Shown here: positions 1 through 55,123 of the stretch, piece after piece | How the letters are laid out: each line of letters begins with the position of its first letter | Numbering within the stretch: position 1 is the first letter of the stretch | Source of the DNA: Pedosphaera sp. | GTDB taxonomy: Bacteria > Verrucomicrobiota > Verrucomicrobiia > Limisphaerales > SIBH01 | Length of the DNA: 55,123 bases | Direction of reading: 5' to 3' | Assembly: GCA_009695285.1 (NCBI GenBank) | Contig: SIBH01000002.1 | Location: 1-55,123, forward strand | Program-made: the position numbers and the translations under genes | Notes under the pieces: model-generated | The model's input: only the letters and a program-made list of their open reading frames with translations | Database searches by the model: none | What the model was told of the DNA's origin: nothing

Positions 1-236
1 CCGCCGGGAAGGTTGGCGCGTGGGTAAGCAGCCCATCCAACGCTTGCGTCGAGACGAAGGTCTGCGGTGCCGCCGAGTAAGCGCAAGCTGGTTAGAGTGG
101 AGTTTTCAGGGGATTGCCCGCCACGACGACAAACTGGAAGCATGTATGAACATGGGACTTCATTTTGGATGCGACGGTGCTTGAGCAAAATCTTTTGCCT
201 TTGGGTAGGTTCACGCACCACGCACCACGTCTCCCA

Positions 237-578
237 TTACCGCGTCACCGACACGGCAATGTAGCGCGCCTGCGGGATGATAAATTTCTTCACCTCCACG
301 CTCACCGCTTTCGCCGAGAAATCCGTTCGAATCATCTGCGCGATGTCCACGGCCAGCGTCTCGATCAATTCCCAGTGGCAATCCTGCCCGAAGCCGAGCA
401 GTCGCTGGCAAACCGCGCTGTAGTCGATGGTCTGCGCAAGATCGTCCGCGGCCGCGGCGGTGGTGAAATCACTTTGCATTTCGACGCTCAACAACAGGCG
501 TTGAGCCTTGGACCTTTCGACCTCGGGCACGCCGACGTGATAAAACACTTCTAGATCGCAGATGGTGATTTTGTCCAT
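237..578 (-). CDS. folB: Dihydroneopterin aldolase
   Basis: MDKITICDLEVFYHVGVPEVERSKAQRL...DDLAQTIDYSAV...LIETLA...VEVKK matches FolB motifs. The real start is the ATG at 578; the longer ORF call overlaps the upstream gene. Confidence 0.93.
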   Translation of the reverse strand: MDKITICDLEVFYHVGVPEVERSKAQRLLLSVEMQSDFTTAAAADDLAQTIDYSAVCQRLLGFGQDCHWELIETLAVDIAQMIRTDFSAKAVSVEVKKFIIPQARYIAVSVTR

Positions 579-580
579 GT

Positions 581-1645
581 TCAGACTTTGGTTTGTTTGA
601 TGACCGCCTCCAACAAAATGCGAGTCGGCTGATTGAGCGACAAGGCCAGCGCCTGAGCCGGTGAAACCCACCGGAATTCCTGCGCCTCCTCGTTCAACCG
701 CACCGCCGCCGACCCGGCGCAGCGGCAGGTGTAGTTCAAGAGCACAAAATGCGCGTCCTTGTAAAACTCCCGCGAATGAATGCAGTCTTGCACCAGCACG
801 AAGCGGATGGCCGTGATCTCCAGCCCTGTCTCCTCGCGAATCTCTCGCCGCAACGCCGCTTCCGAGGTCTCGCCGAACTTCGTCTTCCCACCGGGAATGC
901 CCCACAGCCCCGACCATTTGTGCGTGTGAATCATCAGCACATCGTCGTTGTCCGGATGAAAAATCAGCGCGCCCACGGTGGCGATGGGCCGCTCCTCGGC
1001 GCCGACGCCTTTCCATTCCAGTCCGTTTCGTTCCAAAATTCCCTGCAACTCCCCGAGATGCTCCACGATCAAATCTGGTCCGCTCGCGCGCAGTTGCTCC
1101 ACCCCGTTGTAACCGGTCAGCACCGCGCAGGAATGGATGCCGCCGTGCTTGGCCGTCTCGATGTCATGCTGCATGTCTCCGATGAACAGCGTCTCGTCCG
1201 GGCGCAGATTGTTCTCCGTGAGAAGCTCGTGAATCTTCGCGCGCTTGTCCCACACCTCCAGATACGGCCGCTCCAGGAATTCGTGAAACTGGTTCCTCGC
1301 CGTCTGCGCCGCGAAATGATCCCGATGCACCGTGCTCAGGAGAAAGGTCCGCAAGCCCTCGCGCCGGCAAAATTCCAGAAACCCCCGTGCGTGCGGGAGG
1401 TCGGCCACCGAATCCTGGCACTCCTTGAAATGTCCGTGGAACCAGGCCTCCAACTGGGCCAGCGTAATGTGCGGCGTGTAACGGTCGTAGAATTTCGTGA
1501 AGGGCAGGCAGAACTCCGCGCGAAACTGCGCCAGCGACAACTCCGCAATCCCGGCCTGGCGAAAAACAAAATTAGTCGCCCGCCACACCGCCGGCAGATC
1601 ATCCACCAGCGTGCCGGACCAGTCGAAAATGATGTTGCGAATCAC
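581..1645 (-). CDS. HAD-superfamily phosphatase fused to a C-terminal Nudix hydrolase
   Basis: HAD motif I IIFDWSGTLVDD, motif IV IGDMQHDI, and a complete Nudix box GGKTKFGETSEAALRREIREETGL. GTG start; ends 2 nt before folB. Confidence 0.9.
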   Translation of the reverse strand: MIRNIIFDWSGTLVDDLPAVWRATNFVFRQAGIAELSLAQFRAEFCLPFTKFYDRYTPHITLAQLEAWFHGHFKECQDSVADLPHARGFLEFCRREGLRTFLLSTVHRDHFAAQTARNQFHEFLERPYLEVWDKRAKIHELLTENNLRPDETLFIGDMQHDIETAKHGGIHSCAVLTGYNGVEQLRASGPDLIVEHLGELQGILERNGLEWKGVGAEERPIATVGALIFHPDNDDVLMIHTHKWSGLWGIPGGKTKFGETSEAALRREIREETGLEITAIRFVLVQDCIHSREFYKDAHFVLLNYTCRCAGSAAVRLNEEAQEFRWVSPAQALALSLNQPTRILLEAVIKQTKV

Positions 1646-1651
1646 GCCGCG

Positions 1652-1680
1652 AAATTAGCAGGGCGCTCGGTGGTTGTCAG
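1652..1680 (-). promoter_or_regulatory. Sigma70-like promoter for HAD-Nudix/folB (leaderless)
   Basis: Minus strand CTGACA-17nt-TAATTT, then 6 nt to the GTG start. Confidence 0.55.
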
Positions 1681-1692
1681 TGTAATCATCGC

Positions 1693-1990
1693 TCAAGGCC
1701 GGCACAGGGCGCGCAACGCCTCGTGAATCTGGCCGGCGGCGTCGGGGCCGACGGAGTTGATCTCGCCGTAGATTTTTTTCTTGGCACCGTAGAGATAAGG
1801 CGGCTGGCGGTCCCATTCGCTTTTCGGAATGAGGTAGCCGATCTCCTCGTTGGCCAGGTCGAAAATAAATTTGATCCGGCCCGGCATCAGTTCGCGCAGC
1901 GGCGGGACTTCGACCGGCTCGACTGAAAAATTCCCGCCGGGCACGCGCTCGATGCCGCCGTTGACGATCTCCGGATAAATTTCGCTGGTC
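1693..1990 (-). pseudogene. C-terminal fragment of a ceramidase-like/uncharacterised PVC hydrolase
   Basis: EIYPEIVNGG...LANEEIGYLIPKSEWDRQPPYLYG...YGEINSVGP resembles the C-terminus of a longer PVC protein family. The upstream part of the ORF is repeat-derived or non-coding-like. Confidence 0.55.
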
Positions 1991-2049
1991 ACCCGCTTGG
2001 AAGTGCGTCGGCCCGATGTTGGCAAAACCACCTGGCCCGACCTGCTCGT

Positions 2050-2081
2050 ATTCGTGTTCATTGGTGTTGATGCGCGGTTGA
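2050..2081 (-). repeat. Degenerate 9-mer tandem repeat (AACACGGAT-type), copy 1
   Basis: Reverse complement reads tcaaccgcgcatcaacaccaatgaacacgaat, similar to the copy at 5208. Confidence 0.5.
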
Positions 2082-2242
2082 ACCGAATCCTCACGGGGTG
2101 GATTGACCGGCGCGTCTGGTGGTGGAGGTTACGCTTTTTTCCAAAATCGACGAGAGGAAAACCGCCGCCTGGAAAGCAAAAGATGCAGGCTCGTCCCCGT
2201 GGACAAACCTGCAACTTTCAGCCGGAATAATTTCTGCGGAAC

Positions 2243-3655
2243 CTATGCCCGGATGTTCATTTCGTACTCGTGCTTGGTGGTCTTGCCCGGCATCGGCACG
2301 GGGTACTTGCCGTTGGCGTCGCCAATGATCGGCGGCGGTGAATCCATCGTCCATTTGTCGATGTCCGGAGCATACTCCATGTCGTCATTGAGCATGTCCT
2401 CGTAGCGGATTTCCATGCCGGTGTGCGCGGCCTTGCGGCCCATGGAGGTGACGACGCTGGCCTGCACGCCGAAAGGGACTTCGTTGTAGGGCTTGTCATT
2501 GCGGATGGCGTTGGTGAGGTCATCCCACTCGTAGTTGTAGGCGTTCAGGTTGGGTTCCGCGTCCGGCTTCGATTGCCAGAGCATGCTTTCCCGGGTGGGC
2601 AACTGGCCCTTGTGAATGCTGGAAGGGCCGCTGAAATCGTTGGATTTGGCGGCGACCGCGATGCCCTTGGTGCCGTGAACATGGCTGAAATAAAAGGACT
2701 GCGCGCCGCTGTTGCAACGTCCGTCCATGTAAAACTTCGCACCGTCCTCGAAGGTGTATTCCACCGCGTAGGAGTCGAAGTTCTGGTCCACCCACGGATC
2801 GCCCTCGGGGCTGACGCGAAAGTGCCGCCCGCCCAGCGCCTGCGCCTTGACCGGCCAGGCGTTTTTCATCCAGCAGCAATGGTCGATGTGGTGGATGTAG
2901 AAGTCGCTGAAGCAGCCGCCGCTCGCCCAGAGGAAGCTGTGGAAGCGAGAAATCTGCCAGAGCAGCTCGCTCGGGTTGCCGGGCCAGCGTTTCGAGAAGG
3001 CCGAGGCGACCGGGCCGTGCATGCGGTATCCTCGCATCAGCATCACATCGCCGATCTCGCCGTCCTGAACGCGCTTGTGCAAGTCCTGGAGATGCCGGGC
3101 GTGACGCGACATCAGGCCGACGCCCACCTTCAAACTCTTGGCCGACGCCTCGTCGGAAAGTTTGAGCATCCGGCGGGAAGTCGGGCCGTCCGCCGTGACC
3201 GGTTTTTCCATGAAGACGTTCAGCTTTTTCTCGATCGCGTATTTGAAATGCACCCAGCGAAAAGCCAGCGGCGTGGTGAAAATCGCAATGTCACCGGGCT
3301 TCAAACAGTCCATGGCATTCTTGTATCCGTCGAACCCGATGAACCGGCGTTCTTGCGGCACATCGACTTTTTCCTTGTGACGGGCGGCGAGCCCGTTGTA
3401 GGCGTTCTTCAGTTTGTCGGGAAAGACGTCGGCCATGGCGACGAGTTTCATGGGGCCGGTCTTGACGGAGAGGGCATTGTCGGCCGCGCCGCCGCCGCGT
3501 CCGCCGCAGCCGATGAGGGCGACCTGGAGGGTGTTGTTCTCCGCTGCGAACACATGTGGAATGGTCACGCCGGCCAGCGCCGAAACGGCGGCGATGCGGC
3601 CGGAGGTTTTGATGAAGTCACGACGGGTGGTGGGAGGTGTTGGAGTATTGTTCAT
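2243..3655 (-). CDS. Gfo/Idh/MocA family oxidoreductase with Tat signal
   Basis: TRRDFIK twin-arginine motif, ALIGCGGRG Rossmann motif, MEKP motif. Confidence 0.9.
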   Translation of the reverse strand: MNNTPTPPTTRRDFIKTSGRIAAVSALAGVTIPHVFAAENNTLQVALIGCGGRGGGAADNALSVKTGPMKLVAMADVFPDKLKNAYNGLAARHKEKVDVPQERRFIGFDGYKNAMDCLKPGDIAIFTTPLAFRWVHFKYAIEKKLNVFMEKPVTADGPTSRRMLKLSDEASAKSLKVGVGLMSRHARHLQDLHKRVQDGEIGDVMLMRGYRMHGPVASAFSKRWPGNPSELLWQISRFHSFLWASGGCFSDFYIHHIDHCCWMKNAWPVKAQALGGRHFRVSPEGDPWVDQNFDSYAVEYTFEDGAKFYMDGRCNSGAQSFYFSHVHGTKGIAVAAKSNDFSGPSSIHKGQLPTRESMLWQSKPDAEPNLNAYNYEWDDLTNAIRNDKPYNEVPFGVQASVVTSMGRKAAHTGMEIRYEDMLNDDMEYAPDIDKWTMDSPPPIIGDANGKYPVPMPGKTTKHEYEMNIRA

Positions 3656-3752
3656 GGGGGACATTTCAGGACGTTGGGGAGCAGGTGTCAATGCCTGATT
3701 CGGACGGCAGTCTGACTGATCGTAGCGCCGATCTCCGGTCCCGCGTTGCACG

Positions 3753-5192
3753 TCAGGCCCTCAACTTCTTCTCCAGCATCTCGCCGATCAAGGTCGGGTT
3801 CGCCTTGCCCTTGCTGTTCTTCATCACCTGGCCCTTGAGGAAATTGAGCGCAGCTACTTTGCCGGCCTTGAAGTCGGCGGCGGAGCCGGGATTCGCGGCG
3901 ATTACGTCATCGCAGAATTTCTCCAGCGCGCCGGTGTCGCTCACCTGCGCGAGACCGCGTTTCTCCACGATGACTGCGGGCGCGTCGCCGGTGGCGAACA
4001 TGTCGGCAAAAACACTTTGCGCGATGCTGCTGCTGATCTTGCCGCCGTCCACCAGACCCGCCAGCACCTGGATGTCCGTCGGCTTGATTTTCACCGTGTC
4101 GAGCGCCGTGCCGGCCTCGGTGATTTTTGCGCGCAGATTGTTGATGACCCAGTTGGCCACGGCTTTTGGATTCTTCGCGCCCGTTACGGCCTTCTCGAAA
4201 TACGCGCCCAGCGGCACGTCCCACACGAAGGTCTGCGCGTCGGTCGCGGGCAGTTGATAATCGCGGATGAACCGATGCTTGCGCGCCAGCGGCAGTTCCA
4301 CCATGCGCGCGCGCACCTCGCCGATCCACGCGTCGCTGGGCACGAACGGCATCAGGTCCGGCTCGGGGAAATAGCGGTAATCGTGCGCGTGCTCCTTGGT
4401 CCGCATTTCCTCGGTCATCTGGGTCACGTCATCCCAGCGGCGGGTTGATTGAATGAGCTTGCCGCCCTTGCGCAGGACTTCGATCTGGCGCGGGATCTCG
4501 TATTCCAACGCCCGCCGCGCGCCGCTGAAGCTGTTCATGTTTTTGATCTCGATCTTCGCGCCGAGTTCCTTCGTGCCCACCGGGCGCACGCTCACATTCA
4601 CATCGCAGCGCACCATGCCCTTCTCCATGTCGCAGTCGCTGATGCCGCCATAGACCAGGATGTCCTTGAGCGCATTGAGATATTCGTAGGCCATGTCCGC
4701 GCTGGTGAGGTCCGGCTCGGAAACAATTTCCAGCAGCGGCACGCCGGCGCGGTTGAAGTCCACGCCGCTCGTGCGGTCGAAATGGAAATTCTTCCCCACG
4801 TCCTCTTCCAGATGGGCGCGGGTGATGCGGACGCGCGCCGCGCCGTTCACCGAACCCGCGCCGGTAAACTCGAAATCGACAAAGCCGCCCAACGTCGAGG
4901 GTTTGTCGTACTGGGTGATCTGGTAGTTCTTCGGGGCGTCCGGGTAGAAATAATTTTTGCGGTCGAACTTGGCGTAGCGGGCGATGGTGCAGTTGAGGAG
5001 CAGGCCGGTGAGGGCGGTGAGGCGCAGCGCCTCCTCGTTGGCGACGGGCAGCACGCCGGGCAGGCCGAGGCAGACGGGGCAGACGTTGGAGTTGGGGTCG
5101 GCGCCGAATTCATTGGCGCAACCGCACCACATCTTGGATTTGGTTTTGAGCTGGACGTGTGTCTCCAGCCCGATGACAGCTTCGTATTCCAT
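3753..5192 (-). CDS. gatB: Asp-tRNA(Asn)/Glu-tRNA(Gln) amidotransferase subunit B
   Basis: VIGLETHVQL, CPVCLGLPGVLP, FDRKNYFYPD, HLEED, DYRYFPEPDL, LKGQVMK...GKANP. Confidence 0.98.
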   Translation of the reverse strand: MEYEAVIGLETHVQLKTKSKMWCGCANEFGADPNSNVCPVCLGLPGVLPVANEEALRLTALTGLLLNCTIARYAKFDRKNYFYPDAPKNYQITQYDKPSTLGGFVDFEFTGAGSVNGAARVRITRAHLEEDVGKNFHFDRTSGVDFNRAGVPLLEIVSEPDLTSADMAYEYLNALKDILVYGGISDCDMEKGMVRCDVNVSVRPVGTKELGAKIEIKNMNSFSGARRALEYEIPRQIEVLRKGGKLIQSTRRWDDVTQMTEEMRTKEHAHDYRYFPEPDLMPFVPSDAWIGEVRARMVELPLARKHRFIRDYQLPATDAQTFVWDVPLGAYFEKAVTGAKNPKAVANWVINNLRAKITEAGTALDTVKIKPTDIQVLAGLVDGGKISSSIAQSVFADMFATGDAPAVIVEKRGLAQVSDTGALEKFCDDVIAANPGSAADFKAGKVAALNFLKGQVMKNSKGKANPTLIGEMLEKKLRA

Positions 5193-5207
5193 AAGGGCGA
5201 GGAGAGT

Positions 5208-5239
5208 TTAACCACGGATGAAGACGGATGAACACGAAT
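5208..5239 (+). repeat. Degenerate 9-mer tandem repeat (AACACGGAT-type), copy 2
   Basis: ttaaccacggatgaagacggatgaacacgaat immediately upstream of gatB. Confidence 0.6.
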
Positions 5240-5308
5240 TTTTGGCGTGGGCCTCTGCGGGAAGGCGCGCCAAAGCGGGCTGAAAACACGATCTCCCGAC
5301 AATCCAAC

Positions 5309-6502
5309 TCACATCCCGCGATAGATGATTTCGAGGGACATCACGGCGTAGGCGGTGACGAGGGCCGGGTCTTTCTCCCACCAGCGGCCGTTGTCGTTGG
5401 CCCAGGAGCCGTCGGCTTTTTGCAGGTTGATGAGGCGCATGGCGACGTCCTTGCGCCAGTTGATTTTCTTGCCGTCCTTCAACTCCAGGATTTCCGCGCC
5501 ATAGGCGTTGAGAGCCTTGGTCATCAAGTGGAGGTAATAATAGTAGCCCTGCGGTCCCATGCCGGGGTTTTCTTCGAGGGTGTAGTTGGCGCGCAACCAT
5601 TCGAGGACGGCGACCACGCGGGGATCAGTCTTCTTCACGTCGGCGTAGATGTAGCTCATTAGTCCAGCGTAGCTGATGCTGCCGTAGGTGCGGAGGGCGA
5701 CCTTGCCGGCGGCGTTGGTCTCGCTGCCGGCCATGCTGGTGCCGGGGTAATAAATGAAACCGCCCTTGTGTTTGGGATCTTCGGAAACCCAGTCCTGCTT
5801 GTTATGGCTCGGCAGATTCTGGCAGTTCTGGATGAAGCTGGCGACGGCCTGCCAGTTCAGGTCTTTGGCTCCGGGCAAATTCTTGTCCTCGGCCAGGTGG
5901 CGGCTGTAATACATCGCCTCGATGGCTACGAGGGTGTTGTTCATGTCCGAGTGGGCATATTTGCTGCCGTAGCCTACGCCGCCGTCGAACGGTGAATCCG
6001 TTTTGCCGAGTTCGTCCATGTCCACCTGGGTGCCGGCGAGGTAGGCGCGGGCTTTGCGGAGGACGGGATCGTGCTTGGGATTGTTGGCCGCGAGCAGGGC
6101 CATCATGGAGAGGGACGTGTTGTAGTTGATCAGATTTGTCTGGTAGATGCTGCCGTCGGGCTTGGCGCAACTGAGGAGGAAGTCGAGGCCCTTCTGGGTG
6201 CGGGGGGCGTTCTTGTAGCGCTTATCGGGATCGCCGAGGAGCGCGGAGAGGGCGAGTCCGCTGACGGAAGGATGATCGGGCGTGGACCACCAACCGTTGG
6301 AGTTTTGCGTGGCGGCGAGGGAGGCGAGGCCCTTGTCGATGGCGCGCTGGATTTCGTTGTGAAAGGAGACGTCCGCCGTGGGGTTCAGCCGCACCGTGCC
6401 TGGAAATGATTTGTCGGCGGCGGCGGCGGGGCTGATGAGAGAAGCGGTCAGGGCGGTCAGGAGCAAGGTGCGCTGCAAATTGGTTTTCATACGATTTGAC
6501 AT
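5309..6502 (-). CDS. Secreted prenyltransferase/squalene-oxidase repeat (alpha/alpha toroid) protein
   Basis: N-terminal signal peptide (...PAAAA/DK) and QW-like repeats QNSNGWW, KPDGSI, QKADGSW. The start may be at 6490. Confidence 0.8.
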   Translation of the reverse strand: MSNRMKTNLQRTLLLTALTASLISPAAAADKSFPGTVRLNPTADVSFHNEIQRAIDKGLASLAATQNSNGWWSTPDHPSVSGLALSALLGDPDKRYKNAPRTQKGLDFLLSCAKPDGSIYQTNLINYNTSLSMMALLAANNPKHDPVLRKARAYLAGTQVDMDELGKTDSPFDGGVGYGSKYAHSDMNNTLVAIEAMYYSRHLAEDKNLPGAKDLNWQAVASFIQNCQNLPSHNKQDWVSEDPKHKGGFIYYPGTSMAGSETNAAGKVALRTYGSISYAGLMSYIYADVKKTDPRVVAVLEWLRANYTLEENPGMGPQGYYYYLHLMTKALNAYGAEILELKDGKKINWRKDVAMRLINLQKADGSWANDNGRWWEKDPALVTAYAVMSLEIIYRGM

Positions 6503-6538
6503 GACTGGCCAGAATGACGCCTGCCAGGCGGGCGGTGT

Positions 6539-7252
6539 TCAAGAAGTTTTTTCGACGGCCCGGGCTGGTTCCAGCTGAATCGTAATCTGCACCACCGTGT
6601 CTTTGGGCGGCAGCGCGTCGGGGTTGACCGAGAAACGATCGTCCTTTTCCCGGCCCGGCCGCGGATTGTTGACGAGCGCGTCCGGGTCGATACGGATCGA
6701 GACGATGGATCCATCGCGCTGGGCGACGAAGGATTTCTCGAAAATGTGCGAGCCGTTGTAAACCCACGGGCCGGCGGTGAGGGGCTTCTTCGTTTCCCTA
6801 TCCAAGATCAGATCTTCGATGCGCCGGCGTGTCTCCTGTTCACCGGTCTTCCAACTGATCCCAATGGTGACGGTCTGGCCGGGCGGCGGGATGGAGACAT
6901 CGGCATGAAACAGGTTGGTATTCGCGGCTTTCACGCCGAGCAAGAGCAGGGCGACGTGAATTTGCTGCGGCTCGACCTCGGTACTCAGGACGCTTTCGTG
7001 GGTCTTGCCGGCCTTATGGACGATCACATACTCGACGGTGCCTTCGCGCAGGCAGACCTGCGCGGGAAAACTGACGGCGCGGCGTGCCTTATCGATGCGC
7101 ACTTGGCCGAGCGCGAACATGCCCGGCTCGATCTGGTGCAGTCCCGGCTCGGGGGCGTTGGTGGGGTTGGCTGCGCGCAACTCCAAGGCCGGCAGGGTGA
7201 GTAGGCAACAGAGCGCCGTTCGCTGGAGTGTGGAAACAAGCAGATTGATCAC
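6539..7252 (-). CDS. YdjY-domain secreted protein
   Basis: Signal peptide, VEYVIVHKAGKTHESVL, IHVALLLLG, WVYNGS motifs typical of YdjY-like proteins. Confidence 0.7.
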   Translation of the reverse strand: MINLLVSTLQRTALCCLLTLPALELRAANPTNAPEPGLHQIEPGMFALGQVRIDKARRAVSFPAQVCLREGTVEYVIVHKAGKTHESVLSTEVEPQQIHVALLLLGVKAANTNLFHADVSIPPPGQTVTIGISWKTGEQETRRRIEDLILDRETKKPLTAGPWVYNGSHIFEKSFVAQRDGSIVSIRIDPDALVNNPRPGREKDDRFSVNPDALPPKDTVVQITIQLEPARAVEKTS

Positions 7253-7363
7253 GTCTCAAATTCTCATTCCCCGACGATGAAGCCAAATGAAATATGCGCC
7301 GCACCGGGCCGTCATCGGCAATTCAAGATTGCGCCGGTCCGGCGTATGTCGTAAAAATTTTTA

Positions 7364-7750
7364 ATGCGATTCCTTCGTGAGCACCGGTTCTCGGCAATCT
7401 TCATTGTGATGCTGATTTTTTGCAGCGTGATGGTGATCCGTCAACTGGGCACGAACCAGTCCCGGCGGGACGAGCAGCATTTCGAACTGCGCGAGGCGCT
7501 CATTCTCCTGCACTCGGTCGGCTCCACTAACGAGGCGAAACGCATTTACCAAAAACTCTGGCCCGAAGCTTCCAAACTGTCGAATAAAGTGCTGTTGGAT
7601 GATTTCCAGCGGACCCAGGTGCTCGTTGATTCGACCGCCCGCCAGCCGGAGAATCCGGTCTGGCAATACCATTGGATCGTCACCAAGGAGCTGGAGCTGC
7701 GCTCCGAAAGCACGCTGGTGCGCGCGCGGAAACTGGCGGCAGAAAAGTGA
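7364..7750 (+). CDS. Hypothetical membrane-anchored protein
   Basis: N-terminal hydrophobic helix and a promoter-like sequence directly upstream. Confidence 0.7.
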   Translation: MRFLREHRFSAIFIVMLIFCSVMVIRQLGTNQSRRDEQHFELREALILLHSVGSTNEAKRIYQKLWPEASKLSNKVLLDDFQRTQVLVDSTARQPENPVWQYHWIVTKELELRSESTLVRARKLAAEK

Positions 7751-7774
7751 GGCAAGATCGGGCGAAGGCGGGCG

Positions 7775-7803
7775 TTGACAGTCACCCGCGCACCGTCTAG
7801 TTT
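7775..7803 (+). promoter_or_regulatory. Sigma70-like promoter
   Basis: TTGACA-17nt-TAGTTT upstream of the ATG at 7836. Confidence 0.65.
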
Positions 7804-7835
7804 CGCTCCGCGCTTGAACATTAACTTGTAAAACA

Positions 7836-8594
7836 ATGTTGCTACGAATTTCTCTTATTTTTGCCATCCTCGCGGGGGCGGGCGTGATTGTCCTGACCCA
7901 GTTGAAGGTGCGCGAGCACGTCACCGGGATCATCGCCGTCCGCAACCAGAATATCGACTGGCTGCGCATGGAAAAAGCCGAGCATAAGAAAACAGGCGAA
8001 GACTTGACCGACACCAAGGACAAGCTTGCCAAGACCGCCACCGAACTCGCCAACACCCAGACCGAACTGGCTTCCACCACCACCAAACTCGCCGACGCTG
8101 AGGCCGCCAAGATTGCCCTCGGGAAAACGTTGGAGGATGCCCTCAAGGACAAAAAAGACGCGCAATTGGACCTGGCCAAATGGACGGTTTTGGAAGTGAC
8201 TCCCGAACAGGTCAAAAAGGCGATCGCCGATCTCAAAAAGGCCTATGATTCCATCGGAGTTATCGAGGAGGAAAAGAAAATTCTGGCGCGCAAAGTGAAG
8301 GCTTTGGACGCTCAAATAGCCTTCCTGATTGGCACCAATGAAGATTACGAAGTTATCCTGCCGATTGGCTTGAAAGGCGTCGTCAAGGTCGTCGATCCGA
8401 AATGGAACTTTGTCGTGCTCGACATCGGGGAAAAGCAGGGCGTGCTGCAACACGGCAAGATGATGGTTCACCGCGACAGCAAGCTGGTCGGGAAAGTAAA
8501 AATTCTCAACGTCATGCCGGACCGCTGCATTGCCAATGTTATGCCCGGCTGGAAATTGTCCGACATCCAGGAAGGCGACCAAGTATTGTACTGA
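7836..8594 (+). CDS. Membrane-anchored coiled-coil protein with C-terminal beta domain
   Basis: N-terminal TM helix, long heptad region, then GVVKVVDPKWNFVVLDIG...IQEGDQV. Confidence 0.8.
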   Translation: MLLRISLIFAILAGAGVIVLTQLKVREHVTGIIAVRNQNIDWLRMEKAEHKKTGEDLTDTKDKLAKTATELANTQTELASTTTKLADAEAAKIALGKTLEDALKDKKDAQLDLAKWTVLEVTPEQVKKAIADLKKAYDSIGVIEEEKKILARKVKALDAQIAFLIGTNEDYEVILPIGLKGVVKVVDPKWNFVVLDIGEKQGVLQHGKMMVHRDSKLVGKVKILNVMPDRCIANVMPGWKLSDIQEGDQVLY

Positions 8595-8609
8595 CGAATT
8601 TTTTTGGCC

Positions 8610-8786
8610 ATGAAAAATCATCCGCTCATCTCCCGGTTCGTCTGGCTGCTGCTGGTGCTGGCCGTGCTGGCCTTGGCAGGCACTGGTTGCACCATGACCG
8701 AGGCGGAAAACACCTCCTCCCGTCCTTGGAACGCACAGAAAGGCTGGGAGAACGGTTTTCCCAGCCGCATGAACGAGGGCCGCTGA
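8610..8786 (+). CDS. Small putative lipoprotein
   Basis: Basic N-terminus, hydrophobic core, lipobox-like AGTGC and a short polar tail; 15 nt after the previous gene. Confidence 0.7.
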   Translation: MKNHPLISRFVWLLLVLAVLALAGTGCTMTEAENTSSRPWNAQKGWENGFPSRMNEGR

Positions 8787-8928
8787 TTTAGTCGGGCCGC
8801 CTCGTCACGGTTTCCCCCCTTCCTTCCCGGAATCGCCTGTTGAACCTCTGCAAAACTCCAGCCCATCGTCGCGGTTGGCCAGCAGACCGCCCGTTTCTCC
8901 ACCTAAACCGGAACCAAGCAGTAGGAAT

Positions 8929-9075
8929 GGGGAGCGCGCCCGCCTCGGGCGCAGTGGGTCGCGCCCTCGCGACCCACGAGTTGCGCCTGGACTCCCCCCA
9001 CTGTTCGGTACGTTCCGGCGCGCTCGTGTTCGGCGCGCGGGCGCCCCGAATAGCAGCCGGGTCGGCTGCGCTCCC
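8929..9075. repeat. REP-like palindromic element (GGGAGCGC...GCGCTCCC family)
   Basis: Ends gggagcgc / gcgctccc are inverted; internal hairpins gtgggtcgcg-ccct-cgcgacccac and ttcggcgcg...gcgccccgaa. Confidence 0.65.
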
Positions 9076-9117
9076 CTGCATTTCAACTGCCGGGAAGCGA
9101 CCACGCAGGATTAAGTA

Positions 9118-9327
9118 TAAACCCGAACTCCGAAGTCGGAACCGGGCAGGCGCGCGTAGTTCAGGCCTTCGCGCCTGCTGTATCGCGGGTTTCCAAACCT
9201 GCGCCCGCTGGGACTTTTGGTGCGCCGCGTCGTCCGAGGCCCTGCCGACTTGGAAGTCGGCGACACAGCAGGTTTGGAAACCCGCGCTACGGGCGCCAGC
9301 CGAGGCCAAATTCGGAATTCGGATTAA
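9118..9327. mobile_element. MITE/REPIN-like element with terminal inverted repeats enclosing a CGTAG...CTACG REP pair
   Basis: TIRs taaacccgaactccgaa / ttcggaattcggattaa match at 14 of 17 positions. Internal gcgggtttccaaacctgc / gcaggtttggaaacccgc. Confidence 0.6.
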
Positions 9328-10124
9328 AACCGCACTCGGCTTTTCCCCGAGTAAACATTCATCCGCTGGCCGCGCAAAAATCCCACCAGCGTCTGTCCGC
9401 TCCGGCGCGCGAATTCCACCGCCAGGCTTGACGGCGCGGACACCGCGCAGACCACCGCGACCCGCGCCGCCAGCGCCTTCTGCAATATCTCGAACGACGC
9501 CCGTCCGCTCACCATCAGGACGTGGCGGTCGAACGGCAGCCGTCCAATGAGCAGGCCGAAGCCGAGCACCTTGTCCACCGCGTTGTGCCGCCCCACGTCT
9601 TCCCGCAACACCACCAGTTCGCCGTCCGCCGTGAACAGCGCCGCCGCGTGCAGGCCGCCCGTGCGGTCGAAGGCCTCCTGGCCGAGCCGCATCCGCTCCG
9701 GCAGGGCGAGGAGCGTTCTCGCGGCCACGGAAAATTTTCCGCGCACCGCCGGGAAATGCTGATGCACGGCGGCGATGCTCGCCTTGCCGCACAGTCCGCA
9801 GCTCGACGACGCAAAGACGTGCCGGGTGAGCCGCGCGAAATCGACGGTCACCTCCGGCGCGAGAAAGACGTTCAGCGTATTGCCGCTCCGGTTGCGCGGA
9901 TGCGGTTTGATCTGGCGGAGGTCGGCCTGAGTTTTGATTAACCCTTCTGAAAGCAGAAAGCCGGCGGCCAGTTCCGCGTCATGGCCGGGCGTGCGCATCG
10001 TCACGCTCACCGGGCGCGTGTCCACCTGGATTTCTAGTGGTTCCTCGACGGCCAGTTCCTCCGGCCGCCGCCGCGGCCGGCCGCCGGAATCCCAGTGCCA
10101 GACTTGTTTGATTTCAGTCTTCAA
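9324..10124 (-). CDS. fdhD: Formate dehydrogenase accessory sulfurtransferase
   Basis: VEEPLEI, TMRTPGHD, SSCGLCGK, TGGLHAAALF, REDVGRHNAVDK, VSAPSSLAV. Start is probably TTG at 10124 or 10133, because the ORF N-terminal extension is a REP. Confidence 0.93.
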   Translation of the reverse strand: MKTEIKQVWHWDSGGRPRRRPEELAVEEPLEIQVDTRPVSVTMRTPGHDAELAAGFLLSEGLIKTQADLRQIKPHPRNRSGNTLNVFLAPEVTVDFARLTRHVFASSSCGLCGKASIAAVHQHFPAVRGKFSVAARTLLALPERMRLGQEAFDRTGGLHAAALFTADGELVVLREDVGRHNAVDKVLGFGLLIGRLPFDRHVLMVSGRASFEILQKALAARVAVVCAVSAPSSLAVEFARRSGQTLVGFLRGQRMNVYSGKSRVRF

Positions 10125-10144
10125 ATGCTTCAATTGTTCCACCG

Positions 10145-10219
10145 GGTAGGGCGGGCAGTCCTCTGCCCGCCGCTGGTTGCAATCGCCCGATGGCGCGCAC
10201 GGAGTGACGCGCCCCACCT
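10145..10219. repeat. GTAG-type REP doublet
   Basis: ggtagggcgggcagtcctctgcccgccg ... tggcgcgcacggagtgacgcgccccacc; the left arm recurs at 47921. Confidence 0.7.
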
Positions 10220-10223
10220 TGCT

Positions 10224-12533
10224 TCACGGCGATTTCTCCACGCGCACCTGCGCGTTGTAATCCGGCACGCCGCCGAGCGTGTCGGTCAGGCCGCGACGGA
10301 TCAGATGGTTCGCCTCCGGCCAGTGGACCTGCAAGTTGCCGCGCGCAATTGGCGCGAGAAAGACCCGGCCCTCGTAGCGGCCCAGATCGTTCACCAGCGT
10401 GATGCGGTCGCTCTGCGCGAGGTGCAGCCGCGCGGCATCGTCCGGGTTGAAGAAAACCGCGTCGCGCGCCGCGCCGGTGAGCGGGTCAATCTCGGCGTAG
10501 ATGAGCGTGTTGAACTGTTTGCCGCGCCGCGTGCTGACTTCAAACGTGTCACCCGCTGAATGATCCGCGAGCTTCGGCAACTCCACGACGCGGAAATGTG
10601 CCTGGCCGTCGGCGGTGGCGAACTGGCCGTTGGCACAAAGATGCGCGCCGCCATATTGAAAAGCGTCGCCGGTTTTGTGGAGGTGCTGAAAGCCGTCGTA
10701 GAACGGGACGACGCGGGCGATCTCGTCGCGCATGGCCTGGCCCGTTTCGCAGCCGAGCAGGTGGGCGCGCTCCGGCCAGACGGCGGCGGCCAGCTCGCGC
10801 AAAATTTTCCACTCCGCCTTGCACTCGCCGACCTGACGCGGGATTTCCGGACTGAAAATGATGCGGCGTTCGGTGGTGGTTTCCGTGCCTCCGTCATCCT
10901 GTTCGTAGCGCGTTTTCGCCGGGAGCAGGATGACCTCCTCCTTCGCCTCGATGAACATCTGGTCGGTGAGGATGATGTCCTGGTGGACGCGCAGCGGGAC
11001 GTTGGCCATCGCGCGGGCCACGTAATCCGGCTCCGGCAAGGTGCGGAGAAAATTTCCGCCGAGACAATAAAGCACGTCGAGCTGGCCGCGCGCGCCCTGC
11101 TCGACCATGTCCACGGCGGTCAGTCCGGGCCAGTCGGGCACGGGGAAACCGTATTGTTCGGAAAGATTTTTGGCGTTCGCGGCGTTGACGGTCTTGCCGC
11201 CGGGGAAGGCCGTGGCATAGGCGCCCATCTCCGCGCCGCCCTGCACGCTGCTGTGGCCGCGGATCGGCATGAGGCCGTTTTTGTCGCGGCCCACGTAGCC
11301 GCGCGCGAGGCCGAGGTTGAGCACCATCGAGACGCCGTCGCCGCCGTAGGCGTGCTGCGTGATGCCCATGCTCCAGACGAGCACGGCGTTTTTCGCGTCG
11401 CGGATCAGCTCGGCAAACTCCCGCATGTCGGCGCGGGTCAGGCCGGACTGCGCCTCCAAGGTTTCCAGTTTCAGGCCTTCCGTTTTCAGTTTCAGCTCTT
11501 GAAAATCCGCCGTGTGCCCGCGGATGAAGGATTCATTCGTCCAGCCGTTCTCGAACAATATTTTTAACACGCCGTAGAGAAACGCGATGTCGCCGCCCTG
11601 GCTCACGGGAAACCAGTAGTCCATGAGATCGCTGCCGAAGAGCGCGCTGCTCGCCGTGCTCGGCACCCAGTAACGCTCCATGCCCGGTTCGCGATACGGG
11701 TTCACGCAGACGATTTTCGTGCCGAGCGCTTTGGCCTCGTGGAGATATTTGGTGGTGACCGGTTGGTCGTTGGCGGGGTTCGCGCCGAAGAAAATAATCA
11801 GGTCGGTGCCATACCAGTCCTGGTAGCTGCACGTCGAGGCGGCAACGCCGATGGCGTGCTTCATCGCGCCGGTGCTGGGCGAATGGCAGAGGCGCGCGGC
11901 GTTATCGACGTTGTTCGTGCCGAGGAAGCGCGCGACTTTCTGCGCCATGTAATAAATCTCGTTGGTCACGCCGCGCGAGGTGACGAAGAAGGCGAAGCGA
12001 TGCGGATCGGTATCGCGGATTTTTTTGGCGATGCGCGCGTAGGCGTCGTCCCAGGAGATGCGGCGGAAACCGCGCGCGCCGTGTTCGCGCAGCAAAGGGC
12101 AGGGGATGCGGCCGAGTTCGCGGAGTTGGGCGTTGTCGAATTCCGGAGCGCCGCTCTCCGAGCCGGCGCGTTTGGGGTTTGATTCGCGCCGGGTCGGAGA
12201 CCGGCGCTCCGCCGCGAGTTTCATCCGCAGCTCTTCCACGTTCTCAAGCAGCCTTTCATCTAGCGCCGGCATGGTGTTCAACCGAAGCAGATTCAACCGC
12301 GTCATGCACAGGTGCGTGCCCTTGATCGTCCAGTCATGCAGCCCGGCGACGCCGAGCGCGCAGCCGTCGCACACGCCCTTGGTGATGACCTTCCACGCGT
12401 AGCCGAGATTATCGCGGTTCTTCCAGACGATCTCGGCCATGTCGCGGAAATGTTTGGGCTTGGTCTGGCCGAGACCGAAGGGCACGACGGATTGCAGGCG
12501 GGCTTTCCAGTTTTTTGTGATGCGGCGCGACAT
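10224..12533 (-). CDS. FdhF/YdeP family molybdopterin oxidoreductase
   Basis: CDGCALG, NNVDNAARLCHSPS (Cys Mo ligand), PIRGHSSVQG, STRRGKQFN; adjacent to fdhD. Confidence 0.92.
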   Translation of the reverse strand: MSRRITKNWKARLQSVVPFGLGQTKPKHFRDMAEIVWKNRDNLGYAWKVITKGVCDGCALGVAGLHDWTIKGTHLCMTRLNLLRLNTMPALDERLLENVEELRMKLAAERRSPTRRESNPKRAGSESGAPEFDNAQLRELGRIPCPLLREHGARGFRRISWDDAYARIAKKIRDTDPHRFAFFVTSRGVTNEIYYMAQKVARFLGTNNVDNAARLCHSPSTGAMKHAIGVAASTCSYQDWYGTDLIIFFGANPANDQPVTTKYLHEAKALGTKIVCVNPYREPGMERYWVPSTASSALFGSDLMDYWFPVSQGGDIAFLYGVLKILFENGWTNESFIRGHTADFQELKLKTEGLKLETLEAQSGLTRADMREFAELIRDAKNAVLVWSMGITQHAYGGDGVSMVLNLGLARGYVGRDKNGLMPIRGHSSVQGGAEMGAYATAFPGGKTVNAANAKNLSEQYGFPVPDWPGLTAVDMVEQGARGQLDVLYCLGGNFLRTLPEPDYVARAMANVPLRVHQDIILTDQMFIEAKEEVILLPAKTRYEQDDGGTETTTERRIIFSPEIPRQVGECKAEWKILRELAAAVWPERAHLLGCETGQAMRDEIARVVPFYDGFQHLHKTGDAFQYGGAHLCANGQFATADGQAHFRVVELPKLADHSAGDTFEVSTRRGKQFNTLIYAEIDPLTGAARDAVFFNPDDAARLHLAQSDRITLVNDLGRYEGRVFLAPIARGNLQVHWPEANHLIRRGLTDTLGGVPDYNAQVRVEKSP
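12145..12210. repeat. 66-bp REP-like hairpin inserted in-frame in the fdhF-like gene
   Basis: ggagcgccgctctccgagccggcgcg ... cgcgccgggtcggagaccggcgctcc; the translated segment reads AERRSPTRRESNPKRAGSESGAP. Confidence 0.8.
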
Positions 12534-12668
12534 GAATGTGAATTTGCGTTTGTTGCCGGAGAACTAAAGCAGCCGCCGCAACGCACTGTCAACGCCGCCC
12601 ATCGTCACGTCCGGTCCGTCCGGCTTTGCACTGGACGCTCGCCTGGCCGCTGTTAGATTTGCCCCGCT

Positions 12669-13898
12669 ATGTCAACCACCGCGCCTGTCGCGCCCCAAAA
12701 GATCAATCTCCGCCGGCCTGAGATCATGGAGGCCGTCCAGGCCCAGGTCATCTCGCATTACCGCAGCGAACTCGTCGAGCGCATCCGCGCCAAGGGCAGC
12801 GTGCTCTCCGCCGATGGTTTGCTGAGCATCAAGCTCGCGAAGGAGTTCGGTTTTTGTTACGGTGTCGAGCGCGCCATTGACCTCGCCTACGCGGCGCGCA
12901 AATCGTTTCCGCCGGAGAAGCCGATCTATCTGCTCGGCGAAATCATCCACAACCCGGAAGTCAACGACCAGATCAGCAACCTCGGCATCCTGACCATTTC
13001 GCCCAAGCCCGACGACGAGGAGCTGTCCCGGCTGCATCCCGGCGATGTCGTCATCATCCCCGCCTTCGGCACCGAGGTCGTCACGCGCCGGAAGCTCGAG
13101 GAGAAGCAGTGCGTGCTGGTGGACACCACCTGCGGCGACGTGATGAGCGTCTGGAAGCGCGTGCGGCAATACTCGAAGGAGAGTGTCACCAGCATCATCC
13201 ACGGCAAGGCCAGGCACGAGGAGACCAAGGCCACCACCTCCCAGGCCACGGCCTACGGGAGCGGCCATTACCTCGTCTGCTTCAGCCTCGGGGAGACGGA
13301 CTACGTTTGTAATTACATTCTCCACGGCGGGAGCAAGGAGGAGTTTCTGAAAAAATTCAAGGGCGCCCACTCGCCGGGCTTTGACCCGGACAAACACCTC
13401 GAGGCTGTGGGCGTGGCGAATCAGACCACCATGCTGCGCGGGGAAACCGAGGAGGTGCAGCGCCGTTTTCGGGCCGCGATGGAGAAAAAGCATGGCGTGG
13501 AAAACATCGCCCAGCACTTCCGGTTCTTCGACACCATCTGCGGCGCGACCCAGGACCGGCAGGACGCGCTGGAAAAACTGCTCAAGGAAAAACTGGACCT
13601 GCTCATCGTTATCGGCGGCTACAACTCGTCGAACACCTCGCATCTCGCCGAGATGGGCGAGGCGGTGCTGCCCACCTACTTCATCAAGAACGCCGCGAAA
13701 ATGGCGAACGACCAGGTCATCGTCCACTGGGATCAGCACCGGCACGAGGAGGTCGAGACGCGCGACTGGCTCCCGTCCGGCAAGATCACCGTCGGCATCA
13801 CCGCCGGCGCGTCCTGTCCGAACAACCTGATCGAGGACGCCATCAAGCGGCTGTTCGATCTGCGCGGCGTGAGCGTCCAGGAATTGCTGGCGAGCTGA
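12669..13898 (+). CDS. ispH: 4-hydroxy-3-methylbut-2-enyl diphosphate reductase
   Basis: FGFCYGVERAI, IIHNP, VDTTC, NQTT, DTICGATQDRQ, GGYNSSNT, GITAGASCP. Confidence 0.97.
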   Translation: MSTTAPVAPQKINLRRPEIMEAVQAQVISHYRSELVERIRAKGSVLSADGLLSIKLAKEFGFCYGVERAIDLAYAARKSFPPEKPIYLLGEIIHNPEVNDQISNLGILTISPKPDDEELSRLHPGDVVIIPAFGTEVVTRRKLEEKQCVLVDTTCGDVMSVWKRVRQYSKESVTSIIHGKARHEETKATTSQATAYGSGHYLVCFSLGETDYVCNYILHGGSKEEFLKKFKGAHSPGFDPDKHLEAVGVANQTTMLRGETEEVQRRFRAAMEKKHGVENIAQHFRFFDTICGATQDRQDALEKLLKEKLDLLIVIGGYNSSNTSHLAEMGEAVLPTYFIKNAAKMANDQVIVHWDQHRHEEVETRDWLPSGKITVGITAGASCPNNLIEDAIKRLFDLRGVSVQELLAS

Positions 13899-13900
13899 CC

Positions 13901-15052
13901 ATGCCCTGCACGCGCGCAGACCTCGAGGCCCGCGAACGGCAATTCCTCGCGCCCTACGCCCAGTTCAGCGCCGACACCCGCGGCCGCCAGCACGCCGAGG
14001 AACCGCCCGAATGGCGCACCCACTACCAGCGCGACCGCGACCGCGTGATCCACTCGCGCGCCTTCCGCCGGCTCGAATACAAGACCCAGGTTTTTCTCAA
14101 CGGCACCGGCGACCACCTCCGCACCCGGCTCACCCACACCATGGAAGTCGCGGGCATCTCGCGGAACATCGCCCGCGCGCTCCGGATCAACGAGGACCTC
14201 ACCGAGACCATTGCGCTCGCGCACGACCTCGGCCATCCGCCGTTCGGGCACAAGGGCGAGGCGTGCCTGAACCGCCTGATGAAAAAGCACGGCGGCTTCG
14301 AGCACAACTGCCAGAGCCTGCGGATCGTCGAAGAATTGGAGCAGAAGTATCCGGGCTTTCGTGGACTGAACCTGAGCTGGGAGGTGCGCGAGGGACTCGT
14401 GAAGCACTACACCGCCTGTGATCATCCCGCCAGGCGCAAGGGCTTCGACGCAAAATCCTCCTCCCTCGAGGCGCAGGTCGCCAACCTCGCCGACGAGATC
14501 ACCTACTACAGCCACGACCTGGACGACGGTCTCACCTCCGGCCTCCTCTCGGAAAAAAATTTGCGGCGCGACGTCCGCATCTGGGCGCAGGCCGACCGCA
14601 CCATCCAGCGCGAGCACGGCGCGCTGCCCGAGGAATGCCGGCACTACTTCATCATCCGCTGCCTGATCGACGGCCAGGTGAAGGACGTGGTGAACACCAC
14701 CGAAGAACGCCTGCGCGCCACCGGCGTGCCCAGCGCCGATGCCGTGCGGCTCCAGCCGAAACCGCTGGTGCAATACAGCCCGGAACGCCGCGCGCAAAAC
14801 CAGGAGCTGCGCAAATATCTCTACAAAAATCTTTACTACTCACCGGAGGTTCACGGCCCGAACCTGCGCGCGGTGCAGATGCTCGAGGACTTGTTTCACC
14901 ACTACACCGCCCATCACGGCGAGATCAGCGAGTTCACCCGCAAGCGCGCCCGGAAGGACGGCTGGCCCCTCGCCATCTGCGATTACCTCGCCGGCATGAC
15001 CGACCGCTTCGCAATGCTCGAACACGCGCGGCTGTTTGGTGTGAAATCTTAG
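13901..15052 (+). CDS. dgt: Deoxyguanosinetriphosphate triphosphohydrolase (dGTPase-like)
   Basis: QRDRDRVIHSRAFRRLEYKTQVF, RTRLTHT, AHDLGHPPFGH, DYLAGMTD. Confidence 0.93.
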   Translation: MPCTRADLEARERQFLAPYAQFSADTRGRQHAEEPPEWRTHYQRDRDRVIHSRAFRRLEYKTQVFLNGTGDHLRTRLTHTMEVAGISRNIARALRINEDLTETIALAHDLGHPPFGHKGEACLNRLMKKHGGFEHNCQSLRIVEELEQKYPGFRGLNLSWEVREGLVKHYTACDHPARRKGFDAKSSSLEAQVANLADEITYYSHDLDDGLTSGLLSEKNLRRDVRIWAQADRTIQREHGALPEECRHYFIIRCLIDGQVKDVVNTTEERLRATGVPSADAVRLQPKPLVQYSPERRAQNQELRKYLYKNLYYSPEVHGPNLRAVQMLEDLFHHYTAHHGEISEFTRKRARKDGWPLAICDYLAGMTDRFAMLEHARLFGVKS

Positions 15053-15077
15053 CGGCAGGCGAGGGCGTCCGCCGCTA
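15050..15077. repeat. REP remnant hairpin overlapping the dgt stop
   Basis: tagcggc-N14-gccgcta followed by cg. Confidence 0.45.
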
Positions 15078-15138
15078 CGGGTGTCCTCCGTTGATTCCGT
15101 TCTTGAACCGGTCACCGCAAACGGTGTTTCATCGCGGG

Positions 15139-16299
15139 ATGGAAATCATCTCTCGGCGCTGTCTCCTCGCTTCCCTCCTCAGCCTGCTGGTCGTCACCGG
15201 CTGTCAGTCCGCCTCGAAGCCGGCCGCGCCCGGCTCGATGTTCGTCTATGTCGGCACCTACACCAGCAAACAGAGCAAGGGCATTTATCGCAGCCGGCTC
15301 GACCTCGCCACGGGCGGGTTGGCGCAGCCGGAACTGGTCGCCGAGTCGGCCAACCCCACGTATCTCGCGGTGCATCCCAGCCAGAAGTTTCTCTATGCGA
15401 TCAATGAAACCGGTTCCGGCGCGAAGGCCGGGGCGGTCAGCGCCTTTGCCATCGACGCCAAGACCGGCGGCCTCACGGCCTTAAACCAGCAGACCGCCGG
15501 CGGCGCGGGGCCGTGTCATCTCGTCGTGGACGGCGCGGGGAAAAACGTGCTGCTCGCCAACTACGGCGGCGGGAGCATCGAATCCGTGCCGATCAAGGCC
15601 GACGGTTCGCTGGCCGAGCCGGTCACTTTCATCCAGCAGACGGATGACAGCGGAAAGCCCGGACGTCCGCGGGAGCCGCGCGCCCATTGCATCGTGGTCG
15701 ATGGCGCGAACCGTTTCGCCTACGTCTGCTACGCCGGGCTCGACAAGGTGATGATTTACAAATTCGATTCCGCCAAGGGCACGCTGGTCCCGAATGATCC
15801 GCCGTGGGGCACGGTCAAACCCGGCGCCGGCCCGCGCCATCAGTCGATGCATCCTTCCGGCCGGTTCACCTACGTGATCAACGAAACGGATTCCACGCTC
15901 ACCGCGTTTGCCTGCGACTCCGCGAGCGGCGCGCTGAAGGAGATTGAAACGCATCCCACGCTGCCGGCGCCCGTCCCCGGCAACAGCACGGCGGAAATTG
16001 AAGTCCATCCGTCCGGCAAATTTGTTTATGGCTCGAACCGCGGCCACGACAGCATCGTGGTCTTCGCGATCGACCAGGCCACCGGCCGGCTCACGTTCGT
16101 CGAGCATCAAAAGACCCAGGGCAAGACGCCGCGCAATTTCGCCATTGATCCGAGCGGCACGTTCCTGCTGGCCGCCAACCAGAATTCCGACACGGTCGTC
16201 GTTTTCCGCATTGATCAGAAGACGGGCAAGCTCACCCCGACCGGCCACACCATCGAGGTAGGCGCGCCGGTCGCCCTGAAATTTGTCCCGGTCAAATAG
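15139..16299 (+). CDS. Lactonase family beta-propeller (6-phosphogluconolactonase, YbhE/Pgl-like), putative lipoprotein
   Basis: YVGTYT, ANYGGG, GAGPRH, SNRGHDSI, PRNFAID; lipobox VTGC. Confidence 0.9.
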   Translation: MEIISRRCLLASLLSLLVVTGCQSASKPAAPGSMFVYVGTYTSKQSKGIYRSRLDLATGGLAQPELVAESANPTYLAVHPSQKFLYAINETGSGAKAGAVSAFAIDAKTGGLTALNQQTAGGAGPCHLVVDGAGKNVLLANYGGGSIESVPIKADGSLAEPVTFIQQTDDSGKPGRPREPRAHCIVVDGANRFAYVCYAGLDKVMIYKFDSAKGTLVPNDPPWGTVKPGAGPRHQSMHPSGRFTYVINETDSTLTAFACDSASGALKEIETHPTLPAPVPGNSTAEIEVHPSGKFVYGSNRGHDSIVVFAIDQATGRLTFVEHQKTQGKTPRNFAIDPSGTFLLAANQNSDTVVVFRIDQKTGKLTPTGHTIEVGAPVALKFVPVK

Positions 16300-16319
16300 T
16301 CCGTCGAACTCTCCTGCAA

Positions 16320-17798
16320 ATGAAAACCATTCTCTCCCGTCTTTTCTGTCTGCTGCTCTGGTCACTCGCGCCCGTGCTATCGTTCGCGGCCGATTACGAG
16401 GCGCGCATTTTCACCAACGCCGCCGGCCAGACGCTGCCGTATCGTCTGCTCCAGCCGAAGGATTACGACGCGAAACAAAAATATCCGCTGGTCACCTTCT
16501 TCCACGGCGCGGGCGAACGCGGCGTGAACAATTCCGCGCAACTGGTCCATGGCACCAGCCATTATGCCCAGGCCGCGAACCGTGAAAAATTTCCGTGCTT
16601 CGTCATCGCGCCGCAATGCCCGAACGGCCAGCAATGGGTGGACATGCCGTGGGGCGCGACTTCCGGCGTGCAGCCCAAGCCGCCCAGCGCCGCGATGGCG
16701 TTGGTCCTGGAACTCATGGCCGCGCTGCCCAAGGAATTCAGCATCGACGACGGTCGCCTCCACGTGACCGGGCTTTCCATGGGCGGCTACGCGACGTGGG
16801 ATTGCATCACGCGGTTCCCCGGACGGTTCGCGGCGGCCGTGCCGATCTGCGGCGGCGGTGATGAGAAGACCGTCAACGCTGCTGTCGCCAAGACACCGGT
16901 CTGGGCTTTTCACTCGGACGACGACACTGCGGTGAAAGTGAAGCGCACGCGGAACATGATCCAGGCGATGCGCGAGGCCGGCGGTGCGCCGCATTATTTC
17001 GAGTACTGGGGACTGGGCCACAACTCGTGGGGCCGGGCCTACGCCGAGCCGGAACTGCTCCCGTGGATGTTCGCGCAGCGCGCCGGCCAGCCAGACAAGT
17101 ACGAACTCAAAACGAAACCGCCGGAACTGCCGGCTGTCGCCAAGTTTCCCGCCGACGAGGCGTTCCCCGGTGAAGGCCCGATTCGCAAACAGGACTGGTT
17201 TCGCAATCTCTGGCGCGAGCGCCGGTTGGCGTGGTGGAACAGCCGCGAGAAGGACCAGGGCGCGGTGGTGTTCCTCGGCGACTCGATTACGCAGGGGTGG
17301 GGCAGTCTGGCGAAAGATTTTCCGGGGCTGAAAACCGCCAACCGCGGCATCAGCGGCGACCTCACGCGCGGCGTGCTCTTCCGGCTCAAGGAAGATGTCC
17401 TCGATCTGAACCCGAAGGCGGTAGTGCTGCTCATCGGCACGAACGATCTGGAGGATCAGGCCGAGCCGGCGGTCATCGCCGGCAATGTGAAAATCATTCT
17501 CGCTCGGCTCAAGGCGCACAACCCGAAGCTGCCGGTCATCGTCTGCAAGGTAATGCCGAGTTCCGCGACGAAGCGGCGGCCGGCGGGGAAAATCCAGCAG
17601 ATCAACGCGCTGGTCGGCGAGTTGGTGAAAGGCGACACCCAGTTCATCCGTTGCGACACCTGGTCGGTCTTCGCCAGCGAGCAGGGTGACGCGAAGCAGG
17701 AGGAGTTTCCCGATCTGCTGCATCCGAACGCCGCCGGCTACGCGAAGTGGAAGGCGGCTCTGGAGCCGATTTTTGGGAAGTTGAACCTAGGGAATTGA
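16320..17798 (+). CDS. Secreted alpha/beta-hydrolase (esterase) fused to an SGNH/GDSL hydrolase
   Basis: Signal peptide; HGAGERG and GLSMGG in domain 1; GDSIT, NRGISGD, GTND, DLLHPN in domain 2. Confidence 0.88.
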   Translation: MKTILSRLFCLLLWSLAPVLSFAADYEARIFTNAAGQTLPYRLLQPKDYDAKQKYPLVTFFHGAGERGVNNSAQLVHGTSHYAQAANREKFPCFVIAPQCPNGQQWVDMPWGATSGVQPKPPSAAMALVLELMAALPKEFSIDDGRLHVTGLSMGGYATWDCITRFPGRFAAAVPICGGGDEKTVNAAVAKTPVWAFHSDDDTAVKVKRTRNMIQAMREAGGAPHYFEYWGLGHNSWGRAYAEPELLPWMFAQRAGQPDKYELKTKPPELPAVAKFPADEAFPGEGPIRKQDWFRNLWRERRLAWWNSREKDQGAVVFLGDSITQGWGSLAKDFPGLKTANRGISGDLTRGVLFRLKEDVLDLNPKAVVLLIGTNDLEDQAEPAVIAGNVKIILARLKAHNPKLPVIVCKVMPSSATKRRPAGKIQQINALVGELVKGDTQFIRCDTWSVFASEQGDAKQEEFPDLLHPNAAGYAKWKAALEPIFGKLNLGN

Positions 17799-17857
17799 GT
17801 TTTCGGAACCGTCTCACCTCCCATTTGCAGAGTGAGCGTGATGAATGGGAAAAGTTC

Positions 17858-17886
17858 TTGCGATCACTAGGGGCGTCGGCTATTTT
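17858..17886 (+). promoter_or_regulatory. Promoter of tRNA-Lys
   Basis: TTGCGA-17nt-TATTTT, 17 nt upstream of the tRNA. Confidence 0.55.
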
Positions 17887-17903
17887 TTGCGCCCCTTGGA
17901 CAC

Positions 17904-17979
17904 GGGTTGGTAGCTCAGTTGGTAGAGCAGTGCCCTTTTAAGGCATTGGTCGAGGGTTCGAGTCCCTCCCAACCCACCA
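17904..17979 (+). tRNA. tRNA-Lys (anticodon TTT)
   Basis: Acceptor GGGTTGG/CCAACCC, D-arm AGCTCAGTTGGTAGAGC, anticodon loop CTTTTAA, GGTTCGAGTCC, encoded CCA. Confidence 0.97.
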
Positions 17980-18205
17980 TTTTTTCCGGCAAATATTTGT
18001 TAGCGGAAAAAATCTTTTTGACAGGGAAAAAATTTGCCGGATTGTTTGCTTGTTCAGCCCTTCTGTGTGTGAGCTGAATTTTTGGATCGACCCGTCCATG
18101 CGTGTGGACGGGCCGCTCCTTTTTAACCCCGCAACAGCCCGCCGGCTGATGGATGTGCCCGACCGCGGCCGGGCGCCTGATTTCATGGCGTTGCGTTCGT
18201 GTCCC

Positions 18206-18963
18206 ATCGTTGTCAATGCGCGGGACGCCATGACGCGGGGTGGCAAGCTCACCCTTTCGACCTTTGCCGTCGAGATTAACGAGGCCTATGTGCAGCGGCA
18301 TCCGGAAGCCCGGGCCGAGGCATTTGTCTGTCCGAGCGTGACCGACACTGGATGCGGCATGGATGCGACGCTGCTCAAACATTTTTTTGAACCGTTCTTC
18401 ACCACCAAGGAAGTGGGCAAGGGCACCGGCCTCGGGCTGGCGACGGTTTATGGAATCGTCAAACAGCACACCGGCTGGCTGGAAGTTTCCAGCGAGGTGG
18501 GCAGGGGAAGACCTTTAGAATTTTTTTTGCCGGTCAGTTCCAAGTCGGTGCAGCCCGCGCCTGGCGACCTCGGCCACCACGACGTGCGCGGAGGCACGGA
18601 GACGATCCTGCTGGTCGAGGACGAGATGGCCCTGCGTGAGTTGGTCATCGAGGTGCTGCAACGCTACGGCTACAAAATCCTCGAAGCGGCCTCCGGCGTG
18701 CAGGCCCTGGCCGTCTGGAGCGAGCATAAGGGCCGGATCGACCTCGTGCTCACCGACATGATGATGCCGGAAGGCGTCTCGGGCGGCGAACTGGCCGCGC
18801 GCATCCTGGCCGAGATCCGGGCATGAAAATTCTCTACACCAGCGGCTACTCGGTGGAAGTTCTGAGCCGCGAAATCGAGTTCAAGGAAGGTGTTAATTTT
18901 TTACAGAAGCCCTACCTGCCGCAGGTTCTCGCCCAGACCGTCCGCACCTGTCTTGACGCCTGA
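18206..18963 (+). pseudogene. Truncated, frameshifted hybrid histidine kinase/receiver (CckA-like)
   Basis: Starts at the N-box VVNARDAM with no HisKA or sensor. FEPFFTTK and GTGLGL are intact. The receiver is frameshifted near 18813 and continues MKILYTSGYS...LQKPY to TGA 18963. Confidence 0.85.
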
Positions 18964-19009
18964 AACCGTGCTGGTGAAATTTTGTTTCGGTGCCGAAAAT
19001 TTTTTCCGC

Positions 19010-19037
19010 GTGACAAGCCCGTTTCGCTGCCTATATT
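19010..19037 (+). promoter_or_regulatory. Promoter of tRNA-Glu
   Basis: GTGACA-16nt-TATATT upstream of the tRNA. Confidence 0.55.
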
Positions 19038-19052
19038 CCACGCCTCTTTGAC

Positions 19053-19127
19053 GACCCTATGGTCTAGCGGTTAGGACACCTCCCTTTCACGGAGGTAGCC
19101 CGGGTTCGATTCCCGGTAGGGTCGCCA
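19053..19127 (+). tRNA. tRNA-Glu (anticodon TTC)
   Basis: Acceptor GACCCTA/TAGGGTC, anticodon arm CCTCC-CTTTCAC-GGAGG, GGTTCGATTCC, encoded CCA. Confidence 0.97.
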
Positions 19128-19216
19128 CTGTCAAATTTGGTGGGGGGAAATTTGCCTGCAACATTTTCCAAAAAAGCTTTTTCTGAAGCCGGGATCGTGC
19201 TAGGCTTCGGTCAACC

Positions 19217-22200
19217 ATGATTATTCATTTTGTGGGTCGATTGTTTTTGGTCTCGGCCCTGATCACCTGCGCGACCGGCATCTCGCGGGTGGAAGCACAA
19301 ATCAACAGCGCGCCGATCATCACCGTTCAACCGACCAACGTCGTGCTCATCGAGGGGGGCACCGCCATATTTGGCATTCAGCTGGCGTGGTCAACCGGTG
19401 CGACCTATCAATGGCTTCGCAATGGCACGAACATCCCCGGCGCGACCAACCCGGACTTCTCTATCTCGCCGGTGGTCCTGGTCGAAAACACGAATCGCTT
19501 TCAATGTTTTGTGACTAATGCCTACGGGAACACGAACAGCAGTGAGGCCATTCTGAAGGTTCTGCCCGACACGACCCGGCCTGTGATTTCTTCGGTGCCC
19601 GGCGGATTCATTCCTGCCAGGACCAACAGCGACATGCGCTTCGTCTCCCTCACCGGAAAAGTTCGCACTCCTGCCCGCCTCCTGCTTTACCTTGGTGACA
19701 TCGGCGAGGTTTACATCGATGATCTCTTTCTCGCCAACGGCAGCCTCGCCGAGGCCGGCACCAACCTCATCGTCAATGGCGACTTCGAAACCCCGTTCTC
19801 CGGCGCACCCGCGTTGACCAACTTCTTTACCAGCGTCGGCTTTTATCACACCAACAGCGTCATCAGCCAGACCAATGCCCGCACCGGCAGCAACAGCCTC
19901 CGCATTATCAGCACCAACAACTCCAGCTTTGCGCTGAACAAGATCCTCTACAAGGACATCCCTGGTGTCACCAATGACCAGACCTGCACCCTCAGCTTCT
20001 GGTACCGGCCCACCTTCAACTGCACCAACCTCTACGCCCGCTTCCAGAGCAGCACCATTGGCAGTTCCTCCGTTCCCGCGGCCATCCTCACCCCAACCAT
20101 TACTCCTGCGACGAACCTTTCGCCCGTGTCGAATCTCGGCGACGGTCAGTCGATCACCATTTATTTCTCTGAACCTGTAGACAGCGCCACCGCCAGCGTG
20201 GCCGCAAACTATACCTTCAACAACGGCGTGACCGTCAGCGCGGTCACACTCGGGGATGACGGACGTTCGGTGATTCTTAACACCTCTCCGTTCCAGTTCC
20301 TCACAACCTATGTGCTGACGGTGAACAATGTCCGCGACCGCGCTATGGTGCCAAACGTCATCCTGCCGAACTCCCAGATGAGCTTTGTTCTCGATCACAC
20401 GCCGCTCGACATGGGCATTCTCACCGGCCCGGTCGAGCCGATCGGCGCATCGAGCCGGCGCGGCCCGCTGGTCCTTTCGGAAATCATGTATCACGCGGCG
20501 CCCCGGGCCGACGGGCGCAATCTCGAGTTCATCGAACTCTACAATTCGCAGGAATGGTTTGAAGACATCGGCGGCTACCGCATTTCCGGCGCGGTGGATT
20601 ACACCTTCCCGACCAACACTCTTCTGTCGGCGCACGGATACGTTCTGCTCGCGGCAGTGCCGGCGGACATTCAGGCCGTCTATGGCATCAGCGGCGCGCT
20701 TGCTTACACTGGATCGTTGCCGAACGACTCCGGAACCCTGCGCATTCGCAACCGCCAGGACGCCGTTCTTTGGGAGACCACCTATGACAGTAAGACGCCC
20801 TGGCCGGTGTCGCCCGATGGCGCCGGTCATTCGCTGGTGCTGGCGCGGCCTTCCTTCGGCGAGGGCGATCCCCGGGCCTGGGCCGCCAGCGATCTTGTCG
20901 GCGGTACGCCCCGCACGAACGAGACCGCGTCCGCTAATCCGTACCGCACCGTGGTCATTAACGAATTTCTCGCGCACACCGACGATCCCGAGTTGGATTT
21001 CATCGAGCTCTTCAACTACAGCACCCAAGCGGTGAACCTCGCGGGCTGTGTGCTGACCGACGACGCGGCGACGAACAAATTTACCCTTCCGCCCGGCACC
21101 ACGATTCCGGCGCGCGGCTTCGTGGTCTATAATCAAAACCAGCTCGGCTTCTCGCTCAGTTCGGCGGGCGAGACGATTTATTTAAAGAACACCAACGGCA
21201 CGCGGATCATCGACGCAGTCCGGTTCGAGGGGCAGGCCAACGGCATTTCCTCCGGTCGTTATCCCGCAGGCGCGCCTGGAATATGCGAGCTGCAAACCAA
21301 AACCCCCGGGTCGAACAACACCCGGCGGCTGCTGCGTGGCATCGTCATCAACGAAATCATGCACAGTCCCGTCAGCAGTGACAGTGCGGATGAGTTTGTG
21401 GAACTGTTCAACCGCGGCACCAATGCGGTGAATTTGTCCAAGTGGACCTTGCGTGGCGGTATCTCGTTCACCTTTCCGAGTAACGCGGTCATCGTCGCTA
21501 ACGGCTACGTGGTCGTTGCCAATTCGGCCGCGCGGCTCATGTCGAATTATCCGGGCCTGAATGCCGCCAACACCTTTGGTGATTATGGCGGCAAACTCGG
21601 CGGCAGCGAGAGCGTGGCGTTGACGATGCCCGACGATGCCGTTTCAACCAACCAGTCCGGCGGTTTTGTGACCAACAAAATTCACATCGTGGTGGACGAG
21701 GTTCTCTACCGCAGCGGGGGACGCTGGGGCCCGTATGCGGCCGGCGGGGGCAGTAGCCTAGAATTAATCGACCCGCGCAACGACCGCCGCCTCGCGCCCA
21801 ACTGGGCGGACAGCGATGAGACGGCGAAGAACGACTGGGTCACCGTGCAATTCACCGGCGCGATCGACAACGGCCAGGGAGCGGCGGACGCTCTCCACAT
21901 CATCGCCATTGGTGCGGGCGAATGGTTGGTCGATGACGTGGAGGTTTTTCGGACGAATGCTCCGGCCGTGAACTTGGTCTCCAATCCGAACTTTTCCTCC
22001 GGCATGACTGGCTGGGTTGGCCAGGGCGTCATGAATCTGACCAGCGCCGACGCCACTGGTGGCATCGGCAACAGCGGTTGCCTTCATGTCCGGGCCAGCC
22101 GGTCCGGCAACACGGGCAACCGCGTCCGCACCACGCTGACCAGCGGATTGAACGGCGGCGAAATCGTCACCATCCGCGCCAAGGTTCGGTGGCTGAAAGG

Positions 22201-25200
22201 CGATCCGGAAATTTTATTCCGCCTCAAGGGAAGCTGGCTGGAGGCGCCCGGCACGGTGCTGACCGCAAAAAATCTTGGCACCCCCGGCGCGTCGAACAGC
22301 GTCGCGCGCGTCAACGCCGGCCCCGTCATCACTGATGTCCGGCATCGCCCGGTGCTCCCCGCCGTCGGCCAGAACGTCACAGTCACAGCCAGGGTGCATG
22401 ACTATGATGGCCTGTCCTCGCTGGTTTTGAAATACCGGATCGACCCGGCGACGAATTACACCATCGCGGCGATGAACAATAACGGCGCGGGCTTCTATTC
22501 GGCCGTCATTTCTGGCCAACCCGCCAACACCATCGCCGCTTTTTTCATCGAGGCTCAGGATAACTTTTTCCCGCACGCCCTGACGCGGTTTCCAAACAAC
22601 GCGCCGCAGCGGGAATGTCTGGTGCGCTTTGGCGATCCCGAGCTGCCGGGAAACAATTTTGGCACCTACCGTTTCTGGATCACGCAGGCCACGATCAACA
22701 AATGGAGCGCCCGCGAGCAACTGAGCAACGACCCGCTCGACATCACCTTTATCTATGGGACCAACCGCGTCATCTACAACTCCGGCGGCGTTTACAGCGG
22801 CAGCCCCTACCACCAGGGATACAATTCTCCGGTCGGGGGCGAGTGCGATTACGTGCTGAGTTTTCCCAAGGACGACGCGCTGCTCGACGAGACGGAAGTG
22901 ACGCTCTCGCGGCCCGGCAATGGCGGCGGCGACGGCACGCTGGCCCGCGAGCAAACCGCCTACTGGATTGCCAATCAGCTCGGACTGCCGCTTTGCTATC
23001 GCCGCACCGTGAACGTGATTGCCAACGGAGTCCGGCGCGGCGCGGCCATGGAGGACGTGCAACAGCCCGGCTCCGACATGGCCAAAGAATGGTATCCGGA
23101 CGATTCGGACGGTGAAACCTACAAGATCCAGATCTGGTTTGAATTCGACGATGCGATGTCCGGCTTCAGCGGGGTGGGCTGCAACCTCGGCAATTACACG
23201 GCCACCGGCGGCGCCAAGAAACTGGCCCGCTACCGGTGGAACTGGGCCAAGCGCGGCTTCACCGGTTCCAGCACCAACTACACTAGTCTCTATGGTCTGG
23301 TGGACAGTGTGAACAACTCGCTCAACGGCGCGGCCTACACAGCCAGGGTTGAATCGTCCGTGGACGTGGATCAATGGTTTCGCACTTTCGTCGTCGAGCA
23401 CATCGTCGGCAATGGTGACAGCTACGCCTACGGCGGCGGGCAGAACATGTATTCCTACAAGCCGGTCAATGGCCTGTGGAAGCTGCTCATCTGGGACATC
23501 GACTTCGCGTTCGCCTCGAGTGGGCCGACCAGCGAAATGTTCAGTCCCGGTGGCCGCAGCTATTCGCCGGACATCGATCATCCGCCATTCCGCAGGCTCT
23601 ACTACCAGGCCATGATTGACGCGGTCAACGGACCCCTTCTCGCCGCCAACTCCACCCCGCTTCTGGATGCTCGCTATGCTGGCTTCGTGGCCAGCGGGAT
23701 CAATCCGGAAGGCCCGGCCGGAACCAAGGATTTTATTGCGCAGCGGCGTAATTACATCCTGACGCTCATCACCAACGTCGCCGCCCCGTTCTCGCTCAGC
23801 GGGGGCAGTTTCAGCACCAATAAGAATCTCGTCACCCTGAGCGGCTTGGCTCCCGTGGGCGTTCGCACCATCAGGATCAACAGCATCGAAGCGCTGGTCA
23901 CCTGGACCGCGCTCACCAGTTGGACGGCGAACGTGGTGCTGCCCGGTGGAACGAACTCGATCAACGTCCAGGGTTACAATCCGCACGACGTCCTCCTCGC
24001 CACGGCGACGAACGTCTTCACGGTCAATGTCACGCTGCCGCCCGCGCTGCCCCAAGATTTCATTGTCATCAACGAGATCATGTTCAATCCGGCGGTGGCC
24101 GGTGGCGAGTATGTCGAAATCTACAACACCTCGACCAACTCCTACTTTGATCTCTCCTTCTGGCAATTGAGCGGGGCGAACTACACCTTTCCCAACGGCA
24201 GCTTCATCGCGCCGCGCGGCTTCATCGTGCTGGTCAAAAATCGCGCCACCTTTGCCGCCGCGTATGGCGCCGGCATCTCCGTCTTTGATGAGTTCAGCGG
24301 CAGTTTGCAGTCGAACGGGGAAACCCTTTCGCTTATCAAGCCGGGCGCGACCCCGGCCCAGGACGTGGTCATCGACCGGGTGCGCTACGAAACCGTCGCC
24401 CCGTGGCCGGTCGGAGCCAACGGCACCGGTTCCTCCATTCAACTGATCGATCCGAAGCAGGATCATTCCCGGCCCGGCAACTGGAGCGGCAACTACATCG
24501 CCGGTGGATTCTTTCCGGCCTCGACCAACAGCAATCCTCGCTTCGTCAGCCTCACCGGCGTGATGAGCACCATTCCGCGACTGCTCTTGTACCTGGGCGA
24601 GGTTGGGGATGTTTACATCGACGACCTCTTCCTGGCCAACGGCTCCTTTGCTGAAGCCGGCACCAACTACATTGTCAATGGCAGCTTCGAAAACCTGTTG
24701 TCGGGCGCGCCTTCCTTGACGAACTTTTTCACCAGCGTCGGCACCTATCACGCGAACAGCGTCATCGCCGTGACCAACGCCCACTCCGGCAGCAGCAGCC
24801 TGCGCATCATCAGCACCAACAACTCCAGCTTCGCCCTCGCCCGCATCCTCTACAAAGACATCCCTGGCCCCACCAACGGCCAGACCTGCACCTTCAGCTT
24901 CTGGTACCGCCCCACCTACGGTGCCACCAATCTCTTCGCCCGCTTCCAGAGCAGCACCATCGGCAGTTCCGCCATTCCCGCCGCCGTCGTGAACCCGGTC
25001 ATCACCTTGGCCACGAACGTCCCCTCGATGGCCTTCCGCACTCCGGGCGCGACCAACTCCATGGTCGCCACCCTGCCGGCGTTTCCCCCGCTCTGGATCA
25101 ACGAGGTCCAGCCCGACAACATCACCGGCATCTTTGACAACGCCGACCAGCGTGATCCCTGGATCGAGCTCTACAACTCGGGGACGAACGTCATCATCTT

Positions 25201-26503
25201 GAACAACTATTTTCTTGCGAACAACTATGCCACCCTGAACCAATGGGCTTTCCCGAACGGAACAGAAATCAATCCCGGCGAGTTCAAAATCATTTTCGCC
25301 GATGCCCAGACCGGGCAGTCCACCCCCGCCGAGCTGCACACCAGCTTCCGGCTCACCAACACCACCGGCTCCGTCGCCCTCTCGCGGCTCGTCAATGGCC
25401 AGATGCAGGTCGTTGATTATCTCAACTATGGCGGCATCGGCTCGGGCCGCTCCTACGGCGATTCTCCCGACGGCCAGTCCACCAACCGCCAGGAATTTTA
25501 CGTGGTCACGCCCGGCGCGACCAACAACAGTATCTCCCCGCCGCTGGTCGTCTTCATCAACGAATGGATGGCCGACAACCTCACGACGCTGGCCGACCCG
25601 GCGGATGGCGATTACGAAGACTGGTTTGAAATTTACAATCCCGGCACCAACACCGTGAGCCTTTCCGGCTTCTACCTGACCGACACCCTGACCAACAAAT
25701 TACAATTCCTCATTCCCGCCGGCTTCACCATTCCGCCCGGCGGCCACCTGCTGGTCTGGGCCGACAATGAAACCACCCAGAACAGTCCAAGCCGGGTTGA
25801 CCTCCACGTCAACTTCAAGTTGAGCGCCTCCGGCGAGGCCATCGGACTGTTCGCCGCCGATGGCACGCAGATCGACGCCGTGACTTTCGGCGCGCAGACT
25901 GCCGATGTCAGCCAGGGCCGTTTCCCCGACGGCACCGGCCCGGTTTATGCCATGACCAACACCACGCCGCACGCCGCCAACCTCAGTCCGTTCCCCAACG
26001 CGCCGCCCGCGCTCGCTGTGATCAGCAACAAGTTCGTCCACGCCGGCCAGACGATCTTCTTCAACGCCGCCGCCACCGACAGTGATCTGCCGACGCAGGC
26101 ATTGACGTTCTCGCTCGACGCCGCGCCCTCGGGCGCGGGCATCGAGCCGGCGACCGGGCTGTATTTCTGGACCCCGACCGCCGCGCAGACGCCAGGCACC
26201 AACGCCGTCACCATTCGCGTGACGGACAACGGCCTGCCCGCCCTCTTTGCCACCCGCACGTTCAGCATCACCGTCATCGCCGCGCCAAGCGTGACCGGCG
26301 TGAACCGTTTCGGTGATGAGCTGGTGCTGACCTTGCAGACCTGTCCTGGGCGCACCTACCGCGTGGAATTCAAGGACGACCTCAGTGCCGGCTCGTGGAC
26401 GCCGCTCGGCGGAAACATCACCGCCGGGGGCGAAAGCCTCTCGATCACCAACGACCTCTCCGCCGCCCAGCAGCGCTTCTACCGCGCCGTGGTCGTGGAG
26501 TGA
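19217..26503 (+). CDS. Large secreted lamin-tail-domain / CotH kinase protein with Ig-like, CBM-like and cadherin-like domains
   Basis: Signal peptide; Ig domain (APIITVQP..YQWLRNG); repeated lamin-tail starts (LSEIMY, INEFLA, INEIM, INEVQ, INEWMA); CotH-like NMYSY..WKLLIWDIDF; C-terminal RFYR tail. Confidence 0.85.
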   Translation: MIIHFVGRLFLVSALITCATGISRVEAQINSAPIITVQPTNVVLIEGGTAIFGIQLAWSTGATYQWLRNGTNIPGATNPDFSISPVVLVENTNRFQCFVTNAYGNTNSSEAILKVLPDTTRPVISSVPGGFIPARTNSDMRFVSLTGKVRTPARLLLYLGDIGEVYIDDLFLANGSLAEAGTNLIVNGDFETPFSGAPALTNFFTSVGFYHTNSVISQTNARTGSNSLRIISTNNSSFALNKILYKDIPGVTNDQTCTLSFWYRPTFNCTNLYARFQSSTIGSSSVPAAILTPTITPATNLSPVSNLGDGQSITIYFSEPVDSATASVAANYTFNNGVTVSAVTLGDDGRSVILNTSPFQFLTTYVLTVNNVRDRAMVPNVILPNSQMSFVLDHTPLDMGILTGPVEPIGASSRRGPLVLSEIMYHAAPRADGRNLEFIELYNSQEWFEDIGGYRISGAVDYTFPTNTLLSAHGYVLLAAVPADIQAVYGISGALAYTGSLPNDSGTLRIRNRQDAVLWETTYDSKTPWPVSPDGAGHSLVLARPSFGEGDPRAWAASDLVGGTPRTNETASANPYRTVVINEFLAHTDDPELDFIELFNYSTQAVNLAGCVLTDDAATNKFTLPPGTTIPARGFVVYNQNQLGFSLSSAGETIYLKNTNGTRIIDAVRFEGQANGISSGRYPAGAPGICELQTKTPGSNNTRRLLRGIVINEIMHSPVSSDSADEFVELFNRGTNAVNLSKWTLRGGISFTFPSNAVIVANGYVVVANSAARLMSNYPGLNAANTFGDYGGKLGGSESVALTMPDDAVSTNQSGGFVTNKIHIVVDEVLYRSGGRWGPYAAGGGSSLELIDPRNDRRLAPNWADSDETAKNDWVTVQFTGAIDNGQGAADALHIIAIGAGEWLVDDVEVFRTNAPAVNLVSNPNFSSGMTGWVGQGVMNLTSADATGGIGNSGCLHVRASRSGNTGNRVRTTLTSGLNGGEIVTIRAKVRWLKGDPEILFRLKGSWLEAPGTVLTAKNLGTPGASNSVARVNAGPVITDVRHRPVLPAVGQNVTVTARVHDYDGLSSLVLKYRIDPATNYTIAAMNNNGAGFYSAVISGQPANTIAAFFIEAQDNFFPHALTRFPNNAPQRECLVRFGDPELPGNNFGTYRFWITQATINKWSAREQLSNDPLDITFIYGTNRVIYNSGGVYSGSPYHQGYNSPVGGECDYVLSFPKDDALLDETEVTLSRPGNGGGDGTLAREQTAYWIANQLGLPLCYRRTVNVIANGVRRGAAMEDVQQPGSDMAKEWYPDDSDGETYKIQIWFEFDDAMSGFSGVGCNLGNYTATGGAKKLARYRWNWAKRGFTGSSTNYTSLYGLVDSVNNSLNGAAYTARVESSVDVDQWFRTFVVEHIVGNGDSYAYGGGQNMYSYKPVNGLWKLLIWDIDFAFASSGPTSEMFSPGGRSYSPDIDHPPFRRLYYQAMIDAVNGPLLAANSTPLLDARYAGFVASGINPEGPAGTKDFIAQRRNYILTLITNVAAPFSLSGGSFSTNKNLVTLSGLAPVGVRTIRINSIEALVTWTALTSWTANVVLPGGTNSINVQGYNPHDVLLATATNVFTVNVTLPPALPQDFIVINEIMFNPAVAGGEYVEIYNTSTNSYFDLSFWQLSGANYTFPNGSFIAPRGFIVLVKNRATFAAAYGAGISVFDEFSGSLQSNGETLSLIKPGATPAQDVVIDRVRYETVAPWPVGANGTGSSIQLIDPKQDHSRPGNWSGNYIAGGFFPASTNSNPRFVSLTGVMSTIPRLLLYLGEVGDVYIDDLFLANGSFAEAGTNYIVNGSFENLLSGAPSLTNFFTSVGTYHANSVIAVTNAHSGSSSLRIISTNNSSFALARILYKDIPGPTNGQTCTFSFWYRPTYGATNLFARFQSSTIGSSAIPAAVVNPVITLATNVPSMAFRTPGATNSMVATLPAFPPLWINEVQPDNITGIFDNADQRDPWIELYNSGTNVIILNNYFLANNYATLNQWAFPNGTEINPGEFKIIFADAQTGQSTPAELHTSFRLTNTTGSVALSRLVNGQMQVVDYLNYGGIGSGRSYGDSPDGQSTNRQEFYVVTPGATNNSISPPLVVFINEWMADNLTTLADPADGDYEDWFEIYNPGTNTVSLSGFYLTDTLTNKLQFLIPAGFTIPPGGHLLVWADNETTQNSPSRVDLHVNFKLSASGEAIGLFAADGTQIDAVTFGAQTADVSQGRFPDGTGPVYAMTNTTPHAANLSPFPNAPPALAVISNKFVHAGQTIFFNAAATDSDLPTQALTFSLDAAPSGAGIEPATGLYFWTPTAAQTPGTNAVTIRVTDNGLPALFATRTFSITVIAAPSVTGVNRFGDELVLTLQTCPGRTYRVEFKDDLSAGSWTPLGGNITAGGESLSITNDLSAAQQRFYRAVVVE
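19601..20116 (+). repeat. Internal 516-bp domain duplication, copy 1
   Basis: GGFIPARTNS...LLLYLGDIGEVYIDDLFLANGS...FWYRPT...TPATN, the same length as copy 2. Confidence 0.9.
24503..25018 (+). repeat. Internal 516-bp domain duplication, copy 2
   Basis: GGFFPASTNS...LLLYLGEVGDVYIDDLFLANGS...FWYRPT...TLATN; long identical nucleotide runs shared with copy 1. Confidence 0.9.
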
Positions 26504-27940
26504 TCAGCCGCGCAATAGCGTGGTGCACACAGTCCGCAGCTTCTTCAACTGCGCCGCCGTCTTCGCCTCGAGGTAGCAGCGGATGAGCGGCTCCGTGCCG
26601 CTGGCGCGGAAGGCAACCCACTCGCGGTTGGGCAGGAGAAATTTGTAGCCGTCGGTCGTGATGAACTTTTCCACCTTGAACGAACCGACCCGGTCCAGCC
26701 CGGCGGCGAGTTTTTTGAGCAGGGCTTCCTTCGCCTCCGGCGTGAGACGGACGTTGAGCCGGTCGCTGTGGAATTCACCGGTTTGTTTTTCGAGCGCCTT
26801 GAGAATATGGCCGAGTGATTTCTTTTCTGTCGCGACCAGTTCCGCCATCAGCAGGCAGGCGAGCACGCCGTCCTTCTCCGGCACATGGCCCTTCACGCTC
26901 AGGCCGCCGGACTCCTCGCCGCCGACGATGATCGACTCGCTCTCCATCAGCGCGCCGATGTATTTGAAACCGACGGGTGTCTCGTAAAGTTTCACCCCGA
27001 GCAGTTCCGCGACCGCATCGACCTGATGGCTCGTCGGCACCGTGCGCACGACCGCGCCGGTCCAGCCACGATTCTTTTTCAAATGATACAATGCGAGCGC
27101 GAGAATCTGGTTCGGCGTGAGCCAGGTTCCATCCTTATCGACGATGCCGAAGCGATCCGCGTCGCCGTCGAGGCCGAGGCCCATCTGCGCCCGGCCGCTG
27201 CGGACGAACTTGCTGACTTCGGCCATGCCCTCGGCGTTCGGTTCCGGGTGATGGCCGCCGAAGAGCGGGTTCAGTTCATTGTGAAACAGCGTGACCTTCG
27301 CGCCGGCCTCTTCGAGCAGCGTGTCGAGATAGCCGCTCCCGGTCCCATACATCAGCTCGACGGCGAGCTTCATCTTCGCCTTTTTGATGGCCGCGAAATC
27401 GACCAGCTTCCGGAGCTGTTTGAAATAGTCCGGCTGCGGATCAATCGTCTGGCACTGGAAAGTCCCGACGACGGCGGCCTTGAAACTCCAGTTCCCCGCG
27501 ATGAGTTTGGCGATGTTCGCCTCGATCTGCTTCGTGGCCTCCGGCGGGGCGGCCGCGCCGTTGCTTGTGGAAAATTTCAGCCCTTGGTACTCGGCGGGAT
27601 TGTGGCTGGCCGTCAGGTTGAAGCCGCCCACGGCCTTCCGCACCCGGATGGTGTGGGCGATGACCGGCGTGGGCGCGTCGCGCTGGCAGAGCAGGGGGCT
27701 GAAGCCGCTGGCCGCGAGCACCTCGGCCACGGCCAGGGAAAATTCGCGTCCGAGAAAGCGCGTGTCATGGCCGATGATGACGACGGGCCTGCGTCCGTAG
27801 ATTTCCGATTTCCGATTTCCGATTTCCGATTTCAGGTGGTCCGCGATGCCCTGCGTCGCGAGTCGGACGTTGTCGAAGGTGAAGTCGCGCGCGATCAGGC
27901 CGCGCCAGCCGCTGGTGCCGAATTTGATGGGGGAGTTCAT
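26504..27940 (-). CDS. Phosphoglucomutase/phosphomannomutase family protein
   Basis: IKFGTSGWRG, TASHNP, DGDADR, GEESGG, RASGTEP; ATG at 27940. Confidence 0.95.
   Translation of the reverse strand: MNSPIKFGTSGWRGLIARDFTFDNVRLATQGIADHLKSEIGNRKSEIYGRRPVVIIGHDTRFLGREFSLAVAEVLAASGFSPLLCQRDAPTPVIAHTIRVRKAVGGFNLTASHNPAEYQGLKFSTSNGAAAPPEATKQIEANIAKLIAGNWSFKAAVVGTFQCQTIDPQPDYFKQLRKLVDFAAIKKAKMKLAVELMYGTGSGYLDTLLEEAGAKVTLFHNELNPLFGGHHPEPNAEGMAEVSKFVRSGRAQMGLGLDGDADRFGIVDKDGTWLTPNQILALALYHLKKNRGWTGAVVRTVPTSHQVDAVAELLGVKLYETPVGFKYIGALMESESIIVGGEESGGLSVKGHVPEKDGVLACLLMAELVATEKKSLGHILKALEKQTGEFHSDRLNVRLTPEAKEALLKKLAAGLDRVGSFKVEKFITTDGYKFLLPNREWVAFRASGTEPLIRCYLEAKTAAQLKKLRTVCTTLLRG
27800..27833. repeat. 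Heptamer tandem repeat (GATTTCC)x~5 inside the pgm/pmm gene
   Basis: Seen directly; translated as KSEIGNRKSEI. Confidence 0.9.
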
Positions 27941-27941
27941 G

Positions 27942-28021
27942 TTGGAGTTCACGCTTCAACGTGTGAGTCTCTGTTCAGGGAGTTGGTGCGTCATGGGAAC
28001 AAGCTAAAGCTTGAACTCCAG
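27942..28021. repeat. REP-like doublet (TGGAGTTC family)
   Basis: ttggagttcacgcttcaacgtgt ... acaagctaaagcttgaactccag fills the nuoA-pgm gap; related to 53000-53059. Confidence 0.65.
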
Positions 28022-28022
28022 C

Positions 28023-28418
28023 TCAGCTTTTCCAGTCAAACGCCTTTTTCTTCAGCGCGTAAATGTAGCCGACGAAGAGCACGCTGAGGAAGGTGAGCAT
28101 CGAGCCGAAGATCAGGCCGGAGTTTTTCGCGAGCTGTTCCTTGTAAACCACCGCCCACGGGTAGAGGAACACCACCTCGATGTCGAACAGGATGAAAAGC
28201 ATCGCCACCAGATAAAATTTCACGGAGAGCCGGGAGTTCCCTTCGCCGACCGGCAACATGCCGCATTCGTAGGCGATGTCCTTGACCTTGGTGGTGCGCG
28301 CCTTAATTTTTTTATTGGCCCAGCGCCCCAGCACCACGGATGCGACGAGCATCGCCGCCGTGAACCCGATGGCCACGACCGCCAAAATCAAGACCGGCAT
28401 GTACTGTTTCAATTGCAA
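28023..28418 (-). CDS. nuoA: NADH-quinone oxidoreductase subunit A
   Basis: YECG, FYLVAMLFILFDIEVVFLYPWA, KKAFDW. Start is probably TTG at 28418, 7 nt after a TACTTT -10 box. Confidence 0.93.
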   Translation of the reverse strand: MQLKQYMPVLILAVVAIGFTAAMLVASVVLGRWANKKIKARTTKVKDIAYECGMLPVGEGNSRLSVKFYLVAMLFILFDIEVVFLYPWAVVYKEQLAKNSGLIFGSMLTFLSVLFVGYIYALKKKAFDWKS

Positions 28419-28425
28419 TGCGGCA

Positions 28426-28454
28426 AAAGTAGAAATGCCTCCGGCCTTTGGCAA
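28426..28454 (-). promoter_or_regulatory. Promoter of nuoA (leaderless)
   Basis: Minus strand TTGCCA-17nt-TACTTT. Confidence 0.6.
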
Positions 28455-28502
28455 GTGCATTCAACAGCGAGCACGAGATTTCACGTCCGCGAAAACCATC
28501 GG

Positions 28503-28531
28503 TTGCCAGTGCCGGTCAACCCCTGTAATTT
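28503..28531 (+). promoter_or_regulatory. Promoter of the Fe-S/radical SAM/prenyl synthase operon
   Basis: TTGCCA-17nt-TAATTT, 10 nt before the ATG at 28542. Confidence 0.6.
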
Positions 28532-28541
28532 CGGCCCCGAC

Positions 28542-28952
28542 ATGACCACGCCGCCGCGCATTTTATATTGCCACTGCAACTACGCCCAAGTCGTGCCTAA
28601 AGAGGTGAAGGAGGCGGTGCTGAAAAAACTTTGCGAATCCGGCGTGGCCTTCGAGGCCGTGGCCGACCTCTGCGAAATGTCCGCGCGCCGCGATCCCGCG
28701 CTGCAACGGTTGGCCGAAGGTGGCACGGTGAAAATCGCCGCCTGCTTCCCGCGCGCCGTGAAATGGCTCTTCGCCGCTGCCCAGGCGCCGCTCCCCGCCG
28801 ACGGCGCGGAAGTGATCAACATGCGCGTGCAAACCGCCGAGGAAGTTTCAGCCGCATTGTTCAGTGAGGAACTCAAACCCAATTTGCCCAAAGGAAAAGC
28901 CGCCCCCGCCGACGCTCCCTCCGTTCAACCCGAAACCGCCGCCGCCACCTGA
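28542..28952 (+). CDS. Small Cys-rich protein resembling the HdrA N-terminal Fe-S domain
   Basis: RILYCHC...DLC...KIAACFPR...VINMR parallels the HdrA pattern VFVCHCG...C...VVAACSPR...NIRE. Confidence 0.7.
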   Translation: MTTPPRILYCHCNYAQVVPKEVKEAVLKKLCESGVAFEAVADLCEMSARRDPALQRLAEGGTVKIAACFPRAVKWLFAAAQAPLPADGAEVINMRVQTAEEVSAALFSEELKPNLPKGKAAPADAPSVQPETAAAT

Positions 28953-28977
28953 TCACGCACCACGCACCATTTCCCCC

Positions 28978-29838
28978 ATGTCTCTCCAAGATCAAACCAC
29001 TCTCCGCATCGTCCTCTACGAAGGCGACGGCTCGCAGCCGTTAGAAGCCCCCGGCCGCTTTGCCGCGATGACCGCGCTGTTGGAAAAAGGTTTCGCCGTC
29101 ACCCGCGCCGCCGCCGCTGGGGCACCCGCGCGCGCCGACCGCAGTTCGCTCCTCGTGCTCGGCCAGTTCATCGGTGGGAAACCACCGCAGGCCGAGGACG
29201 CCGCCGGCGAAGTTTCTATCCGCTTTCAGGACATCACCGGCTTCGACGCCGCGCGCATTGCCGAGAGCGTCGAGTCCGCCCGCGCGTTGACCAGCGCCGT
29301 GAAGCAGGGCGACTGGAAGCCGTGGTTCCCGGTCATCGACTACGACCGCTGCACGAACTGCATGCAGTGCCTGAGCTTCTGCCTCTTCGGCGTCTATGGC
29401 GTCGATGACGGGCAAAAAATCCAGGTGCAGAACAACGACAACTGCAAGACCAACTGCCCCGCCTGCTCGCGTGTCTGTCCCGAAGCCGCGATCATGTTTC
29501 CGAAATACAAGGCCGGCCCGATTAACGGCGACGTGGTGAGCGACTCCGACCTGAACCGCGAGAAGATGAAGGTGGATATTAGCGCGCTGCTCGGCGGCGA
29601 TGTTTATTCGATGCTCCGCGAGCGCAGTGAAAAGGCGCAAAGCCGTTTCAGCAAGGAGCGCGACGCCGACAAGGCGCTCAAGGAACGGCAGAAATGCCTC
29701 GTGAAACTTGCCCAGGCCGGCGACATCCCGGCGGAAGTCCTGATGAGCCTGCCGTCGCCGGATGAAATCATGCGCCGCGCGGAAGAGGCGAAGGCGAAGG
29801 GGCAGGCGGCGCTCGCGATGCAAAAGCAAACGAGCTAA
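28978..29838 (+). CDS. 2x[4Fe-4S] ferredoxin-domain protein
   Basis: PVIDYDRCTNCMQCLSFC and CKTNCPACSRVCP. Confidence 0.85.
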   Translation: MSLQDQTTLRIVLYEGDGSQPLEAPGRFAAMTALLEKGFAVTRAAAAGAPARADRSSLLVLGQFIGGKPPQAEDAAGEVSIRFQDITGFDAARIAESVESARALTSAVKQGDWKPWFPVIDYDRCTNCMQCLSFCLFGVYGVDDGQKIQVQNNDNCKTNCPACSRVCPEAAIMFPKYKAGPINGDVVSDSDLNREKMKVDISALLGGDVYSMLRERSEKAQSRFSKERDADKALKERQKCLVKLAQAGDIPAEVLMSLPSPDEIMRRAEEAKAKGQAALAMQKQTS

Positions 29839-29862
29839 AAATCTCCTGCCGGTGGAGCAAAT

Positions 29863-30711
29863 ATGACATCCGCGACTATTAAACTGTTCTTGCCGCGTGG
29901 TGACGCCAAAAGCCTACGCACGGCCGAAATCTCCAACTGGACAGGCAAGGCCATTGCAGCGCCTCGCACCGAACTCGATGAACTGCTTGCACGCGAGGAA
30001 CTCGACAAAGCAGGCATTTATATCCTTACGGGCAATGATCCGATTACCAATGCGCCCCGGGCTTACATCGGGGAGGCTGAGGTCATTCGCGAACGCCTCA
30101 AGCAACACAGGACGAAGGAATTCTGGGTGTCAACCATCGTCTTTGTGAGCAAGGACGAGAACCTTACTAAAGCGCACGTCCGTTACCTTGAGAGCCGACT
30201 CCTCGCAGAAGCGGGAGAGATTGGAAGGTTCACGCTCGAACAGAATCAAGCCGGCGGATCCAAGCTTCCCGAATCGGACCGTGAGGACATGGAGGTGTTT
30301 TTCTCTCGCATCCGTCAGCTACTGCCGGTTCTCGGCTCAGATATTCTTGCTCCTGTTTTTCAACCCGCTACTAAATCTCAGCCGGGAGGCGTGCTTTTCT
30401 GCCGAATCAAAGGCGCTGAAGCTCGCGGCCAGCGGACAGCGAATGGCTTTGTTGTCTTCGGGGGCTCCACTGCGGTCTTGGAGGAGCGGCCATCCGCAGA
30501 GAGCTACCCGGGAGTCACTGTCCAACGAAAATACTTTATTACTGACAAGACGCTGGTCGAAAAAAATGGGATGTTAGTCTTCACAAAAGATTGCGAGTTC
30601 ACGAGTCCGTCAGCAGCAGCTGTAGTGATTCACGGCGGAAGTGCCAATGGACTGTCAGCTTGGAAGACGAAAGATGGAACGTCCCTTAAAAAACTAGACG
30701 AAAGCGCCTGA
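29863..30711 (+). CDS. GIY-YIG nuclease family protein with DUF4357-like C-terminus
   Basis: AGIYIL...AYIGEAE..RERLKQH, YLES, C-terminal FTSPSAAA..GGSANG..AWK; visibly more A/T-ending codons than its neighbours. Confidence 0.85.
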   Translation: MTSATIKLFLPRGDAKSLRTAEISNWTGKAIAAPRTELDELLAREELDKAGIYILTGNDPITNAPRAYIGEAEVIRERLKQHRTKEFWVSTIVFVSKDENLTKAHVRYLESRLLAEAGEIGRFTLEQNQAGGSKLPESDREDMEVFFSRIRQLLPVLGSDILAPVFQPATKSQPGGVLFCRIKGAEARGQRTANGFVVFGGSTAVLEERPSAESYPGVTVQRKYFITDKTLVEKNGMLVFTKDCEFTSPSAAAVVIHGGSANGLSAWKTKDGTSLKKLDESA

Positions 30712-30715
30712 TCAC

Positions 30716-32014
30716 ATGCTGCCTCAACTCATCTTCCGTACCCTGCGCTCCGCAAACAAGCGGTGCATCGCGAAGTTCTGCTGGAACTTCGGTGTGAAGG
30801 GCATGCTGTCGGTCGAGAAGTTCAAGCGACGCATCCAGCGCGGCGAGTTTTTCCCCCCGTTCCTCTACGTCTCGATCCTCAACTCCTGCAACCTCCGCTG
30901 CCAAGGCTGCTGGGTGGATGTGGAGGAGAAGGACGCCATTGACCTCGACACGCTCAACCGCACCATCACCGACGCCAAGCGGCACGGGAACGCGTTCTTC
31001 GGCATCCTCGGCGGCGAGCCGTTCATGCACCCACAGTTGCTCGACCTGCTCGCGGCGCATCCGGATTGTTATTTTCAAGTCTTCACCAACGGCCAGCTCA
31101 TCACGGAGAAAATCGCCAGGCGCCTGCGCGAGATCGGCAACGTCACGCCGCTCATCAGCATCGAAGGCCGCGAGATCACCAGTGACACGCGGCGCGGCAA
31201 AAAGGAAGTCTTCACCCGCACCTTGCGCGGTCTCGACAACTGCCTGCGCGAGGGCTTGCTCACCGGCGTCGCCACCAGCGTCTGCCAGTCGAACATTGAC
31301 GAACTGCTCACCGAATCGTGGTTGCAGGAGCTTATTGACCGGGGCGTTCACTACGTCTGGTATCACACCTACCGCCCGGTCGGTCCGAAGCCGAACTTCG
31401 ATCTCGCGTTGCGCCCTGACCAACTCGTGCGCGTGCGGAAGTTCATCGTCGAGATGCGCGCCAAGATGCCCATCGCGATGATTGACGCCTACTACGACGG
31501 CGAGGGCAAGGCGCTCTGCCCAATGTCCACGGGCGTGAGTCATCACATCGGCCCCAAGGGCGACATCGAGCCGTGCCCGATCATCCAGTTCGCGACCGAG
31601 AACATCCGCGACCCGCGCGGCATCTACGCGACGATGCGCGACAGCACGTTCTTGAAAGACTTCCGCGAACTCAGCGCGCACCACACGCGCGGCTGCGTAG
31701 TGCTGGAACGCCCCGACCTCGTGAAGGAACTCGTCGTGAAGCACGGCGCGCGCGACACGACCGTGCGCGGCACCGCGATGGCCGAACTGGAAGCGATGAC
31801 CCCGCGTTTCAGCCAATGGCTCCCCGGCGAGGAAATTCCCGAGAAGCACTGGATGTATCGGCTCTCGAAGAAGTATTGGTTCTACGACTTCAACGCTTAC
31901 AAAAATGTCGCTCACGACGCCGAGGCCAAGGCGCGGGAATTGAAATCAAAGCTCGACCCGCTTCCCGCCGCTGCGAATACTTCGGGCGCGAGCCCTGAAC
32001 TCGTGAATAAATGA
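30716..32014 (+). CDS. Radical SAM protein with SPASM/twitch-like C-terminal region
   Basis: CNLRCQGC, GGEP, FTNG, ISIEG; C-terminal CPMSTG..HIGPKGDIEPCP and RGC. Confidence 0.9.
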   Translation: MLPQLIFRTLRSANKRCIAKFCWNFGVKGMLSVEKFKRRIQRGEFFPPFLYVSILNSCNLRCQGCWVDVEEKDAIDLDTLNRTITDAKRHGNAFFGILGGEPFMHPQLLDLLAAHPDCYFQVFTNGQLITEKIARRLREIGNVTPLISIEGREITSDTRRGKKEVFTRTLRGLDNCLREGLLTGVATSVCQSNIDELLTESWLQELIDRGVHYVWYHTYRPVGPKPNFDLALRPDQLVRVRKFIVEMRAKMPIAMIDAYYDGEGKALCPMSTGVSHHIGPKGDIEPCPIIQFATENIRDPRGIYATMRDSTFLKDFRELSAHHTRGCVVLERPDLVKELVVKHGARDTTVRGTAMAELEAMTPRFSQWLPGEEIPEKHWMYRLSKKYWFYDFNAYKNVAHDAEAKARELKSKLDPLPAAANTSGASPELVNK

Positions 32015-32033
32015 CCAGTCGCGCCATCTGAAC

Positions 32034-33818
32034 ATGAGTATGCAGCCCATCACCTTGAACGCCGTCGGCAGTTTCACTCCCGGGAGCGTCAGCATCCCCA
32101 AGCACGCCGTTCAGCAGCGCGTGCGCCCGCCCAAGAAAAACGTCCCGCAGACCGGCATGGAGCGGACGCACATTCTCAACACCGTCCGCCGCTACGTCGC
32201 CGAGTTTAATCCCATCCCGCCGATGCCGTCCGACGAACTCAAGGTCCATGCCGACCGGCTCGTCGAGATGCTCAAGTGCGACGCCATCTACCGCGACTAC
32301 ATCGGCGTGCTCCTGAACAACGAAATGTGGCGCGAGAGCGTGGCCGCCATTCCGTTCGAGCGCCGTCTGCTCCTGCTTCCGAAATGCCTGCGCGTCGAGA
32401 GCAAATGCCCTGCGCCCTTCGATGAATTCGGTCTGCTGTGCAAACAATGCGGCCTCTGTTCCATCCAGGACTTGCAGGCCGAGGCGGAGAAACTGGGTTA
32501 TGCCGTGCTCGTGGCCGAAGGTTCCGCCATCGTCATGTCGCTCATTCAGACCGGGAAGATTGAAGCCATCGTCGGCGTGAGCTGCCTGAGCGTTTTGGAA
32601 CGCGCGTTTCCCTACATGGAAGCCGCCGCGATTCCCGGCGTCGCGGTGCCGCTGCTCCAGGACGACTGCATCGACACCACGGTCGATCTCGACTGGGTCT
32701 GGGATTACATCCATCTGACCAGCGACGACAAAACGCGCCGCCTTGACCTCGGCGCGCTCCGTGAAGAAGTGGACTTCTGGTTCTCACCCGCGTCGCTTGA
32801 CCTCATCATGGGCAACGCCGACGGCGAGACCGAGCGCATCGCCCGCGAATGGCTGGGCCGTGCCGGCAAACGCTGGCGGCCGTTTCTCGCCGTCTCCACG
32901 TTCCAGGCGTTGCGCGCCGACACCGGCCAACCGCTGCCCGATGACATTAAAAAAATCGCCGTCGCGGTCGAATGTTTCCACAAGGCCTCGCTCATCCACG
33001 ACGACATCGAAGACAACGACGCGACGCGCTACGGTGAGAAAACGCTCCACGAAGAATACGGCGTGGCTGTCGCGCTGAACGTCGGTGATCTCCTCATCGG
33101 CGAAGGCTACCGGCTGATCGGGGCCAGCAAAATTTCCGCCGAACAGAAGGCCGAGATGCTGCTCGTCGCCAGTCAGGGCCAGCGTCAACTTTGCCGTGGT
33201 CAGGGCGCAGAACTCTGCTGGGCGCGCCAGCCCGAACCGCTCACTTCCCTGCAAGTGCTCGATATTTTTCGCAGCAAAACCGCGCCGGCCTTCGAGGTTG
33301 CGCTGCAATTCGGCGCGCTTTATGCCGGACTGGAACAGCACGGGGAAGTCTGCGACACGCTCCAGGTTTACAGCGAGGCCCTCGGCATCGCCTACCAGAT
33401 CCGCGACGACCTCAGCGACCTCGGCGCGGGCGGCGAGACGAACGACATCGCCGGACTTCGCCCTAGCCTGCTGCTGGCCGTCGCCTACGAACGCGCGCAG
33501 GCCGAGAAGAAAATCTTGCTCGAATTCCTCTGGCGTCGCGCGCCGCAGGCGGGCGTGAATCCCGAGCAGATCGAGGCGCTCTACGTGGAACTGAAGGCCG
33601 ACGAACGTGCCCGCACCCTGCTGGAAACTTACAAGGAAGAGGCCATCCGCTGCCTGCGCGATCTGGAGAATCCGAATTTGAAGGGCCTGCTCCGCCGCGT
33701 CCTCGGCAAGATTTTCAACGACACGGAAATCAAAGGCTGGTGCAAGGAATTCGAGCAGCAGAACACTGCCGGACGGCTGCTGGTGGTGGAACCGGCCGCG
33801 CCGGCCCCGGTGGCGTGA
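32034..33818 (+). CDS. DUF116 domain - trans-polyprenyl diphosphate synthase fusion
   Basis: DUF116-like LLPKCLR..CPA..CKQCGLC..GVSC..DCIDT; prenyl synthase GKRWRP, FARM HKASLIHDDIED, GQ, KT, SARM YQIRDDLSD. Confidence 0.88.
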   Translation: MSMQPITLNAVGSFTPGSVSIPKHAVQQRVRPPKKNVPQTGMERTHILNTVRRYVAEFNPIPPMPSDELKVHADRLVEMLKCDAIYRDYIGVLLNNEMWRESVAAIPFERRLLLLPKCLRVESKCPAPFDEFGLLCKQCGLCSIQDLQAEAEKLGYAVLVAEGSAIVMSLIQTGKIEAIVGVSCLSVLERAFPYMEAAAIPGVAVPLLQDDCIDTTVDLDWVWDYIHLTSDDKTRRLDLGALREEVDFWFSPASLDLIMGNADGETERIAREWLGRAGKRWRPFLAVSTFQALRADTGQPLPDDIKKIAVAVECFHKASLIHDDIEDNDATRYGEKTLHEEYGVAVALNVGDLLIGEGYRLIGASKISAEQKAEMLLVASQGQRQLCRGQGAELCWARQPEPLTSLQVLDIFRSKTAPAFEVALQFGALYAGLEQHGEVCDTLQVYSEALGIAYQIRDDLSDLGAGGETNDIAGLRPSLLLAVAYERAQAEKKILLEFLWRRAPQAGVNPEQIEALYVELKADERARTLLETYKEEAIRCLRDLENPNLKGLLRRVLGKIFNDTEIKGWCKEFEQQNTAGRLLVVEPAAPAPVA

Positions 33819-33928
33819 CCTGGCCAAGGCGTGCCGAAATCCACCGCCGTGGCCGGACAGAAATTCCCCCATCCACGTCCGCCCTAAATCCCCGGGAAAA
33901 ATTCGCCGTGGCTTTTCCGTAATCCGCA

Positions 33929-34834
33929 TCAACTCCCCGCCGGATGACTGGCCGACCACGCCAACCCCACCACCCCGGCCACGGCGATCACTCCGCCGAG
34001 CAACGACCGCTTCGTGGGCCGCTCACCCTCCACCCACTGCGCCAGCGGCACGATCACGAGCGGCGTCAAGGCCACCACCGGCAGCACCTCGCCCGCGCTG
34101 TGGTGCATCAAGGCGAGTTGATAACAGCCCACGCCCAGCACCGGCCCCGCGAGCGTGCCCGCCAGCAGCCACGGCCAGGCCTCGCCCTTCAGCGGACTGT
34201 TTTTTTCCCTGGAACCTCGCAACGAAAAAAAATACCAGACCACCATCGCGATTAGGAGTCCGCCGAGAATCCGTTGATAGCTCGCGGTCAGCGGGCTGAT
34301 CGAATGGCCCGCCATCTCCACCACCGCGTAGCCTTTGCGCGACAGCACCACGCCCAGTCCCTGGCCCACGCCCGCGATGACTCCGCAGACCGTCCCGATC
34401 CAGAACGTGCGCCGGGAAATCTCCAGATGCCCGCTCGGCGCCAGCGCCACCACCACGCCCGCCAGTGTCACCAGCGCGAACAGAATTTTTAGCGACGTCA
34501 GCGGCGTGCCCAGCCAGAACCATTCCACGGTGGCGGCGAACGGCGCGGCTAGACAATGCACCAGCAGCACCGACAACCTCGAACCGATCCGCGGCAACGC
34601 CTCGTAAAACGCCACGTCCCCCAGGCCGAAGCCCGCGATGCCACTCAGAAAAAACCAGCCGAACGCCCCGCCACTCCAGCCCTCCCCGAAGAGATGCGCG
34701 TAGGCCGCGAGCAGGATGGTCGCCAGCAGGATGCGAAAAAAGTTCGCGCGCACGCCGCCGAGCACTTTGGCAATGCGATGCGCGCACACCCCGGAGAGTG
34801 CGAAGCAAATGGTCGTGGCAAAAGCGGCCCACAT
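33929..34834 (-). CDS. DMT/EamA family transporter
   Basis: About 10 hydrophobic helices in two repeats; GFGLGD..F, GERP..GGVIAVAGV. Confidence 0.85.
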   Translation of the reverse strand: MWAAFATTICFALSGVCAHRIAKVLGGVRANFFRILLATILLAAYAHLFGEGWSGGAFGWFFLSGIAGFGLGDVAFYEALPRIGSRLSVLLVHCLAAPFAATVEWFWLGTPLTSLKILFALVTLAGVVVALAPSGHLEISRRTFWIGTVCGVIAGVGQGLGVVLSRKGYAVVEMAGHSISPLTASYQRILGGLLIAMVVWYFFSLRGSREKNSPLKGEAWPWLLAGTLAGPVLGVGCYQLALMHHSAGEVLPVVALTPLVIVPLAQWVEGERPTKRSLLGGVIAVAGVVGLAWSASHPAGS

Positions 34835-35060
34835 GAAACGCTATGATGGCCGCGCCCAGGCCGGGCCGACAAACCAAATCATGCGATGGCGGCGCGGGAC
34901 GGTCCGAATCGGGAAACGCCTGAAGGCAGATTCCCGAACTTTCAAGCTGGTAGCCGTCAGAACAGAACCGGTGTTCGCCTGGGTGGTAATTTTGACCGCG
35001 CGGTTTTCGCATTTTTTTATTTTGGCGGCGCGCTCTGTCCGGCACTGTCGGCGGGCATAG

Positions 35061-38000
35061 ATGAGTTTCACCGATTTAACAGAAGCCTTTTTGGCGAAGA
35101 TCGCGGGCTGGGACGCGGTCAAAAACGCGCGCGCCCTACTGGCCGCCGACAAGGTTCTCAGCTCGAACTGGACGCCGCCCATCCTCAAGGGCGTCGTGCA
35201 GGAAGGCTCGGCGTCGTATCGCGCCGGGTTGGTCATCAAGGACACAATCAACATCGAGAACATGTGCTCGTGCCGCGCCTCGCGCGACGCGGGGATGATC
35301 TGCGCGCACTCGGTCGCGGTCGGCCTGCATCATTTGCAGCGGGGTAAGGCTCCGGCGCTGGGAGCCGCGAGCACCACGGCCACGCTGGTGCCGATGCGCG
35401 CCGGGGCGTCGAGAACCGCGCGCGAACCGGAGCCGGAAGCCGGGCCGCGTTTGCGCCGCGCCTCGCTGGGTGAAGCGGGTGAGGCCTTGGAAATTTCCGT
35501 GATTCTCCCGCCGACCTTCGCCGCCGGCCTCGAGCGCGGCAAAGTCATGGCGACGTTCGAGGGCAAATGGAGCGGTGGCCGCGCGCCGCTGAGCGCGCTG
35601 CCGATGGCGAAGGCGTTCCGGCTTTCCGCCGAGGACACGCGGTTGCTCGACATGGCCGAGCATCTTGCCGGCGGCGAAACGCCCGGCGGACTGATGTTGA
35701 ATCTCGTCGAGTTGACGCAATTGCTCGGCGCGCTGGCCGGCCATCCGCGCGTGGCGCTGGGACGCGGCCAACCGCTGGCCGTTTCGGCGACGGCCTGGCG
35801 CGTGCCGATTCAGGCGACGCTCGAAACATCCGGCGAGATTCGCCTGAACCTGCCGCCGGAGGCGGCGCGTCCGCTGCTCATTGCGGGCGAAACGCTCTGG
35901 GCCTTCCACGGCGCGGCGCTGGAGCCGGTCGCATTGCCGAAGCAATGGCGCGAGCTGTTTCGCGGCCCGATAAAACTTTCCCGGCAGCGCGTGCCGCTCT
36001 TCCTCAGCCAAGAACTCGCCGTGCTCGAGGCTGAGTGCGACGTGGACGCGAATTTTGTTCTCGAAGAATTCACGCTCGAACCACAGCCGCCGCGCTTCGT
36101 GCTCGCGCTCAACGGCGGGCTGGCGCAGGTGCAGGCGCAGTTGCAGTGCGCCTACGGGGCGCGCGTCATGACCGTGGGCGTGACCGCGAAGGACGAGACG
36201 CTTTGGCTGCCCGATCCGAAAAGCACCACGCGCTATTCGACGCGCGATTTCGGGACGGAGATGGCCGCGACGGAGCGGATGAGGCGCGCGGGTTTCATCG
36301 GGCCGGACACGCAGGGCCGCTGGAATCTGCACGGGGAAAACGCGGTGGTGAATTTTTTCGCGCGCGAGTTTCCGCGCCTGCAAAAGGAGTGGGACGTGAC
36401 GCTGGAGGAACGGCTGGAGCGGAGCACGGCGAAAAATTTCGAGCGCATCGAGCCGCACCTGCAAATCACGCCGTCGGGCGAGCGGTGGTTTGATGTCGAG
36501 ATGTCGCTGGCCTCGGAAGATGGTGAAAAGTTTTCGGCGGCGGACATTCAGCGTTTGATTTTGTCTGGCTCCAGTCACACGCGCTTGAAGAACGGGCGCA
36601 TCGCGCTGATCGACACGGGCGCGCTGGAGGAGTTCAACGAGGTGCTGCGGGATTGTGCGCCGCAGCAGCACGAGAAGGGCTACCGGTTGAGCGGCGTGCA
36701 GGCGGGTTTTCTCGACGCGACACTGCGGCAGCAGCCGGGCTGGCAGGTGCAGGCGTCCGCCGCGTGGCGCGAGCGCGCGGCGCAGCAGAGCGGCCAGACG
36801 AAGCTGGAATGTCCGCCGCTGGGCGTGCTCGAAGATGTGCTGCGCCCATATCAAAAGCAGGGCGTGGCGTGGCTGCGTTTTTTGCGCGAGAACCATTTCG
36901 GCGGAATCCTGGCGGACGAGATGGGGCTGGGGAAAACGCTGCAAACATTGGCCTTCGTGGCGGTAACGCGGAACGAGGAACGCGGAATGCGGAACAGGGA
37001 AACTGCGAGCCGCAAACCGTATTTGATCGTTTGTCCGACTTCGCTGGTTTTCAACTGGGTGGCGGAGGCGAAGAAATTCACGCCGGAGTTGAAGGTTCTG
37101 GCGCTGCACGGCGCGGGGCGGCACGAGCTGTTTGATAAAATTCCGGAGAGCGATCTCGTCATCACCAGTTACGCGCTGATCCGACGCGACGCGGAGCGGT
37201 ATCGTGAAATGGAGTTCGACACGCTGGTGCTCGACGAGGCGCAGCACATCAAGAACCGGCAGACGCAAAACGCGGTCGCGGTGAAGGCGGTGCGGGCGCA
37301 GCACCGGCTCGTGCTCACCGGCACGCCGATGGAAAACTCGGTGCTCGATCTCTGGAGCATTTTTGACTTTTTGATGCCGGGCTATCTCGGCGCGGCGCAG
37401 GATTTCCGCGAGCGTTACGAGCAGCCGATCACGCGGGACAAGGATCTCGCTGCGCAGTCGCGGCTGGGACGGCGGCTGCGTCCGTTCATTCTGCGCCGGC
37501 TGAAGCGCGACGTGGCGAAAGACCTGCCGGCGAAGCTGGAACAGGTTTCGTACTGCGAACTCACCGAGGACCAGCAGCAGGTGTATCAGCAAATTCTCGC
37601 GGTCAGCCGCCGGGAAGTGATGGCGGCGGTCGGCGCGCAGGGTCTGGCGAAAAGCCGCATGGTGGTGCTGAACGCGCTGCTGCGGTTGCGGCAGATTTGC
37701 TGCGACTTGCGCCTGCTGAAACTCGATGAGGACAAGTTCACCGACGAGAATTCCGGCAAACTGGAGATGTTTGGCGAACTGCTCGAAGAGGCGATGGACG
37801 GTGGACATCGCGTGCTGGTGTTCAGCCAGTTTGTTTCGATGCTCACGCTGCTCCGGGAAAAACTCGCGGCGGACAAGGTTGAGTATTGCTACCTCGACGG
37901 CTCGACGATGAATCGCGGCGCGGTGGTGGAAAAATTTCAGGCGAACGAAAAAATTCCGGTATTCCTCATCAGCCTCAAGGCGGGCGGCGTCGGCCTCAAC

Positions 38001-38258
38001 CTGACCGGCGCGGACACGGTAATTCATTTCGATCCGTGGTGGAATCCGGCGGTGGAGGACCAGGCCACCGACCGGGCGCATCGCATCGGGCAGACGCGCG
38101 TGGTGACGAGCTACAAGCTGATCACGCGCGGCACGGTGGAGGAAAAAATTCTGGCGTTGCAGCAGCGCAAGCGCGCGGTGATCAAGGCCACGCTCGGCGG
38201 CGAGGAATCACTCACGGAGAACCTGACGTGGGAGGAGATTCAGGGGTTGTTTGAGTGA
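35061..38258 (+). CDS. SWIM zinc finger - SNF2 family helicase
   Basis: CSC...CAH SWIM motif; LRPYQ, LADEMGLGKT, DEAQ, TGTP, FSQF, QATDRAHRIGQ. Confidence 0.95.
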   Translation: MSFTDLTEAFLAKIAGWDAVKNARALLAADKVLSSNWTPPILKGVVQEGSASYRAGLVIKDTINIENMCSCRASRDAGMICAHSVAVGLHHLQRGKAPALGAASTTATLVPMRAGASRTAREPEPEAGPRLRRASLGEAGEALEISVILPPTFAAGLERGKVMATFEGKWSGGRAPLSALPMAKAFRLSAEDTRLLDMAEHLAGGETPGGLMLNLVELTQLLGALAGHPRVALGRGQPLAVSATAWRVPIQATLETSGEIRLNLPPEAARPLLIAGETLWAFHGAALEPVALPKQWRELFRGPIKLSRQRVPLFLSQELAVLEAECDVDANFVLEEFTLEPQPPRFVLALNGGLAQVQAQLQCAYGARVMTVGVTAKDETLWLPDPKSTTRYSTRDFGTEMAATERMRRAGFIGPDTQGRWNLHGENAVVNFFAREFPRLQKEWDVTLEERLERSTAKNFERIEPHLQITPSGERWFDVEMSLASEDGEKFSAADIQRLILSGSSHTRLKNGRIALIDTGALEEFNEVLRDCAPQQHEKGYRLSGVQAGFLDATLRQQPGWQVQASAAWRERAAQQSGQTKLECPPLGVLEDVLRPYQKQGVAWLRFLRENHFGGILADEMGLGKTLQTLAFVAVTRNEERGMRNRETASRKPYLIVCPTSLVFNWVAEAKKFTPELKVLALHGAGRHELFDKIPESDLVITSYALIRRDAERYREMEFDTLVLDEAQHIKNRQTQNAVAVKAVRAQHRLVLTGTPMENSVLDLWSIFDFLMPGYLGAAQDFRERYEQPITRDKDLAAQSRLGRRLRPFILRRLKRDVAKDLPAKLEQVSYCELTEDQQQVYQQILAVSRREVMAAVGAQGLAKSRMVVLNALLRLRQICCDLRLLKLDEDKFTDENSGKLEMFGELLEEAMDGGHRVLVFSQFVSMLTLLREKLAADKVEYCYLDGSTMNRGAVVEKFQANEKIPVFLISLKAGGVGLNLTGADTVIHFDPWWNPAVEDQATDRAHRIGQTRVVTSYKLITRGTVEEKILALQQRKRAVIKATLGGEESLTENLTWEEIQGLFE
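36964..36998 (+). repeat. Degenerate heptamer repeat (GAACGCG) inside the SNF2 gene
   Basis: taacgcg gaacgag gaacgcg gaatgcg gaacagg; translated as TRNEERGMRNRE. Confidence 0.7.
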
Positions 38259-38300
38259 GGGTTTTTTGGTTGAGAGAAGAGGGGACAGGGCTTCTCTCCG

Positions 38301-38484
38301 GTCCCGCAGGGACGCGCGAAAACAGCCCAGTGCTTTAGCACTGGGTTTGCGGCACCGCCGAACGAGTTCCGCAGGGACGGCAGAACCGGGCGTGGAATTC
38401 TGCCGTCCCTGCGGGACTTGGCCCGCAACATTCCTCCAACCCAGCGATGAATCGCTGGGCTATTTTCGGGCGTCCCTGAGGGAC
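38301..38484. repeat. Nested palindromic REP/MITE-like element (GTCCC.CAGGGAC family)
   Basis: Outer gtcccgcagggac / gtccctgagggac; mirrored cccag..ctggg hairpins; inner cgcagggacggcagaa / ttctgccgtccctgcg. Confidence 0.75.
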
Positions 38485-38650
38485 GGGGAGATTTGCTTTC
38501 GTGCGAGAAGCGGCCCGCGCTCCGGGCCGGGGTTGGGCCTTTCCTTGAACCTCGGCTTCGGAACGCCGACTTCACTGCTGATTTCAGTGGTTGTCTTGAT
38601 ATTGAGCGAATTTGCCCCAACCCGGTCAAAGACTGCGCGATACATCGGTT

Positions 38651-38698
38651 CCTCAATTAGTTGTGCCCGTGTGAACAACTTTCCACCATATGTGGTGG
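38651..38698. promoter_or_regulatory. Tandem NrdR-box-like sites upstream of smc
   Basis: CCACCATATGTGGTGG (38683-38698) and the weaker CCTCAATTAGTTGTGC (38651-38666), 32 bp apart; consensus acaCwAtATaTwGtg. Confidence 0.6.
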
Positions 38699-38745
38699 AT
38701 TTCGACTTTACACGGGCGGGTTAATCCTTTTTTATTTGAAATGTC

Positions 38746-41700
38746 ATGTATCTCAAAAACCTTACCGTTCTTGGTTTCAAGTCCTTTGCGGACAAGACAT
38801 CCCTCAACTTCCAGCCCGGTGTGACCGCCATTGTCGGTCCCAACGGGTGCGGCAAATCCAATGTGTCCGACGCCATCCGTTGGGTCTTGGGCGAGCAATC
38901 AGCAAAGGCGCTGCGCGGCGGCGAAATGGCCGACGTGATTTTCAACGGCACCGATGGGCGCAAACCGCTCGGCATGGCCGAGGTGTCGCTGACCATCGGC
39001 GGGGTGGATCAGGAGCAGTTGATCATTTCCGGGGTGGAGGTGGCCTACGATGAAGTCACGCTCACGCGCCGCGTTTTCCGCGATGGCGGGAGCGAGTATT
39101 TCATCAACAAGACCCCGTGCCGACTGAAGGACATCCAGCAAATTTTCATGGGCACCGGCATGGGCAAGACGAGCTACTCGATCATGGCCCAGGGAAACAT
39201 CACGCAGATTCTTTCGAGCAAGCCCGATGACCGCCGCATGGTTTTCGAAGAGGCCGCCGGCATCACCAAATACAAGGCGCAGAAACGGGAGGCGCTCCGC
39301 AAGCTGGAATACACGGACCAAAATCTCCTGCGCGTGGCCGATCTCATCCGCGAGGTGAAGCGGCAGATCGGCTCGCTTCAGCGCCAGGCCGGCAAGGCGC
39401 GCCGCTACAAGCAGCTTTCGCTGGAACTCCAGCACCTTGACACGCAGCTCGCACGTCATCAGTTCGATGTCCTCCAGGCGGAGATCACCGAGCGCGCGGC
39501 CTCGGCGGAAAAGTTGCGCGCGGAAATGGAAGCCTGCTCGGAGAGCCTGCTGCGCGCGGAGGATGAAATTCTGCAACTGCGCTCGCGCCTTTCCGAACTG
39601 GAGCAGGCGATCAATGCCTCGCAGCAGCGCGGCCTGGAGTTGAAGGGCCAGATCGACCGGCACGAGAGCCGCATCCATTTCAACGACGAGCGGCTCCAGG
39701 AACTTGAAAATCAGAACGCCCGCGCGCTTCACGAAATCAACGAGTCGGAGGAACGCAAGCTGGCCGCCGAGGCGGAAATGAAAGTGGTCAGTGAACGGCT
39801 CGCCGGCTCGACCGCCGCGCTGGAACAGCATCGCGTCGCGCTCAACGAAAAGCGCGACGCTCTCTCGCAGGTCGAGGCCGGCCTGTCGCGCCAGCAGGAG
39901 ACGCTCCGCCAGGCGCAGTCCGACGCGTTTGACGCCGCGCAGCAGTTGGGCCGCGTCCGCAACGAAATCAACGCGCTCGATTTGCAGAAGCAGGGCAACG
40001 TCGTCCGGCTTGAAAAATTGTCGTCGGAGAAAATCCAGTTGGAAGAGGAGCGCACCCGCCTCGAAACTCGCCTCACGGAATTTGCGGCGAACGTGGAGTC
40101 CGAGAAGCTGGGCGTCCAGACTTCGCGCGGCACGGTCGAGCAGCGCCAGCAGCGGCTGCGCGACATCCAGGTGGAGATGAACCAGGTGGTGCAGGAGCTG
40201 GACGGCGTGGTGCGGCAGCAGGCGGAGAATCGTTCGCGCCTGAACGTGCTCGAACAGTTGCAGGAATCACATGAGGGCTTCAGCGGCGGCACGCTGGCCG
40301 CGCTCCAGCAGACGCAGTCGGTGCTGGGTTCGCTGGCCGACAAGATTCGCGTGCCGGACAAATACATCCCGGCCATCGAAGCCGCGCTCGGCCATCATTT
40401 GCAGCTCGTGCTCACGGAGCAGCCCGAGGCCGCGCAGCAAATCCTCGCCGACCTCAGCGCCGGCAAGAAAGGCCGCGCCAGCATCGCGGCGTTGCAATTC
40501 ACCGAGGCGGATGGCGCGGTGCAAGAGGGCGGCCGCGCGCCGGAATCGGACACGGACTTTCTCGAAGCCAGCCAGCTTCTCTCGAAGAAAGATCCGGCGG
40601 AGCTTTACGCCGCGAAGGTCGTCGAAGCGGACGAAGCTGTGCGCCCGCTGGTTGCGCGGTTGCTCGGCATGACGCGGATCGTTCCCGACCTCGCGGCCGC
40701 CACGGCGGCGTGGCGCGAGAGCCTGGGCGCGTTTCATTATGTGACGCTAGCGGGCGAACAGTTGAGCCGCCACGGCGTTTACACCGGCGGTTCCGCGAAC
40801 GGCTCCGGCAAGGCGCCGGCTTCCATTCTTGGCCGCAAGAATCAAATCGTCGAACTCAAGGCTGCGCTGTCCGGGCTGCAGGAAAAAGTAGCTGAAGCCA
40901 GCCGCCGCAAGGGCGCGCTGCAAAGCGAGCAGACGGCGTTGCAGGCTAGCCTGCAGCAGGCGCAGACGGAACTGCGCGCGCAGGAAGTTGCCATCGCCAC
41001 GCGCCAGGGCGAGTTGAACGCGCTGCAAAATTCGCAGCGCACCCTCGGCCAGAAGATCGAGACGGTCGTTTATGAAGTGCAGAGCCTGGCCGCTCACGAG
41101 CAGGAAGGCATGCAGAAGCGCAACGCCCTCGCCGGGCAGATCGTCGCTCTCGAGCAGCGCGAGCAGGCCGCCACCGCGCAAGTCACCGAACTGACCGCCG
41201 GACTCGAGACCCTCCGCGAGCAGCGCGACGCCGCGAACACCGCGCTCACGGAGACGAAAGTCGCGCTCGCCACCGAGGAGCAGCTCGTCGCGTCCTTTGC
41301 CAAGCAGAAATTCCCGCTGGAGCAGCGCCTCCGCGAACTGGCCCAGTTGATCCAGCAGCGCCGCAACGAGTGCGGTTCGTTCCTCACGAAGAAGCAGCAG
41401 TTCGAGGCCGAGATCGCGGAATCGCGCCGGCAGATCGAACGGCTGGATCACGACCGCGAGCAGGTCGGCGCGCAGACGGCGGAGTTGTCGAACCAAAAGG
41501 AGGCGCAGGACACTGACATTTCGGCGCGCGAGGAAAATCTGCGCGGCCAGCGCGGGCGGTTGACCTCGGTGCAAACCCAGCGCGGCGCGCTCGAGGTGGA
41601 ACTGGCGCAGAAAAACATGGCCGTGCAAAACCTGCGCGAGCGTGTGCAGCAGAAGTGGCAGGTCAATCTCGACGACGTGCGCAGCGAGTGCATCACCATC

Positions 41701-42552
41701 ACCGTGGCCGACGAAGGCGCGGCGCGCGTCCAGACGCTCACGCCCGAGGAAATGGCGGCGGCAGGCGCCTCGACGGACTGGGTCGCCGTGGGCGAGCAGG
41801 TCGGCGCGCTGCAGAAGCGCATCGAGGAAATCGGGCCGGTGAACCTGGTGGCCATCGAGGAATACGAGGAGACCGAGCAGCGCCACACCTTCCTAACCAC
41901 GCAGCATGATGATCTGGTCCAGGCCAAGGGGCAGTTGGTCGAGGTCATCAACCGGATCAACGTCCAGACGAAGGAAATGTTCACCACCACCTTCAACCAG
42001 ATTCGCGACAACTTCCGCGCGCTCTTCGTGGAAATTTTCGGCGGCGGCAAAGCCGACCTCATCCTGACCGACGAAAACGACGTGCTGGAAAGCGGCATCG
42101 ACATCGTGGCGCGTCCGCCCGGCAAGCAGTTGCAGACCATCTCGCTGCTCTCGGGCGGCGAGCAGACCATGACCGCCGTGGCGCTTCTTTTCTCGATCTA
42201 CCAGGTGAAACCCTCCCCGTTCTGCGTGCTCGACGAACTCGACGCGCCGCTCGACGAATCGAACATCAACCGCTTCATCCGCGTGCTGCAACGCTTCCTC
42301 GTCCACTCGCAGTTCGTCATCATCACGCACAACAAGCGCACCATCGGCATGGCGGATGTGCTCTACGGCGTGACCATGCAGGAGCACGGCATCAGCCGCA
42401 TCGTAAGCGTGAAGTTCCACAAGACCGGCGAACCAGCGACCGGCCACGCCGCCGCGCCGCTGGTTCCGCCCCCGTCGATCCCGACCGTGGACGCGGAAGA
42501 AGATCAGGAGCGCCCGCGCGAGGATGCCATGGACGTGGTGATGGCGAAGTAG
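38746..42552 (+). CDS. smc: Chromosome segregation protein SMC
   Basis: GFKSFAD, GPNGCGKSN, coiled coils with a hinge, LSGGE, LDELDAPLD, ITHNK. Confidence 0.98.
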   Translation: MYLKNLTVLGFKSFADKTSLNFQPGVTAIVGPNGCGKSNVSDAIRWVLGEQSAKALRGGEMADVIFNGTDGRKPLGMAEVSLTIGGVDQEQLIISGVEVAYDEVTLTRRVFRDGGSEYFINKTPCRLKDIQQIFMGTGMGKTSYSIMAQGNITQILSSKPDDRRMVFEEAAGITKYKAQKREALRKLEYTDQNLLRVADLIREVKRQIGSLQRQAGKARRYKQLSLELQHLDTQLARHQFDVLQAEITERAASAEKLRAEMEACSESLLRAEDEILQLRSRLSELEQAINASQQRGLELKGQIDRHESRIHFNDERLQELENQNARALHEINESEERKLAAEAEMKVVSERLAGSTAALEQHRVALNEKRDALSQVEAGLSRQQETLRQAQSDAFDAAQQLGRVRNEINALDLQKQGNVVRLEKLSSEKIQLEEERTRLETRLTEFAANVESEKLGVQTSRGTVEQRQQRLRDIQVEMNQVVQELDGVVRQQAENRSRLNVLEQLQESHEGFSGGTLAALQQTQSVLGSLADKIRVPDKYIPAIEAALGHHLQLVLTEQPEAAQQILADLSAGKKGRASIAALQFTEADGAVQEGGRAPESDTDFLEASQLLSKKDPAELYAAKVVEADEAVRPLVARLLGMTRIVPDLAAATAAWRESLGAFHYVTLAGEQLSRHGVYTGGSANGSGKAPASILGRKNQIVELKAALSGLQEKVAEASRRKGALQSEQTALQASLQQAQTELRAQEVAIATRQGELNALQNSQRTLGQKIETVVYEVQSLAAHEQEGMQKRNALAGQIVALEQREQAATAQVTELTAGLETLREQRDAANTALTETKVALATEEQLVASFAKQKFPLEQRLRELAQLIQQRRNECGSFLTKKQQFEAEIAESRRQIERLDHDREQVGAQTAELSNQKEAQDTDISAREENLRGQRGRLTSVQTQRGALEVELAQKNMAVQNLRERVQQKWQVNLDDVRSECITITVADEGAARVQTLTPEEMAAAGASTDWVAVGEQVGALQKRIEEIGPVNLVAIEEYEETEQRHTFLTTQHDDLVQAKGQLVEVINRINVQTKEMFTTTFNQIRDNFRALFVEIFGGGKADLILTDENDVLESGIDIVARPPGKQLQTISLLSGGEQTMTAVALLFSIYQVKPSPFCVLDELDAPLDESNINRFIRVLQRFLVHSQFVIITHNKRTIGMADVLYGVTMQEHGISRIVSVKFHKTGEPATGHAAAPLVPPPSIPTVDAEEDQERPREDAMDVVMAK

Positions 42553-42680
42553 ATTTCAAGGCGCACTCCGGGAAAAGCGTTCATCATCCACGCCGTGCTC
42601 ATGCATTCATTGCCGCGGTATTTATTTGCGACAAACCGGGCGGCTGACTAGCGTTTCCGCCCAATGACTGCATTCATCTT

Positions 42681-44840
42681 ATGAGCCAGACGCCACTGAC
42701 TGCGGCGGAAGTGAAGCACCTGATCGCCGGATTGCACCGGCTAGCCCGCAACCTGTGGTGGAGCTGGGACCAGGACGCGCAGGAGATTTTCCAGGAGCTT
42801 TCGCCGCGCGGCTGGCAGAATCTTTACCACAATGCCGTCGCCATTTTGCACGAGGTCTCGGAATACGAGTTGGGCGTGCGCCTGCAGGAACCGGCCTTTG
42901 CTGGGCGCGTGCGCCAGGTGCTGAAAAATTTCGACGCCTACCTGAACGAGTCGGCCACCTGGGGCGCGCAGCACGCCCCAGCGCTGGCGAAAACCCCCGT
43001 CGCCTACTTTTCCGCCGAGTTTGCCTTTCACGAAACGCTGCCCATCGCGGCAGGTGGCCTCGGCGTGCTGGCCGGGGATCACGCGAAATCAGCGAGCGAT
43101 CTGGGCCTCGGTTTCGTCGGTGTCAGCCTGTTTTATCGCGAAGGATATTTTCAACAGACCTTCAACCAGGAGAACTGGCAGACCGAGCACTACACCCTGC
43201 TCAATCCGAGAAACCTCCCGCTCGAACCGGTGCTCGACGCCAGCGGCCAGCAGGTGGTCTGCTCTGTGCGCATCGTCACCGGCACGATATTTTTCCATGC
43301 TTGGCGCGTGAACGTTGGCCGGGTGCCGGTCTATCTGCTCGACACCAACCGGCCGGAAAACGAGCCGCACTACCGCGATCTCACGCTGCGCGTCTATGGC
43401 GGGGACAGTTCCACGCGCATCATGCAGGAGATTGTGCTCGGCGTCGGCGGCGTGCGGTTGCTGCGCGCGCTCGGCCTCCAGCCCTCGACCTTCCACATGA
43501 ACGAAGGACACGCGGCGTTCCTCACACTGGAGTTGATCCGCGAAAAAATGGCCGCCGGCCAGACGTTCGAGCAGGCGCTGCCGCTCACCAAGGCCGAATG
43601 TATTTTCACCACCCACACCCCGGTCGAGGCGGGGCACGACCGTTTCAGCAGCGATCTCCTGGCCTACGCCGGGCAAAAATTCGCCAAGCAGCTCAAGCTG
43701 TCGCACGACGGTCTGATGGCGCTGGGCCGCGTCCACCCCGGCGACTCGTCCGAGCCGTTCTGCATGACGGTGCTGGCGCTCAAGTGCAGCCGCGCTGCCA
43801 ACGGGGTGAGTGAGCTGCACGGCCAGGTCAGCCGTGAAATGTGGATGGAACTTTTCAGCGTGAAAACTCCGGCGGAAGTGCCCATCAGCCATGTCACCAA
43901 CGGCGTGCATCTGGCCGGCTGGATGAAGGGCACCGTGCGCCGTTTCTGGAAGCGGAAGTTCGACGAGGCGGCGGCGGCCGGCGGGCCGGCCGGCGACTGG
44001 ATCAGCTGTCTGAATTCGCCGGAATTTTGGAAACTGGCGTCCGATCCGAACTTTGTTTCCGACGAGGAACTCTGGGCGCTGCGTTACCGACTGCGCCGCG
44101 AGATGCTTGAGTTCGCGCGCCGCCGCCTGCTCTTGCAGGGCGGGCGCCTGGCCCACGGCGACTTCATCGCGTTCGACGGCTTCCTCAATCCCGACGCGCT
44201 GACCATCGGGTTCGCGCGCCGCTTCGCCACCTACAAGCGCGCGCCGTTGATCTTCGACCGTTTCGACGAAGTGGTGAAATTGGTCAAGGACGCGGGGCGT
44301 CCCGTGCAGTTCATCTTTGCCGGCAAGGCCCATCCGCGCGACGACGCCGGCAAGGCCTTCATCCAAAAAGTGATTCACTTGAGCCAGTTCAGCGAACTGA
44401 AGGGGCATCTGGTTTTCATTGAGAACTACGACATCCACGTCGCGCGGCAGATGGTCAGCGGCTGCGACGTCTGGCTGAACAATCCGCGCCGCCCGCTCGA
44501 GGCCAGCGGCACCAGCGGCATGAAAACCATCGCGCACGGCTGCCTCAACCTGAGCATCATGGACGGCTGGTGGCGCGAAGGCTACGACGGCACGAACGGC
44601 TTTGCCATCGGGCCCGATTCGCATCCGGACGATCTCGAAGCACAGGACCGCGTGGACAGCGAGAACCTCTACAACGTGCTGACCAAGGAAGTGATTCCGA
44701 CCTACTTCAACCGCGACGCCAACGGTGTTCCGCGCGAGTGGATCAAGAAAATCCGCAGCGCCATGACCACGCTCGCGCCGCAATTCAGCACCTGGCGGAT
44801 GGTGCAGGAATACGCGACGAAGTATTACACGAAGAAGTAG
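42681..44840 (+). CDS. glgP: Alpha-glucan phosphorylase
   Basis: AYFSAEF, GGLGVLAGDH, HMNEGH, ARRFATYKR, EASGTSGMK. Confidence 0.95.
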   Translation: MSQTPLTAAEVKHLIAGLHRLARNLWWSWDQDAQEIFQELSPRGWQNLYHNAVAILHEVSEYELGVRLQEPAFAGRVRQVLKNFDAYLNESATWGAQHAPALAKTPVAYFSAEFAFHETLPIAAGGLGVLAGDHAKSASDLGLGFVGVSLFYREGYFQQTFNQENWQTEHYTLLNPRNLPLEPVLDASGQQVVCSVRIVTGTIFFHAWRVNVGRVPVYLLDTNRPENEPHYRDLTLRVYGGDSSTRIMQEIVLGVGGVRLLRALGLQPSTFHMNEGHAAFLTLELIREKMAAGQTFEQALPLTKAECIFTTHTPVEAGHDRFSSDLLAYAGQKFAKQLKLSHDGLMALGRVHPGDSSEPFCMTVLALKCSRAANGVSELHGQVSREMWMELFSVKTPAEVPISHVTNGVHLAGWMKGTVRRFWKRKFDEAAAAGGPAGDWISCLNSPEFWKLASDPNFVSDEELWALRYRLRREMLEFARRRLLLQGGRLAHGDFIAFDGFLNPDALTIGFARRFATYKRAPLIFDRFDEVVKLVKDAGRPVQFIFAGKAHPRDDAGKAFIQKVIHLSQFSELKGHLVFIENYDIHVARQMVSGCDVWLNNPRRPLEASGTSGMKTIAHGCLNLSIMDGWWREGYDGTNGFAIGPDSHPDDLEAQDRVDSENLYNVLTKEVIPTYFNRDANGVPREWIKKIRSAMTTLAPQFSTWRMVQEYATKYYTKK

Positions 44841-44851
44841 GGGGGAGGGGA

Positions 44852-44912
44852 GTGCGTGGTGCGTGGTGCGTGAGATTGACCAGGCGCCCCCGCTCCTTTT
44901 CACGCACCACGC
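44852..44912. repeat. Inverted pair of GTGCGTG/CACGCAC heptamer arrays
   Basis: (gtgcgtg)x3 then tcacgcaccacgc; the same unit occurs at 212-229 and 28954-28967. Confidence 0.75.
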
Positions 44913-44932
44913 CCCGCCGCCCCAACCCGCGC

Positions 44933-44961
44933 TTGGTTTCCTCCCGTTTCTCCCTTAACCT
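44933..44961 (+). promoter_or_regulatory. Promoter of rlmN (leaderless)
   Basis: TTGGTT-17nt-TAACCT, then 6 nt to GTG. Confidence 0.55.
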
Positions 44962-44967
44962 CCCCCC

Positions 44968-46113
44968 GTGACACACGACATCAAATCACTCACGCGCGAA
45001 GAACTGGAAGCCCGCTTCAAGGAATGGGGCGCGCCCGCCTACCGCGTCGGGCAGTTGCTCGACTGGCTTTACACGCGCCGCGTGACCGGCTGGGACGCCA
45101 TGACGAACCTGCCCAAGGCGCTGCGCGAAAAACTCACCGCCGAGTTCGCCCTGCACACCCTCGAACTCGTCCGCAAACAGGGCGCGCGCGACGCCACGCA
45201 AAAATTTTTGTGGAAACTCAACGACGGCCAGTTGATCGAGAGCGTGTTGATCCCTGCGAATCCCGCGCTCTACGGCGACGCCAGCGACCGCCACACCCTC
45301 TGCGTCAGCACGCAGGTTGGCTGCGCCTACGGCTGTAAGTTTTGCGCGAGCGGCCTGGACGGCTGGAAACGCAACCTGCGCGTGGAGGAAATTGTGGAGC
45401 AGATACTCGCGGTCGAACGATGGAATGAGAGGGAGAGTGGTCAGTCCTCAGTCGTCAGTCCTCAGTCGGAACAGGACGCGGCGGCGGCCAAGCAAAAAAC
45501 CGAGCCGCTGCGGCTGATCAATAATCTCGTCATCATGGGCATGGGTGAGCCGCTGGCCAACTACGACAATTTGCTGAAAGCCCTCCGCATCCTCAACGCG
45601 CCGTGGGGCGGGGGCATTGGCGCGCGCAAGATCACCGTTTCCACCAGCGGCCTCGCGCCGGAAATCCGCAAGCTGGCCGACGAGCCGCTCCAGTTCCGCC
45701 TCGCCATTTCGCTGCACGGCGCGACCGACGAGGTCCGCCAGCGGATCATGCCGGTGAACCGCAAGTATCCGCTCGCCGAACTGACCTCCGCGCTCGACTA
45801 CTACCAATGGAAGAAGGAGCGGATGATCACCTTCGAATACATCTTGATCGCCGGCGTGAATGACCACCTTGATCAAACCCGGCCGCTGGCCGCGCTCGCC
45901 CGCCGGCTCCACGCCAAGGTGAACCTCATTCCCTACAACACCGTCGAGGGCCTTAAATGGACACGCCCCACCGAGGAAGTGCAGGAGGCGTTTCTCGCCG
46001 CGCTGGAAAAACTGAACGTCACCGCCACGCTCCGCCGGGAAAAGGGCGGGGACATCGACGCGGCGTGCGGCCAGTTGCGGTTGAAAACAGAGCGCGAGCT
46101 GGCGGCCAAATGA
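44968..46113 (+). CDS. rlmN: 23S rRNA (adenine(2503)-C2)-methyltransferase
   Basis: CVSTQVGCAYGCKFCASG, MGMGEPL, ISLH, NLIPYN, DIDAACGQL. Confidence 0.96.
   Translation: MTHDIKSLTREELEARFKEWGAPAYRVGQLLDWLYTRRVTGWDAMTNLPKALREKLTAEFALHTLELVRKQGARDATQKFLWKLNDGQLIESVLIPANPALYGDASDRHTLCVSTQVGCAYGCKFCASGLDGWKRNLRVEEIVEQILAVERWNERESGQSSVVSPQSEQDAAAAKQKTEPLRLINNLVIMGMGEPLANYDNLLKALRILNAPWGGGIGARKITVSTSGLAPEIRKLADEPLQFRLAISLHGATDEVRQRIMPVNRKYPLAELTSALDYYQWKKERMITFEYILIAGVNDHLDQTRPLAALARRLHAKVNLIPYNTVEGLKWTRPTEEVQEAFLAALEKLNVTATLRREKGGDIDAACGQLRLKTERELAAK
45436..45467 (+). repeat. Degenerate heptamer repeat (AGTCCTC) inside rlmN
   Basis: agtggtc agtcctc agtcgtc agtcctc agtc; translated as SGQSSVVSPQS. 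Confidence 0.75.
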
Positions 46114-46169
46114 CGAATGACGAACCAACGTGCGCCGACAACACGGAGCGCATCCTGACCCTGCCCCCA

Positions 46170-46272
46170 GAGCGCGGATCTGTGACCCGCAGCGACTGGC
46201 GAAAACAGGGAACAATCGAGTTGTTGAGCACGCCTCCCATGGCCATGCGCTGCGGGGCTCAGACCCGCGCTC
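46170..46272. repeat. REP-like doublet (GAGCGCGG family)
   Basis: gagcgcggatctgtgacccgcagcg ... cgctgcggggctcagacccgcgctc. Confidence 0.7.
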
Positions 46273-46318
46273 CGTTCAAATTCAGACGCCACGTATTTTT
46301 CGTCACACTCGAACCCAG

Positions 46319-47887
46319 ATGAACCTTCCCCGTATCCTGCTGCTGGCCGGCCTGCTGTTGGCGCGGGGAATGTTTGCCGCGGGGGGCGTCACCCACGTGC
46401 TGGCCACGGCGGATGAAATCATTCTCACCGTCCAGGGATCGGGCGCGGTGCAGATCGTCGAACTCGCGCCTTACGAAACGATCTCCCACGCCGGCCAGGC
46501 ACCGTGCGTCGCCTCGGCGATGCTGGCCGCGGAAACGCGCGTGGCGTTCCCGCGATTCGCGGCGGGTCGCGACCGGATTTATTCCGGGTTTCTCGCGCAG
46601 CCAGCCGGGCCGGGCCGGGAACCGGCCGCGCTCGGCGGGATTTTTTTCGTGGACGAGATGCGCGGCGTCTCAAAAAGCGACGAGCCGTTTCCCGTCGTGG
46701 CCAGCAAGAAGGGCTTGCAGGTGCAGATGGTCGATGACGCCATCGCGCTCGGCGTGAAACACGCGGCGTTGAATTTCAACGTGGCCGCGATGTTCGACCT
46801 CGCGCGCGGCACGAACAATTACGTCTGGCGCATGGACGGGCAGGATTATTATTTCAACCGCCGGATGATCGACTCGGTGCCGGTGAAAAAACTGACCGAC
46901 GCCGGGGCGACGGTGACGCTGATCCTGCTGGCCTATCAGTCACGCAATCCGCTAATCGACCGCTTGGTGTTGCATCCACGCGCGGTCACGAACGCGCCGA
47001 ACCACATCGCGGCGTTCAACACCTCCACGCCGGACGGACTGCGGTATTTCAAGGCGGGCATGGAGTTTCTCGCCGATCACTATTTGCGGCCTGACCGGAA
47101 ATATGGGCGGGCGGTGAACTTCATCGTTGGCAACGAGGTGAACGCGCACTGGTTCTGGTACAATCTGGGCCCGGCGGCGATGGAGACGGTGGCGGAGGAT
47201 TATCTCCGCACCGTGCGCGTCGTCCACACCGCCGTGCGCAAGAGCAGTTCCACGGCGCGCGTTTATCTGTCACTCGATCATCATTGGAACATTGTCTATA
47301 CCGGCAATCCGCAGCGCGCCTGCACGGGCCAAGCGCTGGTGGACGAGATGAACCGCCGCTCGAAGCTCGGCGGCGATTTCGACTGGCACATCGCGTTTCA
47401 TCCGTACCCGGAAAACTTGTTCAAGCCGCGCGTCTGGCTCGACCGGACGGCGACGAACAGCGTGAACTCGCCGCGCATCACGTTCAAAAACCTGGAGCAG
47501 CTCACCCGTTACCTGCGCCAGCCTGAACTACTTTGTCAGGGCGTGCCGCGCCGGGTGATCTTGTCGGAGCAGGGTTTTCATTCGGACGCCACGCCGCAGG
47601 GTGAAGAACTGCAGGCGGCGGCTTATTGCTACGCCTCTTGGAAGACGGATCACCTCGACGGCATCGACTCGTTCATCTTGCACCGCCACGTCGATCACAA
47701 AATGGAGGGCGGACTGAACCTCGGCCTGTGGACGCGCCAGACCAATTCCATCGCCACGCCGCTCGCAAAGAAAAAGATTTACGAGGTCTTCAAGGCTGCC
47801 GACACGCCGGGCCGGAACCGGGCGTTCGCCTTCGCGCTGCCGTTGATCGGCATCACGAATTGGAGCCAGGTTCTGCCGGGGAAGTGA
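46319..47887 (+). CDS. Secreted DUF5722-like protein, probable clan GH-A glycoside hydrolase
   Basis: Signal peptide; SKKGLQ, IVGNEVN (acid/base), AFHPYP, ILSEQG (nucleophile). Confidence 0.75.
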   Translation: MNLPRILLLAGLLLARGMFAAGGVTHVLATADEIILTVQGSGAVQIVELAPYETISHAGQAPCVASAMLAAETRVAFPRFAAGRDRIYSGFLAQPAGPGREPAALGGIFFVDEMRGVSKSDEPFPVVASKKGLQVQMVDDAIALGVKHAALNFNVAAMFDLARGTNNYVWRMDGQDYYFNRRMIDSVPVKKLTDAGATVTLILLAYQSRNPLIDRLVLHPRAVTNAPNHIAAFNTSTPDGLRYFKAGMEFLADHYLRPDRKYGRAVNFIVGNEVNAHWFWYNLGPAAMETVAEDYLRTVRVVHTAVRKSSSTARVYLSLDHHWNIVYTGNPQRACTGQALVDEMNRRSKLGGDFDWHIAFHPYPENLFKPRVWLDRTATNSVNSPRITFKNLEQLTRYLRQPELLCQGVPRRVILSEQGFHSDATPQGEELQAAAYCYASWKTDHLDGIDSFILHRHVDHKMEGGLNLGLWTRQTNSIATPLAKKKIYEVFKAADTPGRNRAFAFALPLIGITNWSQVLPGK

Positions 47888-47893
47888 GCGGGA

Positions 47894-48034
47894 TTTAACG
47901 CAAAGGCGCAGAGGCGCAAAGGTAGGGAGGGCAGTCCTCTGCCCACCGTGGCGGTTGGCTGGTCGGGCGCCTCGTCGGTGAGTGGTTTAGGGGCGAGACA
48001 CTCCACGACACAGGCGAGACGCCTGCGCCACTAC
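47894..48034. repeat. Cluster of short repeats and REP remnants between convergent genes
   Basis: tttaacgcaaaggcgcagaggcgcaaag, then ggtagggagggcagtcctctgcccaccg (as at 10145), then cacaggcgagacgcctgcgccactac. Confidence 0.6.
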
Positions 48035-48048
48035 TGCACGGGAACCAG

Positions 48049-48510
48049 CTAGATCACGTAGTCCAGCAGGCTGGCCGGCTCGCTTTGCAGTTTGCGGGCG
48101 CGGTCGCACAGTTCCGCGAGGGTCACGCGCTCGACGATTTTCACCGTGGCGTCGCGCACTTCTTTCATCACGCTGCGGATGGCGCAGCGCGCTTCGTCGG
48201 GGCAGGAGCATTTTTCGTAGAAGCGTTCGCTCACGCAACTGACCGGGGCGAGCGCGCCTTCGAGATGGCGGATGATGACGGCGAGAGTGATTTCCTCCGG
48301 CGGCCGCGAGAGCCGGTAGCCGCCCGCGACTCCGCGCTTGCTCTCGACAACCTGCGCGGATTTGAGGTCGTTGAGAATCTGTTCGAGGAAGCGCTTGGGA
48401 ATTTTTTGCTGCTCGGAGATGGTCTGAATTCTCACGACGGCTTCGCTGTAATTCGTGCCGAGCACCAGCAGGGCGCGCAGCGCATATTCGCCTCGAAGCG
48501 AGAGTTTCAT
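48049..48510 (-). CDS. Rrf2 family transcriptional regulator
   Basis: MKLSLRGEYALRAL, IPKRFLEQIL, SKRGVAGGYRL, Cys cluster CVSERFYEKCSCPDEARC. Confidence 0.93.
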   Translation of the reverse strand: MKLSLRGEYALRALLVLGTNYSEAVVRIQTISEQQKIPKRFLEQILNDLKSAQVVESKRGVAGGYRLSRPPEEITLAVIIRHLEGALAPVSCVSERFYEKCSCPDEARCAIRSVMKEVRDATVKIVERVTLAELCDRARKLQSEPASLLDYVI

Positions 48511-48599
48511 CGTTGCCAAAGTAGAATCTTTACAGAAACTATCAAGTATTACTTTTGTCATGTCGAACACATCATAAAAACGCTTCAACCGTTGGTGAT

Positions 48600-48647
48600 A
48601 ATAGACAATTAAAACTCTATTGACATGGTTGAGATTAAACCTAAGCT
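48600..48647 (+). promoter_or_regulatory. sbp promoter with an overlapping inverted repeat (candidate Rrf2 operator)
   Basis: AATAGA-N10-TCTATT (48600-48621) overlaps TTGACA (48620-48625); 16 nt spacer; TAAGCT. Confidence 0.6.
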
Positions 48648-48675
48648 GCGCCAGCAAATCCGAAGTCAATTCCTG

Positions 48676-49731
48676 ATGAACACCGTGATTAACATTGCGG
48701 CCCTCGCGCAAAAAGCGAGGGCGATGCTTCTCGCGCTGGCCGCGTTGCTGGCCGGGTCGGGCGTGGTCGCACCTGCGCGCGCGGCGGACAAACCCGTCAC
48801 GCTTCTCAACGTCTCCTATGATCCGACGCGCGAGCTGTATCGCGACTTGAACACCGCCTTCGCGGAGGATTGGAAACAGAAAAATAATCAGACAGTCATC
48901 ATCAAGCAGTCGCACGGCGGCTCCGGCAAACAGGCCCGCGCGGTGATCGACGGGCTGGAGGCGGACGTGGTCACGCTCGCGCTGGCTTACGACATTGATG
49001 CGATGGCCGCAAAAGGCAAACTGCTGCCTGCCGACTGGCAGACCCGCCTGCCGAGCAACAGCGCGCCCCACACCTCGACCATTGTGTTCGTGGTGCGGAA
49101 GGGAAATCCGAAAGGCATCAAGGATTGGGACGACCTGGTGAAGCCCGGCGTCGGTCTCGTGCCGGCGAATCCAAAAACTTCCGGCGGCGCACGCTGGACC
49201 TATCTGGCCGCGTACGGCGCGGCCCTCAAGCGAAACAACGGCGACGAAGCCAAGGCTAAGGAATACATCACCCAGTTTTACCGGAACGCGCCCATCCTCG
49301 ACACCGGGGCGCGCGGCGCGACCACCACCTTCATCCAGCGCCGCATTGGCGACGTGCTCGTCGGCTGGGAGAGCGAGGCGCTGATCGCCTTGCATGAGCT
49401 GGGCAAAGGCCAGTTCGAGATCGTGGTTCCGCCGGTCAGCATCCTCGCGGAACCGCCCGTGGCGCTGGTGGACAAAGTGGTGAAGAAGCGCGGCACCGAG
49501 GCGATCGCCCGGGCTTACCTCGACTTTCTCTACACCGAGGCCGGCCAGGAAATCGCCGCCAAACATTACTTTCGTCCGCGCCTCGAATCTGTCGCCCGTC
49601 AGCACGCCCGCCGCTTCGCGAAGGTGAACCTGTTCACCATCGACGAAGTTTTCGGCGGTTGGGCGAAGGCGCAGAAAATCCATTTTGCCGAAGGCGGCAT
49701 CTTCGACGGAATCTACAAGGACATCCGATGA
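48676..49731 (+). CDS. sbp: Sulfate ABC transporter substrate-binding protein
   Basis: [42 protein letters not shown]. Start is 48676 or 48724. Confidence 0.95.
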
Positions 49732-49807
49732 CCGCTTGGAACGCCACCGTTGCGGTCGCGAAAAACTTTGTGCGGCCCCGTCTGGCTGGGATACGCTCGT
49801 GAAAATC

Positions 49808-50635
49808 ATGGCTGACAAGAAATTTAATCCGCTGCCTGGATTCGGCCTGACGCTGGGGTTCACCCTGTTTTACCTGAGCGTCATCGTCCTCATTCCCATC
49901 GCGGCGTTGTTTCTCAAATCGTTCAGCCTTTCCTGGCGGGAATTTTTGGATCTGGCCACCAACGCCCGTGCGCTCGCCGCCTACAAGCTCACCTTTGGCG
50001 CCTCCGCCATTGCGGCCCTGGCCAACGCCGTCTTCGGCACCCTCCTCGCGTGGGTGCTGGTGCGCTATGATTTTCCCGGACGCCGCTTCATCGACGCGCT
50101 GGTGGATTTTCCGTTTGCGCTACCCACCGCCGTGGCCGGCCTGACCCTCGCCAGCCTCTTCGCGGAGAACGGCTGGCTCGGACAATTTCTCGTGCCCTAC
50201 GGCATCAAGGGGGCGTTCACGCCGCTGGGCGTGGTGCTCGCGCTCACCTTTGTCGGCATGCCGTTCGTCGTGCGCACGCTCCAACCGGTGCTGGAAAATT
50301 TCGACCGCGGCGTCGAGGAGGCGGCGGCCACGCTGGGCGCGGGGCGCTGGCGGACGTTTCTCCGCATCATCGCGCCGACTCTGTTGCCGACCATCATCAC
50401 CGGGTTTGCGCTGGCCTTTGCGCGGGCCATCGGCGAGTACGGCTCGATTGTTTTCATCTCCGGCAACATGCCGTTCCAGACGGAGATCGCCCCAACGTTG
50501 ATCGTCATGCGGTTGGAGTCGTACGATTACACCGGGGCGATGGCGCTGGCGATTGTGCTCATGCTTTTCTCGTTCGTTCTGCTGGCGGCGATCAACTGGC
50601 TGGAAAATTGGGCCGGCAAATTCACCAAGCAATGA
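49808..50635 (+). CDS. cysT: Sulfate ABC transporter permease CysT
   Basis: LPGFGLTLG, DFPFALPTAVAG, PFVVRTLQPVL, EEAAATLGA. Confidence 0.95.
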   Translation: MADKKFNPLPGFGLTLGFTLFYLSVIVLIPIAALFLKSFSLSWREFLDLATNARALAAYKLTFGASAIAALANAVFGTLLAWVLVRYDFPGRRFIDALVDFPFALPTAVAGLTLASLFAENGWLGQFLVPYGIKGAFTPLGVVLALTFVGMPFVVRTLQPVLENFDRGVEEAAATLGAGRWRTFLRIIAPTLLPTIITGFALAFARAIGEYGSIVFISGNMPFQTEIAPTLIVMRLESYDYTGAMALAIVLMLFSFVLLAAINWLENWAGKFTKQ

Positions 50636-51531
50636 CTGCTTCCACCCAACGACGCGAACGCACGGCGGCCTCCACCCGGAGCACGCAGGAATCGCCTTTC
50701 GTAAAATGGACGCTCATCGGCGTGGCCATGCTCTTCGCCGGCGTGTTCCTCCTGCTGCCGCTGCTCAACGTCTTCGTGCAAGCCTTTTCCGCCGGTTGGG
50801 CCGGCTACTGGGGCGCGCTGACCGATGAGGACACTTTCTCCGCGATCAAGCTCACGCTCATCATCGCGGCCATCAGCGTGCCGTTGAACGTCGTCTTCGG
50901 ACTGGCCGCGTCCTGGTGCATCGCCAAGTTCGACTTTCGCGGCAAGGCGATGCTGCTCACCTTCATTGACCTGCCGTTTGCCATCTCGCCGGTCGTGTCC
51001 GGGCTGATGATCGTGCTGTTGTTCGGGGCGCAGGGCTACGCCGGCGAATGGCTCCAGGCGCACGACATCAAGATCATCTTCGCGCTGCCCGGCATGGTCA
51101 TCGCCACCATCTTCGTGACCTTTCCCTTCGTCGCGCGCGAACTGATCCCGGTGATGCAGGCCACCGGCTCAGATCAGGAACAGGCCGCGCTCACCCTCGG
51201 CGCGAGCGGTTGGCAGACCTTCTGGCACGTCACGCTACCCTCGGTGAAAACGGGCCTGCTCTACGGCATCATTCTTTGCAACGCCCGCGCGATGGGCGAA
51301 TTCGGCGCCGTCTCCGTCGTCAGCGGCCACATCACTGGGTTGACCGACACCATTCCGTTGCGCGTGGAGAAGCTCTACCATGAGTTCAACCCCGCCGCCC
51401 CGTTCGCCGTGGCCAGCCTGCTGGCCGTGCTCGCGCTGGTCACGCTGGCCTTGAAAACATTTTTGGAATGGCGCGAGCACCGGCGGCTCGAACTCGCGCC
51501 ACCACCGGAAAATCTCCCCCCGCCCGCATGA
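50632..51531 (+). CDS. cysW: Sulfate ABC transporter permease CysW
   Basis: DLPFAISPVVSG, PFVARELIP, CNARAMGEFGAVSVVSG; ATGA overlap with cysT. Confidence 0.95.
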   Translation: MTASTQRRERTAASTRSTQESPFVKWTLIGVAMLFAGVFLLLPLLNVFVQAFSAGWAGYWGALTDEDTFSAIKLTLIIAAISVPLNVVFGLAASWCIAKFDFRGKAMLLTFIDLPFAISPVVSGLMIVLLFGAQGYAGEWLQAHDIKIIFALPGMVIATIFVTFPFVARELIPVMQATGSDQEQAALTLGASGWQTFWHVTLPSVKTGLLYGIILCNARAMGEFGAVSVVSGHITGLTDTIPLRVEKLYHEFNPAAPFAVASLLAVLALVTLALKTFLEWREHRRLELAPPPENLPPPA

Positions 51532-52631
51532 GCATCGAACTAAAGAACGTCTCGAAAAAATTCGGCGGAGTTTCCGCCGTCCACGAGGTCAGCTTCTCGG
51601 TCAACGACGGCGAGTTGGTCGCGCTCCTCGGCCCCAGCGGCTGCGGCAAGACCACCGTGCTCCGTATGATCTCCGGCCTCGAACTGCCCACCGGCGGCGA
51701 CCTCTTCGTGCGCGGCGTGCGCGTGAACGACATTCCCGTCCAGCAGCGCAACATCGGCTTCGTCTTCCAGAGCTACGCGCTCTTCAAGAATATGACCGTG
51801 TTCAAGAACATCGCCTTCGGCCTCAAGATCAAAAAGTGGAAGCAGGCCGACATCGCAGCGCGGGTCGCCGAGCTGCTCACCCTGCTCGGCCTTGAAGGAT
51901 TTGAAAATCGCTACCCGCATCAGCTCTCCGGCGGTCAGCGCCAGCGCGTGGCCATCGCCCGCGCCCTGGCCCCCAAGCCCAGCGTGCTCCTGCTCGACGA
52001 GCCGTTCGGCGCGGTCGATGCCAAGATCCGCCAAGAGCTGCGCGAATGGCTCGTGCATCTCCATCACGATCTCAAAGTCACCACGCTCTTCGTCACGCAC
52101 GATCAGGAGGAGGCGATGGAGGTCTCCAACCGCATCGTCATCTTTTCGCGCGGCCACCTCGAACAGGTCGGCACGCCCCGCGAAGTATACGAGCAGCCCG
52201 TCAACGAGTTTGTCGCCCGTTTCATCGGCGTGATGAACGTCCTCGAACTCGAGGTGCGGGGTGGGATCGCCCGCGCCCACGAGCTGGAATTCCCCAACCA
52301 CGGCCTGCCGGACGGCCAGCGGCTCCGCATCGGCTTTCGTCCCTACGCCGTGCAAATTTCCACCAACCTCAAGACCTTTCGCTACCAAGCTGTCCTTCGG
52401 CACACCTATTTCCTCGGCGTCCTCCTGCGCCTCGAGCTGGAACTCCCCAGCGGCCTGACCGTCCGCGCCCGCATGACCAAGGAGGAATTTGCCCACCTCG
52501 GCCTGTCCGACGGCCAGTCCGTCTCCATGCAAATCCGCCAGTATCGCGTCCTCGCCCACGAAGGCGAGGTGCTCCGTCCTGAAGTCGCCACCACCTACGA
52601 CATCCCGGTGAATCTCGGTGAAGGCATCTAA
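51528..52631 (+). CDS. cysA: Sulfate ABC transporter ATP-binding protein
   Basis: GPSGCGKT, LSGGQRQR, LLDEPFGA, VTHDQEEA, TOBE-like tail; ATGA overlap with cysW. Confidence 0.93.
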   Translation: MSIELKNVSKKFGGVSAVHEVSFSVNDGELVALLGPSGCGKTTVLRMISGLELPTGGDLFVRGVRVNDIPVQQRNIGFVFQSYALFKNMTVFKNIAFGLKIKKWKQADIAARVAELLTLLGLEGFENRYPHQLSGGQRQRVAIARALAPKPSVLLLDEPFGAVDAKIRQELREWLVHLHHDLKVTTLFVTHDQEEAMEVSNRIVIFSRGHLEQVGTPREVYEQPVNEFVARFIGVMNVLELEVRGGIARAHELEFPNHGLPDGQRLRIGFRPYAVQISTNLKTFRYQAVLRHTYFLGVLLRLELELPSGLTVRARMTKEEFAHLGLSDGQSVSMQIRQYRVLAHEGEVLRPEVATTYDIPVNLGEGI

Positions 52632-52643
52632 GTCCAACTCGCC

Positions 52644-52985
52644 ATGAAAAATAAATTCATTCTCCCGTTGCTCTCCATCATCCTCGCTTTTTCCGCCATC
52701 CACGCCAGCGGTGCCGGGGAAAAAGCCCCGCTCACGCCCGCCGCCGACGGCTCCGTGCTCCTGCACTCGCGCGACGTGACCATTCACGGCAAGAACGTCC
52801 GCTACGAGCCGCAGACCAACAAAAACACCATCGGCTACGGGACCAAAGTGGAGGACTGGGTGAGATGGGACTTTGAGATCACCAAGCCGGACCGCTACAC
52901 GCTGGCGGTGAAGCCCAAGGTCAAGTCCGGCATGGCCGTGATGGATCTGCGGCAGGTGCTGCTCCGGCCCGTTCCGAAGAATTGA
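52644..52985 (+). CDS. Small secreted beta-sandwich protein, possibly internally deleted
   Basis: Signal peptide; HG..RYEPQ..KNTIGY..DWVRWDF..KP.RYTL.VKP..AVMDLRQV resembles a PVC sulfatase-associated accessory domain but seems shorter. Confidence 0.55.
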   Translation: MKNKFILPLLSIILAFSAIHASGAGEKAPLTPAADGSVLLHSRDVTIHGKNVRYEPQTNKNTIGYGTKVEDWVRWDFEITKPDRYTLAVKPKVKSGMAVMDLRQVLLRPVPKN

Positions 52986-52999
52986 GTCAGCCGCCTGGG

Positions 53000-53059
53000 G
53001 TTTGGAGTTCCGCCTTCTGGCGGTTCCGCAGCTTGCCGCCTAAAGGCGGAACTCCAAAC
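53000..53059. repeat. REP-like doublet (TTTGGAGTTCCGCC family)
   Basis: gtttggagttccgccttctggcgg ... ccgcctaaaggcggaactccaaac. Confidence 0.8.
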
Positions 53060-53098
53060 GAGAATTTCCAAACAGGCACTCAGACATTTTTCACGCCC

Positions 53099-54232
53099 AT
53101 GAAAGCCATCATCGCGCCGGACAAGTTCAAGGGAACCCTCACCGCCCCGGCGGCTGCCGAGGCCATCCGGCGCGGCTGGGCCGGCGTGCGTCCGCAGGAT
53201 GAACTGGAACTGCTGCCCATGAGCGACGGCGGTGACGGTTTCGGGGAAATCATTGGCGCGCTGCTCGGCGCGTCCACCCAGACGACCAGGACGGTCGATG
53301 CCGCGCACCGGCCCATCGAGGCCCAATGGTGGTGGAGTCCCGAATCGCAGACCGCGATCATCGAGGCGGCCCGCGTGAACGGCCTCGCGCAACTGCGGCC
53401 CGGGAATTTTCATCCATTCGAGCTGGACACGTTCGGTCTAGGCGCGTTGCTCCGGGCGGCGGTGGGGCAGGGGGCGCGCCGCTGCCTCCTCGGCATCGGC
53501 GGCAGCGCGACGAACGACGGCGGCCTCGGCCTGGCGCGGGCGCTCGGTTGGAATTTCTTCAACACGCACGGCCAGCGCATCGAACGCTGGACCGAACTGC
53601 ACACGCTCTCGGAAGTGCACCCGCCAGAGCGGATCGAGTGGTTCGAGGAAATGATCGTCGCCGTGGATGTGCAGAACCTGCTGCTCGGCGCGGGCGGCTG
53701 CACCCGCGTCTATGGGCCACAAAAAGGTTTGCGCGCGGAAGATTTTGAATTTGCCGAGCGCTGTCTCGGACGGCTGGCGGAGGTGTTCGCCAGGGAATTT
53801 CATCGCGACCCCGCCGCGCGGCCGGGCGCGGGCGCGGCCGGCGGACTGGGCTTTGGTCTGGTGGCTTTCTGCGGCGGAAGAATTGAACCGGGCTTCAGTC
53901 TCTTCGCCCGTTTCTCGCAACTGGCCGAACGCCTGCAGGGCGCGCAGCTCGTCATCACCGGCGAAGGAGCCATCGACGCGCAGACGCTCATGGGCAAGGG
54001 CGTCGGTGAACTGGCGCTGCTCTGCAAAAATTCCGGCGTGCCGTGCCTCGGCCTCGGCGGCGTGGTGTCCGACCCGGAAAGCGCCCGCGAACTTTTTCAC
54101 CAGACCTGCGCGCTCACCCCCGACCTCACCGATTCCGCACAAGCTTTGGCCAGCGCCGCCCATTGGCTGGAGCAGGCCGCCGCCAAGGCCGCGCGCGACT
54201 GGTGTGGCGGTGGGCGTCCTAGCCTGCCGTAG
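53099..54232 (+). CDS. glxK: Glycerate kinase (GlxK/GarK family)
   Basis: IAPDKFKGTL, PMSDGGDG, GIGGSATNDGG, YGPQKG, GAGAAGGLG, ITGEG. Confidence 0.92.
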   Translation: MKAIIAPDKFKGTLTAPAAAEAIRRGWAGVRPQDELELLPMSDGGDGFGEIIGALLGASTQTTRTVDAAHRPIEAQWWWSPESQTAIIEAARVNGLAQLRPGNFHPFELDTFGLGALLRAAVGQGARRCLLGIGGSATNDGGLGLARALGWNFFNTHGQRIERWTELHTLSEVHPPERIEWFEEMIVAVDVQNLLLGAGGCTRVYGPQKGLRAEDFEFAERCLGRLAEVFAREFHRDPAARPGAGAAGGLGFGLVAFCGGRIEPGFSLFARFSQLAERLQGAQLVITGEGAIDAQTLMGKGVGELALLCKNSGVPCLGLGGVVSDPESARELFHQTCALTPDLTDSAQALASAAHWLEQAAAKAARDWCGGGRPSLP

Positions 54233-54478
54233 AGGGCGCGCGTCCCGCCGCCCGGAAATATCCGGCCGAACTAATTGAGGTTCGTGCCAGTGAGTGGCAC
54301 TACCAGCCGGATGAGTTGCCGCCCGACGGAGCGCCGAGCATTGATCGGCTTGGGCGGGAAGATGTCCCTCCTGCCGGGCAATGCCCGGCGCTCCGTCACA
54401 CGATGGCCCGAGCCTCAATCACAGCCCGCCTCCGTCCGCTTCAATGCTTGGTGCCGGAAAAAATATTATTCCACCCGC

Positions 54479-54520
54479 TTGACACCGGTTTGATTTCTGG
54501 TATTTCAGTTTTAACAGAAA
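54479..54520 (+). promoter_or_regulatory. Promoter and palindromic operator of the GbsR-like regulator
   Basis: TTGACA at 54479; TTTCAGT-N4-ACAGAAA (54503-54520) overlaps the expected -10/+1 region. Confidence 0.65.
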
Positions 54521-54530
54521 CTACGAACAA

Positions 54531-55061
54531 ATGAGCAAGCTCACTCCAGTCCAGCAGAAGTTCATCCTCCATTGGGGCGAGATGGGCCTCAAGTGGGGCA
54601 TCAACCGCACCGTGGCCCAGATCCACGCGCTCCTTTTCATCTCGCCCAAGCCCCTCAACGCCGAGCAAATCTGCGACCTGCTGGACGTGGCCCGGTCCAA
54701 CGTCAGCACCAGCCTGCGCGAGTTGCAAAACTGGAAGATCGTCAAGGTGGTCCATACCATGGGCGACCGCCGCGACCATTTCGAGAGCATGAAGGACGCC
54801 TGGGAAATGTTCCGCGTGGTGCTGGACGAGCGGAAAATGCGCGAGATCGACCCGACCGTGGCGATGCTGCGCGACTGCGTGGCCGAGACCGAGAAGCCCG
54901 GCGCGAAGGACGAATACACCCGCGAGCGACTCGCCTCCCTGCGCGATTTCTTTGTGACGATGAGCGGTTGGTATGACCAGGTGGACCAACTTCCCACCAG
55001 CGGCATCATCAAGTTCGTGAAGATGGGGGACAAGCTCCGGAAGCTGTTCGGCGGCGGCTGA
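54531..55061 (+). CDS. GbsR/MarR family transcriptional regulator
   Basis: FILHWGEMGLKWGINRTVAQIHALL, ARSNVSTSLREL, GDRRDHF, REIDPT. Confidence 0.9.
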   Translation: MSKLTPVQQKFILHWGEMGLKWGINRTVAQIHALLFISPKPLNAEQICDLLDVARSNVSTSLRELQNWKIVKVVHTMGDRRDHFESMKDAWEMFRVVLDERKMREIDPTVAMLRDCVAETEKPGAKDEYTRERLASLRDFFVTMSGWYDQVDQLPTSGIIKFVKMGDKLRKLFGGG

Positions 55062-55078
55062 ATTTTTCTAACCTTGGC

Positions 55079-55096
55079 TTTCTGTGAATACGGAAA
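55079..55096 (+). promoter_or_regulatory. Second copy of the GbsR-like operator
   Basis: TTTCTGT-N4-ACGGAAA, overlapping an ATG at 55096 whose reading frame runs off the window end. Confidence 0.6.
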
Positions 55097-55123
55097 TGAC
55101 GAAAACGAACGACGCCACTGGCG

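Follow-up and report, generated by a model that had tools for sequence, protein, structure and literature searches.

The window, i.e. the whole stretch of DNA analysed, comprises 55,123 nt of Pedosphaera sp. (contig SIBH01000002.1 of assembly GCA_009695285.1, positions 1 to 55,123, forward strand). Near its beginning, a gene encoding a HAD domain followed by a Nudix domain precedes folB, the gene for dihydroneopterin aldolase (table 1), and the ORF list, the Pfam assignments and the sequence all agree with the original prediction of a two-domain gene ending 2 nt before folB. Pfam recognizes HAD_2, Hydrolase_like and NUDIX in the fusion protein, whose N-terminus (MIRN..) agrees with those of its homologues, and the AF2 model (mean pLDDT 94.5) shows a pair of domains with a linker of low confidence between them, at approximately residues 211-220.

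Table 1. Features of the HAD-Nudix/folB locus (window coordinates).
Feature	Position	Strand	Details	Source
HAD-Nudix fusion gene	581..1645	-	354 aa, GTG start, TGA stop 583..581	ORF list, translation
HAD domain, C1-capped, Gph-like fold	1016..1645	-	residues 1-210	Pfam, Foldseek
HAD motif I, D8-W9-S10-G11-T12 (FDWSGT from F7)	1610..1624	-	nucleophile Asp kept, Ser at Asp+2	translation
HAD motif III, K134	1244..1246	-	kept in 82/83 family HAD domains	
HAD motif IV, G156-D157-M-Q-H160-D161	1163..1180	-	D157 83/83, D161 82/83, H160 77/83	
Nudix domain	584..985	-	residues 221-354	Pfam NUDIX, 3.2e-21
Nudix box, G253-x5-E259-x7-R267-E-I-x-E271-E272-x-G-L	821..889	-	residues 253-275	translation
Spacer, fusion stop to folB start	579..580	-	2 nt	sequence
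folB, dihydroneopterin aldolase	237..578	-	113 aa, ATG 578..576	Pfam FolB, 2.6e-24
Terminator-like hairpin	2184..2213	-	3' of upstream oxidoreductase gene; pattern match only	consensus scan

The next upstream ORF on the same strand (1693..2214) lies 47 nt from the fusion gene; it was considered as a member of the conserved unit and discarded, as neither Pfam nor NCBIfam assigns it to a family and its conservation is limited to the genus. The nearest terminator-like hairpin on the strand of the fusion gene (2213..2184) is the probable upstream limit of the transcription unit. The promoter of its own that had been ascribed to the fusion gene was not recovered, a crude scan of positions 1..4000 with the sigma-70 consensus, which may not suit this phylum, giving no promoter-like site (0.4 expected by chance). 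In metatranscriptome assemblies from two studies, one contig each (approximately 94% identical) covers folB together with its junction to the fusion gene. These contigs are a weak hint of common expression, being no proof of a transcript and possibly the result of DNA carry-over. The approximately 94% identical relative found in them lacks one base at position 581, and positions 1..207 of the window are without contig cover in all four RNA runs.

The HAD domain is recognized by the Pfam families HAD_2 (residues 5-175, 58.7 bits, cut-off 23.8) and Hydrolase (41.7 bits, cut-off 26.4). Its nearest structures, as found with Foldseek, are 2ah5, 3mc1, 2hsz and 3qu5, with a TM score on the target of 0.73-0.85 (0.77-0.85 for the first three, 0.83-0.85 for 2ah5 and 3mc1); the HAD pyrophosphatase BT2127 also ranks with these folds. 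The search of the PDB returned generic Gph-like HAD proteins and NudI/MutT-type Nudix proteins only, none of which matched both domains or hinted at the substrate. HAD enzymes rely on a nucleophilic Asp, a Ser/Thr, a Lys and an acidic pair, contributed by motifs I-IV, respectively, and the canonical phosphatases act on alcohol phosphate esters by using the Asp+2 residue as the general acid/base. Fold, Pfam scores, the motif I nucleophile and motifs II-IV all place the domain in the HAD superfamily: among 83 HAD domains of the family, D8 is found in 83, S/T104 in 82 and Thr12 in at least 82. It departs from the DxDx[TV] signature, residue 10 being Ser in place of the general acid/base Asp+2. 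The DWSGT variant lacking the second Asp, already pointed out in the original prediction, is plain in the translation and is a trait of the entire family, with Ser in 78, Ala in four, Cys in one and Asp in none of the 83 domains. Because Asp+2 is replaced in all of them, the chemistry of the HAD domain should be non-canonical. His160 is a possible substitute acid/base; it is present in 77/83 domains, but six group-I members are without it.

No function-specific model is reached by either domain at the NCBIfam cut-offs. For the HAD domain, the phosphoglycolate phosphatase models TIGR01449 and PRK13222 score 50.4 bits (cut-off 180) and 51.5 bits (cut-off 225), respectively, through residues approximately 142-205, and a weak match to PpaX (residues 140-206) is far below its cut-off. 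The Nudix domain is matched by PF00293 at residues 222-343 (76.2 bits, cut-off 21.1), its fold resembles those of NudI and Ndx1 (Foldseek), and its Nudix box follows the consensus GX5EX7REUXEEXGU, with E259 invariant and G253, R267, E271 and E272 each at least 90% conserved in 37 full-length homologues. The solved proteins nearest in sequence are NudI (3n77, 4.6e-9) and MutT-type proteins, followed by weaker matches to AtNUDX1 (4.9e-5) and Escherichia coli NudB (2o1c, 2e-4); the NudB equivalog model NF006961 gives 33.8 bits (cut-off 103). The downstream gene is identified as folB at the equivalog level (TIGR00525, 79.5 bits, cut-off 72.15), and the 57% complete genome contains no other FolB match. 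Each of 24 FolB sequences with a link to the HAD family has E21, R22, Y53, E73 and K98, of which E21, Y53, E73 and K98 presumably have the catalytic roles of the corresponding Glu, Tyr, Glu and Lys of the Staphylococcus aureus and E. coli enzymes. A predicted complex of the HAD-Nudix protein with FolB scored 0.00, which bears neither for nor against their association.

The association with FolB extends well beyond the window. Among 30 genomes of the same order, the window locus included, FolB is downstream of or fused to the HAD family in 27 loci, with the HAD-Nudix gene followed by folB on the same strand in these 27. Among named metagenome-assembled genomes of Verrucomicrobia subdivision 3/Limisphaerales/Pedosphaera, 72 of 80 loci have HAD-Nudix then folB and three more HAD then FolB (75/80), these 80 being the best of 574 matches and all close subdivision 3 relatives. 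In a phylum-wide sample of 401 Verrucomicrobiota genomes, FolB is next to or fused with the HAD family in 34 of 40 loci, and folB follows on the same strand in seven out of eight HAD-Nudix loci from other families. Even in distant metagenome loci, 28-47% identical to a group-I query, FolB is fused or adjoining in 64/80. The linkage of the family to FolB is far beyond chance.

The HAD domain is tied to FolB in its own right. All 21 loci fetched from one genus (g35) carry in-frame HAD-FolB fusions without Nudix, and separate HAD and folB genes lie side by side in six loci from three other families of the phylum sample. Among 150 representative matches, 16 clusters combine HAD and FolB, 15 of them confirmed by Pfam, and relatives of the HAD-FolB fusion carry the name ‘HAD hydrolase-like protein [Akkermansia sp.]’. 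Triple HAD-Nudix-FolB fusions form seven clusters, one named ‘dihydroneopterin aldolase [Planctomycetes bacterium]’, from a metagenome-assembled genome. In a quick tree of the 83 HAD domains the architectures are interleaved, with 31 changes; well-supported branches force at least three for each of the classes HAD+Nudix, HAD-only and HAD+FolB. Five relatives (P0251, P0263, P0266, P0268 and P0269) have only a remnant C-terminal HAD half before the Nudix domain.

The linkage is not universal. An adjoining FolB is absent from 11/80 metagenome, 2/30 order and 5/80 metagenome-assembled genome loci, and a FolB link from 6/40 loci of the phylum sample. In five genomes of one family (f36) a stand-alone HAD gene, located beside a LOG-like gene, is separated from FolB by approximately 200 kb or lies on a different contig, and in genome G367 FolB and the HAD gene are on different contigs. 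Furthermore, FolB was found in 367 of the 401 sampled Verrucomicrobiota and the HAD family in 46, so that the latter is not a general solution in the phylum. FolB is present in all 45 other HAD-positive genomes and the HAD family in none of the 34 FolB-negative ones, a co-occurrence that is weak evidence in view of the kinship of the genomes and the many fusions among the proteins.

The folate pathway is otherwise present but dispersed. FolE2 was found in five of five genomes, folK and folP are on contigs other than that of the HAD-Nudix/folB unit, and no other fol gene was detected near the unit in the window or among the Pfam-scanned neighbours of two HAD-Nudix loci from other families (L123 and L126). 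The synteny with folate genes that the original prediction had put forward as a test therefore stands for folB, a strongly conserved neighbour, and not for folK, folP and folE2, which show no linkage. In the same five genomes the NudB model NF006961 returned nothing above its cut-off. To our knowledge, the pyrophosphatase gene of folate synthesis is unidentified in many bacteria, and one of the two phosphate-removal steps has never been given an enzyme. In PMC1971073 (2007) and PMC4161248 (2014), this last step, the dephosphorylation of dihydroneopterin monophosphate, is drawn as the work of a non-specific phosphatase. No paper on a HAD-type dihydroneopterin monophosphatase or on a HAD-FolB or HAD-Nudix-FolB fusion was found in a search of article texts, few of them from subscription journals; fusions may be listed in Additional File 1 of PMC1971073.

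The locus thus combines a two-domain architecture, catalytic motifs that are intact save for Asp+2, and the recurrence of HAD, Nudix and FolB as neighbours or fusion partners. As its relatives are repeatedly adjacent to or fused with FolB, the fusion is a strong candidate for both phosphate-removal steps of folate synthesis, i.e. for a bifunctional pterin phosphohydrolase supplying FolB. In the reading that is preferred here, with a probability of about 0.6, the Nudix domain would take the FolQ/NudB role by converting 7,8-dihydroneopterin triphosphate to the monophosphate and pyrophosphate; the HAD domain, with Asp8 as the nucleophile and Mg2+ held by Asp157 and Asp161, would take off the remaining phosphate, and the translationally coupled FolB would cleave the resulting 7,8-dihydroneopterin to 6-hydroxymethyl-dihydropterin. 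The two substrates and the reaction order are what we infer from the 2-nt spacer, the conserved linkage, the HAD-FolB and triple fusions, the interleaved tree, the absence of a NudB equivalog match from five genomes that otherwise have the pathway, and the FolQ-FolB protein of Parachlamydia discussed below. Against this reading, sequence and fold place the domains in generic families only: for the Nudix half the nearest proteins are nucleotide hydrolases (NudI, NudG and MutT types), and for the HAD half there are partial matches to phosphoglycolate phosphatase and PpaX. The linkage has the exceptions given above and was found with no other fol gene.

A HAD enzyme can best do without Asp+2 when the leaving group is a good one, and its absence here is no less compatible with a substrate of that kind than with a monophosphate ester. 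The protein may belong to the pterin branch with a HAD domain that attacks phosphoanhydrides instead of the monophosphate, either at the terminal phosphates of the tri- or diphosphate of dihydroneopterin or in the pyrophosphate that the Nudix domain releases; in the Nudix-less HAD-FolB lineages the HAD domain may alone strip all phosphates. This possibility, unlikely on the whole, draws on the absence of Asp+2 from every family member, the vicinity of BT2127 in fold space, the weak PpaX match and the 36 sampled HAD-only genomes, in which no second match to the Nudix half appears at E <= 1e-15. However, BT2127 itself retains Asp+2, as judged from structure titles, since its entries include Asp13 mutants; for a pure pyrophosphatase, fusion to FolB would make little sense where no Nudix domain is present, and a HAD domain that removed all phosphates would leave the recurrent retention of Nudix without an explanation. 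The same lost acid/base, together with the relatives in which only a remnant HAD half precedes the Nudix domain, could also indicate a HAD domain that is catalytically weak or inactive and serves the Nudix domain and FolB by binding pterin phosphates, as a scaffold or in regulation. This is improbable, as Asp8, Thr12, Ser/Thr104, Lys134, Asp157 and Asp161 are each kept in at least 82/83 domains, as expected of a phosphoryl-transfer site that is active and under selection.

The remaining two explanations move the HAD domain to other substrates. A house-cleaning function, in which the Nudix domain would convert (damaged) (d)NTPs to (d)NMPs and the HAD domain, as a nucleotidase, these to nucleosides, with folB adjacent through genomic hitch-hiking, agrees with the likeness of the Nudix half to NudI, MutT and NudG in sequence and fold, with HAD+Nudix proteins of other types in Bacillota, with one feature-similar cluster named pyrimidine 5'-nucleotidase YjjG, and with the LOG-like, nucleotide-processing neighbour of the stand-alone HAD gene in family f36. 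It becomes quite improbable when it is considered that hitch-hiking cannot account for independent in-frame HAD-FolB and HAD-Nudix-FolB fusions in separate lineages, nor for a FolB linkage retained across sequences that are approximately 30% identical. Finally, FolB could cleave a phosphorylated dihydroneopterin and leave glycolaldehyde phosphate, which should be nearly isosteric with phosphonoacetaldehyde, to be hydrolysed by the HAD domain. The motif DW[S/A]GT is indeed like that of phosphonatase (DWAGT), and the phosphonoacetaldehyde hydrolase model TIGR01422 gives a weak match (E 3.8e-5), but its score is 23.1 bits (cut-off 220) and it is confined to residues 2-44, at the start of the protein. 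The invariant cap Lys of a Schiff-base mechanism is absent from family alignments of 22 and 37 sequences, the FolB of the window has the ordinary conserved residues, and E. coli FolB is not known to use the phosphorylated substrates, all of which make such an altered order of steps very improbable.

Known systems offer partial parallels to the proposed pterin phosphohydrolase. In riboflavin synthesis, a step ascribed to non-specific phosphatases has been filled by HAD enzymes (YigB/YbjI in E. coli; YcsE/YwtE/YitU in Bacillus subtilis) acting on a phosphorylated vitamin precursor; the logic is the same, but pathway and substrate differ, and those proteins are stand-alone with a canonical DxD motif, whereas the window family has DWSGT and is fused to its pathway partners. 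The Gph-like HAD proteins of COG0546 and BT2127 share the C1 cap architecture and the GDxxxD motif IV with the window HAD domain, at 15-20% identity and with the difference of Ser for Asp+2. The nucleophilic Asp is kept and the +2 acid/base lost also in phosphonatase, 2-haloacid dehalogenase and P-type ATPases (DKTGT), and the phosphonatase motif is nearly identical, although the window family is without the conserved cap Lys and its context is folate rather than phosphonate. A search of the Atlas gave architecture look-alikes only, among them HAD+Nudix fusion clusters of Bacillota, which likewise unite the two superfamilies in a single protein, with lower feature similarity (0.92-0.95) and, in some, an extra Nudix_N domain; they are probably independent fusions with other substrates.

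For the Nudix half, FolQ (YlgG) of Lactococcus lactis, E. coli NudB and AtNUDT1 have the same fold and a complete Nudix box, and convert the triphosphate to the monophosphate and PPi, the reaction proposed for the window domain, which differs in being the C-terminal half of a HAD fusion and is not their orthologue by sequence, NudI being closer. Parachlamydia, a member of a related phylum of the PVC group, provides a precedent for the joining of a Nudix pyrophosphatase to FolB. The fused FolQ-FolB protein of Parachlamydia sp. UWE25 appears in Table 2 of PMC1971073, where, by that paper's description, only FolQ and FolB are marked as fused and HAD is unmentioned. FolQ was discovered through its genomic association with folate genes (PMC1971073), and the clustering or fusion that characterizes this class is found for the window Nudix domain in the form of FolB adjacency and fusion.

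The HAD subfamily fused to FolB offers a concrete, testable candidate for the last-phosphate step, along with a putative second type of FolQ. The HAD-FolB form among relatives named after Akkermansia, a cultivated genus, makes the hypothesis testable at the bench, beyond uncultured freshwater Verrucomicrobia. A broader proposal is that the DWSGT subfamily is a pterin-dedicated phosphohydrolase working without Asp+2, able on its own to strip all three phosphates of dihydroneopterin triphosphate in the Nudix-less HAD-FolB lineages, and that HAD, Nudix and FolB form an interchangeable module for the processing of labile dihydropterins. Such a proposal is unlikely; if true, the ‘non-specific’ step of folate synthesis would belong to a specific and mechanistically unusual enzyme. 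The family-wide loss of Asp+2 raises a separate enzymological question. In public annotation these proteins carry generic names (‘NUDIX domain-containing protein’, ‘HAD hydrolase-like protein’, ‘phosphoglycolate phosphatase’), the last of which is probably wrong.

The N-terminal half of the fusion protein is a HAD domain (HAD_2 at residues 5-175, together with Hydrolase_like) and the C-terminal half a Nudix domain (residues 222-343), both assigned with Pfam, and the TGA stop of the gene (583..581) is separated by a 2-base gap from the start codon of folB, the gene for dihydroneopterin aldolase (FolB). The two-domain gene ending 2 nt before folB, as described in the original prediction, is therefore borne out by the open reading frame, the Pfam matches and the sequence itself. 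The window opens contig C49, in an assembly of 114 contigs that is 57% complete; its nearest relatives are labelled, for example, Verrucomicrobia subdivision 3, Limisphaerales or Pedosphaera, and near-identical DNA is found in freshwater and lake metagenome runs.

Features of the window and, in the last line, of another contig of the same genome (G000)
Feature	Position	Strand	Remarks
folB	237..578 (ATG 578..576)	-	113 aa; Pfam FolB 2.6e-24; NCBIfam folB equivalog passed (79.5 bits vs 72.15)
HAD-Nudix fusion gene	581..1645	-	ORF, GTG start, 354 aa
ORF upstream of fusion gene	1693..2214	-	up to 173 aa; between hairpin and fusion gene
Terminator-like hairpin	2213..2184	-	consensus scan; behind the upstream oxidoreductase gene; sole nearby signal on this strand
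GFO/IDH/MocA-type oxidoreductase	2243..3751	-	502 aa; twin-arginine signal, TIGR01409 19.8 bits vs cut-off 16.7
gatB	3753..5192		after the oxidoreductase gene
Stand-alone Nudix gene	G000:C4:15772-16281		169 aa; behind glmM, with folP about 2.5 kb away

The fusion is present in 39 of the 41 genomes of the same order, the window's included (E <= 1e-72), and among the 30 order loci fetched folB lies directly downstream on the same strand at 27, is absent from that place at two and is cut off by a contig edge at one. Named MAG loci, taken as the best 80 of 574 relatives in a species-representative genome collection, comprise 72 with HAD-Nudix followed by FolB, three with HAD followed by FolB and five with no adjoining FolB. 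In a sample of 401 evenly drawn Verrucomicrobiota genomes, FolB occurs in 367 and the family in 46, with HAD joined to Nudix in 10 and lacking it in 36; of the 45 loci beyond the window's own, 40 were covered, leaving out G027, which equals order locus L015, and four genomes of genus g35. FolB adjoins HAD-Nudix at 7/8 of these loci, is fused in frame to HAD at 21/21 loci of g35 and is the gene neighbouring HAD at 6 loci from three further families. The 6 loci with no FolB link belong to genome G367, where FolB is on a different contig from the family gene, and to five genomes of family f36, where a stand-alone HAD is preceded by a LOG-like gene and FolB, in the three checked, is about 200 kb off or on another contig. 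Synteny across Verrucomicrobiota thus holds for folB, on the order and HAD-Nudix counts, but not for the other fol genes, folB being the sole one linked to the fusion in the neighbourhoods examined. At three f36 loci (L130, L133 and L135) the stand-alone DWSGT HAD is 3' of a LOG-like gene of 346-347 aa ('Lysine_decarbox', PF03641); in two f36 genomes (G172 and G319) FolB sits within an open frame of 307-322 aa, and may be fused to something else.

Domain fusion was surveyed in the 150 best cluster representatives out of 1.84 billion proteins, which include 50 HAD+Nudix, 7 HAD+Nudix+FolB and 16 HAD+FolB proteins, besides 59 HAD-only and 18 Nudix-only ones, many of which are fragments; Pfam confirmed 7/7 of the triple and 15/16 of the HAD+FolB fusions. 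The HAD-FolB fusion at locus L140 forms a clean ORF of 330 aa, and its relatives are annotated as 'HAD hydrolase-like protein' or as 'HAD-IA family hydrolase [Akkermansia sp.]'; a triple fusion belonging to the most distant branch is annotated as 'dihydroneopterin aldolase [Planctomycetes bacterium]', and another family member bears the name Haloferula rosea. When an alignment of that most distant branch served as the query, 80 metagenome loci (28-47% identity to the query) divided into 40 with HAD-Nudix then FolB, 20 with HAD then FolB, 4 with HAD-FolB fusions, 5 cut off by a contig edge and 11 without a neighbouring FolB. On a quick tree of 83 HAD domains, rooted at the midpoint and weakly supported, in which related genomes are not independent observations, the architectures are interleaved (31 changes vs 42.4 with shuffled labels), so that the domains must have been joined and separated more than once.

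Five proteins of 268-293 aa (P0251, P0263, P0266, P0268 and P0269) carry the family Nudix domain after about 135-150 residues that match no Pfam family, align to the C-terminal half of HAD and may be decayed HAD remnants. Two longer forms, P0126 (Smr + HAD + Nudix, 483 aa) and P0273 (RNA-methyltransferase fragment + HAD + FolB, 485 aa), may each be a gene-call run-on instead of a real fusion. Bacillota commonly have HAD+Nudix proteins of another type, in some cases with a Nudix_N domain (Atlas clusters).

The AlphaFold2 model of the fusion protein is confident (pLDDT 94.5), with two domains and a flexible linker, and its nearest folds, all generic, are those of Gph-like HADs, of the HAD pyrophosphatase BT2127 and of NudI/Ndx1-type Nudix enzymes. 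The Nudix box is intact (G253-x5-E259-x7-R267-E-I-x-E271-E272-x-G-L) and conserved across 37 full-length homologues. The HAD domain retains the nucleophile Asp8, Thr12, Ser104, Lys134, Asp157 and Asp161, while His160, within motif IV, is kept in 77/83 family members; E21, R22, Y53, E73 and K98 of FolB are retained in 24/24 linked FolB sequences. The acid/base expected two residues after the nucleophile in motif I (Asp+2) is replaced by Ser in the window, and among the 83 family HAD domains the position is Ser in 78, Ala in 4, Cys in 1 and Asp in none, so that the DWSGT variant, correctly noted in the original prediction, is a defining trait of the subfamily and not a local mutation. Neither domain attained any function-specific model at the NCBIfam cut-offs: Nudix scored 33.8 bits against the NudB equivalog (cut-off 103), and HAD about 50 bits against phosphoglycolate phosphatase (cut-offs 180-225) and 23 bits, over residues 2-44 only, against phosphonatase (cut-off 220).

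In their passages on the pathway, two papers (PMC1971073, PMC4161248) have pyrophosphate removed from dihydroneopterin triphosphate by a Nudix enzyme (FolQ/NudB) and attribute loss of the final phosphate, before FolB acts, to a non-specific phosphatase; a fused FolQ-FolB protein of Parachlamydia is listed in the former (PMC1971073). Against this pathway, the simplest view of the Nudix half is as a candidate FolQ analogue; what is new is the HAD half, which, on the most economical reading, would convert dihydroneopterin monophosphate to dihydroneopterin. Because HAD is fused directly to FolB in lineages devoid of the Nudix domain, it appears tied to the substrate or product of FolB independently of Nudix. 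That the fusion protein works with FolB in the pterin branch is highly probable; that candidate Nudix and HAD activities carry out both dephosphorylation steps, as originally proposed, is given a probability of about 0.6. Neither a HAD-type dihydroneopterin monophosphatase nor such fusions were found described in a full-text library that lacks most subscription journals.

Caution over the HAD step stems chiefly from the missing Asp+2, which also keeps alive an attack of HAD on anhydride bonds, either in the tri- or diphosphate or in PPi, and, as a minor alternative, an action on glycolaldehyde phosphate, after FolB. A house-cleaning role of the fusion protein would agree with what the Nudix half resembles in sequence, but does not fit the repeated fusions.

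The rest of the pathway was inventoried in five genomes, that of the window and those of four relatives with near-complete assemblies (G017, G026, G027 and G036). GTP cyclohydrolase I type A (PF01227) was found in 0/5, FolE2/GCYH-IB (PF02649) and folP are each present in 5/5, and no NudB equivalog scored above cut-off in the five. The search for folK covered the window's genome alone, which has it on a different contig from the fusion, next to dap genes; the top NudB score of this genome, a sub-threshold 31.7 bits, belongs to the stand-alone Nudix gene, a possible alternative FolQ candidate.

Assembled contigs matching parts of the stretch occur in four metatranscriptome runs. Two of the runs, from two studies, each include a contig (of 1445 nt and 1268 nt, covering 239..1497 and 239..1093) that is about 94% identical to the window and hence from a relative; both take in folB and the junction into the fusion gene. 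This is only a hint at joint expression of the two genes in lake water, since contigs are no proof of one transcript and such libraries may contain DNA.

The promoter ascribed to the fusion gene did not emerge from a consensus scan of 1..4000. The ORF upstream matches no family in Pfam or NCBIfam, its conservation being confined to the same genus, and, since its 5' part overlaps the hairpin, a later start (Met52) is likelier; the oxidoreductase, given its twin-arginine signal, is probably periplasmic. The contig begins 236 nt downstream of folB, with an open frame (2..184, +) that has no NCBIfam match but looks like the start of an IS3-type transposase. The contigs of the relative diverge from the window at about 229-239, just past the folB stop, which suggests a rearrangement or insertion boundary.

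What the first reader, a model, noticed from the sequence alone, without database searches (positions are those of the whole stretch)
28503..33818. Candidate undescribed Fe-S / radical-SAM isoprenoid-modifying operon (HdrA-N-like protein, ferredoxin, radical SAM, DUF116-polyprenyl synthase)
Seen: one promoter-like element followed by five co-directional genes with gaps of 25, 24, 4 and 19 nt. Four of the genes carry Cys motifs consistent with Fe-S or metal binding. The last is a trans-prenyl synthase with intact FARM (DDIED) and SARM (DDLSD) motifs. Established: trans-prenyl synthases make C15-C20+ diphosphates, and radical SAM enzymes need a low-potential electron donor. Some radical SAM enzymes form C-C bonds between lipid chains (archaeal tetraether synthase, bacterial membrane-spanning lipid synthase). 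Inference: this is a self-contained module that makes a polyprenyl chain and reductively couples or modifies it without O2, for example a non-HpnCDE/non-Sqs route to a squalene-like or membrane-spanning isoprenoid. I know of no characterised pathway with this gene set.
Basis: partly seen in the sequence, partly recalled or inferred. Interest (0 to 1): 0.85.

Follow-up and report, generated by a model that had tools for sequence, protein, structure and literature searches.

The report
Iron-sulfur terpenoid pathway core, uncharacterised
These genes are the core of a conserved but uncharacterised bacterial pathway that builds a long isoprenoid chain, alters it with oxygen-independent radical chemistry and, in most relatives, hands it to an orphan family of hopanoid-like cyclases whose product nobody knows.

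Summary
Five co-directional genes sit at the stated spacing, four of them Cys-rich, and the last is a DUF116-polyprenyl synthase fusion with intact FARM and SARM motifs. The promoter claim is not better than chance. Gene 3 does not belong: it is a low-GC candidate phage-defence gene (PADLOC PDC-S14/DUF4357) inserted in this genus.

The other four genes are a real functional unit. They are syntenic across Verrucomicrobiota and share one presence/absence pattern in 41 related genomes (27-29 present, 12 lack all four). They also occur as natural fusions (g1+g2, and g1+g2+radical SAM).

In relatives the operon is longer: GcvH-like, CobW-like GTPase, g1, g2, radical SAM, DUF116-PPS, a small alpha-alpha toroid protein, and a divergent class II cyclase with an invariant DADD motif. 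This genome carries the GcvH-like, CobW-like and cyclase genes on other contigs. The toroid gene was not found in it (57% complete).

Squalene synthase-type genes, SHC and HpnH occur with or without the module, so it does not replace them. The radical SAM is not HpnH and not Tes-like.

Best reading: a second, dedicated route to a modified, usually cyclised, head-to-tail polyprenoid. The product and the radical SAM reaction are unknown. Parts of the context are already in print, but no function is.

The parts
28542..28952 (+). g1: small alpha/beta protein with 4 invariant Cys (CxC...DLC...AC-PRAV), probably an Fe-S electron carrier.
   Evidence: No Pfam or NCBIfam family. Alignment A2 of 30 homologues. 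AlphaFold model with pLDDT 81. Only weak fold matches to RpiB, HdrA and MvhD. Fused to g2 in G019 (L025:4938-5777) and to g2 plus radical SAM in P0125.
28978..29838 (+). g2: 286-aa protein with a 2x[4Fe-4S] ferredoxin domain (residues 117-172) between N- and C-terminal extensions.
   Evidence: Pfam Fer4_6, Fer4_2 and Fer4_10 over cut-off. PorD/KorD-like below cut-off. Always adjacent to g1 in relatives.
29863..30711 (+). g3: inserted PDC-S14/DUF4357 candidate defence gene, not part of the pathway.
   Evidence: PADLOC PDC-S14 E 9.5e-100. DUF4357 71.9 bits. GC dip. Present only in G001 of 16 relatives' loci and in 3 of 80 further loci.
30716..32014 (+). g4: radical SAM enzyme, 432 aa. The CxxxCxxC motif lies at 30887-30910. 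Extra conserved Cys suggest an auxiliary cluster.
   Evidence: PF04055 51 bits. All NCBIfam equivalogs far below cut-off. Alignment A1. Best solved relatives are SkfB, BlsE and SuiB. About 7,500 database relatives, with the best 120 at 82-100% identity.
32034..33818 (+). g5: DUF116 / trans-polyprenyl diphosphate synthase fusion, 594 aa.
32259..32708 (+). DUF116 domain of g5 (residues 76-225) with 7 invariant Cys including CxxCxxC.
   Evidence: PF01976 126.5 bits. Alignments A4 and A7. Model with pLDDT 74 and no PDB fold match at E <= 0.001. Described as arCOG02078 in PMC5898192 section 3.6.
32835..33542 (+). Polyprenyl synthase domain of g5 (residues 268-503). FARM DDIED is at 33000-33014 and SARM DDLSD at 33405-33419.
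   Evidence: PF00348 145.6 bits. Catalytic residues are invariant, as are Ala318 and Ser319 at positions -5 and -4 before FARM, in 28 of 28 homologues. The closest solved enzyme, 1wy0, has Tyr at -5.

Best explanation
The window holds the core of a dedicated terpenoid pathway of Verrucomicrobiota (per the literature, Planctomycetota too). This pathway is additional to the ordinary squalene/hopanoid route.

Shown: g1, g2, the radical SAM and the DUF116-PPS fusion form one functional unit. In most relatives it is extended by a GcvH-like protein, a CobW-type GTPase, a small alpha-alpha toroid protein and a divergent SHC-like class II cyclase with an invariant DADD acid motif.

Inferred mechanism:
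1. The PPS domain elongates an allylic diphosphate with IPP to a head-to-tail chain probably longer than C20. The residues at -5 and -4 before FARM are small and invariant.
2. Its fused Cys-rich DUF116 domain is an Fe-S redox or sensor partner at that active site.
3. g1 plus g2 form the dedicated low-potential reductase that reduces the radical SAM cluster.
4. The radical SAM performs an oxygen-independent modification of the polyprenyl chain or of its cyclised product. My best guess (about 0.3) is hydrogen-abstraction chemistry helped by an auxiliary cluster, forming or functionalising a C-C or C-H bond.
5. Where present, the SHC-like cyclase and the small toroid protein cyclise the chain by protonation.

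The product is unknown.
For: Synteny. g1-g2-rSAM-PPS is contiguous in 8 of 16 relatives' loci. Among 80 rSAM-centred loci, many cut by contig ends, g2 is present in 44, PPS in 42 and g1 in 41.

Shared presence/absence over 41 order-level genomes:
- PPS fusion 29, rSAM 27, g1 27, g2 27. The same 12 genomes lack all four.
- Toroid 27, cyclase 27, module-type GcvH-like 26, CobW-like 26. These are found in 1, 2, 0 and 0 of those 12 genomes.

Position of the cyclase. It lies directly after the toroid gene in 11 loci. In 10 distant phylum-level loci the cyclase is in 7 and the rSAM is adjacent to the PPS in 5.

Fusions. g1+g2 is fused in G019. g1+g2+rSAM is fused in P0125, 675 aa.

The PPS is an extra paralogue. 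Genomes with the module typically show 3 PPS matches and those without show 2.

Catalytic motifs are invariant: PPS, cyclase DADD, rSAM.

Contigs from RNA libraries of 4 studies cover g1, g2, rSAM and PPS at 95-99% likeness and bridge the rSAM/PPS junction. This is consistent with transcription but does not prove it.

Literature:
- The DUF116-PPS fusion was noted in Pirellula staleyi, with DUF116 predicted to be a Cys-rich flavodoxin-like electron-transfer domain (PMC5898192, section 3.6 read).
Against: No product, substrate or chain length was measured. The chain-length rule is recalled, and overall the PPS is most similar to short-chain synthases.

G019 (91% complete) has only g1g2-rSAM-PPS, with no cyclase, toroid, GcvH-like or CobW-like gene found. 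Cyclisation is therefore not obligatory.

G021 (94% complete) has everything except the rSAM with this query.

The roles of the GcvH-like protein (lipoyl-Lys invariant in 26 of 26), the CobW-like GTPase and the divergent NifS are not explained by this scheme. They could point to protein-bound or sulfur chemistry.

That the cyclase belongs to the published 'SHC-like' clade is inferred, not shown by a tree.

Genomes of kin are not independent samples.
Confidence: 0.6

Rival explanations
1. The radical SAM joins two polyprenyl chains tail-to-tail, like Tes or Mss. This would give a squalene-like or membrane-spanning isoprenoid, which the SHC-like cyclase may then cyclise.
For: The rSAM and PPS are adjacent and co-inherited. 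The rSAM has extra conserved Cys, as SPASM/twitch enzymes such as Tes do (review passages). SHC-type cyclases normally take a tail-to-tail C30 substrate.
Against: The only match to the solved tetraether synthase 7tol has E 0.004 and 19 bits, over the rSAM core alone. No glycerol-ether lipid genes were seen in the clusters. All 41 related genomes already have SQS_PSY genes, and 35 of 41 have SHC over cut-off. The published sister clade of the 'SHC-like' cyclases uses all head-to-tail chains. Mss was not compared.
Confidence: 0.12
2. The radical SAM works like HpnH. It adds a 5'-deoxyadenosyl radical to a double bond of the polyprenoid or cyclised product, starting an extended polar side chain.
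For: HpnH is the only isoprenoid-acting family among the listed NCBIfam matches (E 1.9e-10). Alkene-rich substrates favour radical addition (established chemistry, recalled). A dedicated reductant would be needed to quench the adduct radical.
Against: The HpnH model scores 40.2 bits against a cut-off of 225. Many other families score higher, such as NirJ2, ScmF and AhbC. Identity to the same-genus HpnH is 26% over 101 residues. True HpnH is present over cut-off in 35 of 41 genomes irrespective of the module. No HpnG- or HpnI-type follow-up genes were noticed in the clusters.
Confidence: 0.1
3. The real substrate is the GcvH-like carrier protein. The radical SAM, with NifS-derived sulfur and the CobW-type chaperone, would build or modify a lipoyl-like (possibly isoprenoid-derived) prosthetic group. 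This resembles LipA or LipS chemistry in sHdr-LbpA systems.
For: The GcvH-like and CobW-like genes share the module's presence/absence pattern (26 of 41, and none of the 12 module-less genomes). They head the operon in 25-27 of 80 loci, with a divergent NifS in 17. The lipoyl-Lys is invariant in 26 of 26. In G000 the pair sits beside E2 and E3 genes.
Against: The deepest conserved core across the phylum is rSAM-PPS-cyclase, without GcvH-like or CobW-like genes. G019 lacks both. No lipoate ligase or octanoyltransferase was seen in the clusters. The rSAM has no LipA-type N-terminal cluster motif (read from the sequence).
Confidence: 0.08
4. There is no special pathway. The fusion is a redox-regulated housekeeping prenyl synthase, for example for quinone side chains. 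The neighbours are generic Fe-S proteins kept together by chance or by shared regulation.
For: PPS enzymes feed many pathways. Overall the PPS resembles short-chain synthases.
Against: Twelve of 41 related genomes, most 90-98% complete, lack all four genes, so the unit is not housekeeping. It is found in only 37 of 301 phylum genomes. Two other PPS paralogues are present everywhere. Natural fusions exist and a terpene cyclase is linked.
Confidence: 0.05

Closest known systems
Hopanoid pathway (HpnCDE/Sqs, SHC, radical SAM HpnH)
   Same: It combines an isoprenoid precursor synthase, a class II protonation-type cyclase with a DxDD motif and a radical SAM enzyme in one lipid pathway. The carriers are bacteria that also make hopanoids.
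   Different: The precursor enzyme is a head-to-tail PPS fused to DUF116, not an SQS/PSY-type head-to-head synthase. The cyclase scores 96 bits against a cut-off of 431 for hopene cyclase. The rSAM is not HpnH. The canonical genes coexist with the module and occur without it.
'SHC-like' / unknown-function cyclase clade of the PVC and FCB groups, Spirochaetota and Acidobacteriota (Santana-Molina 2020; MBE 2025)
   Same: The linked cyclase is a 550-700-aa, highly divergent SHC relative from a PVC bacterium with its catalytic acid motif kept. The published remark that genomic context suggests a non-squalene precursor fits the dedicated PPS found here.
   Different: Membership was not tested by phylogeny here. 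The papers' main texts do not mention a radical SAM (0 occurrences, search listing) or name the gene set. Their supplementary figure S10 could not be seen.
Epoxy-polyprenyl cyclase systems (Lon15, AtoE) and the Bacillus C35 sporulenol route (HepS/HepT, YtpB, SqhC)
   Same: A dedicated polyprenyl synthase supplies a regular head-to-tail chain to an SHC-family cyclase.
   Different: Those routes use an O2-dependent epoxidase or a YtpB-type synthase. They have no radical SAM, no Fe-S partners and no DUF116 (from passages, and recall).
Lipid-modifying radical SAM enzymes Tes/GDGT-MAS, Gms, GrsA/B, Mss
   Same: These also perform oxygen-independent radical chemistry on inert lipid chains. They carry extra Cys for auxiliary clusters. 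A Tes homologue lies beside a ferredoxin (review passage).
   Different: There is no specific sequence kinship (7tol E 0.004). The substrates there are saturated glycerol-bound chains. None of them is linked to a PPS or a cyclase.
DUF116 / arCOG02078 (Makarova et al. 2015)
   Same: The same domain with the same Cys pattern. The fusion to polyprenyl synthetase was already noted for Pirellula staleyi Psta_0175.
   Different: Archaeal members have two N-terminal transmembrane helices and sit beside sulfite/nitrite reductase or ArsA-like genes. Here the domain has a soluble helical N-terminus (model) and is fused to a PPS in a terpenoid cluster.

Membership tests
Radical SAM superfamily (PF04055) | CxxxCxxC cluster motif and a Pfam score over the cut-off | tested here: met
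   51 bits against 29.5. C58, C62 and C65 are invariant in A1.
SPASM/twitch radical SAM subgroup | A C-terminal Cys-rich extension binding one or two auxiliary [4Fe-4S] clusters | tested here: inconclusive
   C268, C287 and C327 are invariant. The best solved relatives are the twitch/SPASM enzymes SkfB, BlsE, SuiB and CteB. No Pfam SPASM hit was listed, and all NCBIfam SPASM equivalogs are far below cut-off.
HpnH, adenosyl-hopene transferase (TIGR03470) | Score over the equivalog cut-off of 225 bits, and being the genome's HpnH orthologue | tested here: not met
   40.2 bits. 26% identity over 101 residues to the HpnH of same-genus G001. A true HpnH is over cut-off in 35 of 41 relatives.
Tetraether synthase Tes / GDGT-MAS | Sequence kinship beyond the radical SAM core | tested here: not met
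   7tol E 0.004, 19 bits, query positions 52-178 only.
Membrane-spanning lipid synthase Mss | Homology at the paper's criteria (E <= 1e-50, identity >= 30%) | not tested
   No Mss sequence could be reached with the tools. The criteria were read in PMC13159169 passages.
trans-Polyprenyl diphosphate synthase (PF00348) | FARM DDxxD, SARM DDxxD and the Lys/Arg residues that bind IPP | tested here: met
   145.6 bits against 27. K279, R282, D323, D324, D327, R332, K415, D458 and D459 are invariant in 28 of 28.
Named PPS equivalogs (FPP, GGPP, HepT, OPP synthases, encapsulin cargo) | Score over the NCBIfam cut-off | tested here: not met
   The best is 128 bits against 450 (encapsulin cargo). All 16 listed are below cut-off.
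DUF116 (PF01976 / arCOG02078) | Pfam score, and conserved Cys including CxxCxxC | tested here: met
   126.5 bits against 25. C118, C125, C136, C139, C142, C184 and C212 are invariant. Description in PMC5898192.
   No Pfam or NCBIfam hit. Foldseek gives 7bkd_A E 0.054 at TM 0.40 and 5odc_D E 0.058 at TM 0.38. There are 0 hits at E <= 0.001, and RpiB ranks higher.
2x[4Fe-4S] ferredoxin domain | Two Cys clusters of the CxxCxxCxxxC type, and a Pfam score | tested here: met
   Fer4_6 27.9 against 25, Fer4_2 26.4 against 24.5, Fer4_10 25.7 against 25.5. Eight Cys are read in the sequence.
Squalene-hopene cyclase (TIGR01507), for the linked cyclase outside the window | Score over 431 bits | tested here: not met
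   96.2 bits. The squalene/oxidosqualene cyclase subfamily scores 128.5 against 322.7. The DADD motif is nevertheless invariant in 12 of 12.
PADLOC PDC-S14 (gene 3) | A full-length profile match | tested here: met
   E 9.5e-100, residues 1-280 on profile positions 21-311 of 320. This library has no curated cut-off.

The most novel reading that the evidence does not exclude
The cluster is an oxygen-independent route to regular (all head-to-tail) polycyclic polyprenoids of the tricyclohexaprenol type. That would make it a biological source for 'orphan' tricyclic terpane biomarkers. In this reading the DUF116 Fe-S domain and the g1/g2-driven radical SAM supply the reductive or radical step that replaces O2-dependent epoxidation used by the sister epoxy-polyprenyl cyclases. 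It would assign a substrate and a function to the whole unknown 'SHC-like' cyclase clade.
Probability: 0.1. Interest if true: 0.9.

Novelty: new variant of a known kind. Interest (0 to 1): 0.65.

Why it matters
A large clade of SHC-like cyclases in the PVC and FCB groups, Spirochaetota and Acidobacteriota has no known substrate or product. Recent work names it as the key gap in the history of triterpenoid cyclases (passages). The linkage shown here gives concrete, testable partners:
- a dedicated PPS whose chain length can be measured;
- a radical SAM with its own reductase;
- a small toroid protein;
- GcvH-like and CobW-like helpers.

It also gives the first functional context for DUF116 in bacteria, and adds a candidate to the short list of lipid-modifying radical SAM enzymes. 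The 2026 review lists none like it.

If the product is a regular cyclic polyprenoid, it would bear on orphan biomarkers. Tricyclic terpanes are called orphan in PMC9247107 (passage).

Tried and rejected
- Complex prediction of the radical SAM (A1) with the GcvH-like protein (A5): verdict 'no answer', score 0.00. This is neither for nor against binding.
- Fold searches of the g1 model and the DUF116 model against the PDB: 0 matches at E <= 0.001 each. Only generic alpha/beta folds came up.
- ESM Atlas. g1 returned only unnamed Verrucomicrobiota clusters. The DUF116 part returned DUF116 and DUF116/PPS clusters, mostly Planctomycetota, at 0.77-0.84. These are leads only.
- The listing of cluster members on 10 distant rSAM representatives gave almost no organism names. 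The range outside Verrucomicrobiota therefore rests on the literature and the Atlas lead.
- Literature. 'PF01976' gave 0 papers. 'DUF116' as a whole word gave 2 papers. Combined searches for radical SAM, polyprenyl, cyclase and Verrucomicrobia found no paper describing this gene set.
- Supplementary figure S10 of PMC7306690, which may show the same neighbourhood for Planctomycetes, could not be read.
- The promoter/terminator scan was no better than shuffles.
- RNA-library contigs. Runs X19 and X21 have no contig over about 29504-30791. No conclusion is drawn from that hole.
Profile and pairwise comparisons were used instead.
- Searches failed on a one-base coordinate slip and were repeated. 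Script crashed and was fixed.

Full report
**What is in the window.**

- g1 has no Pfam or NCBIfam family.
- g2 has a 2x[4Fe-4S] ferredoxin domain at residues 117-172.
- g3 is a DUF4357 protein.
- g4 is a radical SAM enzyme. Every named NCBIfam equivalog scores far below its cut-off: NirJ2 70 against 500, HpnH 40 against 225.
- g5 is DUF116 (residues 76-225) fused to a polyprenyl synthase (residues 268-503).

The single sigma-70-like match in the region equals the chance expectation (1 against 0.9) and overlaps the ATG at 28542. That ATG is the more likely start of g1. Conservation among 30 homologues begins there, and the Atlas record of this protein starts at that residue.

The host is a 57%-complete Verrucomicrobiota (Pedosphaera/Limisphaerales-like) freshwater MAG.

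**Gene 3 is an intruder.**
- It matches the PADLOC candidate defence family PDC-S14 over its full length, E 9.5e-100.
- Its GC is 0.53-0.55, against 0.60-0.65 on both sides.
- Among 16 relatives' loci it occurs only in the same-genus genome. Among 80 further loci it occurs in 3, each time just upstream of the radical SAM.

**The other four genes are one unit.**

Synteny. g1-g2-rSAM-PPS is contiguous in 8 of 16 relatives' loci at 38-98% identity. In 80 rSAM-centred loci from named MAGs of Limisphaerales, Chthoniobacterales and Verrucomicrobiales, many cut by contig ends, g2 is present in 44, PPS in 42 and g1 in 41.

Presence/absence over G000 and 40 relatives. The PPS fusion is in 29, the rSAM in 27, g1 in 27 and g2 in 27. 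The same 12 genomes (82-98% complete) lack all four. The pattern holds even where the genes lie on different contigs.

Fusions. g1 and g2 are one 279-aa protein in G019. A 675-aa metagenomic protein, P0125, is g1+g2+rSAM in one chain. This supports g1/g2 as the radical SAM's own reductase, which is an inference.

Exceptions. G009 and G012 (73% and 87% complete) have fragments only. G021 (94% complete) has everything but the rSAM with this query.

**The unit is part of something larger.** In relatives the operon commonly reads: nifS (divergent), GcvH-like, CobW/G3E GTPase, g1, g2, rSAM, DUF116-PPS, a roughly 298-aa alpha-alpha toroid 'Prenyltrans' protein, and a roughly 620-aa divergent SHC-family protein.

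| Gene | Found in (of 41 genomes) | Found in the 12 module-less genomes |
|---|---|---|
| Toroid | 27 | 1 (fragments in G015) |
| Cyclase | 27 | 2 (G015 fragments; G026 at 43% identity) |
| Module-type GcvH-like | 26 | 0 |
| CobW-like | 26 | 0 |

The cyclase directly follows the toroid gene in 11 loci. In a phylum-wide sample the PPS fusion is found in 37 of 301 genomes. In 10 such distant loci the cyclase is present in 7, and the rSAM is adjacent to the PPS in 5. The deepest conserved core is therefore rSAM-PPS-cyclase.

The cyclase keeps an invariant DADD acid motif in 12 of 12. Its best solved relative is Alicyclobacillus SHC, E 2.5e-30. It nevertheless fails the hopene-cyclase cut-off, 96 against 431 bits.

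In this genome the set is scattered:
- nifS, GcvH-like and CobW-like on contig C85;
- the cyclase on C72;
- the toroid gene was not found in G000 (57% complete) but is present in same-genus G001.

G019 (91% complete) carries only g1g2-rSAM-PPS. The window's gene set can therefore stand alone in at least one lineage.

**What it is not.** SQS_PSY genes are in 41 of 41 genomes. SHC is over cut-off in 35 of 41 and HpnH in 35 of 41, in genomes with and without the module. G000 itself has two SQS_PSY genes and an SHC fragment. The module therefore does not replace hpnCDE/sqs.

The rSAM shares only 26% identity over 101 core residues with the HpnH of same-genus G001. It matches the solved tetraether synthase at E 0.004 only. 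Its best solved relatives are the twitch/SPASM enzymes SkfB, BlsE and SuiB.

**Clues to chemistry.**
- The PPS catalytic residues are invariant in 28 of 28 homologues, as are Ala318 and Ser319 at -5 and -4 before FARM.
- The closest solved enzyme, GGPP synthase 1wy0, has Tyr at -5. By the recalled chain-length rule, small residues there allow products longer than C20.
- Genomes with the module have a third PPS on top of the two found everywhere.
- DUF116 has 7 invariant Cys, including CxxCxxC. It has no solved structural relative.
- g1 folds as a small alpha/beta protein with 4 invariant Cys. Its resemblance to MvhD and HdrA is only weak.
- The GcvH-like protein keeps the lipoyl-lysine in 26 of 26. 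The CobW-like protein has a CxCC motif, read.
- I cannot place GcvH-like, CobW-like or NifS in a mechanism.

**Expression.** Contigs from metatranscriptomic libraries of four studies cover g1, g2, rSAM and PPS at 95-99% likeness and span the rSAM/PPS junction. DNA carry-over cannot be excluded.

**Literature.**

| Paper | What I read | What it says | Call(s) |
|---|---|---|---|
| Makarova et al. 2015, PMC5898192 | Section 3.6 | DUF116/arCOG02078 is a Cys-rich, probably flavodoxin-like electron-transfer domain. Notes its fusion to polyprenyl synthetase in Pirellula staleyi. | 38 |
| Santana-Molina et al. 2020, PMC7306690 | Passages | Planctomycete 'SHC-like' cyclases keep catalytic residues. 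Their genomic context suggests a precursor other than squalene. The figure is supplementary and was not seen. | 51 |
| 2025 cyclase phylogeny, PMC12324236 | Passages | Calls this clade (PVC, FCB, Spirochaetota, Acidobacteriota) functionally unknown. [quoted passage not shown]
| 2026 review of lipid-modifying radical SAM enzymes, PMC13459092 | Outline and passages | Lists Tes, Mss, Gms, GrsA/B, Gmm, Cds, HpnH, HpnJ, HpnP/R, Jaw5 and ladderane enzymes. 'Polyprenyl' occurs 0 times. | 98, 99 |

I found no paper that describes this gene set or a function for it.

**Verdict.** This is a real, conserved, uncharacterised terpenoid module. It is four genes, not five. It is usually not self-contained. 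It is not a substitute for squalene synthesis. It shows no Tes or HpnH kinship.

The most likely function is a second, dedicated route to a modified, usually cyclised, head-to-tail polyprenoid. The radical SAM step and the product remain open. That the linked cyclase belongs to the published 'SHC-like' clade is an inference that a tree should test.

Noticed in passing
window 29863-30711: A PDC-S14/DUF4357 candidate phage-defence gene with low GC sits inside the operon between g2 and the radical SAM. It is seen only in this genus and in 3 of 80 other loci, always at the same place.
   Followed up: partly
P0125 (metagenomic protein, 675 aa); L025:4938-5777: Natural fusions of g1+g2+radical SAM and of g1+g2. 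These are Rosetta-stone evidence that the two small Fe-S proteins serve the radical SAM.
   Followed up: partly
L110 (G000:C72) 7282-9109; also L073 3829-5688 and L102 2351-4173: A small DMT-like membrane protein and a PaaK/F390-synthetase-like adenylating ligase sit next to the cyclase in this genome. The same pair lies near cluster genes in two other loci, so it may be a further member. A pyridine-nucleotide disulfide oxidoreductase follows at L110:9216-10625.
   Followed up: no
L116 (G000:C85) 4076-10197: The nifS, GcvH-like and CobW-like genes of this genome lie directly beside a lipoyl-domain E2 acyltransferase and an E3 dihydrolipoyl dehydrogenase.
   Followed up: no
window 19217-26503: A 2428-aa protein with six lamin-tail domains and a CotH domain.
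   Followed up: no
window 26504-28460, - strand: nuoA (Oxidored_q4) is followed downstream by a phosphoglucomutase/phosphomannomutase gene rather than nuoB. It is divergent from g1 across an 81-nt spacer.
   Followed up: no
window 35061-38258: A SNF2-family helicase with a bacterial SNF2-associated domain lies just beyond an EamA transporter gene (33929-34834, - strand) that ends the cluster here.
   Followed up: no
L037 and L040: In two relatives that also carry the PDC-S14 insert, g1 lies about 5 kb from g2. This suggests further insertions into the operon.
   Followed up: no
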